NCBI RefSeq assembly: GCF_902713615.1
Contig: NC_052158.1
Coordinates: 35,009,990 to 35,073,989 of the forward strand
Length of the DNA stretch: 64,000 nt
Direction: 5' to 3'
From: Scyliorhinus canicula
Taxonomy: Eukaryota
Part shown: positions 1 through 64,000 of the stretch, one piece after another
How the letters are laid out: each line of letters opens with the position of its first letter
How positions within the stretch are numbered: the first letter of the stretch is position 1
Position numbers and translations under genes: made by a program
Notes under the pieces: generated by a model
The model's database searches: none
What the model was told of the DNA's origin: nothing
What the model saw: the letters and a program-made list of their open reading frames with translations, nothing else

Positions 1-162
1 TGGGCACAGTAAGAAACCTTACAACACCAGGATATGTCCAACAGGTTTGTTTTGAATCACTAGCTTTCGGAGCACAGCTCCTTCATCAGGTGATGTGCTC
101 CGAAATCTAGTGATTCGAAACAAACCTGTTGGACTTTAACCTGCTGTTGCAAGACTTCTTAC
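1..162 (-). mobile_element. Penelope-like element terminal remnant with inverted arm (unit 1)
   Basis: Arms of about 66 bp (gtaagaaacc...cggagcac and gtgctccga...cttcttac) flank a 19-nt loop. The same terminus recurs at 19298 and ~33900 next to hammerhead cores. Family assignment is from recognition, not a search. Confidence 0.7.
56..94 (-). ncRNA. Minimal type I hammerhead ribozyme motif
   Basis: Minus strand reads AUCAC CUGAUGA A GGAGC-UGU-GCUCC GAA AGCU A GUGAU: 5-bp stem I, intact core, 5-bp stem II, palindromic AGCU stem III and a CUA cleavage triplet. Confidence 0.75.
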
Positions 163-840
163 GATGGCAATGGGATATAGCCCGGGCCATGAGGTTGTGG
201 TTTTTCACAATTCAGCTCATGACCCACGGCACAGTATCTCATTATATGGCTCCGTGTCATAATTTTTTGATTTATGACACTGGTTTGAATTGCCTTGGCA
301 TGGTTTACTTTGCTAAAGGTACGATAGAAAGGAAAGTGGTTGTTACTGATATATACAGGATCTTCAGGGACCAAAGGACAAGGTCATAATAGGTAAAACC
401 TTGCGTCAGAACACAACGGGATACTATTAATTTTGATCACTGCGAGTCCCTTAGTTTTGTAATTATAATGTCTCCTTATCACGGTGTGTGAGAGTCCTCA
501 AGGAACAGAGGGAGGCTCTGTTGTTCCTGTGACTCCCGTTGGAAGCTCCCAGGACGGAGGGTCAATATTGGGCTTTGTGTGACCTGTAGCAGCCATCTTT
601 TAGTTTCACAAAAGATTTCACCCTCACCCTGGAGATTGTAGCAACTCCTGAAGGCAACTCAATTCCAACTGCCCACGGGCAAATTGTGAGGGGTAATACA
701 TTGACAACAATTTGTCTATTGTGTTTGCGGCAGTGACTTTAATTCAAAAGGACAAATGTTTGATCGAGTGAACACTGGGACCCCCTGAGGTGACGAAAGA
801 CACAATGCCAAAGTAAATTTGTTATTTCTTTCCCTTCCAG

Positions 841-1179
841 TCCCATTTACAGTGAAAGGGCCAGACTCCCTCACTGTGGCCCACTTGGGTGAGGATGTGG
901 TCCTCAGCTGTTTGGTGGTCCCCTTCACGCAGGACATGAAGCTGTGGGTCGAATGGAAGGATCTGGACACCAGAGCCACGATCCTGATGTGCGAGAGCGA
1001 TCGGACAGAGCCGTGCCAGGCCCTCGGGGGCAGAGCCCACCTCTTCGTGGGTCAGCCGGCGGCTGGAAACGTGTCAATCGGACTACGAGGGGTGAAGGAA
1101 TCTGACACTGGGACGTATCGGTGCACTGTCAGCTCCGATGGCCAGTCCAGCCACGTGGATATGGAGCTCACCGTTGTCG
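841..1179 (+). CDS. Butyrophilin-like gene, IgV exon copy 1 (113 codons, phase 1-1)
   Basis: Acceptor tttcccttccag, donor G|gtaag. Peptide FTVKGP...GEDVVLSC...W...GNVSI.L..V..SD.G.Y.C shows V-set and BTN/B7 motifs, with no stop. Confidence 0.92.
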
Positions 1180-1304
1180 GTAAGATGGTTGGTGTTAACT
1201 GTGGTGTGCCTGACCCTTACCCTAACCTCCCCCCCCCCCACCGCAATCAGTAACGATCGCCGAGTATTCTGCCGTCCTCGCCCCCGGCAACGACGAAAAT
1301 CAAA

Positions 1305-1481
1305 ATGAAATGAAAATGGCTTATTGTGACAAGCAGGCTTCAAGTGAAGTTACTGTGAAACGCCCATAGTCGCCACATTCCGGCGCCTGTTCCGGGAGGC
1401 TGGTACGGGAATTGAACTGTCCTGCTGGCCTATCTTGGTCTGTATTCAAAGCCAGCGATTTAGCCCTGTGCTAAACCAGCC
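1305..1481 (-). mobile_element. Short SINE-like element (copies at ~4625-4802, ~6815-6988, ~8220-8392)
   Basis: Minus-strand head ggggctggtttagcacag. It shares the 'gtcgccacattccggcgcctgttc...ttttcacagtaac' tail block with SINEs at ~17700 and ~47010. Confidence 0.65.
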
Positions 1482-2123
1482 CATCTCCATAATAAATAAA
1501 TCAATCCTTGAATATACATTACGCACCGGCGAGAAAAAGGAATATACTCTGACCCACTGGATACTTGAACCCCCAAGGATCTGCTCCCCCATCTCCTTCA
1601 TAAACACTGCCAATACCTCAAGACCCCCGCTCTCTTACTGGTCCACCCAATCCCCGCACATTCCATGTTACCATTCGGACTCTCTTCCCACCTCTCCCTC
1701 CTATCAGCCATGCCCACTCCATGGGGCATACCTAACCAGCCCCCCCGGCCCCCACCAACAACCTTCTAGGCCCACTGTTCTCCCAAAATGGCCCCTCCCA
1801 CCACCTGGCTCCCGCTCATTAGCCACCTTAAGTTTGCCAGCAAAGTGGCCCCACCAGAGCCCCTTCCCCCCGCCCCACGTACCGAACACAAAGACCATCA
1901 AAGAAACCACTCCCCACACAGCTCTTTTAAACAATCAAACATACTAAACACCACCCCAAGGGGAATAAAACCCGACCCGTTATCCCAACATCCCCAACCC
2001 AACCCCTCCCAACCACAACATAAGAAATTAAAGTTCAATCTCAGTTCAGTCCTTCAGCATTTACGATTGCCTGAGCCTTCACCGCCATCTCAAATAAATG
2101 TCCTTCGGTTTGAGGAAATGACG

Positions 2124-2313
2124 ATGTGGAGAAGCCGACGTTGATCTAGGGTGGGCACAGTAAGAAACCTTACAACACCAGGATAAGTCCAACAGGTTTG
2201 TTTTGAATCACTAGCTTTCGGAGCACAGCTCCTTCATCAGGTGATGTGCTCCGAAAGCTAGTGATTCGAAACAAATCTGTTGGACTTTAACCTGCTGTTG
2301 CAAGACTTCTTAC
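2124..2313 (-). mobile_element. Penelope-like remnant with inverted arm (unit 2)
   Basis: Same hairpin as 1-162, plus the terminal atgtggagaagccgacgttgatctagggtgggcacag. Confidence 0.7.
2207..2245 (-). ncRNA. Minimal hammerhead ribozyme motif (unit 2)
   Basis: Identical to 56-94. Confidence 0.75.
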
Positions 2314-2613
2314 GATGGCAATGGGATATAGGCCGGGCCATCAGGTTGTGGTTTTCACAATTCAGCTCATGACCCACGGCACAGTATCTCATTATATGGC
2401 TCCGTGTCATAATTTTTTGATTTATGACAGTTTGAATTGCCTTGGCATGGTTTACTCTGCTAAAGGTACTACAGAAAGGAAAGTGGTTGTTACTGATATA
2501 TACAGGATCTTCAGGGACCAAAGGACAAGGTCATAATAGGTAAAACCTTGCTTCGGAACACAACGGGATACTATTAATTTTGATCACTGCGAGTCCCTTA
2601 GTTTTGTAATTAT

Positions 2614-2845
2614 TATTTTTTTTTTTTTAATAAATTTAGATTACCCAATTATTTTTTCAATTAAGGGGCAATTTAGCGTGGCCAATCCACCTACTCTGCA
2701 CATCTTTGGGTTGTGGGGGTGAAACCCACGCAGACACGGGGAGAATGTGCAAACTCCACACGGACAGTGACCCAGAGCCGGGATCGAACCTGAGACCTCA
2801 GCGCCGTGAGGCAGTTGTGCTAACCACTAGGCCACCGTGCTGCCC
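2614..2845 (-). mobile_element. tRNA-derived SINE with A-rich tail and 15-bp target-site duplication
   Basis: Head gggcagcacggtggcctagtgg with A box, B box ggttcgatccc. TSD tagttttgtaattat at 2599-2613 and 2846-2860. Absent from units 1 and 3. Confidence 0.92.
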
Positions 2846-3234
2846 TAGTTTTGTAATTATAATGTCTCCTTATCACGGTGTGTGAGAGTCCTCAAGGAAG
2901 AGGGGGAAGCACTGTTGTTCCTGTGACTCCCTTTGGAAGCTCCCAGGACCTAGGGTCAATATTGGGCATTGTGTGACCTGTAGCAGCCATCTTTTAGTTT
3001 CAGAAAAGATTTCATCCTCACCCTGGAGATTGTAGCAACTCCTGAAGGCAACTCAATTCCACCTGCCCAAGGGCAAATTGTGAGGGGTAATACATTGACA
3101 AGAATTTGTCTGTTGTGTTTGCGGCAGTGACTTTAAATCAAAAGGACAAATGTTTGATCGAGTGAACACTGGGACCCCCTGAGGTGACGAAAGACACAAT
3201 GCCAAAGTAAATTTGTTATTTCTTTCCCTTCCAG

Positions 3235-3573
3235 TCCCATTTACAGTGAAAGGGCCAGACTCCCTCACTGTGGCCCACTTGGGTGAGGATGTGGTCCTCA
3301 GCTGTTTAGTGGTCCCCTTCACGCAGGACAGGAAGCTGTGGGTCGAATGGAAGGATCTGGACAACAAAGCCACGATCCTGACGTGCGAGAGCGATCGGAC
3401 AGAGCCGTGCCAGGCCCTCGGGGGCAGAGCCCACCTCTTCGTGGGTCAGCCGGCGGCTGGAAACGTGTCGATCGGACTACGAGGGGTGAAGAAATCTGAC
3501 GCTGGGACGTATCGGTGCACCGTCAGCTCGGATGGCCAGTCCAGCCACGTGGATATGGAGCTCGCCGTTGTCG
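3235..3573 (+). CDS. Butyrophilin-like gene, IgV exon copy 2
   Basis: Intact ag/gt, 339 nt, open frame. 11 nt differences from copy 1 (7 nonsynonymous, 4 synonymous by hand count). Confidence 0.9.
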
Positions 3574-3622
3574 GTAAGATGGTTGGTGTTAACTGTGGTG
3601 TGCCTGACCCTTACCCTAAACG

Positions 3623-3657
<35 letters not shown>

Positions 3658-5478
3658 ACCCAAAATCAGTGGCCAAGCATGCCAGCTCTAACTCAGTGGG
3701 TAGGCACTATCCCCTGAGATAGGAAGGTTACTGTTTTGTGTCCCACACTGGGCCGGTTAGTCAGTCAGTGCTGGGGAAACGAGAACATAGAATGTTGGGA
3801 AAAGCTTTGGGGGTTAGTAACACCTGTACGGGGTGAAAACAGAACTAATGTTTCCCGTCTGTCCTTAAACTCCACAGGTCCTGCCAGAACGGCTGAGATT
3901 TCCCTGGCTTTTCCTGTTTTTGTTTCAGATTCCAGCACCCGCAGTGCTTTGCTTATGTTAATGTTCTGGGAGGGGACACAGGTTCGATTCCCACCTCGTC
4001 AGCTGGTGGAAGTTAAATTTGAAAATTAATGACTTGAATGCTGGTTCAGCTGACGCTATCCGCTCTGCAATTCTTTTTTTTTAATATTTTAATTTGTTTT
4101 TTAACATTTCACACATAAAACAAAACACCCCCAACAAAAAGTATAGCAAAAGAATTCCTCCTTCTACCAACCACCCATATAGCTCAAACCACCCATCCCA
4201 AACCCCCCTCCCCCAAACCTACACCCCTCAGCAATTGACGGGAACCAACTCTTTAAAGTGAAGCATAAGTAGGCCCCATCTCTGATGGAACCCCTCAGTC
4301 ACTCCTTCTCAATATGCAGTAAGTCCATCAGGTTCCCCAGCCACACTGAGGCACAGGACCTCCACCCCAACAGGGCCCACCTTCAGCACCTCCTAAACCA
4401 CTGACAGCGCGACCTCCCCATTTGTATTGAACCTCACATAATCATCATTCACCTTTGCCACCCTAACACCAAAACACGGATCCGCGAGCAACCCCACATC
4501 CAACCTCCACACTGGCCTTTGTGCAGGCCCGTTCCCCAAGACCACATCCGCCTAGTGCGGAGCATGATCTGAAATAACGATCGCTGAGTATTCCGCCGTC
4601 CTCGCCCCCGACAACGATGAAAATGGAAATGAAAATCGCTTAGTGTCACAAGCAGTCTTCAAGTGAAGTTACTGTGAAACGCCCCTAGTCGCCACATTCC
4701 GGCGCCTGTTCCGGGAGGCTGGTATGGGAATTGAACTGTCCTGCTGGCCTGCCTTGGTCTGCTTTCAAAGCCAGCGATTTAGCCCTGTGCTAAACCAGCC
4801 CCTCTCCATAATAAATAAATCAATCCTTGAATATACATTACGCACCGGCGAGAAAAAGGAATATACTCTGACCCACTGGATACTTGAACCCCCAAGGATC
4901 TGCTCCCCCATCTCCTTCATAAACACTGCCAATACCTCAAGACCCCAGCTCTCTTACTGGTCAACCCAACCCCCGCACATTCCATGTTACCATTAGGACT
5001 CTCTTCCCACCTCTCCCTCCGATCAGCCATGACCACTCCATGGGGCATACCTAACCCCCCCCCACCAACAACCTTCTGGGCGCACCGTTCTCCCAAAATG
5101 GCCCCCGCCCCACCTGGCTCCCGCTCACTAGCCACCTTAAGTTTGCCAGCAAAGTGGCCCCACCAGAGCCCCCTCCCCCCGTCCCACGTACCGAACACAA
5201 AGACCATCAAAGAAACCACTCCCCACACAGCTCTTCTAAACAATCAAACATACTAAACACCACCCCAAGGGGAATAAAACCCGACCCATTATCCCTACAT
5301 CCCCAAGCCATTATCCCAACATCCCCAAGCCATTATCCCAACATCCCCAACCCAACCCCTTCCCAACCACAACATAAGAAATCAAACTTCAATCTCAGTT
5401 CAGTCCTTCAGCATTTACGATTGCCTGAGCCTTCACCGCCATCTCAAATAAATGTCCTTCGGTTTGATGGAAATGACA

Positions 5479-5668
5479 ATGTGGAGATGCCGACGTTGAT
5501 CTGGGGTGGGCACAGTAAGAAACCTTACAACACCAGGATAAGTCCAACAGGTTTGTTTCGAATCACTAGCTTTCGGAGCACAGCTCCTTCATCAGGTGAT
5601 GTGCTGCGAAAGCTAGTGATTCAAAACAAACCTGTTGGACTTTAACCTGCTGTTGCAAGACTTCTTAC
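5479..5668 (-). mobile_element. Penelope-like remnant with inverted arm (unit 3)
   Basis: Same as units 1 and 2. Confidence 0.7.
5562..5600 (-). ncRNA. Minimal hammerhead ribozyme motif (unit 3)
   Basis: Identical to 56-94. Confidence 0.75.
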
Positions 5669-6347
5669 GATGGCAATGGGATATAGTCCGGGCCATCAGG
5701 TTGTGGTTTTTCACAATTCAGCTCATGACCCACGGCACAGTATCTCATTATATGGCTCCGTGTCATAATTTTTTGATTTATGACACTGGTTTGAATTGCC
5801 TTGGCATGGTTTACTCTGCTAAAGGTACAATAGAAAGGAAAGTGGTTGTTACTGATATATACAGGATCCTCAGGAACCAAAGGACAAGGTCATAATAGGT
5901 AAAACCTTGCGTCGGAACACAACGGGATATTATTAATTTTGATCGCTGCGAGTCCCTTAGTTTTGTAATTATAATGTCTCCTTATCACGGTGTGTGAGAG
6001 TCCTCAAGGAAGAGGGGGAAGCTCTGTTGTTCCTGTGACTCGCGTTGGAAGCTCCCAGGACGGAGGGTCAATATTGGGCATTGTGTGACCTGTAGCAGCC
6101 ATCTTTTAGTTTCAGAAAAGATTTCACCCTCACCCTGGAGATTGTAGCAACTCCTGAAGGCAACTCAATTCCACCTGCCCAAGGGCAAATTGTGAGGGGT
6201 AATATATTGAAAAACTATTTGGCTGTTGTGTTTGCGGCAGTGACCTTAATTCAAAAGGACAAATGTTTGATCGAGTGAACACTGGGACCCCCTGAGGCAA
6301 CGAAAGACACAATGCCAAAGTAAATTTGTTATTTCTTTCCCTTCCAG

Positions 6348-6686
6348 TCCCATTTACAGTGAAAGGGCCAGACTCCCTCACTGTGGCCCACATGGGTGAG
6401 GATGTGGTCCTCAGCTGTTTGGTGGTCCCCTTCACGCAGGACATGAAGCTGTGGGTCGAATGGAAGGATCTGGACACCAGAGCCACGATCCTGATGTGCG
6501 AGAGCGATCGGACAGAGCCTTGCCAAGCCCTCGGGGGCAGAGCCCACCTCTTCGTGGGTCAGCCGGCGGCTGGAAATGTGTCGATCGGACTACGAGGGGT
6601 GAAGGAATCGGACGCTGGGACGTATCGGTGCACTGTCAGCTCCGTTGGCCAGTTCAGCCACGTGGATATGGAACTCGCCGTTGTCG
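6348..6686 (+). CDS. Butyrophilin-like gene, IgV exon copy 3
   Basis: Intact ag/gt, 339 nt, open frame. 11 nt differences from copy 1 (5 nonsynonymous, 6 synonymous by hand count). Confidence 0.9.
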
Positions 6687-7669
6687 GTAAGATGGTTGGT
6701 GTTAACTGTGGTGTGCCTGACCCTTACCCTAAAACCCCCCCCACCCGCAATCAGTAACGATCGCTGAGTATTCCGCCGTCCTCGCCCCCGGCAACGACGA
6801 AAATCAAAATGAAATGAAAATCGCTTATTGTCACAAGCAGGCTTCAAGTGAAGTTACTGTGAAACGCCCCTAGTCGCCACATTCCGGCGCCTGTTCGGGG
6901 AGGCTGGTACGGGAATTGAACTGTCCTGCTGGCCTGCCTTGGTCTGCTTTCAAAGCCAGCGATTTAGCCCTGTGCTAAACCAGCCCCTCTCCATAATAAA
7001 TAAATCAATCCTTGAATATACATTACGCACTGGCGAGAAAAAGGAATATACTCTGACCCACTGGATACTTGAACCCCCAAGGATCTGCTCCCCCATCTCC
7101 TTCATAAACACTGCCAATACCTCAAGACCCCCGCTCTCTTACTGGTTCACCCCAATCCCCGCACATTCCATGTTACCATTCGGACTCTCTTCCCACCTCT
7201 CCCTCCTATCAGCCATGCCCACTCCATGGGGCATACCTAAACGCTCCCCCCCCCACCCAAAATCAGTGGCCAAGCATGCCAGCTCTAAATCAGTGGGTAG
7301 GCACTATCCCCTGAGAAAAGAAGGTTACTGTTTTGTGTCCCACACTGGGCCGGTTAGTCAGTCAGCGCTGGGGAAACGAGAACAGAGAATGTTGGGAAAA
7401 GCTTTGGGGGTTAGTAACACCTGTACGGGGTGAAAACAGAGCTAACGTTTCCCGTCTGTCTTTAAACTCCACAGGTCCTGCCAGAACGGCTGAGATTCCC
7501 CTGGCGTTTCCTGTTTTTGTTTCAGATTCCAGCACCCGCAGTGCTTTGCTTATGTTAATGTTCTGGGAGGGGACACAGGTTCGAATCCCACCTCGTCAGC
7601 TGGTGGAAGTTAAATTTGAAAATTAATGACTTGAATGCTAGTTCAGCTGACGCTATCCGCTCTGCAATT

Positions 7670-10200
7670 CTTTTTTAAAAAAAATATTTTAATTTGTTTT
7701 TTAACATTTCACACATAAAACAAAACACCCCCAACAAAAAGTACAACAAAAGAATTCCTCCTTCTACCAACCACCCATATAGCTCAAACCACCCATCCCA
7801 AACCCCCCTCCCCCAAACCTACACCCCTCAGCAATTGACGGGAACCAACTCTTTAAAGTGAAGGATAAGTAGGCCCCATCTCTGATGGAACCCCTCAGTC
7901 ACACCTTCTCAATATGCAGTAAGTCCATCAGGTTCCCCAGCCACACTGAGGCACAGGACCTCCACCCCAACAGGGCCCACCTTCAGCACCTCCTAAACCA
8001 CTGACAGCGCGACCTCCCCATTTGTATTGAACCTCACATAATCATCATTCACCTTTGCCACCCTAACACCAAAACACGGATCCGCGAGCAACCCCACATC
8101 CAACCTCCACACTGGCCTTTGTGCAGGCCCGTTCCCCAAGACCACATCCGCCAAGTGCGGTGCAAGATCTGAAATAACGATCGCTGAGTATTCCGCCGTC
8201 CTCGCCCCCGACAACGATGAAAATGGCTTATTGTGACAAGCAGGCTTCAAGTGAAGTTACTGTGAAACGCCCCTAGTCGCCACATTCCGGCGCCTGTTCG
8301 AGGAGGCTGGTACGGGAATTGAACTGTGCTGCTGGCCTGCCTTGGTCTGTATTCAAAGCCAGCGATTTAGCCCTGTGCTAATCCAGCCCCTCCCCATAAT
8401 AAATAAATCAATCCTTGAATATACATTACGCACCGGCGAGAAAAAGGAATATACTCTGACCCACTGGATACTTGAACCCCCAAGGATCTGCTCCCCCATC
8501 TCCTTCATAAACGCTGCCAATACCTCAAGACCCCCGCTCTCTTACTGTCCACCCAATCCCCGCACATTCCATGTTACCATTCGGACTCTCTTCCCATCTC
8601 TCCCTCCTATCAGCCATGACCACTCCATGGGGCATACCTAACCCCCCCTCCCCCCGACCGACAACCTTCTAGGCCCACCGTTCTCCCAAAATGGCCCCCC
8701 GCCCCACCTCACAAATAGGACCAGGCCCTGCCCCAAGTCACTGTCAACCATCTACCCCTCCCCCCCACCCCCAATCCCAGAAATCCCCCAACCACTTCCT
8801 CTCGAAACTGCATACGCCCCGTCCCCCCCCACCAGTCACACCTCCCAGGCCCGCAGAAACCTGTCAACACAGTCTGGGCTGACCGCAGCCCCTCCCCCCA
8901 CCTGGCTCCCGCTCACTAGCCACCTTACGTTTGCCAGCGAAGTGGCCCCACCAGGGCCCCCTCCCCCCCACCCCACGTACCGAACACAAAGACCATCAAA
9001 GAAACCACTCCCCACACAGCTCTCCTAAACAATCAAACATACTAAACACCACCCCAAGGGGAATAAAACCCGACCCATTATCCCAACATCCCCAACCCAA
9101 CCCCTTCCCAACCACAACATAAGAAATCAAACTTCAATCTCAGTTCAGTCCCAGTCCTTCAGCTTTTACGATTGCCTGAGCCTTCTCCGCCATCTCAAAT
9201 AAATGTACTTCGAGTTGTAGGTAACTCTCTGCTTTGCTGGGTAGACCATCCAGAATTGAACATGACTCTTATACAGCACTGCCTTCGCTCTATTAAAGGC
9301 CGCCCACCGTTTTGCCAGCTCCACCGTGATGTCCTGGTATATACGAATACCACTGCCTTCCCTCACCTCTCGATTCTGCTTGGCACATCCCAAGACGTTC
9401 TCCTTCATCTGATAGCTGTGATCTGATAGGTGTGATCTGATAGCTGTGAAAACAGACTGTCACAGTTCTTGGTGGATCATTCATTTGGCTTCGGCCAGGG
9501 TGACCGATGAGCTCTATCCAGCTCAAAGAGGGAGGTGTTCTCCTTCTCCTCCCTCAATAACTTGGCAAACATCCCTGAAAAGTCTGCCTCAGGCCCTCCA
9601 GCCCCTCAGGCAGCCCCACAGTCCAACAATTCTGCCGCCGTGACCTGTTTTCCAGGTCCTCCACTTTGGCTCTCTCTCAGCGCTTTACTGCCCTCCACCT
9701 TCCGCAGCTCCTCTCCCATCGAGGAGAGCTGGTCACTGTGTCACGACGATGCCTCCTCTACCCCCTTCATCCCCTCACCATGCTCCCATACCATTCCCGA
9801 CGTCTTTACAAGAGCCTCCTTTATCGGGGCCAGCGTATCCTCCACCAGCTCTTTGAGCGTTCCCATCATCTCCATCTCATGTCGCTCCAAATACTTGGCA
9901 AACTGCCGCTCAAACTCCGCCGCCATCACCTCGGGTAGCGTGTCCACCGCAATGGGCACAACCCCACCCGGCGAGCTTGCTCCCAACATCTTTTCTCCCA
10001 CAGAACTCCGAACCAAACTCAGACCCCCAGGTGGACTAGCGCTCGTTCCTCTTCATGCCGTATTCTTTCATCGCGATTTCAACATCCTCTAATTCCCACA
10101 ACTTTACTGATGGCATCTTATTAGGGTTCCCCCTAAAACTAGATACAAGGGGTCAAAAAATGGGAACATTTGTGGGAGCCACCCTGCGACCTCCACCTGC
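7670..10200 (-). mobile_element. Internally deleted L1/Tx1-clade LINE (ORF1 remnants, pieces of ORF2, 3' tail)
   Basis: Minus ORFs 9741-10016 and 9166-9408 (GIRIYQDITVELAKR...KAVLYK...YPAK) resemble L1 ORF1. T-rich tail on the + strand at ~7670. Partial copies occur in units 1 and 2. Confidence 0.75.
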
Positions 10201-10212
10201 ATGTCATCGAAT

Positions 10213-10523
10213 CATAGAATTTACAGTGCAGATGGAGGCCATTCGGCCTATCGAGTCTGCACCGGTCCCCGGAAAGAGCACCCCCACTTAAGCCCACACC
10301 TCCACCCTACTCTTGTAACCCCACCCCTTTTTGGACACCTAGGGGCCATTTAGCATGGCCATTCCACCTAACCTGCACATCTTTGGACTGTGGGGGGAAA
10401 CCGGAGGAAACTCACTCACACACAGGGAGAACGTGCAGACTCCGTACAGACAGTGACCCAAGGCAGGAATCGAACCTGGGACCCTGGAGCTTTGAAGTAA
10501 CGGTGCTAACCACTGTGCTGTCA
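10213..10523 (-). mobile_element. tRNA-SINE
   Basis: Head with B box ccaggttcgattcc; tail ...gcactgtaaattctatg. Confidence 0.8.
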
Positions 10524-10563
10524 CCGGACGTTTGATTTGCCATCAGTAAGATCACGGTTGATC

Positions 10564-11190
10564 TGTGATGCGACCATCAATTCACACGAAACCAGGAGTA
10601 GAAGTAAACTGTGGCTTTAATCAACTAGAACAGCGCCTGCCTGCGACTGGTCTGCTAGTGGGAATCGCCTGCAGGGCGACTGCTCTTTATACCTCCCCTC
10701 AAGGGGTGGAGTGAGGGGCGGAGCCCACAGGCCCCAACATGCTACATCATAGGTAATACCATACAATGGTCCATAGGTGGAGCCCACATGGGAAACAGCG
10801 TAATACAGATAATCATATGGTGAATTGTTACAACAATACATTCACCACATTCACCCCCTGTTAAAAAAATGAAGTCCAGCAGGGGCGATGGGTTCATAAG
10901 TTCAGCCTGTCCGGCGCACGGATTGTGCGCTGTGAACTCCGAAGCTCTGCTGTTGCCGCTGGCCAGGGCGTCGAACCCGTCCGTGTTGGCATCGTTAGTG
11001 AAGTCGCCGGTGCGGGTACCGACGTGAACTCCGGGAGCATGTCTTCTGGAGCTTCATTCCTGTGGGTCGGTGAAGGAGGAATGGGGGGGGGGCGGGACGG
11101 GGTGGGGGTGCAGTGGTGGGCATCTGCAAGCTTGGGGTCGCGCCAATGCCAGGTCTGAAATGGGGAAATACTGAGCTGGTCGAAGGTGTC
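10564..11190 (-). mobile_element. Gypsy-like LTR retrotransposon 3' fragment (integrase tail, PPT, LTR at 10564-10849)
   Basis: Minus-strand LTR TGTGGTGAATG...GCATCACA, preceded by purine tract AGGGGGTGAA. The minus ORF ends LRSSQRTIRAPDRLNL*, typical of a Gypsy pol tail. Confidence 0.75.
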
Positions 11191-11361
11191 CCGCAGCGTG
11201 GGCCACCCAGTCTGTATTTGGTCTCTACAGCATAGAGTAGGCCGTGCTGTGGGCAGTGAAAATGGCACACTGAATCTGAAGGGGTACATTTACTTTGCGA
11301 TGGGTGAACCTGCACCTACGTCTTCCCTCTCGACTGAGCGGGCCATTCTGTTCTTTTCTAG

Positions 11362-11646
11362 CCTTCGGGACAAAGCCAGGTTTGTCGATAACGCAGTCCG
11401 ACGAGAACGTCGTCGCTTACGCTTGCCAGTCTGAGGGTTGGTACCCCGAACCTGGCATCACCTGGAAAGACGGCTTCGGAAACAGCCTGGTGCCACTGTC
11501 CACAATAACCAAAGTGAGAGACGAGCAGGGACTGTACAATGTGGACATCCAGTATCGGACAACTGATAGCGTTTCATCCACTGTGATCTGTATCATCTAC
11601 AACAAACTGGGCAATGTCAAGGAGATGTCGACTGCACATGTAATAG
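11362..11646 (+). CDS. Butyrophilin-like gene, IgC exon (95 codons, phase 1-1)
   Basis: Acceptor ttcttttctag, donor G|gtcagt. YACQSEGWYPEPGITW...GLYNV...VICII matches the BTN/B7 C-domain pattern and is in frame with any V exon. Confidence 0.92.
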
Positions 11647-11729
11647 GTCAGTGATTGCAACATTCAAAGCTTAACAGTAGTTTTTTTTTTAAATGTTAAG
11701 TTATTAAAAATAATAATTACATGTGAAAT

Positions 11730-12235
11730 GGGGGCAGAATGATGTCATTCAGCCCCTCGGATCTCCATCGCCATTCAGTAAGATCACAGCTGATCTATTG
11801 GTATTTCAAGCTCCACATTCCCATCTACCTCTCAATAACCTTTGATTCCTTTCTACAATCGGAATCTATCTTCCTCCACCTTAAAATTATTCAGTGACTC
11901 CGCCTCCGCCTCCACCTCCTTCTGAGGCAGAGTTCTAAAATCGCACAATTCTCCGAGAGAACAAAAATCTCTTCATCTCTGTCCTAAAAGAGTGACCCCC
12001 CTCATTTTAAAATAGTGCCCCCCTGATTCCGGACTCACCCACTAAGTGGAACATTCCTTTCCATGCCCACCTTGCGGAGACTGGTCAGTATCATATACAC
12101 TTCAATCAAGTCACCCCCTCACTTTTCTAAACTCCAGTGGAACAAGCCCAGTCTGTCCAACCTTTCCTCCTAAGACAACTGCTGATTCCAGGTATCAGTC
12201 TAGTAAACCTCCTCTGAACTGCCTCCAATGCATGT
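11730..12235 (-). mobile_element. CR1-like LINE 3' fragment
   Basis: Reverse complement resembles the CR1 3' region at 13612-14225 and 52000-52550. Confidence 0.6.
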
Positions 12236-12359
12236 AAATCACATGTAAATTGTCTGTTCCTGAAGTGAGGAGATGTGTTGGCTGTGTTTCAGGCCCTGCA
12301 TCAGCATTGAGCACAAACAGGTCAAATATAATATGACCTTAAATACTGTTACACAAATT

Positions 12360-12606
12360 GCCCCATCAAACACGCCCAGGACAGGTACAGCTCGGGGTTA
12401 GATACAGAGTAAAGCTCCCTCTATATGTCACTATCAAACATTCCCAGGACTGGTACAGCAGGGGGTTAGATACAGAGTAAAGCTCCTTCTACACCATCCT
12501 GCTCGGGGTTATATACAGAGTCAGGCTCCCCCTACACTGGCTCCATCAAACACTCCCAGGACAGGTACAGCTCGGGGTTATGTACAGAGTCAGGCTCCCT
12601 CTACAC
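12360..12606 (+). repeat. Degenerate tandem repeat with ~65-bp unit
   Basis: Recurring cccaggacaggtacagctcggggttagatacagagtaaagctcc. Confidence 0.8.
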
Positions 12607-12945
12607 CAGGGGTGGGCAAACTTTTCCGTGCAAGGGCCACATTCAGAAATTCACAATTTTAAAGGGCCGCATAGTATATTAAGTAAAATAATTACTTAAC
12701 CCGGTTATGATTCTGGGCGCCTCATATAGGACATAGAACAGTACAGCACAGAACAGGCCCTTCGGCCCTCGACGTTGTGCCGAGCAATGATCACCCTACT
12801 CAAGTCAACGTATCCACCCTATACCAGTAAGTAACCCAACAGCCCCCCCCATTAACCTTAAAAAAAAATAATAAAAAATTAAAAAAAAAAAAAAAATTTT
12901 TTTTTTTTTTAATGACTTGGTGGGCCGCATAAAGACCTTTGGCGG
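12607..12945. mobile_element. Truncated hAT-like MITE with a nested retroposon tail
   Basis: One TIR-like end, caggggtgggcaaactt. The matching end was not found. Confidence 0.5.
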
Positions 12946-13611
12946 ACGGCAGATTGTTTTAAAACCCCATCTGGATCTCTAATGTCCCCTGAAAAGCCGA
13001 GAAATCTGCCGTCCTTACCTGGTGAGGCCTACTTGGTGACTCTGGGCAAACAGCAATGAACAGAAGGACAATGCAGCAGCACATAGGAAAACTGCCACCT
13101 GGAAGTTCCCCTCCAAGCCACTCACCATCCTGACCGTTCCGTCACTGTGGCTGGGTCAATATCGTCTAACTCCCTCCCTAACAGCACAGTGGGTGTACAT
13201 CACATGGACCGCAGCACCACCACCTTCTCAAGGGGCAATTAGGGATGGGCTTAGCCAGTGACGCCCACGTTCCTGCAAATTAATTTTTTTCAAAGTGGCT
13301 CACTCTTAATTACCCTCCGAAAAGGCTCCATGAGACACCCAGTTTGTCAAACCACTACAAGGCCTATTCGCTGGGTACCAATGTGGCAAATGTTATTGTG
13401 GAGCAAAAAAATTAGCTAGCACGCTCCCGATTTCGACCTTTGCCTGCTCATGGGTTGGCAACGCAAATTGCTACCTGTCCTATTCCGTATCAACAGTGAA
13501 TGTTGAGTTATCGACCTTTGTGTGAGGCGTGGAAGCCCACGTCCATTAGGTTCCGTGGGTGACTGGGATGTGTTGCTGCGCCCCTGGAGGTGACTGAAAG
13601 AATAGCAGCTG

Positions 13612-14225
13612 CTTCATTCCCCTTGAGTACAAGAGTCAGCAGGTCATGTTACAGTTGATATGACTTTGGTTAGGCCACATTTGGAATACTGCTTGCAGTT
13701 CTGGTCGCCACATTACCAGAACGATGTGGATGCTTTAGAGAGGGTGCAGAGGAGGTTCACCAGGACGTTGCCTGGTATGGAGGGTGCTAGCTATGAAGAA
13801 AGGTTGAGTAGATTAGGATTGTTTTTGTTGGAAAGACGGAGGTTGAGGGGGGACCTGATTGTGGTCTACAAAATTATGAGAGGTATGGACAGGGTGGATA
13901 GCAACAAGCTTTTACCAAGAGTGGGGGTGTCAGTTACAAGGGGTCACGATTTCAAGGTGAGAGGGGGAAAGTTTAAGGGAGATGTGCATGGGAAGTTTTT
14001 TTACACAGAGGGTGGTGGGTGCCTGGAACGCTTTGCCAGCGGAGGTGGTAGAGCCGGGCACGATAGCATCATTTAAGATGCATCTAGACAGATATATGAA
14101 CGGGCGGGGAACAGAGGGAAGTAGATCCTTGGAAAATAGGCGACAGGTTTAGATAAAGGATCTGGATCGGCGCAGGCTGGGAGGGCCGAAGGGCCTGTTC
14201 CTGTGCTGTAATTTTCTTTGTTCTT
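13612..14225 (+). mobile_element. CR1 LINE 3' fragment
   Basis: ORF LVRPHLEYCLQFWSPHY...LERVQRRFTR...RGDLI is the CR1 ORF2 C-terminus. Tail ends (gttctt)n. Confidence 0.9.
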
Positions 14226-14324
14226 GTTCTTTGTTTGCCAGAGGGGTGCGGGGGCCTCAAGGCATCAACATCACCGGAGGCTTGGCAAAAGGAGCTTATT
14301 AATTCTCTCTTTAAACGTTTTCAG

Positions 14325-14363
14325 ATTTTCTTCCGCACGCTCAGTTTCGTGTGAGTGAGGCCG
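14325..14363 (+). CDS. Butyrophilin-like gene, 39-nt exon (DFLPHAQFRVSEA, phase 1-1)
   Basis: Acceptor ttttcag, donor G|gtaaga; preserves the frame between IgC and the 27-nt exon. Confidence 0.7.
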
Positions 14364-14465
14364 GTAAGATTTGTTTTCGTCCCCTGATTTAAAAAAAAAC
14401 TCTGTCTTTGTGTTCACCAGCCTCAATATTGACCCTTGGCCACTGTCACATATTTTCTTTTGCAG

Positions 14466-14492
14466 AATGGAGTAGAATTCGCAGTTTCCAGG
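14466..14492 (+). CDS. Butyrophilin-like gene, 27-nt pre-B30.2 exon (EWSRIRSFQ)
   Basis: Acceptor ttttcttttgcag, donor G|gtaagc. A 27-nt phase 1-1 'EW...' exon immediately before B30.2 is typical of BTN genes. Confidence 0.85.
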
Positions 14493-15031
14493 GTAAGCGG
14501 ACAGTGCAGGAACGGAGTGAGGTACTGGGGAGGTTTTGCTGTGAGTTCCCAACACACACACACACTGCTCGGGTGAAGAAAACTGGCCAGGCCTCAAAGG
14601 AGCAGGGCAAATGGTAGCAAAGTGGTCATATTACTGGACTAGCGAGTCAGAGGCCTAGACTAATGACCTACAGACATGAGTTCATGACTAAATGAAGGAA
14701 AAACTCAGCTGCGACGCCTCCGTAAGTTGAAGAGTCTCCTAACGTTCGCTGTCCGAACTCTCATGCGGCTGACCGAAGGGGAGAGTCCAGCTTAACCGGT
14801 CTGCACAGCGGAGAAAGCGAGGGTAGCTATCAGAGAACCAATTGGAAATGCGTTTCCAAAGAATGTAATTCTGCAATAACTACCGAAGTATGTACAAGTC
14901 TACCTCGTAGACCTGTGGCTCTGGTGTTGGCCTCCAAGGCCAGATGCCAAATTGTAAATTATGCTTCAATTGTACAAAGCCTTGGGCAGACCCCACCTGG
15001 GGAACTAGATTCAGTTTTAGGAACGGTATAT

Positions 15032-15250
15032 ATTTAAAAAAATTTAGAGTACCCAATTCATTTTTTCCATTTAAGGGGCAATTTAGCATGGCAAATCCAC
15101 CTAGCCTGTGCATCTTTGGGTTGTGGGAGCGAAACAACAAGGGGAGAATGTGCAAACTCCGCACGAACAGTGACCCGGAGCCGGGATCGAATCTGGGACC
15201 TCGGTGCCGTGAGGCGGCAGTTCTATCCACTGTGCCACCGTGCTGTCTTA
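15032..15250 (-). mobile_element. tRNA-SINE, short A-tailed type
   Basis: Same family as 2614-2845. Similar copies at ~18420-18645, 32412-32635, 36885-37108 and 41003-41190. Confidence 0.8.
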
Positions 15251-15839
15251 GGGAGGGTATATTGACGCAGGTTCACCAGAAAGGTGGCAGGGTGAAAAGG
15301 GTTCAATGATGAGGACAGGCTGCAGGAACATCTGTTCCCCCGACTTCAGAATGCTGAGATGTGACCTCCATAGAATCCCTACGGTGCGCAAGGAGGCCAT
15401 TCGCCCCATCAATTCTGCACCAACCCAACTGGAAGAGCACCCTACCTAGGCCGACTCCAGTGCCCTATTCCCAAAACCCCACCTAACCTGCACATCTTTG
15501 GACTGTGGGAGGAAATCAGAGCACCCGGAGGAAACCCACACAGACACGGGGAGAAAGTGCAAACTCCACACAGTCCCCCAAGGTTGGAATTGAACCCGGG
15601 TCCCTAGCGCATTGAGCAACAGTGTCGAGAGGATTCGAGTGGAAGGATAGTTTGCAACAATTTGCTCGGGTGGACAAGTTAAGAACAAAGGGCGATTGAG
15701 TTAAAACATTGATTTGGGATGTTCAGGAGGGAAATCGGGAAGCGCATTAGCTCACAAGAGGAGAGCAGAAATCTATAAATTGTTTCCTCAAAATGCTGTG
15801 GACGCTAGATTTGGGGGGGGGGGGGGTGGGGGGAGAAAC

Positions 15840-16540
15840 ATAGAAACTGGGAAAAAGAGTGGGCCATTCTGCCCTTTGGACCTGCTCTGCTGTTCATTAT
15901 GATCGTGGCTGATCCTCCATCTCAAAGCCATATTTACGCTTTCTCCCCATAACCCTTGATGCCGTTAAAATTTAAACAAAATCGATCTCTTTCTTGAACA
16001 CTTTCAGTGTTTTGGCCTGCACAGCCTCTAGTGATAGAGAATTCCACAGGTTCACCATCCTCTGAGTGAAGAAATGTCTCCTCATCTCAGTCCTGAATAG
16101 TCTATCCTGTATCCTGAGACTGTCCCCTGGTTCTAGATTTCCCCAATCAGGAAAAACATCCTCCCTGCATCTAGTCTGTCCAGACCAGTTAGAATTTTAG
16201 ACGTTTCAATCAGATCTCCTCTCCTCCTTCTGAACTCCGGTGAATAGAGGCCCATTCGAACCAATCTCTCCTCATAGGACAGTCACGCCAACCCCGGTAT
16301 CAGCCTAGTGAACCTCCGCTGCACTCCCTCTGTGGCAAATACATTCTTTCTGAGGTGGGAGACCATAACTGCACGAAATACTCCAGGTATGGTCTCACCA
16401 AGGCCCTGTATAACTTCAGTAAGATATCCCTAATTCTGAACTCAAATCCTCTCGCAATGAAGGCCGCCATACCATTTACCTTACTAATTGCTTGCTGCAC
16501 CTGCCTCTCCACTTTCATTGACTGGTGTACAAGGGAACAG
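15840..16540 (-). mobile_element. CR1 LINE 3' fragment
   Basis: Minus ORF LLKLYRALVRPYLEYFVQLWSP. Confidence 0.85.
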
Positions 16541-16645
16541 TTGAAGTTTTAAAGACTATTCATCGATAGATTTCTTTCCTGAATTGGAGTTAAATTAATT
16601 GTTTGTTTATCTCTCTCTCCCCCCCCCCCTCTCTTTCCATTTCAG

Positions 16646-17258
16646 TTTCTTTGACTCTGGATCCAGACACAGCGAATCCTTGGCTCATCCTGTCAGACGG
16701 GGGCACCAGCGTGTCGGACAGTAACGAGCGGCAGCATCTCCCTGAAATCCCAAGAGGTTCCTGGTCAGTCACTGTGTGCTGGCCTCTGGGGGCTTTGCCG
16801 CAGGCAAGCACTACTGGGAGACGGAGGTGGGCCATAAGGACACCTGGGACCTGGGCCTGGCCAGCGAGACGGTCAGTAGGAAGGGCAAGGTCAAAGGGGT
16901 GCCCGGGGCTGGGCACTGGAGCCTGAGCCTCAGCAAGACGGAGTACCAGGCTGTGGACTCGCCACCCCGGGCCTTGCCGCTGGGTCAGAACCCGACAGTG
17001 GTTGGCGTTTACCTCAACTACGAGCGGGGACAGGTGTCCTTCTTCGACGCGGGGGGCCAGCTGCACCTGTATACCTTCGCTGTCAACTTCACCAAGAGGC
17101 TGTATCCCTTCTTCTGCCCGGGATTACACAACTGGCAGAAGAACGCTGAACCCCTCCATCTTCGCAACCGCAAGCCATTGAGAATGGAACCAGGGTGGAT
17201 GTTGTGGAATGATGCAAGGTTGAGTGGAGGGGGGTCACATGCGGGAGTGCGAGCCTGA
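16646..17258 (+). CDS. Butyrophilin-like gene, terminal B30.2 (PRY-SPRY) exon with a 1-bp frameshift at 16745-16747
   Basis: Acceptor ccatttcag. VSLTLDPDTANPWL...LPE in one frame, VLASGGFAAGKHYWETEVG...VGVYLNYERGQVSFFD...LYPFFCPG in the next. One extra A restores LPENPKRFLVSHCVLASG and the correct length. Confidence 0.88.
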
Positions 17259-17507
17259 ATATGCTTCTTTGCTCTTGAGATAGGTGAATGTGGTGTATAA
17301 ATATGTAAGTCTACTTGGTAGACCTGTGCCTCTGGTGATAGCTTACAAAGCCAGATGCCATGTTGCCCTGTCCCATTCTAGCTGGGTGGGGGGTTTGCCG
17401 GGGGTTCCATTGTATAGGGCTTTGGGCAGACCCCGCCTGAACTAGATAAAGTCCAGGGCACTGCACCTTTAGGAACGGTATATTGATGCAGGTTCAGTGA
17501 CGTTGCC

Positions 17508-17800
17508 CCATCACAGTGGTTAGCACTGTTGCTTCACACCGCCAGGGTCCCAGGTTCGATTCCCCACTGGGTCACTGTCTGTGCGGAGTCTGCACGTTCT
17601 CCCCATGTCTGCGTGGGATTCCTCCGGGTGCTCCGGTTTCCACCCACAAGTCCCGAAAGTGCTGTCAGGTAATTTGGAGACTGAATCCTCCCTCTGTCTA
17701 CCCGAACAGGCGCCGGAGTGTGGCGACGAGGGGCTTTTCACAGTAACTTCTTTGCATTGTTAATGTAAGCCTACTTGTGACAGTAAAGATTATTATTATT
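17508..17800 (+). mobile_element. tRNA-SINE with (TTA)n tail
   Basis: tRNA-like head; ends gtaaagattattattatt. Similar copies at ~46800-47103 and ~58250-58752, the latter with a nested minus-strand SINE at 58368-58710. Confidence 0.85.
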
Positions 17801-19297
17801 TCCCTCCTGGGCAGAGAAGTCCCAGTCACAGTCCTGCTTCTTTCCCAGTAAGCTACTGCAACAACTTGCGTTTACATCGTCACCTTGAATTCAGTTAGAC
17901 ATCCCAAGATGCATCACTGGAGAGCAATCCTGAGCCACATCTAGAGAGAGATTAGGACAGCTTGATCAAAACAAAGACGTTTTAAGCAGCATCGCAACCA
18001 AGCTGTGGAGAAGGACCTGATCGTTGTTTTCCAATACTCCATGACCTCCACCCACCCCTATCTCTGTAATCTCCTCCAGCCCCACAACCCCTCCCAGAAT
18101 CCAGTTGCTCGAGCGTTCACCATTGGCGGCTATGCCGTCAGCCAACTGGGCCCACAGCATTGGGATTCCCTCCTCTGCACCTCTCCACCACCCAAAACCT
18201 ACCCCTCTGACCAGCGCTTATGGTCACGTGTCCTCGACTCTGCTCACGTCAGTCATTGTCAGCCATCTGCCCGAGTTGTACTGCTATAAACCGCTTCGGG
18301 ACATTCAAACCTGCTGTTGGGGGGGGGGGGGGGGGGGGGGAGCGCTGTTTGATTACAAGTTGTTGGCTCACGCTGAAGATATTGCGAAACAGATTATATA
18401 TTTCCTTGCCCCATAGCTTTTTAAAAAATAAATTTAGAGTATCCAATTCATTTTTTCCAATTAAGGGGCAATTTAGCGTGGCCAATCCACCTAGCCTGTA
18501 CATCTTTGGGTTGTGGGGGTGAAACCCACGCAAACACGGGGAGAACGTGCAAAGTCCACACGGACAGTGACCCAGAGCCGGGATCGAACCTGGGATCTCA
18601 GCGCCGTGAGGCTGCAGGGCTAACCCACTGCGCCACCGTGCTTTTGCCCCATAGCTATTGTAACAAGAGGTTGTACAGTGCAGTGGGGAGCGTCAACACC
18701 TCGATTCCTGCTTCAGGATCTGATGGCCAAGGAAGATGCGTTCATAACGTGGTCAAATGGGTCGAATATCCACCTGAACATCCTTCCTTAATCCCGGGAG
18801 TAGAACTGTTGCCTACGGCGCTGAGGATCCAGGTTCGATCCTGGCCCTGGGTCACCGTCCATGTGGAGTTTGCACATTCTCCCCGTGTCTGTGTGAGTCT
18901 CAATTCCACAACCCAAAAAGATATGCGGGGTAGGTGAATTGGCCCTCAATTTAAAAAAAAACACCCTTCCACTATGCCTGACGGTAAGCGGTAAAGAATT
19001 GGAGAGGTTCTAGGTTAACCATACTGCAGCAGGTACAGGCAAACAACCGCTGTACGTTGCCAAACATAAACCACTGACTATTCCCCTGGGGGAGGGGGCC
19101 AGGAACCAAATACCCCCTCTTAGGCCACAGGATCTGAAGGCTCTTTGTTAATGCTTTCGCCCCGGAGCACCGCTGGTAGGTGACGGGAATCAGGGGTACT
19201 TTCCGAGCGCATGTTTCCTCGGCCTGTTGGGGAAAGAAATCCCGGTGTGGATCTGGGACGTGGACCTGAATGTCGTGCTGCAAACAGGCGAGAGAGT

Positions 19298-19384
19298 GAC
19301 TCACCTGATGAAGGAGCTACGCTCCGAAAGCTAGTGATTCCAAATAAACCTGTTGGACTTTAACCTGGTGTTGTAAGACTTCTT
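19298..19384 (+). mobile_element. Penelope-like terminal remnant with intact minimal hammerhead motif (19298-19340)
   Basis: GACUCAC CUGAUGA A GGAGC-UAC-GCUCC GAA AGCU A GUGAUUC, followed by caaataaacctgttggactttaacctggtgttgtaagacttct. Confidence 0.75.
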
Positions 19385-20524
19385 TCAGGTTTCCCCATAA
19401 AAAGGGCTCGAGCTTCCCAAATTGGAATGTGCTGGCTCAAGGTGAGCAATGTGTTTTGATTTGTATTGAGAATTTAGCCTAATTTCTGACAGGTGCTGTT
19501 TCCTATTGGCTTGAGCTCAGTGATGTCAATGTCTTGCAAATAAACAGTAGCTGGGCACAGTTGGCAAGTGAATTTGTTGTCTTTTTTCCTCTCGAATGTT
19601 CTTCGCTCCTCTAGGAGCAACAACTCTGACCTCAGTAACAGCCTCCCCCCACCTCACCATCTTGCACCCGAGCCTTGAAAGCACTCACCCAAGTGGTCCA
19701 TGCTTCATGATTCTGCGCGAGGAAGGCTATTCAACCGCAGCAGGAAACGCAGATGACATCGCAGAGCTGTGTCACATAAGCATCCGAGCTGGGTTGCGTG
19801 CACACACCTCAACCAATTGACACACAGGCATCTCGACCGGTGACCAGAACGGGACAGTCCTCAAATGACAGGTACACACTGATAACATCATGAACAATGG
19901 AAAGATAAACCTTCTCTCAGAATCAAGTGAGCAACAGGTGAAGAGTCCCCAACATGCCCCACCCCCACACATCACCCTCTCCGCCACCCCGCCCCACCCA
20001 TGACTCATCAAAACCCCTCCCAACATGCCCCACCCTCACCCTCGCCACCACGCCGCCACCCATCAACCCCCGCCACCCATCCCTCCCGCCACCCATCACC
20101 CCCACCACCACCCCCATTAAAATCTTTACCATTGACCAGGACCGACTACCTCAAATGAACAAACAGGTTAGGAGCAGGAGGAGGCCACTCAGCCCCTCCA
20201 GCCTGCTCCGCCATTCAATACGATCGCGGCTGATGAGTGTAAAGCCAACCCCACATTCCTGCCGACCCTGATAACCTTTCACCCCCCCGTGCTAATGAAG
20301 AATCAATCCAGCTCGGCCGTAAAAATATTCAAAGGTTCTGCTTCCACTGCCTTTTGAGGAAGAGAGTTCCAAAGACTCACCACCCTCAAAATAAATTCTC
20401 CTGGTCGCCATCTTAAATGACCGGTCCCTTATTTTTAAACAGTGACCCTTCCCCTCGTTCTAGATTCTCCCACAAGAGGAAACATCCTCTCCACATCCAC
20501 ACTGCCAATACCCCTAAGGGCCTT

Positions 20525-20955
20525 TAAAAAACATTTTTTAAAAATAAAAGAGTACCCAATTATTTTTTTTCCAATTAAAGGGCAATTTAGCATGGCCAAT
20601 CTAGCATGGCCAATCCAGCATGGCCAATCCACTTATCCTGCACATCTTTGTGTTGTGGGGGTGAAACGCACGCAGACACGGGGAGAATGTGCAAACTCCA
20701 AACGGACAGTGACCCAGGGCCGGGATTCGAATACCAATTATTTTTTTCCAATTAAGGATTCGAATACCAATTATTTTTTTCCAATTAAGCAATTTAATGT
20801 GGCCAATTCACCTAACCTGCACATCTTTGGGTTGTGGGAATAAAACCCACGCAGACACAGGAGAATGTGCAAACTCCACGCTGACAGTGACTCGGGGCCG
20901 GGATCGAACCTGGGTCCTCAGCGCCATTGGTAGCAGTGCTAACCACTGTACCGCC
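20525..20955 (-). mobile_element. Tandem, stuttered SINE dimer
   Basis: Two SINE bodies, with agcatggccaat repeated three times and a duplicated gattcgaataccaattattttt block. Confidence 0.75.
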
Positions 20956-21202
20956 CCTTCCCGCTCAGGATCTTAAGAGTTTTGATCAAGTTACCTCTCA
21001 CTCTTCTGAACTCTAGTGGATACAAACTATCCACTAGAGTTTGTAGTGGATCTCCAACAAATCCTCATAAGACCAACCAGCCAACAGCTGATGTTAGTCC
21101 AGTATGCCTTATACCTTCTATGAACTGCTTCTAATGCATTTATATGTTCCCTTAAATAAAGAGAACAATACTGTACACAATCCTACAGATGTGGTCTTTA
21201 CC

Positions 21203-21805
21203 ATAGAATTTACAGTGCAGAAGGAGGCCATTTGGCCCATCGAGTCTGCACCGGCTCTTGGAAAGAGCACCCTACCCAAGCCCACACCCCCACCCTATAC
21301 CCATAACCCCACCCAACACTAAGGGCAATTTTGGACACAAAGGGCAATTTTTCATGGCCAATCCACCTAACCTGCACATCTTTGGACTGTGGGAGGAAAC
21401 TGGAGCACCCGGAGGTTAACCCACACACTCACGGAGAGAACTTGCAGACTCCGGACAGACTGTGATCCAGCCGGGGATCACCATGCCCTGTGAGACCCTA
21501 TTCTTGCCAACAAGTGGTTAGCACTACTGCCTCACATGGTTCCATTCCGGCCTTGGGTGACCCTGTGGAGTTTGCACTTTCTCCCCATGTCTGCTTGTTT
21601 CTCCTCCGGGTGCTCCGGTTTCCACCCACAGTGAAAACATGTGCAGATTTGGTGGATTGGACACACTAAAATTGCCCCTCAGTGTTCAGGGATGTATAGG
21701 TTAGGTGGGTTATGGGAATAGGGTGGGGGAAATGGGCCTGGGTGGGGTGCTCTTTGAGGGTCGGTGCACACTCGATGGGCCCAATGGCTGCTTTTTGGAC
21801 TGTAG
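21203..21805. mobile_element. Head-to-head SINE pair (- ~21203-21475, + ~21512-21805)
   Basis: Two SINE bodies in opposite orientation. Confidence 0.7.
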
Positions 21806-22814
21806 GGAAGCTGTGAGTCTTCAGTTCCCCTTACAATAAACGATAACATTACAGGATGGCTAGAAGTGTAGGTTAGAGTCAGGAGATTTTGACCACTGGC
21901 TTCCTACGCTGTCACGCACCGCTCGATGATCTGCAAGGTACGAGCCCGGGCTGCGGTTTTTTAAATACTCTTCACTCAGCTGGATGAGTTACAGTCGGAG
22001 CCGGATATTATTGAGGATAGAACAGAGCGTGTGACAATCCCGCCACTCAGCCTCCATTGCCAGTGGTGGGGACGACCCCCGTGTGTGTTACCGACTGCAG
22101 CAACTCATCAAGGTGACTTTGACAGTCTGCTTCCTCAGACATCCCCACCCTCCCTCTCCCCCAGCCCCTGGGCATTGTTGAGAAGGGAAAAAGTAGAAAC
22201 CGAGGAAACATCCTCTAAAGTTCGAAGTTCCAGAACAGGCCAACTTGCACACACAGCAACCCCCCCACCCACACAAACACATGCTCCCCCACATGGTGCC
22301 CGATAGTCCCATACAAAATTAACACCAACGTGTGCCAACCCATTCACAAAGTGAATCCACCAGGTTAACCCACACTGGTGCACATTCTCTCCAACACGGG
22401 ACCCAGAACCTGGAAGCAAAACCTGGGAAGGGGGAGGTCGAGGCTTGAGGAAGGGGTGGGAGGGCATTGTGGTGGCGCAGCGGCAGCAGCAGTTTGGGGG
22501 GGGGGGGGGGGGTATGTTTTCCTGAACAGGTTAGATCGTTAAAAATCAATAACAGAATCAGAGTCATAGTGCTGTGCTCAACCTGGAATAACATTGACAA
22601 TAATCACTGTTTGCGTAGAAGCCGTGATACATTTAATCATGATGTAATGCAGATCATTACAATCGAGACTGTAAGAAAGGGGCCCAGGGGAGGAGGGGGA
22701 GTGAAGGTGATGGAGGTTAACCAATTTTACAGGGGCCGGGGGAGGGGCGGTGAGGATACAAGCCCCAGCAGGTTTCAGGGACTAGGAGGGGAGGGGTAAG
22801 TGTTGGGCTGGAGG

Positions 22815-23003
22815 TTACAGTTTGAGGCTGCACAGTCGCAGGCCCTCGGCATTGCCCGGGCAGCTGGTTAAGTACGGACTGAAATAGGGGAAGAGTCTCT
22901 CTGTGAAGGTGTCTTTGAAGCTGTAGATATGGGTCATGTTGTCAGCGTTATAGAAGGACACCTGGCCTCCCTCGAAATCCAGGTAGATCCCCACCTTACT
23001 GGG
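22815..23003 (-). pseudogene. Orphan SPRY C-terminal fragment (B30.2 pseudo-exon)
   Basis: Hand translation: [62 protein letters not shown]. In-frame TGA two codons upstream (23007-23009) and CR1 sequence beyond ~23060. Confidence 0.85.
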
Positions 23004-23736
23004 GGTTCAGAGGAGACTGGGTGATTTACCGAAATGGAGCCCAAACCCCAGAGCCCCGATATGCACAGGAACGCAGATCAGTTAGGGAGAGGTTGGATAG
23101 ACTGGGGTTGCTTTCCTGAGACCAGAGGCGGCGAAGGGATGACCGAATCGGGGTGTAGAAAATTATGAGGGGCCTAGACAGGGCAGACAGGAAAGACCTA
23201 TTTCCCCGAGCTGACTGTTCAATGACCAGGGGAATGAAGAAATGTGATTGGCAGAAGGAATGAGACGGGTCCCAAGATAAAATATTTTCATCTCGTGGAG
23301 GAAGGTAGGGCAGCGAGGGTGGGTGGGCCGGGCGGAGAAGGTGGGGCGGCAAAGGGGGGGGGGGGGAGTGGGGTAGCGAGGGGGGGGAGTCGGGTAGCGA
23401 GGGGGGGGGGGGGGGGGGAGGAGATAGGGCGGAGGGGGGGTCGTGAGTGGTGTAGGTGGGGGTGTCTTGTAGGCCTGGCCACAGAGGATGTAGGCCTGGT
23501 GGTGGGTGTATGGGGGAAGGCTCATAGGCCGGCGGGGGCGGTAAGTGGTGCAGGCCGGGGCGGGGTGGGGTTGGGATGTCCCTCTCGGGAGGTGGGGGAG
23601 ACGAGGGTAAATCATTTGGAGTTTCGCCAGGGGAAACGGTGCCCTGGATTTCACGTCATATTTGAAGATAAGGATGTTTCCTATTAACCCAAAAAGGACA
23701 GATAGTGGCCTCTATTTAAGGTCAGTCCTGCCCATG

Positions 23737-26700
23737 TGACAGTGCAGCATTCCCTCAGTACTGACCCTCTGACAGTGCAGCACTCCCTCAGTACTGACCC
23801 TCTGACAGTGCAGCACTCCCTCAGTACTGACCGTCTGACAGTGCAGCACTCCCTCAGAACTGACCCTTTGACAGTGCAGCACTCCCTCAGTACTGACCCT
23901 CTGACAGTGCAGCACTCCCTCAGTACTGACCCTCTGACAGTGCAGCCCTCCCTCAGTACTGACCCTCTGACAGTGCAGCACTCCCTCAGTACTGACTCTC
24001 TGACAGTGCAGCACTCCCTAAGTACTGACCCTCTGACAGTGCAGCACTCCCTCAGTACTAACCCTCTGACAGTGCAGCATACCCTCAGTACTGACCCTCT
24101 GTCTGTGCAGCACTCCCTCAGTACTGACCTTCTGACAATGCAGCACTCCCTCAGTACTGACCCTCTGACAGTGCAGCACTCCCTCAGTACTGACCCTCTG
24201 ACAGTGCAGCACTCCCTCAGTACTGACCCTCTGACAGTGCAGTACCCTCAGTACTGACCCTCTGACAGTGCAGCATTCCCTCAGTACTGATCCTCTGACT
24301 GTGCAGCACTCCCTCAGTACTGCCCCTCTGACAGTGCAGCCCTCCCTCAGTGCTGACCCTCTGACAGTGCAGCACTCCCTCAGTACTGACCCTCTGACAG
24401 TGCAACACTCCCTCAGTACTCACCCTCTGACAGTGCAGCATTCCCTCAGTACTCACCCTCTGACAGTGCAGCACTCCCTCAGTACTGTCTCTCTGACAGT
24501 GCAGCATTCCCTCAGTACTGACCGTCTGGCAGTGCAGCATACCCTCAGTACTGACCCTCTGTCAGTGCAGCACTCCCTCAGTACTGACCTGCTGACAATG
24601 CAGCACTCCCTCAGTACTGACCCTCTGACAGTGCAGCACTCCCTCAGTACTGACCCCCTGACAGTGCAGCACTCCCTCAGGTCTGACCCTCTGACAGTGC
24701 AGCACTCCCTCAGTTCTGACCCACTGACAGTGCAGCACTCCCTCAGTACTGACCCTCTGACAGTGCAGCACTCCCTCAGTACTGACCCTCCGACAGTGCA
24801 GCACTCCCTCAGTACTGACCCTCTGACAGTGCAGCACTCCCTCAGTACTGACTCTCTGACAGTGCAGCACACACTCAGCACTGACCGTCTGGCAGTGCAG
24901 CCCTCCCTCAGTACTGACCCTCTGTCAGTGCAGCACTCCCTCAGTACTGACCTTCTGACAATGCTGCAGTCCCTCAGTACTGACCCTCTGACAGTGCAGC
25001 ACTCCCTCAGTACTGACCCTCTGACAGTGCAGCACTCCCTCAGTACTGACCCTCTGACAGTGCAGCACTTCCTCAGTACTGACCCTCTGACAGTGCAGCA
25101 TTCCCTCAGTACTGATCCTCTGACAGTGCAGCACTCCCTCAGTACTGACCCTCTGACAGTGCAGCACTCCCTCAGTACTGACCCTCTGACAGAGCAGCAC
25201 TCCCTCAGTACTGACCCTCTGACAGTGCAGCACTCCCTCAGTACTGACCCTCTGACAGCGCAGCACTCCCTCAGTACTGACCCTCTGACAGTGCAGCACT
25301 CCCTCAGTACTGACCCTCTGACAGTGCAGCACTCCCTCAGTACTGACTCTCTGACAGTGCAGCACTCCCTCAGTACTGACCCTCTGACAGTGCAGCACTC
25401 CCTCAGTACTGACCCTCTGACAGTGCAGCATTCCCTCAGTACTAACCCTCTGACAGTGCAGCACTCCCTCAGTACTGACCCTCTGACAGTGCAGCACTCC
25501 CTCAGTACTGACCCTCTGACAGTGCAGCACTCCCTCAGTACTGACCTTCTGACAATGCAGCACTCCCTCAGTACTGACTCTCTGACAGTGCAGCACTCCC
25601 TCAGTACTGACCCTCTGACAGTGCAGCACTCCCTCCCTCAGTACTGACCCTCTGACATTGCAGCACACCCTCAGTGCTGACCCTCTGACAGTGCAGTACT
25701 CCCTCAGTACTGACCCTCTGACAGTGCAGCATTCCCCCAGTACTGACCCTCTGACAGTGCAGCGCTCCCTTAGTACTGACCCTCTGACAGTGCAGCACTC
25801 CCTCAGTACTGACTCTCTGACAGTGCAGCACTCCCTCAGTACTGACCCTTTGACAGTGCAGCACTCCCTCAGTACTGAATCTCTGACAGTGCAGCACTCC
25901 TTCAGTACTGACCCTCTGACATTGCAGCACTCCCTCAGTACTGACCCTCTGACAGTACAGCACTCCCTCAGTACTGACCCTCTGACAGTGCAGCAGTCCC
26001 CCTGTACTGACCTTCTGACAGTGCAGCACTCCCTCAGTACTGACCCTTTGACAGTGCAGCACTCCCTCAGTACTGTCCCTCTGACAGTGAAGCACTCCCT
26101 CAGTACTGACCCTCTGACAGTGCAACACCCTCAGTACTGACCCTCTGACAGTGCAGCACTCCCTTAGTACTGGCTCCCTGACAGTGCAGCGCTCCCTCAG
26201 GACTGACCCTCTGACAGTGCAACACCCTCAGTACTGACTCTCTGACAGTGCAGCGCTCCCTCAGTACTGACCTTCTGACAGTGCAGCACTCCCTCATACT
26301 GACACTGTGACAGTGCAGCACTCCCTCAGTTCTGACCCTCTGACAGTGCAACACTCCCTCAGTACTCACCCTCTGACAGTGCAGCATTCCCTCAGTACTC
26401 ACCCTCTGACAGTGCAGCACTCCCTCAGTCCTGTCTCTCTGACAGTGCGGCACTCCCTCAGTACTGACTCTCTGACAGTGCAGCACACAGCACTGACCCT
26501 CTGGCAGTGCAGCATACCCTCAGTACTGACCCTCTGACAGTGCAGCACTCCCTCAGTACTGCCCCACTGACAGTGCAGCAGTCCCTCAGTACTGACCTTC
26601 TGACAGTGCAGCAACCTCAGTACTGACTCTCTGACCTTGCAGCACTCCCTCAGTACTAACCCTCTGACAGTGCAGCGCTCCCTCGGTACTGACCTTCTGA

Positions 26701-29700
26701 CAGTGCAGCACTCCCTCTGTACTGACTCTCTGACAGTGCAGCACTCCCTCATACTGACTCCCTGACAGTGCGGCACTCCCTCAGTACTTACCCTCTAACA
26801 GTGCGGCACTCTCTCATACTGACTCTCTGACCGTGCAGCACTCCCTCAGTACTGACCCACTAACAGTGCAGCACTCCCTCAGTACTGACCCTCTAACAGT
26901 GCGGCACTCCCTCATACTGACCCTCTGACAGTGCAGTACTCCCTCATACTGACCCTCTGACAGTGCGGCACTCCCTCAGTACTGACCCTCTGACAGTGCA
27001 GCACTCCCTCAGTACTGACCCTCTGACAATGCAGCACTCCCTCAGGACTGACCCTCTTACATTGCAGCACTCACTCAGTACTGACCCTCTGACAGTGCAG
27101 TACACCCTCATACTGACCCTCTGGCAGTGCAGCACTCCCTCAATACTGACCCTTTGACAATGCAGCACTCCCTCAGTACTGACCCTCTGACAGTGCAGCA
27201 CCCCCTAGTACTGGCCGTTTGACAGTGCAGCACTCCCTCAATACTGACCCTTTGACAGTGCATCGCTCCCTCAGTACTAACCCTCTGACAGTGCAGCACT
27301 CACTCGGTACTGACCCTCTTACAGTGCTGCACTCCTTCAGTACTGACCCTCTGAGAGTGCAGCACTCCCTCAGTACTGACCCTCTGACAGTGCAGCACTC
27401 CTTCAGTACTGACCTTTTGACAGTGCAGCACTCCCTCAGTACTGACTCTCTGACAGTGCAGCACACACTCAGCACTGACCCTCTGGCAGTGCAGCATACC
27501 CTCAGTACTGACACTCTAACATTGCAGCACTCCCTCAGTACTGTCTCTCTGACAGTGCAGCACTCCCTCAGTACCTACTCTGACAGTGCAGCACACACTC
27601 AGTACTAACCCTCTGACAGTGCAGCACCCCCTAGTACTGGCCGTTTGACAGTGCAGCACTCCCTCAATACTGACCCTTTGACAGTGCATCGCTCCCTCAG
27701 TACTAACCCTCTGACAGTGCAGCACTCACTCAGTACTGACCCTCTTACAGTGCTGCACTCCTTCAGTACTGACCCTCAGACAGTGCAGCACTCCCTCAGT
27801 ACTGACCCTCTGAGAGTGCAGCACTCCCTCAGTACTGACCCTCTGACAGTGCAGCACTCCTTCAGTACTGACCTTTTGACAGTGCAGCACTCCCTCAGTA
27901 CTGACTCTCTGACAGTGCAGCACACACTCAGCACTGACCCTCTGGCAGTGCAGCATACCCTCAGTACTGACCCTCTGACAGTGCAGCACTCCCTCAGTAC
28001 TGACACTCTGACATTGCAGCCCTCCCTCAGTACTGTCTCTCTGACAGTGCAGCACTCCCTCAGTACCTACTCTCTGACAGTGCAGCACACACTCAGTACT
28101 AACCCTCTGACAGTGCAGCACTCCCTCAGTACTGACCCTCTGTCAGTGCAGCAACCTCAGTACTGACTCTCTGACCTTGCAGCACTCCCTCAGTACTAAC
28201 CCTCTGACAGTGCAGCACTCCCTCAGTACTGACCCTCTGACAGTGCAGCACTCCCTCAGTACTGACCCTCTGACAGTGCAGCATTCCCTCAGTACTGATC
28301 CTCTGACAGTGCAGCACTCCCTCAGTACTGACCCTCTGACAGTGCAGCATTCCCCCAGTACTGACCCTCTGACAGTGCAGCGCTCCCTTAGTACTGACCC
28401 TCTGACAGTGCAGCACTCCCTCAGTACTGACTCTCTGACAGTGCAGCACTCCCTCAGTACTGACCCTTTGACAGTGCAGCACTCCCTCAGTACTGACCCT
28501 CTGACAGTGCAGCACTCCTTCAGTACTGACCCTCTGACATTGCAGCACTCCCTCAGTACTGACCCTCTGACAGTGCAGCACTCCCTCAGTACTGACCCTC
28601 TGACAGTGCAGCAGTCCCCCAGTACTGACCTTCTGACAGTGCAGCACTCCCTCAGTACTGACCCTTTGACAGTGCAGCACTCTCTCAGTACTGTCCCTCT
28701 GACAGTGAAGCACTCCCTTAGTACTGACCCTCTGACAGTGCAGCACTCCCTCAGTACTGGCTCCCTGACAGTGCAGCGCTCCCTCAGTACTGACCTTCTG
28801 ACAGTGCAGCAATCCCTCATACTGACACTGTGACAGTGCAGCATTCCCTCAGTACTGACCCTCTGACAGTGCAGCACTCCCTCATACTGACTCTCAGTGC
28901 GACACTCCCTCAGTACCACCCTCTGACAGTGCAGCACTCCCTCAGTACTTACCCTCTAACAGTGCGGCACTCCCTCAGTACTGACCCTCTAACAGTGCGG
29001 CACTCTCTCATACTGACCCTCTGACCGTGCAGCACTCCCTCAGTACTGACCCACTAACAGTGCAGCACTCCCTCAGTACTGACCCTCTAACAGTGCGGCA
29101 CTCCCTCATACTGACCCTCTAACAGTGCAGTACTCCCTCATACTGATCCTCTGACAGTGCGGCACTCCCTCAGTACTGACCCTCTGATAGTGCAGCACTC
29201 CCTCAGTACTGACCCTCTGACAATGCAGCACTCCATCAGGACTGACCCTCTCACATTGCAGCACTCACTCAGTACTGACCCTCTGACAGTGCAGTACACC
29301 CTCATACTGACCCTCTTACAGTGCAGCACTCCCTCAATACTGACCCTTTGACAATGCAGCACTCCCTCAGTACTGACCCTCTGACAGTGCAGCACCCCCT
29401 AGTACTGACCGTTTGACAGTGCAGCACTCCCTCAATACTGACCCTTTGACAGTGCATCGCTCCCTCAGTACTAACCCTCTGACAGTGCAGCACTCACTCA
29501 GTACTGACCCTCTTACAGTGCTGCACTCCTTCAGTACTGACCCTCTGAGAGTGCAGCACTCCCTCAGTACTGACCCTCTGACAGTGCAGCACTCCCTCAG
29601 TACTGACCTTTTGACAGTGCAACACTCCCTCAGTACTGGCTCTCTGACAGTGCAGCACTCCCTCAGTACTGACCCTCTGACAGTGCAGCACTCCCTCAGT

Positions 29701-30981
29701 ACTGACCCTCTGACAGTGCAGCACTCCCTCAGTACTGACCCTCTGACAGTGCAGCACTGTCTCAGTACTGACCCTCTGACAGTGCAGCACTCCCTCAGTA
29801 CTGACCCTCTGACAGTGCAGCACTCCCTCAGTACTGACCCTCTGACAATGCAGCATTCCCTCAGTACTGACCCTCTGACAGTGCAGCACTCCCTCAGTAC
29901 TGACCCTCTGACAGTGCAGCACTCCCTCAGTACTGACACTCTGACAGTGAGGCACTCCCTCAGTACTGACACTCTGACAGTGCAGGACTCCCTCAGTACT
30001 GACCCTCTGACAATGCAGCACTCCCTCAGTACTGACACTCTGACAGTGCAGGACTCCCTCAGTACTGACCCTCAGACAGTGCGGCCCTCCCTCAGTACTG
30101 ACACTGACAGTGCAGCACTCCCTCAATACTGACCCTTTGACAATGCAGCACTCCCTCAGTACTGACCCTCTGACAGTGCAGCACCCCCTAGTACTGACCG
30201 TTTGACAGTGCAGCACTCCCTCAGTACTGACCCTCTGACAGTGCATCGCTCCCTCAGTACTAACCCTCTGACAGTGCAGCACTCACTCAGTACTGACCCT
30301 CTTACAGTGCTGCACTCCTTCAGTACTGACCCTCTGAGAGTGCAGCACTCCCTCAGTACTGACCCTCTGACAGTGCAGCACTCCCTCAGTACTGACCTTT
30401 TGACAGTGCAACACTCCCTCAGTACTGGCTCTCTGACAGTGCAGCACTCCCTCAGTACTGACCCTCTGACAGTGCAGCACTCCCTCAGTACTGACCCTCT
30501 GACAGTGCAGCACTCCCTCAGTACTGACCCTCTGACAGTGCAGCACTGTCTCAGTACTGACCCTCTGACAGTGCAGCACTCCCTCAGTACTGACCCTCTG
30601 ACAGTGCAGCACTCCCTCAGTACTGACCCTCTGACAATGCAGCATTCCCTCAGTACTGACCCTCTGACAGTGCAGCACTCCCTCAGTACTGACCCTCTGA
30701 CAGTGCAGCACTCCCTCAGTACTGACACTCTGACAGTGCGGCACTCCCTCAGTACTGACACTCTGACAGTGCAGGACTCCCTCAGTACTGACCCTCTGAC
30801 AATGCAGCACTCCCTCAGTACTGACACTCTGACAGTGCAGGACTCCCTCAGTACTGACCCTCAGACAGTGCGGCACTCCCTCAGTACTGACCCTCTGACA
30901 ATGCAGCACTCCCTCAGTACTGACCCTCTGACAGTGCAGCACTCCCTCAGTACTGACCCTCTGACAATGCAGCACTCCCTC
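23737..30981. repeat. 33-bp tandem satellite, about 220 units
   Basis: Unit cagtactgaccctctgacagtgcagcactccct; explains the (STDPLTVQHSL)n and (EGVLHCQRVST)n ORFs. Confidence 0.98.
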
Positions 30982-31129
30982 GTCCCTGCATTGGAGGCCT
31001 CAACATGAATTGTGTCCCAAATGTCTCTTGAATGGGCCTTGAACCACCTTCTTCAGATGAAAGTGTGATGAATGAAGCCACGGGTACCACAAGGGCTTCC
31101 CCACCTATCTGAAAACATGGGGCTGGGGG

Positions 31130-32210
31130 AGTAGTGGGGGCTGGGCGAATGCCTGGCGGCGGGGCGAGTGCCTGGGGGCGGGGGGCTGGGTGAGTGCCTG
31201 GGGGTGGGGGGGATGGGTGTGCCTGGGGGTGGGGGGTGGGTGAGTGCCTGGGGGTGGGTGAGTGCCTGGGGGTGGGTGGGGGAGGGGGTGGGTGAGTGCC
31301 TGGGGGTGGGTGGGGGGGGTGGGTGAGTGCCTGGGAGTTGGGGGGGGTGGGCGAGTGCCTGGGGGCGGGGTTGCGCGAGTGCCCAGGGGCGGGGGCTGCG
31401 CGAGTGCCTAGGGGGCGGTGGTGGGCGAGTGCCTAGGGGGCTGGGGTGGGCGAGTGCCTAGGGGGCGGGGGTGGGCGGGTCCCTGGGGGGCGGGGGCTGC
31501 GCGAGTTCCTGGGGGCGGGGGCTGCACGAGTTCCTGGGGGCGGGGGCTGCGCGAGTTCCTGGGGGCGGGGGGAAGGGTGCCTGGGGGCGGGGGGGGGGCG
31601 GGTGCCTGGGGGCGGGGGCGGGGGGGCGGGGCGGGTGCCTGGGGGCTGGGGGGGGGGCGGGTGCCTGGGGGCGGGGGGTTGGGTGAGTGCCTGGGGCGGG
31701 GGGCTGGGCGAGTGCCTGGGGGCTGGGTGATTGCCTGGGTGCGGAGAGGGTGCCGGTGGGCGGGGGGCTGGGCGAGTGCCTGGGGCGGGGGCTGTGGGAG
31801 TGCCTGGGGCGGGGGGCTGGGTGAGTGCCTGGGGCGGGGGCTGTGGGAGTGCCTGGGGCGGGGGCTGTGGGAGTGCCTGGGGCGGGGGCTGTGGGAGTGC
31901 CTGGGGCGGGGGCTGTGGGAGTGCCTGGGGCGGGGGCTGTGGGAGTGCCTGGGGCGGGGGCTGTGGGAGTGCCTGGGGCGGGGGCTGTGGGAGTGCCTGG
32001 GGCGGGGGCTGTGGGAGTGCCTGGGGCGGGGGCTGTGGGAGTGCCTGGGGCGGGGGCTGTGGGAGTGCCTGGGGCGGGGGCTGTGGGAGTGCCTGGGGCG
32101 GGGGGCTGGGTGAGTGCCTGGGGGCTGGGCGATTGCCTGGGTGCGGGGAGGGTGCCGGTGGGCGGGACGAGTGCCTGGGCGCGGGGACGGTGCCTGGGGG
32201 TGGGCGAGTA
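31130..32210 (+). repeat. G-rich minisatellite including 11 perfect 24-bp units (31823-32086)
   Basis: Unit gagtgcctggggcgggggctgtgg, with degenerate flanks. Confidence 0.95.
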
Positions 32211-33353
32211 TTAATGGGGCATGCATTATAAATGCAAAAAGGTTATGTTGTGTACGACACTCGATCAGTCACTGCTGGAGTATTGCATCCATTTCTGGGC
32301 CTTGTACTTTCGGAAAAAAGTTAAGTAATTGGAGAGAGTGCAGGAAAGATTCACTGAGATTAGTTCCTGGGGTGAGGAACTTCAGTATTGAAGACAAATT
32401 GGGGAAGTTATTTTAAAATTTAGAGTCCCCAATTCTTTTTTCCCAATTAAGGGGCGATTTAGCGTGGTCAATCCCCCTACCCCGCACACCTTTGGGTTGT
32501 GGGGGCGAGACCTACGCAGGCACGGGGAGAAAATTCAAACTAACCACACGGACAGTGACCCGGGGCTGGGTTCAAACCTGGGTCCTCAGCGCCGTGAGGC
32601 AGCAGTGCTAACCACTGCGCCACCGTGCTGCCCCAGATTGGAGAAGTTAGGTCTGCTTTACCGAGTGAAAAAAAGGCTGAAGAGAGGAGGTATTCCAAAT
32701 CATGAAGGGCCCGGAGAGAGTAGATAAAGAGAGAGAGAGAGACACAGTTACCACCGGTGAAAGGATCTGAAGTAATTAGTAAAAGAAGCAAAAGCGACAT
32801 GAGGAAAATCTTTCTCCTGCAGCAAGTGGCGATGGTTTGGAATGTACTGCCTGAGAGTGTGGTGGAGGGGGGTTCAATTGAAATATTCAAAATGGAATTG
32901 AAGTGTTATTGGCAAAAGTAGGAGCCAAGATCACAGAGAGAAGGCGGAGTTACGGCATTGGATAAATTGCTCATTCTGAGGATCGGTGCTGCTGCGATGG
33001 GCCAGGTGGCCTCCTTCTGCACGTAACGATTCTGGTGACAGGACAGAATGAGTATCATTCAGCGATTCCACCAATGCCACACGTCTTTATCCTGTAGTCC
33101 TGCAGATTTTAACCACAGCCTCGACTCGCGAACATAAATAGCATAACCAGCTAGGAGATTGTCCCTTAATTTGACATTTTGCCGCGTCCCTTAAGTGACA
33201 CCTTTTGTCCTGTTTTTTCAGCCAGCCAGTGATTGATCCTGGGAGTCTCCTCTTGCTGTTGTGTCTCTCTTTCTTCTTGTGAGAATGCAACACACCCTGC
33301 CCTCCAAACTAACTCACTGACCCACGGCTCTTAGGGTCACCAGCAACACCCCC

Positions 33354-33650
33354 TGATGCACGATCAATTGCACAAAAGATCAGATTGGGTACAACTGTGG
33401 CTTTATTACAGTCAGATGCGTGGCCTCCTGCTGCAGCTGGAGAAATGGCTGCTCAGAAGGACACGCATATTTATACGGCTACTTATGGGCGGAGCTAGCC
33501 GGCAGGGGCTACCGGCGAACCTGTAGTGCAGGTCCTACCTTACATCCCCTAATACAGGTGCAAACAGCGATTCACCACATTCACCCCCTGTTAAAAATGA
33601 GTCCGGCGGGGGTGGTGTGGAACGATATAGTTTTGCAAATAATTTACAGT
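33354..33650 (-). mobile_element. Gypsy-like LTR (33354-33579) with PPT and short internal remnant
   Basis: tgatgcacgatc...ttcaccaca followed by ttcaccccctgttaaaa, the same junction as at 10849. Confidence 0.7.
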
Positions 33651-33679
33651 GGGGGGGGGGCCTCAACCGGGATCTTTGA

Positions 33680-33973
33680 TTCATGTCGCATTACATCCAC
33701 CCCCCACCATCAGGCCTGGACTTGCAAAATCCTACCAACTGTTCTGGCTTGGGACAATTCACACCTCTTTAACCTGTGATTATCCCTCTCCCTGGATCTG
33801 TAATGATTTGGTTACCTGCAAATGCCTGCATTCCAAGCATTGTCCAGCATCTCTGACTTTGTCTATATAAATGTTTCTGGAACATACCTCGCCATTCACC
33901 TGAGGAAGGAGCTGCGCTCCGAATGCTCGTGTTTGAAACAAACCTGTTGGACTCGGTGTTGTAAGACTTCTTA
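33680..33973 (+). mobile_element. Penelope-like 3' fragment with degenerate hammerhead (33897-33931)
   Basis: CAC CUGAGGA A GGAGC-UGC-GCUCC GAA UGCU C GUG (GAAA changed to GAAU), followed by the shared terminus. Confidence 0.65.
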
Positions 33974-34070
33974 TATTTAAGGTCAGGGCCCCAAATATTC
34001 TCCAGAACTGAACAATGATGTGATTCCATTACGGGCAGCATTCTGTTCCATCCTGCCGGCGGAGAATCCG

Positions 34071-34398
34071 GGCAGCACAGTGGTTAGCACAGGTGCTCCA
34101 CAGCTTCAGGGTCCTAGGTTCGATTCCCGGCTGGGTCACTGTCTGTGCGGAGTCTGCATGTTCTCCCAGTGTCTGCGTGGGCTTCCTCCGGGTGCTCCGG
34201 TTTCCTCCCAGTCCAAAGACGTGCAGGTTAGGTGGATTGGCCATGCTAAATTGCCCTTAGTGTCCAAAAAAGATTGGGTGGGTTCACTGGGTTACAGGGA
34301 TAGAGTAGAGGTGTGGGCTTAGGTAGGGTCCTCTTTCCAAGGGCCAATGCAGACTCAATGGGCTGAATGGCGTCCTTCTACACTGTAAATTCTATGAT
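34071..34398 (+). mobile_element. Full-length tRNA-SINE with CR1-like tail
   Basis: gggcagcacagtggttagc...cactgtaaattctatga. Confidence 0.85.
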
Positions 34399-34529
34399 CC
34401 CAGCCCCATATATCGGGTGCACATCTGGTCTGGATCTTCCCAGAGAGGGGGTCCGGTACCTGTCCAATAAATAGGACAATTTGAAAACGAGTAAATGGGC
34501 AGAGAGACCCTGGTGTCCAAAGGAGGAAA

Positions 34530-35250
34530 GGGGTCTTTCAGGGTCAAGGAAAGGATGTTTCCTCTTGTGGGAGAATCTAGAATTGGTGGTCAAGGGTTAA
34601 AAATAAGGGGTCGTCCAATTAAGATGGTGATGAGAATTTCTTTCTCTCAGAGTCGTCAGTCTCTGGAACTCTTTTCCTTAAAAGACTGTGGAAGCAGAAT
34701 CTTTGAATGTTTTTAAGGTAGAGTCAGATAGAAGGATGTGAAAGGTTATCAGGGGTCGGCAGGAATGTGGGTTGAGGTTACAATCATATCAGCTATGATC
34801 GAATGGTGAAGCAGGCTTGAGGGGCTGAGTGGCCTCCATAATTCGTATGGAAGTTGACAACCTGGTTACAATAGTGTATTGGGCTCTTTGGGTTTATGAA
34901 TAGAGGAATAGCTTATGAAAGCAAAGGGAACATGCGCTAACTGTATAAATCACTGATTAGGCCTTAGCTGAAGGTTAATGGACAACTCTGGGCTTAACGA
35001 ACGATGTAAAGACCTTAGAAAGGTTCCGCAGACGGATCACTAGGATGTTACCAAAGATGAGGGACTTCATCTATGAACAGGGCATGGAAAAGTTCAAACT
35101 GTTATCCTTGGAACAGAGGTTAACAGGTGACCTAATAGAGGATTTCAAGATGCTGAGATGTTTTGACCTGGAACTATTCACTCTGGAGAGTATCAGAGGT
35201 GATAGATCTGAAATCTAGAAGAGAGAATTTTTTTCGCACTGAGATTTGTT
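34530..35250 (+). mobile_element. Degenerate CR1 3' fragments
   Basis: Similar to the CR1 end at 51900-52550. Confidence 0.55.
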
Positions 35251-59920: not shown

Positions 59921-61289
59921 TGACGGTCACCCCATAAGCTTTGATTTCCCCTTTTGTCAATGGAAAATCTATGGAACTCAGCCTTGAATTTATTCAGTGA
60001 CTTGGCAGCCTCTCTCTGGGGAGAGAATTCCAAATATTAACACCCCCCCCCCCCATGAGAGAAGAAATTCCTCCTCATCTCTGCCTTGAATGGGAGATCC
60101 CTTATTTGTAATCCTGCCCTCCCTTAGTTCTAAATTCTCCACCCACCACCCCATTTAGGGGTAACAGCCTCTCAGCATCCTACATGTCTTGATAAGATCA
60201 CTTCTCATTCTTTTAAACTCTAATGAGTACAGGTCCACCCTTCCCTTGTCAGGCAAACCATTCATCCCAGGGATCATCCTTGAAAGTATCAATTTCCTTA
60301 ATTACAAAGACCAAAGTGGTCCTTGGGCGGTCTTGTGGTGCAGTGGGATAGCGTCCTGCCTCTCTGAGCTGGAAGCTCCGGGTAGTCCCACCTCGAGGAC
60401 CCAATGGCTAAAGGAAGGTTCATAACGCGGTCAAACAGGTTGAGTGTGTCAACCTGCAACCATCCTTCCAGACATGCCAATGGTTGGCGGCAAGGGAGTG
60501 AGGGGCTCCTAGCCAGCCATGCTTGATGTTGAGTGGCGCCCCCTCAATCTCGAAGACTCTGGCGACAGACCTGTTCTAGGAATAACTAGCGATGTAGACG
60601 GATGAAAGTCTACCTTGGTTCATCACAAGGTGCTGTCTCGCCAATGCCCTGTGTGGTTGCAGCAAGACCTACTGACTTTTATTATCCCATCACACTTTTC
60701 AATGAAGGCCATCATTCCATTTGCCTTCCTAACGAATTGCTGTACATACATGCTAACGTTTTGTGATTCATGTACCAGGACGTCCGGATCCCTCTGTGCC
60801 CCAGCATACTACAGTCTTCATTTAAATAATATTATTATTATTATTCTTCCTGGCAGAGTGGACATCCTCAATACTACAATCCCCAGACAGACCAATAATC
60901 TGTATAAAGAGATATGAGTTCCTCACTGGACAACATTCAAGATAACATGATGAGATGTTTGCATTTTAAGCCTTTTCTGTAACTTGCACACTAAAATCAA
61001 TATACACTAAACGGTACTTATTAGGCAACAAATATACTAATTACGAAAAAAATGATTTCTCAGTAACTTCTTAACATAGCCAATAACCCCATGGTTTGTT
61101 CATACATTACACCATACTCTCATTGAAACGTAGTCTTGTATGGAAAGTCCAACGCTCCTTCTGGTTCTAAGATCTGTTCTCTTGTCCTCGCCACGGTGAA
61201 TCTTCCAATGTCCTTTTAAACTGTTGCTCTCTTTTAATGGCTATAAATATGGCGATTAATAAGGGCACCTTTCTTAATCTTAATTATGA

Positions 61290-61925
61290 ATGTGCTTTCA
61301 GAGTCGCCAGGTATCTCTTGATACCGCCACAAGGTTCAACCGAACACTGATCAAAGAGCCAATACACCAGTTAGTTAGTTCAAAGTCAATACTACTTTAT
61401 TTACACACAGTATGATTTACTCATGTACAATAACACTACAGACTAAACTACGTCTATCACTAACACCTATACTTAACTTTGGGTGCCCACTTAAGTCAAA
61501 GGAACAATGGCCGTTGTTTGGATGTGAGTTCTGTTGGGTTCAAAGAAGTAGCAGGAGTATAGCTATGGTCGTCCGTCTGGTAGCGAGCATTGAGCTTGAA
61601 CTTGCTTCTGGTGGTGCAGGTGGAGGGGTCTCTCCAGTTGAAAGCCGATTCCAAGAGAGTGAACACATGGCGGGGGTTCCTTCTTATACTCGGGGGGACT
61701 TTGCGCGCTTTTAGGTGGGCCTTAAACTTGGTCCCAATCAATTGGGCAGCTTCTCGATCACCGCCATTGATCTGAGCCAATAAAGGGACGGGTGCCTTGA
61801 TGGCTGGGCGTGTCCTAAGTGGCCGTTGGCCTTGCTTTGTGTGTATCTTCTTGCTGAGGTAGTGGCGCCAGAATGTCTGGGACGGTATCGGCTACCTGAG
61901 CACTAGTCTTTTGTTCATTGGAGAT
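61290..61925 (-). mobile_element. Possible ERV-like LTR remnant
   Basis: Minus-strand TATAA and AATAAA-like sites in LTR order; ends not resolved. Confidence 0.3.
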
Positions 61926-62059
61926 GGGCCATCAATGTGCAAATCGGCTAAGAACATAGTACAGCACAGAACAGGCCCTTCGGCCCTCGATGTTGTGCTG
62001 AGCAATGATCACCCTACTTTAACCCACGTAACCCGTATACCCGGTAACCCAACAATCCC

Positions 62060-62275
62060 CCCATTAACCTTACACTACGGGCAATTTATCATGGCCAATC
62101 CACCTAACCCGCACATCTTTGGACTGTGGGAGGAAACCGGAGCACCCGGAGGAAACCCACGCACAAACGGGGAGGACGTGCAGACTCCACACAGACAGTG
62201 ACCCAGCCGGGAATCGAACCTGGGACCACTGGAGCTGTGAAGCATTGATGCTAACCACCATGCTACCGTGAGGCC
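62060..62275 (-). mobile_element. tRNA-SINE fused to a CR1-type tail
   Basis: Head cacggtagcatggtggttagc on the minus strand; adjoining catagtacagcacagaacaggcc. Confidence 0.75.
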
Positions 62276-64000
62276 CCAACGAGAAACCCCAAAGAGTTTC
62301 AGTTCTGTTTGCAGTCTGTCTTCTAAATGCACATTCAGGCTCTGTGCTTGCTTGCTACTTTGCATTGTCCATTTTTCCCTGTATGCTCTGCGAGTGTCCA
62401 TTTTATATGCTGGAAGTGGCCATCCCAGATGGCTACAAAACAAAAGTCCCTTCACTCGACTCCCATTGCGAATAATCTAATGGACTTCCAGTAGCAAGGT
62501 ACTCTCTGGTGATTTTCTTCCCAATCCTCGTTTCTTCTGATGGAAAACTCGCCCTCACTCACCGTCCGCTTGGCGATTAACCCCAAGCCAGTCCTTTTCC
62601 TCTGCCTGGTAGTGCTGTACCTCTGGTGGGTCTTCACCTCTCCAGGTCTCTCACTCTGACTGAGACTCCTGCGCTTTCAAAGGAACAACTGTCCTTTGTG
62701 AGTGATTGAGTTGAAAGTTGCTCCTTATCTTCAATAATGTTTAACCTGGGCTCCTCTCCGCATGACAGCCAGATCACACACACTTGTTACCTTTGGCCAT
62801 ATTCCTCCTTGTCAAACTGCTTAATTTCATCTTGAACCAAAGGAGGCAGTTTGAAACATTACTTATTATACTTCACTTCACATGCCAAATCTTTGCTCAC
62901 TCATTTTATCTGTCTACATCGCTTTGCAGATATTGTATCCTCACAATTTGCTTTCTTAACTGTCTTTGTATCATCAGCAGATCTGGCTACAATTCAGTCA
63001 GTCCCTTCATCCAATTCATTAACCCTTTAGTTCATAGTTGAATTTCAAATTTCAGGATTTTCAATGTTCAGAGCAGAAAATAGTGTCAGCATCTGTAACA
63101 CCTGGAAGGTATGTAATAGATCTGTGTTTTAAATAGAACTGTGTTTTTACCAAGACAAGCAACCAGGAAATTTAACCCATAAATAATTGAGACCCCAGCA
63201 GTGATGCTTTTGGCAGTCCGCTAGCTACCGTTTGGCAAGCTGCAAATGAGTTGATGCCAACTCTCCTAGTTGGATAGCCAAACCTATCCATACTAATATA
63301 TCTGTTTTATATATCATCTGTTTTGTGATGTTCTTAGAAAGAGAACGGGGATGTTTAAGGTTCATGCTTGCGAGGGCTGATGGGACCTCTGATTAATGCC
63401 ACTCCCAGAAGATGGTACCTCTGATGGTTTGCACTCCCTCGGTACGGGTCTGGGAATGTTACCCGGGCCATTGTGCTCCAGGCCCTCGAATGGAACTCAA
63501 ACCCACAGCCTTCGGATATTCATAGAATCAAAGAATTTATAGTGCAGAAGGAGGCCATTCAGCCCATTGAGTCTGAAATGGCCCTTGGAAAGAGCACCCC
63601 ACTTAAGCCCACGCTATTCCTGTAACCCCACTCCTTTGTAGACACCTAGGGGTATATCCCCATATCCCTGTAACTCAGTAACCCCACCGAACGGCGCTGC
63701 TACCTACAGGGCCATGGTTGGCATCTGGACTGGGCAGTGTCAGTGTGCATGCCTTCAGATGGCGTCAGTGACACACTCTCACTACCCCTACCCCCTCAAT
63801 TCAGGAAGGCAGCTCACTTCCCCCACCCCCCACTTCACATAGGTCACGTCAGCGTAGAGCTGAACCCCAAACCATCCTATCCCAATGGGCAACCAGTTTT
63901 CCAATCAAGTCCATGTCCTTAATTCTTGCACGCGATCTGGGTGTCACTGGCTGGGCCACAGCATTTCTCGCTCACCCTTAACTCCCTTCAACCGAGCTGC

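What the first reader, a model, noticed from the sequence alone, without database searches (positions are those of the whole stretch)
841..6686. Array of intact, interchangeable IgV cassette exons feeding one IgC-B30.2 gene
Seen: three 339-nt IgV exons, each with intact acceptor and donor, phase 1-1, no stops and ~97% nt identity, upstream of a single IgC exon and a single B30.2 exon. Only the V exon and its intron were duplicated. Established: butyrophilins normally have one IgV plus one IgC. Inference: the locus could encode V-V-V-C or choose one V per transcript (a variable/constant design like Dscam or clustered protocadherins). The window starts inside a unit, so more V exons may lie upstream.
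Basis: partly seen in the sequence, partly recalled or inferred. Interest (0 to 1): 0.82.

Follow-up and report, generated by a model that had tools for sequence, protein, structure and literature searches.

The report
Catshark butyrophilin-like gene, four IgV exons
A small-spotted catshark butyrophilin-like immune gene has copied its first immunoglobulin exon four times in a row, and public RNA data suggest the copies are spliced in series rather than chosen one at a time, so this looks like a young exon duplication and not a new diversity-generating system.

Summary
Window 841-1179, 3235-3573 and 6348-6686 are intact 339-nt phase 1-1 IgV exons, 95-97% identical, upstream of one butyrophilin-type IgC exon and one PRY-SPRY exon. 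A fourth copy lies 1.3 kb before the window, and the array ends there.

The genome is Scyliorhinus canicula. RefSeq already models this locus as an 874-aa V-V-V-V-C-B30.2 protein, XP_038673049.1, misnamed "LOW QUALITY PROTEIN: hemicentin-1-like". Seven other elasmobranch orthologues, and a paralogue 70 kb downstream, have one V.

All three unit junctions are identical. That fits one founding tandem duplication followed by unequal crossing-over. Exon divergence equals intron divergence and pN/pS averages about 0.5, so the exons' intactness is what young copies show by chance.

RNA-like contigs from three studies show a V3-to-IgC splice. Only V3 and the paralogue's V feed the IgC exon. Several other V variants are present without intron, and V depth exceeds IgC depth. 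This favours serial inclusion. No V-to-V junction was shown directly.

Dscam-like or protocadherin-like one-V choice is not supported. As assembled, the B30.2 exon has a 1-nt homopolymer frameshift. Whether that is a PacBio CLR assembly error or decay is unresolved.

The parts
841..1179 (+). IgV exon V1. It is the second of four; V0 lies outside the window at G000:C13:35008683-35009021.
   Evidence: 339 nt, phase 1-1, no stop. Pfam V-set E 1.4e-10. It matches residues about 200-312 of XP_038673049.1.
3235..3573 (+). IgV exon V2
   Evidence: 339 nt, phase 1-1, no stop. Pfam V-set E 7.7e-10. It shares four letters with the paralogue's V (positions 74, 130, 133, 148), giving a mosaic pattern.
6348..6686 (+). 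IgV exon V3, the last copy and the one spliced to IgC
   Evidence: 339 nt, phase 1-1. The GT..AG joint 6686->11362 appears in contigs of X1, X3 and X7. A contig identical to V3 over 6580-6685, including its private letters, runs into IgC in X1 and X3.
2101..2114 (.). Duplication junction between units 1 and 2. The same junction occurs near 5455-5470 and about 60 nt before the window.
   Evidence: Its left side matches the ancestral V-to-C intron (window ~9190-9207). Its right side matches the ancestral upstream flank. The two share an imperfect ~14-nt microhomology. All three junctions are identical.
11362..11646 (+). IgC exon (285 nt, phase 1-1)
   Evidence: Pfam C2-set_3, the butyrophilin Ig-C domain, E 6.3e-18. 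Acceptor ttttctag, donor gtcagt. Covered by RNA-like contigs of 357-1258 nt.
14325..14363 (+). Linker exon 1 (39 nt)
   Evidence: Maps to residues about 634-646 of XP_038673049.1. AG/GT bounded. Conserved in the orthologue alignment.
14466..14492 (+). Linker exon 2 (27 nt with the orthologue-like donor; RefSeq's model uses a donor at 14540)
   Evidence: The short form reproduces the orthologues' '...SFQV|SLTLDP'.
16646..17258 (+). B30.2 (PRY-SPRY) exon, frameshifted as assembled
   Evidence: PRY E 9.5e-13 in one frame (16648-16746) and SPRY E 1.2e-21 in another (16746-17255).
16745..16747 (+). Frameshift site. AAA here, against AAAA in the paralogue and the conserved LPENP(E/K)RF in orthologues.
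   Evidence: Alignment of the two B30.2 exons and the orthologue alignment. RefSeq flags the protein LOW QUALITY. No run was listed for the 60-mer spanning the site, but only 2 words were sampled.

Best explanation
This is a young, lineage-specific tandem amplification of the IgV exon inside one of two copies of an elasmobranch butyrophilin-like gene. One founding duplication of about 3.3 kb (roughly 0.9 kb of upstream intron, the V exon and about 2 kb of downstream intron) joined the V-to-C intron back to the intron upstream of V, at a short imperfect microhomology. Unequal crossing-over between units then raised the count to four, and gene conversion and deletions produced mosaic units of 2.15-3.36 kb. 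The exon is symmetrical (phase 1-1, 339 = 3 x 113) and all copies kept the same acceptor and donor, so the spliceosome treats them as ordinary constitutive exons. The main mRNA is therefore E1-E2-E3-V0-V1-V2-V3-IgC-linker-B30.2, giving a protein with four IgV domains in series where relatives have one. Shown: the anatomy, the shared junction, the single-V state of relatives, the V3-to-IgC splice, expression of several V variants, and V depth above IgC depth. Inferred: that V-to-V splices exist, and that the extra domains lengthen the Ig part and multiply its putative binding face. No evidence shows that selection has yet acted on the extra copies.
For: Four V exons lie in tandem and a fifth lies in the paralogue 70.6 kb downstream. 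All unit junctions are identical, with microhomology. Units are 92-97% identical and the array starts 2.2 kb before the window. RefSeq XP_038673049.1 (874 aa) is exactly V0-V1-V2-V3-C-linker-B30.2. Orthologues in Scyliorhinus torazame, Mustelus, Cetorhinus, Heterodontus, Pristiophorus, Hemiscyllium and Mobula are 490-527 aa with one V. RNA-like contigs of three studies cover the exons but not the unique intron, and all show the joint 6686->11362. In all three runs the shared IgC contig begins 6 nt before the V end, so its feeders diverge at V position 333, the paralogue-specific base. A V3-private contig runs 24 nt into IgC in X1 and X3. Five to eight further contigs carry the non-V3 letter at 6610. 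Depth of the collapsed V contig against the IgC contig is 78 vs 33, 30 vs 18.5 and 196 vs 101. One V per transcript cannot give that, whereas four V in the window gene plus one in the paralogue predicts it (for X1, 4 x 19.8 / 32.6 = 2.4; observed 2.4). Introns of 2.1, 2.8 and 4.7 kb, uniform GT-AG sites and an in-frame exon length leave no steric, spliceosome-type or NMD basis for mutual exclusion.
Against: No V-to-V junction was displayed. The read laying tables were truncated. Contigs over the V start run 13-29 nt into a single upstream sequence whose letters were not shown. With both E3-to-V and V-to-V junctions present, a strict unitig would stop at the exon edge, so this is unexplained. 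Contig depth is a poor quantitative measure. V3's private letters at 6392, 6520 and 6526 were absent from all three runs, so individuals differ from the reference or bubbles were collapsed. Logan contigs drop rare branches, so minor skipping isoforms cannot be excluded. If the B30.2 frameshift and the stop-loss are real, the four-V copy may be decaying and its product irrelevant.
Confidence: 0.62

Rival explanations
1. Ordinary cassette skipping. All four V exons are usable, but the transcripts form a ladder of isoforms with one to four V domains, always ending in V3 before IgC.
For: Observed V:IgC depth ratios vary (1.2-2.4 for the 5' contig), and X3 falls below the value expected for full inclusion. 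Human CD276 makes both 2Ig and 4Ig isoforms from its duplicated exons (PMC3172298).
Against: No E3-to-V1, V2 or V3 junction, or other skipping junction, was displayed. Identical splice sites give no reason for differential use.
Confidence: 0.2
2. Decaying gene copy. The four-V copy is an expressed pseudogene with a real B30.2 frameshift and stop-loss, and the exon array is a neutral by-product of relaxed constraint.
For: There is a 1-nt deletion at 16745-16747 relative to the paralogue and to the conserved LPENP(E/K)RF of orthologues. A TAG>TTG stop-loss adds 28 residues. Variable-site density is 8.3% in the exon against 7.4-11.5% in the introns. N:S is 17:10, not different from neutral (p = 0.10). 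Chance intactness is about 0.14.
Against: The paralogue carries a different single-base homopolymer frameshift, so if both were real the species would have no intact copy of a gene conserved across sharks and rays. The assembly is PacBio CLR polished with Arrow and FreeBayes, which is prone to such errors in near-identical duplicates. No run was listed as holding the words across the AAA site, whereas 18 hold V3 words; this is weak, as only 2 words were sampled. Mean pN/pS is about 0.5.
Confidence: 0.3
3. Regulated choice of one V per transcript, by mutually exclusive splicing as in Dscam1 or by promoter choice as in clustered protocadherins.
For: There is a tandem array of same-size, same-phase homologous exons upstream of constant exons. 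A C-rich tract 40-70 nt after each V donor is complementary to a G-rich tract at 11064-11109, about 270 nt before the IgC acceptor. Replacements lean towards the FG loop (4 of 16 in 9 residues, p = 0.035).
Against: Only V3 and the paralogue's V feed IgC in three runs, and V depth exceeds IgC depth. The V exons have no start codon or leader of their own; three shared 5' exons lie upstream. The only complementarity found is low-complexity polyC:polyG. pN/pS is below 1 in nine of ten pairs.
Confidence: 0.05
4. Assembly artefact. The repeated units are an over-expansion of one V unit.
For: The assembly is based on PacBio CLR. PolyC tract lengths after the V exons differ widely.
Against: The copies differ at 28 sites in mosaic patterns. 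Units differ by kilobase-scale indels and a SINE insertion. RNA of other studies holds a V3-private contig plus 5-8 other local V haplotypes, more than two single-V genes can give. There are no N runs in the region.
Confidence: 0.03

Closest known systems
4Ig-B7-H3 (CD276) tandem Ig-exon duplication in mammals (PMC3172298)
   Same: A B7/butyrophilin-superfamily gene gained extra Ig domains by tandem duplication of in-frame Ig exons within the gene. The duplicates are nearly identical and are spliced in series into a longer ectodomain. The change is lineage-specific. CD276 is also a sequence hit of the Ig part.
   Different: In CD276 the unit is a V-C exon pair duplicated once, giving VCVC. Here only the V exon is amplified, to four copies, giving VVVVC. 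This gene also carries a B30.2 domain and an unusual N-terminal anchor.
Butyrophilins BTN2A1, BTN3A1/A3, BTNL3/8 (solved structures)
   Same: Best solved-structure matches by sequence, E 1e-55 to 1e-43, over both the Ig part and the B30.2 part. The IgC exon hits the butyrophilin-specific Pfam C2-set_3. NCBI names the orthologues butyrophilin subfamily 1 member A1-like, BTNL2, BTNL9 or ERMAP-like.
   Different: Butyrophilins have a signal peptide, one IgV, one IgC, a transmembrane helix and then a cytoplasmic B30.2. Here no hydrophobic segment lies between IgC and B30.2. Instead there are two at the N-terminus (residues ~25-45 and ~59-83), in all elasmobranch orthologues checked.
Dscam1-type clusters of mutually exclusive exons
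   Same: A tandem array of homologous Ig-encoding exons of equal length and phase.
   Different: In Dscam1 exactly one exon per cluster is included, enforced by docking-selector RNA pairing (my own knowledge). Here V depth exceeds the constant exon's depth, only the last V reaches IgC, and no specific docking-selector pair was found.
Clustered protocadherins / UGT1A variable-first-exon loci
   Same: Several similar 'variable' exons lie upstream of shared 'constant' exons.
   Different: In those loci each variable exon is a first exon with its own promoter and start codon, spliced directly to the constant exons (my own knowledge). Here the V exons are internal, start in phase 1 at an acceptor, and share three upstream exons.

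Membership tests
Butyrophilin (BTN/BTNL) family | N-terminal IgV domain | tested here: met
   Pfam V-set E 1e-9 to 1e-10 for V1-V3. Canonical C23, W38 and C94 are present in the translations.
Butyrophilin (BTN/BTNL) family | Membrane-proximal butyrophilin-type IgC domain | tested here: met
   Pfam PF22705 C2-set_3, E 6.3e-18, 65 bits against a cut-off of 27.
Butyrophilin (BTN/BTNL) family | Single transmembrane helix between IgC and B30.2, placing B30.2 in the cytoplasm | tested here: not met
   The linker between IgC and PRY is only about 23-39 residues. No 19-residue window with Kyte-Doolittle mean of 1.6 or more lies after residue 115 in P0001, or after residue 84 in four orthologues. The hydrophobic segments lie at about 25-45 and 59-83.
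Butyrophilin (BTN/BTNL) family | C-terminal B30.2 (PRY-SPRY) domain | tested here: inconclusive
   PRY and SPRY are both recognised but lie in different frames as assembled. Orthologues are intact. Whether the frameshift is real could not be settled.
Tandem Ig-exon duplication of the 4Ig-B7-H3 kind | Near-identical Ig exons repeated in tandem inside one gene, in frame | tested here: met
   Four 339-nt phase 1-1 exons, 95-97% identical, with one shared duplication junction.
Tandem Ig-exon duplication of the 4Ig-B7-H3 kind | Duplicates are included together in the mRNA | tested here: inconclusive
   This is supported indirectly by the RefSeq model with four V, by V depth 1.6-2.4 times IgC depth, and by non-V3 variants in spliced RNA. 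No V-to-V junction was displayed.
Mutually exclusive exon cluster (Dscam1 type) | Exactly one exon of the array per transcript | tested here: not met
   V depth exceeds IgC depth in three runs. The only feeders of IgC are V3 and the paralogue's V. Rare isoforms are not excluded.
Mutually exclusive exon cluster (Dscam1 type) | Docking site and per-exon selector sequences that pair | tested here: inconclusive
   The inverted-repeat scan found only polyC (after the V donors) against a G-rich tract at 11064-11109, plus TE-derived pairs. Because the units are young, conservation cannot be used to test this.
Variable-first-exon locus (clustered protocadherin type) | Each variable exon has its own promoter, start codon and leader | tested here: not met
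   Each V exon begins at an AG acceptor in phase 1 with no ATG-led leader. The shared 5' exons E1-E3 map 5-23 kb upstream.

The most novel reading that the evidence does not exclude
The IgV array is a copy-number-variable, partly alternatively included module. Individuals and tissues would then make isoforms with one to four V domains whose FG and C'C'' loops differ, giving a germline-encoded, tunable recognition surface on a butyrophilin-like protein whose Ig and B30.2 domains lie on the same side of the membrane.
Probability: 0.1. Interest if true: 0.6.

Novelty: new member of a known kind. Interest (0 to 1): 0.3.

Why it matters
Tandem duplication of symmetrical Ig exons is the textbook route by which immunoglobulin-superfamily receptors gain domains. 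This locus catches that process early: four copies, one shared breakpoint, still about 96% identical, expressed, and with a single-V paralogue 70 kb away as a built-in control. That makes it a useful natural example for comparative immunologists and for gene annotators, since RefSeq calls it 'hemicentin-1-like'. It does not open a new mechanism of receptor diversification. The evidence points away from regulated one-V choice. The host gene family may be the more interesting object: it is conserved across sharks and rays and has no membrane span between IgC and B30.2.

Tried and rejected
1. Looked for short proteins called on transcript contigs that would show a V-V junction. The search for homologous proteins with the V3 domain found only two word-sharing candidates and none scored.
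2. Searched runs with a 60-mer centred on the frameshift. Only 2 words were sampled and none was listed, so this is weak evidence.
3. Scanned 1-12000 against Rfam at gathering thresholds.
4. Searched for docking-selector pairing. Only low-complexity polyC:polyG and transposon-derived inverted repeats turned up.
5. Tested for selection. pN/pS is 0.26-1.06; N:S is 17:10 (p = 0.10); loop enrichment is 8 of 16 (p = 0.07), with the FG loop at p = 0.035. These are too few changes to claim purifying or diversifying selection.
6. Searched the literature for catshark butyrophilins. Nothing on this gene was found.
7. Rejected the protocadherin analogy because no leader or ATG lies inside the unit.
8. 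Rejected an assembly artefact because copy-private letters recur in RNA of other studies.
9. The raw-read run X24 gave only a handful of reads on the V exon and none on IgC, so it yielded no junction counts.
Full report
**What is in the sequence**

Exact-match scans find the same acceptor context and the same donor context three times in the window. They bound exons at 841-1179, 3235-3573 and 6348-6686. Each exon is 339 nt and open in one frame only. That frame is phase 1 at both ends. Pairwise identities are 96.8%, 96.8% and 95.3%.

Pfam calls all three V-set. It calls the exon at 11362-11646 the butyrophilin-type Ig-C domain (PF22705, E 6e-18). It finds PRY plus SPRY in the exon at 16646-17258.

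**Two corrections to the observation**

A search of the whole assembly finds five copies of the V exon, all on this chromosome:
- The three copies in the window.
- A fourth, V0, at G000:C13:35008683-35009021, 1.3 kb before the window.
- A fifth, Vp, 77 kb after the window start.

Homology to the repeat unit begins about 2.2 kb before the window and does not continue further upstream. The array therefore has four members.

The second correction concerns the B30.2 exon. PRY and SPRY lie in different frames. The cause is an A-run of three at 16745-16747, where the paralogue has four and where all orthologues read LPENP(E/K)RF.

**Identity of the locus**

An exhaustive profile search with the V3 domain returns one 874-aa protein. 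It is 96% identical to the query over its four matched stretches. It is XP_038673049.1, 'LOW QUALITY PROTEIN: hemicentin-1-like' of Scyliorhinus canicula, on a contig of the same length as this one.

Its sequence is V0-V1-V2-V3-IgC-linker-B30.2, preceded by 87 residues. Mapping it back to the genome gives:
- Three 5' exons at about -23.2 kb, -17.6 kb and -5.1 kb from the window start.
- Two small linker exons at 14325-14363 and 14466-14492 (or to 14540).

The model skips the frameshift, which explains the 'LOW QUALITY' flag. The closest solved structures by sequence are full-length BTN3A3, BTN2A1 and BTN3A1, with E about 1e-55.

**Relatives have one V**

Orthologues are 490-527 aa and have a single V. 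They come from Scyliorhinus torazame, Mustelus asterias, Cetorhinus maximus, Heterodontus francisci, Pristiophorus japonicus, Hemiscyllium ocellatum and Mobula.

The window's gene is one half of a tandem segmental duplication of about 70.6 kb. That duplication also carries a TRIM gene on the minus strand. The downstream copy has one V, one IgC and one B30.2 exon. The amplification is therefore specific to this copy in this lineage.

**How the array arose**

The three unit-to-unit junctions are the same sequence. Its left half matches the ancestral V-to-C intron (window ~9190-9207, and the paralogue). Its right half matches the ancestral intron upstream of V. The two ancestral sequences share an imperfect ~14-nt stretch at the breakpoint.

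One founding duplication of about 3.3 kb, followed by unequal crossing-over, explains four units with one junction type. The units now measure 2.15-3.36 kb because of a ~0.9-kb deletion or insertion and a SINE insertion. Letters shared between V2 and Vp, and between V0 and V2, show later exchange between copies.

**Is intactness informative?**

It is not. The exons differ by 2.4-5.9% and the adjoining 392 nt of intron differ by 3.1-4.6%. Variable-site density is 8.3% in the exon and 7.4-11.5% in the flanks.

pN/pS ranges from 0.26 to 1.06. The N:S count of 17:10 does not differ from the neutral expectation (p = 0.10). Given the observed numbers of changes, the chance that five copies escape stops and indels is roughly 0.14.

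Replacements lean towards the loops. Four of 16 fall in the nine FG-loop residues (p = 0.035), with loops defined from the C23, W38 and C94 landmarks. This is a hint only.

**RNA evidence**

Eighteen runs from eight studies hold words of V3. I laid three contig runs from three studies, plus one raw-read run, on 6300-11700.

The contig runs behave as RNA. The exons are covered, the unique intron reads 0, and only transposon segments pile up.

- **V3-to-IgC splice.** All three contig runs show the joint 6686->11362 with GT..AG ends, in two contigs each.
- **V3-private contig.** In X1 and X3, one contig is identical to V3 over 6580-6685, including its private letters. It continues 24 nt into IgC.
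- **Feeders of IgC.** In all three runs, the contig that covers IgC starts 6 nt before the V end. The feeders of IgC therefore diverge at V position 333, the one base near the 3' end that separates Vp from V0-V3. If V0, V1 or V2 were also joined to IgC, the V3 contig would have broken earlier, at position 326 or 330.
- **Other V variants.** At 6610, five to eight further contigs carry the non-V3 letter.
- **Depth.** The collapsed V contig is deeper than the IgC contig: 78 vs 33 in X1, 30 vs 18.5 in X3, and 196 vs 101 in X7.

With the X1 junction depths (19.8 for V3-to-C, about 12.8 for the other), four V per transcript predicts a ratio of 2.4. One V per transcript predicts 0.6. The observed ratio is 2.4.

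This favours serial inclusion, but it has limits:
- No V-to-V joint appeared in the truncated tables.
- Contig depth is a rough measure.
- Contigs over the V start run 13-29 nt into an upstream sequence that was not printed.
- V3's private letters at 6392, 6520 and 6526 were absent from all three runs.
- The raw-read run had almost no reads on the gene.

**Why one-V choice is unlikely on anatomy alone**

- The V exons are internal and have no start codon or leader of their own, so the protocadherin design does not apply.
- The introns are 2.1-4.7 kb, all sites are GT-AG and identical, and the exon length is a multiple of three. Steric hindrance, spliceosome incompatibility and frame-dependent decay therefore cannot enforce exclusion. 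This step rests on my own knowledge of those mechanisms.
- The inverted-repeat scan found only a polyC tract after each donor, complementary to a G-rich tract at 11064-11109.

**Is the gene alive?**

This is unresolved. The window copy has the A-run frameshift and a TAG>TTG stop-loss that adds 28 residues. The paralogue has a different one-base C-run frameshift.

The assembly is PacBio CLR with Arrow and FreeBayes polishing. Two homopolymer indels against four substitutions in 99%-identical duplicates look more like polishing errors than biology. No run was listed for the 60-mer across the AAA site, but only two words were sampled. I put about 60% on assembly error.

**Comparison and verdict**

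The nearest precedent is the tandem Ig-exon duplication that created 4Ig-B7-H3 in many mammals (PMC3172298). It differs in that the duplicated unit there is a V-C pair, duplicated once.

The locus is butyrophilin-like by sequence but fails one defining feature of the family: there is no membrane span between IgC and B30.2. I found no paper on this gene.

Overall this is a real, expressed, young exon amplification that is already implicit in RefSeq. It is a new example of a known process, not a new variable/constant system.

Noticed in passing
window 16745-16747, and the paralogue's B30.2 exon at about window +87.64 kb (L012): The two 99%-identical B30.2 exons each carry a different single-base homopolymer frameshift: AAA vs AAAA here, and GGGCCC vs GGGCC in the paralogue. 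If both were real the species would have no intact copy of this gene. The assembly is PacBio CLR based.
   Followed up: partly
window ~17170-17258: The window copy reads TTG where the paralogue has the TAG stop, at the point where orthologues end. This extends the reading frame by 28 residues.
   Followed up: partly
G000:C13:34992342-34992455 and 35004882-35004998 (exons E2 and E3, upstream of the window); window 11647-16645: The gene family has two N-terminal hydrophobic segments (residues ~25-45 and ~59-83, the second followed by an NGS site). It has no hydrophobic segment between IgC and B30.2. This holds in the catshark and in four orthologues tested from sharks and a ray, so Ig and B30.2 would lie on the same side of the membrane.
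   Followed up: partly
window 36-136, 2185-2287, 5540-5642: Each duplication unit carries a ~103-nt near-perfect hairpin (47-49-nt arms, 5-nt loop) about 700-800 nt upstream of its V exon. No Rfam family, hammerhead included, matched at gathering thresholds in 1-12000.
   Followed up: partly
window 1230-1240, 3621-3665, 6727-6735 and 11064-11109: A polyC tract of very different length (about 11, 45 and 8 C) follows each V donor by 40-70 nt. It is complementary to a G-rich tract about 270 nt before the IgC acceptor. This is low-complexity, and no effect on splicing was seen.
   Followed up: partly
window 6392, 6520, 6526: V3's private letters in its 5' half are absent from the RNA contigs of all three runs, while its private letters in the 3' half are present in two. 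The cause could be allelic mosaics, gene conversion or bubble collapse in the contigs.
   Followed up: no
window 38054-39475 (-), 46022-46462 (-), 48000-48509 (-): A TRIM gene lies on the minus strand, with a RING/B-box exon, a coiled-coil exon and a PRY-SPRY exon. The PRY-SPRY open frame runs on for about 290 more residues of hydrophobic repeat. A second copy lies in the downstream half of the 70.6-kb duplication (window +92.8 to +93.4 kb).
   Followed up: no
window 23700-31000, 31400-32230, 52500-57960: There are three long minisatellite arrays that are open in several frames on both strands. They read as 'LSTDPLTVQHS'-type, 'PRPRHSHS'-type and 'HPHFTHT'-type repeats when translated. LINE reverse-transcriptase fragments lie at 42007-42996 and 51245-52475.
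   Followed up: no

What the first reader, a model, noticed from the sequence alone, without database searches (positions are those of the whole stretch)
11362..17258. Butyrophilin-like gene with no transmembrane exon: predicted soluble IgV-IgC-B30.2
Seen: IgC, the 39-nt exon (DFLPHAQFRVSEA), the 27-nt exon (EWSRIRSFQ) and B30.2 (VSLTLDPDTAN) all join in phase 1. Introns 11647-14324 and 14364-14465 hold repeats and short unique stretches in which I found no hydrophobic, splice-flanked segment on hand translation. Established: BTN/BTNL proteins are type I membrane proteins with cytosolic B30.2. Inference: with a leader, this protein would be secreted with B30.2 outside the cell (the B30.2 has an NFT sequon), a topology reminiscent of secreted PRY-SPRY proteins such as ohanin. 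It could be a decoy or a soluble pattern-recognition protein.
Basis: partly seen in the sequence, partly recalled or inferred. Interest (0 to 1): 0.8.

Follow-up and report, generated by a model that had tools for sequence, protein, structure and literature searches.

The report
Shark butyrophilin with outward-facing B30.2
This catshark butyrophilin-family gene really has no membrane-spanning exon between its immunoglobulin domains and its B30.2 domain, as in 16 other sharks and rays, so B30.2 should face outside the cell; a membrane-type exon does exist at the gene's 5' end, and the B30.2 exon carries a one-base frame break that is probably an assembly error.

Summary
The exons and phase-1 joins are as described. 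No splice-compatible hydrophobic exon lies between IgC (11362-11646) and the B30.2 exon (16646-17258).

1. The B30.2 exon is split over two frames by a 1-nt deletion at 16745-16748. RefSeq patches it (XP_038673049.1, "LOW QUALITY PROTEIN: hemicentin-1-like"). No run from 10 studies holds the assembly's words across that site, although they hold most of the exon. It is probably an assembly error.
2. The N-terminus lies upstream of the window and is not a plain leader. It has about 86 conserved residues with two hydrophobic segments, and the first carries the signature of the butyrophilin transmembrane exon.
3. The architecture is not a catshark oddity. Gene models from 17 elasmobranch species share the N-terminus, IgV, IgC and the first linker exon. 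The 14 that extend to a B30.2 join it to IgC through a 22-23 residue, non-hydrophobic linker.

Ig domains and B30.2 must therefore lie on the same, extracytosolic side. Whether the product is released or tethered by the N-terminal hairpin is unresolved.

The scan noted a near-identical second copy (s1-262423) just beyond this window. I found no paper on this architecture. All evidence comes from gene models; read laying failed.

The parts
841..1179 (+). IgV cassette exon. It is the 2nd of 4 in the RefSeq model; the 1st lies upstream of the window.
   Evidence: 339 nt, phase 1-1, canonical splice sites, intact frame. Pfam V-set 2e-10. Corresponds to residues 200-312 of P0001.
3235..3573 (+). 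IgV cassette exon (3rd of 4).
   Evidence: It differs from the first in-window copy at 11 nt and sits in a tandem unit that is 95-98% identical.
6348..6686 (+). IgV cassette exon (4th of 4).
11362..11646 (+). IgC exon of butyrophilin type.
   Evidence: Pfam PF22705 C2-set_3 6e-18. 100% match to residues 540-633 of XP_038673049.1. 89.5% identical to S. torazame.
14325..14363 (+). 39-nt micro-exon (DFLPHAQFRVSEA).
   Evidence: Canonical sites, phase 1-1. Conserved in all shark and ray orthologues. It starts with the DF(F/L)P motif that opens the transmembrane exon of classical butyrophilins.
14466..14492 (+). 27-nt micro-exon (EWSRIRSFQ).
   Evidence: Canonical sites, phase 1-1. Conserved in orthologues. 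It resembles the last exon before B30.2 in fish butyrophilins. The RefSeq model instead uses a donor 48 nt further on, adding 16 residues that no orthologue has.
16646..17258 (+). B30.2 (PRY-SPRY) terminal coding exon. PRY is in the frame starting at 16648, SPRY in the frame starting at 16746, and the stop is at 17256-17258.
   Evidence: Pfam PRY 3e-13 and SPRY 1e-21, in two different frames. The best solved relatives are BTN3A3, BTN3A1 and BTN2A1 at about 1e-58. The part after the break is 92% identical to S. torazame.
16745..16748 (+). 1-nt deletion (frameshift) in the assembly. Orthologues read LPENP(K/E)RF here.
   Evidence: Alignment to the intact paralogous exon at 39430-38912(-) puts a 1-nt gap here. 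S. torazame and the second catshark copy read through. RefSeq drops 2 nt to bridge the break. 4 of the 6 sampled words of 16700-16792 are absent from all 23 runs of 10 studies.
13623..14224 (.). Dispersed LINE-like repeat in the IgC-39 intron. Its tail produces the only hydrophobic, splice-flanked ORF in that intron (14176-14232), which is a false candidate.
   Evidence: The region recurs within the window. The tail motif recurs at 52511. The donors are GTTTGC and GTTTTC.

Best explanation
The window holds the 3' two-thirds of one of two tandem catshark copies of an elasmobranch-specific butyrophilin-family gene.

Shown:
- The product joins IgV (four cassette exons in this copy) and IgC to a PRY-SPRY/B30.2 domain through a conserved 22-residue linker encoded by two micro-exons.
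- There is no membrane-spanning segment between them.
- The only hydrophobic segments lie in a conserved N-terminal stretch of about 86 residues, encoded upstream of the window.

Inferred:
- Segment 1 is a decayed copy of the butyrophilin transmembrane exon, moved in front of the leader. It keeps the motif L-[YF]-P-x-G-V-S-x-W, then a helix, then W..R-K-R-R.
- Segment 2 is the old leader.
- With each segment keeping its native orientation, the basic loop is cytosolic and everything after segment 2 (Ig domains and B30.2) is extracytosolic.
- The mature protein is then either released, if segment 2 is cleaved, or held by the two-helix hairpin. I put this at about even odds.
- B30.2 would act as an extracellular ligand-binding module linked to a B7/butyrophilin-type Ig ectodomain. 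The product would be a bridging or decoy recognition protein rather than an inside-out sensor like BTN3A1.
- The 1-nt frame break at 16745-16748 is most likely an assembly error or a private allele.
For: - Exons, phases and domains.
- The window's own product and its N-terminus.
- Gene models from 17 elasmobranch species share the N-terminus, IgV, IgC and the first linker exon. The 14 that reach a B30.2 have a 22-23 residue IgC-to-B30.2 gap with maximum hydropathy below 0. By contrast, 93 of 107 other butyrophilin homologues have a transmembrane-grade segment there, in a gap of median 73 residues.
- No hidden transmembrane exon.
- The linker aligns with the stretch just before B30.2 in BTN3A3.
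- The transmembrane-exon motif sits in front of segment 1 in all 13 members with an N-terminus. The same motif precedes the transmembrane segment in 72 of 258 other butyrophilins, against 0.47 matches expected in shuffled sequences.
- A Mobula isoform skips exactly segment 1 (36 residues), so it is an exon of its own.
- The loop has 5-6 basic residues against one before segment 1.
- Frameshift: no run from 10 studies holds the words across it. Runs X1-X4 hold 58 of 62 words of the exon, a shortfall equal in number to the four words missing from every run.
- The SPRY part after the break is open for 170 codons and 92% identical to S. torazame.
- Neighbouring TRIM genes are the same in two other sharks.
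Against: - All orthologue evidence comes from predicted gene models. I saw no read-level splice evidence, because read laying failed.
- The run kinds are only guessed to be RNA.
- The second catshark copy also has a frameshift, at another place in its B30.2 exon. Skate and Heptranchias models lack B30.2, and the PRY part is degenerate in Mobula and Hypanus. B30.2 may therefore be dispensable or decaying in some lineages.
- Segments 1 and 2 are only marginally hydrophobic. The summed insertion-energy scale gives about +3.3 and +2.6, against -2.1 for butyrophilin transmembrane segments (scale recalled from memory).
- Homology of segment 1 to the transmembrane exon is not significant by HMM score, and the motif pattern was written after seeing the data.
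- The AlphaFold model was poor (pLDDT 59).
Confidence: 0.55

Rival explanations
1. The copy in the window is a decaying duplicate, that is, a pseudogene or a gene losing its B30.2. On this reading the frameshift is real, the product ends in out-of-frame sequence after the PRY part (stop at about 16923), and the IgV exon amplification is neutral tandem duplication. The family architecture would still hold in other species.
For: - The frame break is in the assembly and RefSeq flags the protein as LOW QUALITY.
- The tandem second copy has its own +1 frameshift and an N-truncated model.
- S. torazame has one IgV exon and the catshark four. The IgV copies differ by about as many nonsynonymous as synonymous codon changes: 7/4, 5/6 and 8/8.
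- B30.2 is absent or degenerate in some batoid models.
Against: - The words spanning the deletion are absent from all 23 runs of 10 studies, although those runs hold 74-94% of the exon's words.
- There are 170 open codons after the break, 92% identical to S. torazame. That is higher than the Ig domains at 87-90%.
- All splice sites are intact.
- Single-base indels are a common kind of long-read assembly error (general knowledge; the sequencing technology of this assembly was not checked here).
Confidence: 0.22
2. The protein is simply secreted and soluble. The second hydrophobic segment is an ordinary cleaved signal peptide, and the stretch before it, including segment 1, is just a long n-region or a removed pre-sequence with no anchoring role.
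For: - Segment 2 has a 13-residue apolar run, like butyrophilin leaders (mean 10) and unlike their transmembrane segments (mean 20).
- It sits 5-7 residues before the first IgV strand, as leaders do.
- Sharks have a V-F-A|S site that fits the -3/-1 rule (rule from general knowledge).
- The Mobula isoform without segment 1 has a normal-looking signal peptide.
- Transmembrane-skipped soluble isoforms are predicted for butyrophilins of other vertebrates.
Against: - Segments 1 and 2 and the first residues (M-[SN]-[AT]-V-G) are conserved between sharks and rays, far more than signal peptides usually are.
- No conserved cleavage site exists in rays or skates.
- No signal-peptide predictor was available.
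Confidence: 0.3
3. This is a classical type I butyrophilin whose transmembrane exon was missed, either hidden in an intron, alternatively spliced, or lost in an assembly gap. B30.2 would then be cytosolic as usual.
For: Every other known butyrophilin with a B30.2 is type I. The IgC-39 intron is 2.7 kb and repeat-rich.
Against: - No compatible hydrophobic ORF was found outside repeats.
- The window contains no N.
- 14 species' models from two different pipelines join the same exons directly.
- With the N-terminal hairpin in place, an added transmembrane segment would be needed to return B30.2 to the cytosol, and none is seen.
Confidence: 0.04

Closest known systems
Butyrophilins BTN3A1/BTN3A3/BTN2A1 and the BTNL proteins (type I IgV-IgC-TM-B30.2)
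   Same: - B7-like IgV, BTN-type IgC (Pfam PF22705) and a PRY-SPRY domain encoded by one large last exon.
- Phase-1 micro-exons before B30.2.
- These are the best solved matches, at E about 1e-58, covering both the ectodomain and B30.2.
   Different: - There is no transmembrane helix between IgC and B30.2. The gap is 22-23 residues against a median of 73.
- A transmembrane-like exon and the leader-like segment both sit at the N-terminus.
- B30.2 is predicted to be extracytosolic, so the inside-out phosphoantigen sensing of BTN3A1 cannot apply.
Predicted transmembrane-skipped isoforms of vertebrate butyrophilins (RefSeq isoforms X2 and higher of turtle, pike and marmoset BTN1A1/2A1/2A2-like genes)
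   Same: IgC is joined to B30.2 without a hydrophobic segment, because all the exons are in phase 1.
   Different: Those are minor predicted isoforms of genes that do have the transmembrane exon in the usual place. Here the layout is constitutive, conserved across elasmobranchs, and combined with a special N-terminus.
Secreted PRY-SPRY proteins: snake-venom vespryn/ohanin and nematode SPRYSEC effectors
   Same: They are a precedent for a B30.2/SPRY fold working outside the producing cell after export through a signal peptide (general knowledge; SPRYSEC review PMC5071358 listed).
   Different: They have no Ig domains and no sequence affinity to this gene. The best matches here are butyrophilins, then TRIM21 and pyrin. 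The comparison is by analogy only.
Long bipartite signal peptides, for example the arenavirus stable signal peptide with two hydrophobic segments
   Same: A long N-terminal pre-sequence with two hydrophobic stretches separated by a basic loop, placed ahead of an exported ectodomain.
   Different: This resemblance is from memory and was not tested. No sequence relationship is claimed.

Membership tests
Butyrophilin / BTNL family | IgV plus BTN-type IgC ectodomain | tested here: met
   Pfam V-set 2e-10 and C2-set_3 (BTN3A2-like Ig-C) 6e-18. Two-stretch matches to BTN3A and BTN2A1 chains.
Butyrophilin / BTNL family | C-terminal PRY-SPRY (B30.2) encoded by one terminal exon | tested here: met
   PRY 3e-13 and SPRY 1e-21 in exon 16646-17258. 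In this assembly the two lie in different frames.
Butyrophilin / BTNL family | Single transmembrane helix between IgC and B30.2 (type I topology, cytosolic B30.2) | tested here: not met
   No hydrophobic exon in the introns. The 22-23 residue gap has maximum hydropathy below 0 in all 13 family proteins scored. 93 of 107 other homologues have a transmembrane segment there.
Butyrophilin / BTNL family | Short N-terminal cleavable leader directly before IgV | tested here: inconclusive
   A leader-like segment 2 is present, but it is preceded by about 55 conserved residues that include segment 1. Cleavage cannot be predicted with these tools.
Butyrophilin / BTNL family | Phase-1 micro-exons encoding the stretch before B30.2 | tested here: met
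   39-nt and 27-nt exons, both phase 1-1. The 27-nt exon resembles the last exon before B30.2 in fish butyrophilins.
Secreted PRY-SPRY proteins (vespryn/ohanin type) | Signal peptide followed by PRY-SPRY alone, with no Ig domains | tested here: not met
   Ig domains are present. No vespryn appears among the best solved or database matches.
TRIM proteins | RING, B-box and coiled coil before PRY-SPRY | tested here: not met
   The precomputed Pfam lists for the orthologues show only Ig and PRY/SPRY families.
Hemicentin (the RefSeq name of this gene) | VWA domain, a long I-set Ig array, and EGF and G2F modules | tested here: not met
   The product is 4 IgV + IgC + B30.2. The name reflects only the repeated Ig domains.
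Pseudogene | A frame disruption that is real (seen in independent reads) and accompanied by relaxed constraint | tested here: inconclusive
   The disruption is present in the assembly. Its words are absent from 23 runs, and the downstream part is 92% conserved.

The most novel reading that the evidence does not exclude
An ancient butyrophilin lineage, found across elasmobranchs, moved its transmembrane exon in front of the leader. This turned a cytosolic B30.2 sensor inside out, so that PRY-SPRY works in the extracellular space, secreted or hairpin-tethered, next to a B7-like Ig ectodomain. It could act, for example, as an extracellular binder of immunoglobulin or of a microbial ligand, analogous to the binding of antibody Fc by TRIM21 inside cells.
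Probability: 0.35. Interest if true: 0.75.

Novelty: new variant of a known kind. Interest (0 to 1): 0.55.

Why it matters
In butyrophilins and TRIM proteins, B30.2 is the textbook intracellular recognition domain. A conserved vertebrate lineage that places it outside the cell, fused to a B7-like ectodomain, would be a new topology for the family.

It would also be a clean example of exon relocation changing protein topology, and a candidate soluble or surface recognition molecule in the oldest jawed vertebrates with adaptive immunity.

It is directly testable by expressing the S. torazame or Mustelus cDNA and asking where B30.2 ends up.

For genome annotation, the catshark entry is misnamed (hemicentin-1-like) and flagged as low quality, probably because of an assembly indel.

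Tried and rejected
No junctions, depth or indel counts were obtained.
- **The look-up of encoding contigs** for the S. torazame and Mustelus orthologues returned gene tables but no DNA. Orthologous introns and dN/dS could not be compared.
- **Search for transcript-derived catshark proteins** with the SPRY ORF found only one 62% relative.
- **AlphaFold2** of the S. torazame protein with an 11-sequence alignment gave pLDDT 59. The Ig domains were good and B30.2 poor. Two N-terminal helices (24-51 and 60-84) appeared at low confidence. The model was not used for fold search.
- **HMM of the segment-1 exon against other butyrophilins.** The top score was 6.5 bits against 7.1 for reversed decoys, so it was not significant. 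Only the motif count supports homology.
- **The two invariant cysteines of the family's B30.2** are not unique to it. 13 of 128 other homologues have both, so this is no evidence for a disulfide.
- **Sturgeon and gar models** that join IgC directly to B30.2 look like draft or fused models and were set aside.
- **Literature.** The supplement of the catshark genome paper is not held. Four literature searches found nothing on this architecture.


Full report
**What is in the sequence**

On the + strand there are four exons with canonical splice sites:
- 11362-11646 (285 nt)
- 14325-14363 (39 nt)
- 14466-14492 (27 nt)
- 16646 to the stop at 17256-17258

All join in phase 1. Pfam assigns the first exon to the BTN3A2-like Ig-C family (6e-18) and the last to PRY (3e-13) plus SPRY (1e-21). 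Three intact IgV exons lie upstream at 841-1179, 3235-3573 and 6348-6686. They sit inside tandem units that are 95-98% identical.

PRY and SPRY are in different frames. The PRY frame runs into out-of-frame sequence, and the SPRY frame is preceded by a TGA. An intact paralogous B30.2 exon on the minus strand (39430-38912) aligns with a single 1-nt gap in the A-run at 16745-16748. Orthologues read LPENP(K/E)RF there. The exon is 613 nt, one short of what phase 1 plus a stop requires.

**Identity of the gene**

An exhaustive profile search with the IgC exon found a 100% match in an 874-residue protein. This is XP_038673049.1, "LOW QUALITY PROTEIN: hemicentin-1-like" of Scyliorhinus canicula. That model contains:
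- 86 N-terminal residues and one IgV that lie upstream of the window
- the three IgV exons in the window
- IgC and the two micro-exons, the second extended through an alternative donor
- the B30.2 exon, with 2 nt dropped to bridge the break

**Is the break real?**

The B30.2 exon is held at 74-94% of 62 sampled words by 20 runs from 9 studies. For a 93-nt stretch centred on the break, all 23 runs from 10 studies hold at most 2 of 6 words, and none holds more. Runs X1-X4 lack only 4 of the 62 words of the exon, the same number that every run lacks around the break. The assembly's sequence across the break is therefore not seen in independent data.

The SPRY part after the break is open for 170 codons and 92% identical to S. 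torazame. IgV is 87-88.5% identical, the N-terminus 88%, IgC 89.5% and the linker 100%. I read the break as an assembly error or a private allele, with a probability of about 0.75.

Three caveats apply. The kinds of the runs are guesses. I could not lay reads. A second catshark copy exists: XP_038671735.1, on the same chromosome, noted by the scan as s1-262423 about 9 kb beyond the window. It is intact at this site but has its own +1 shift after SPPRAL.

**No transmembrane exon between IgC and B30.2**

A hydropathy scan of the introns in three frames gave four weak candidates in the IgC-39 intron, none of them convincing. A second scan looked for AG...GT intervals that are phase 1-1, stop-free and hydrophobic. 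In the IgC-39 intron it left only 14176-14232/14316. That interval lies in the tail of a LINE-like dispersed repeat, and its motif recurs at 52511. Its donors are GTTTGC and GTTTTC. The scan also gave five candidates in the 27-nt-to-B30.2 intron (16067-16177, 16248-16526). They mostly overlap sequence repeated within the window, and I did not examine them further.

Independent of the scans, orthologue models show the same direct join. They come from S. torazame (two pipelines), Mustelus, Cetorhinus, Carcharodon, Heterodontus, Pristiophorus, Hemiscyllium, two Chiloscyllium species, Pristis, Hypanus and two Mobula species. In each, IgC is followed by D-F-L-P-H-x-Q-F-R-V-S-E-A, then E-W-S-R-I-x-S-x-x, then V-S-L-T-L-D-P.

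In all family proteins scored, the gap between IgC and B30.2 is 22-23 residues (40 in the catshark's own RefSeq model, which uses the extended donor), with maximum hydropathy below 0. In 93 of 107 other butyrophilin homologues the gap has a median of 73 residues and contains a transmembrane-grade segment. Most of the 14 exceptions are RefSeq "isoform X2" and higher forms that skip the transmembrane exon.

**The N-terminus is not a plain leader**

All members with a complete 5' end share this layout:
- M-[SN]-[AT]-V-G at the start
- a segment 1 of about 20 residues (V-W-E-A-L-A-V-G-I-I-A-x-S-V-T-S-W-I-A-Y)
- a basic cluster (R-[KQ]-R-R plus more arginines)
- a spacer of about 15 residues
- a segment 2 (E-L-L-L-Q-V-x-I-L-A-G-A-V-F-A-S-Y)
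- IgV, 5-7 residues after segment 2

A Mobula isoform skips exactly 36 residues containing segment 1, so that segment is its own exon. An HMM of this N-terminus hits no other butyrophilin homologue.

Segment 1 is preceded by L-[YF]-P-x-G-V-S-x-W. In classical fish and reptile butyrophilins the transmembrane exon opens with F-F-P-x-V-S-G-W and ends with W-R-R. A loose pattern for this motif occurs in all 13 family N-termini. It also occurs in 72 of 258 other homologues, and 71 of those 76 matches are directly followed by a transmembrane-grade stretch. Shuffled sequences give 0.47 matches. The pattern was written after looking at the data, and an HMM test was not significant, so the homology is likely but not proven.

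On an insertion-energy scale recalled from memory, the 19-residue sums are as follows:

| Segment | Mean sum | Longest apolar run |
|---|---|---|
| Family segment 1 | +3.3 | 17 |
| Family segment 2 | +2.6 | 13 |
| Classical butyrophilin transmembrane segments | -2.1 | 20 |
| Classical butyrophilin leaders | +6.1 | 10 |

Both segments are intermediate. Segment 2 is leader-like in length.

**How it most likely works**

- *Shown:* the Ig domains and B30.2 are contiguous, with no membrane pass between them.
- *From general knowledge:* Ig domains with conserved disulfides and N-x-S/T sequons fold in the ER lumen, and basic flanks stay cytosolic.
- *Inferred:* the N-tail is outside, segment 1 spans the membrane from outside to inside, the basic loop is cytosolic, and segment 2 spans from inside to outside, like a signal sequence. 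IgV, IgC, the linker and B30.2 are then all extracytosolic.

Whether signal peptidase cuts after segment 2 cannot be decided. Sharks have a plausible V-F-A|S site, but rays have none that is conserved. Strong conservation of both segments argues for a retained hairpin. The leader-like length and the lack of any stalk before IgV argue for cleavage.

Either way, B30.2 cannot act as a cytosolic sensor here. The most economical function is an extracellular binding module coupled to a B7/butyrophilin-type ectodomain.

**Comparison with known families**

The closest solved proteins are BTN3A3, BTN3A1 and BTN2A1 (about 1e-58), then BTNL3 and BTNL8, then TRIM21 and pyrin for B30.2 alone. The gene meets the butyrophilin criteria for IgV, IgC, B30.2 and micro-exons, but fails the type I topology criterion. 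Secreted PRY-SPRY proteins such as vespryn and SPRYSEC are functional precedents only. Four literature searches found no description of this architecture. The proteins exist in databases only as automatic predictions under butyrophilin-like, ERMAP-like or hemicentin-like names.

**Limits**

Everything about splicing rests on gene models plus sequence logic. Orthologous DNA could not be fetched. The AlphaFold model was weak.

B30.2 may be under relaxed constraint in some lineages. Skate and Heptranchias models stop after the linker. The PRY part of Mobula and Hypanus is degenerate. Both catshark copies carry single-base frame breaks in the assembly.

**Verdict**

The frame break and the N-terminus were overlooked. 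The topological inference (B30.2 outside) is supported. "Soluble" is open, and "no transmembrane exon" is true only between IgC and B30.2.

Noticed in passing
window 38912-39430 (-): An intact PRY-SPRY exon, 49-55% identical to the one in the finding, probably the last coding exon of a TRIM gene. TRIM genes flank the orthologous gene in S. torazame and Mustelus as well. I used it only as a comparator for the frameshift.
   Followed up: partly
window 22821-23003 (-): An isolated SPRY fragment (61 residues, 48% identical to residues 83-143 of the SPRY ORF, E 1e-14), next to the 33-bp satellite. It is probably an exon remnant.
   Followed up: no
window 1-9100 (+): Tandem units of 2.4-3.3 kb, 95-98% identical, each carrying one intact IgV exon in phase 1-1. 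The copies differ by 11-16 nt, with about equal synonymous and nonsynonymous codon changes. The RefSeq model strings four IgV domains together, whereas S. torazame has one.
   Followed up: partly
window 14493-14540 (+): The RefSeq model reads through the GT donor of the 27-nt exon to a second donor 48 nt further on. This adds 16 residues (GKRTVQERSEVLGRFC) that no orthologue has.
   Followed up: partly
about 9.3 kb beyond the window end (not in window); protein P0275 = XP_038671735.1: A second, near-identical catshark copy of this gene. Its model is N-truncated (366 residues). It is intact at the site where the window copy is broken, but has a +1 frameshift after SPPRAL in its own B30.2 exon.
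   Followed up: partly
window 23722-30981, 31158-32130, 52645-57752: Large satellite arrays with strong strand skew: a 33-bp unit x221, a G-rich 24/48-bp unit, and a 15-bp unit x337.
   Followed up: no
orthologue proteins P0014, P0153, P0165, P0008, P0154: Skate (Leucoraja, Amblyraja) and Heptranchias models end after IgC or the linker, without B30.2. Mobula and Hypanus keep B30.2 but with a degenerate PRY part. This points to lineage-specific loss or relaxation of B30.2.
   Followed up: no
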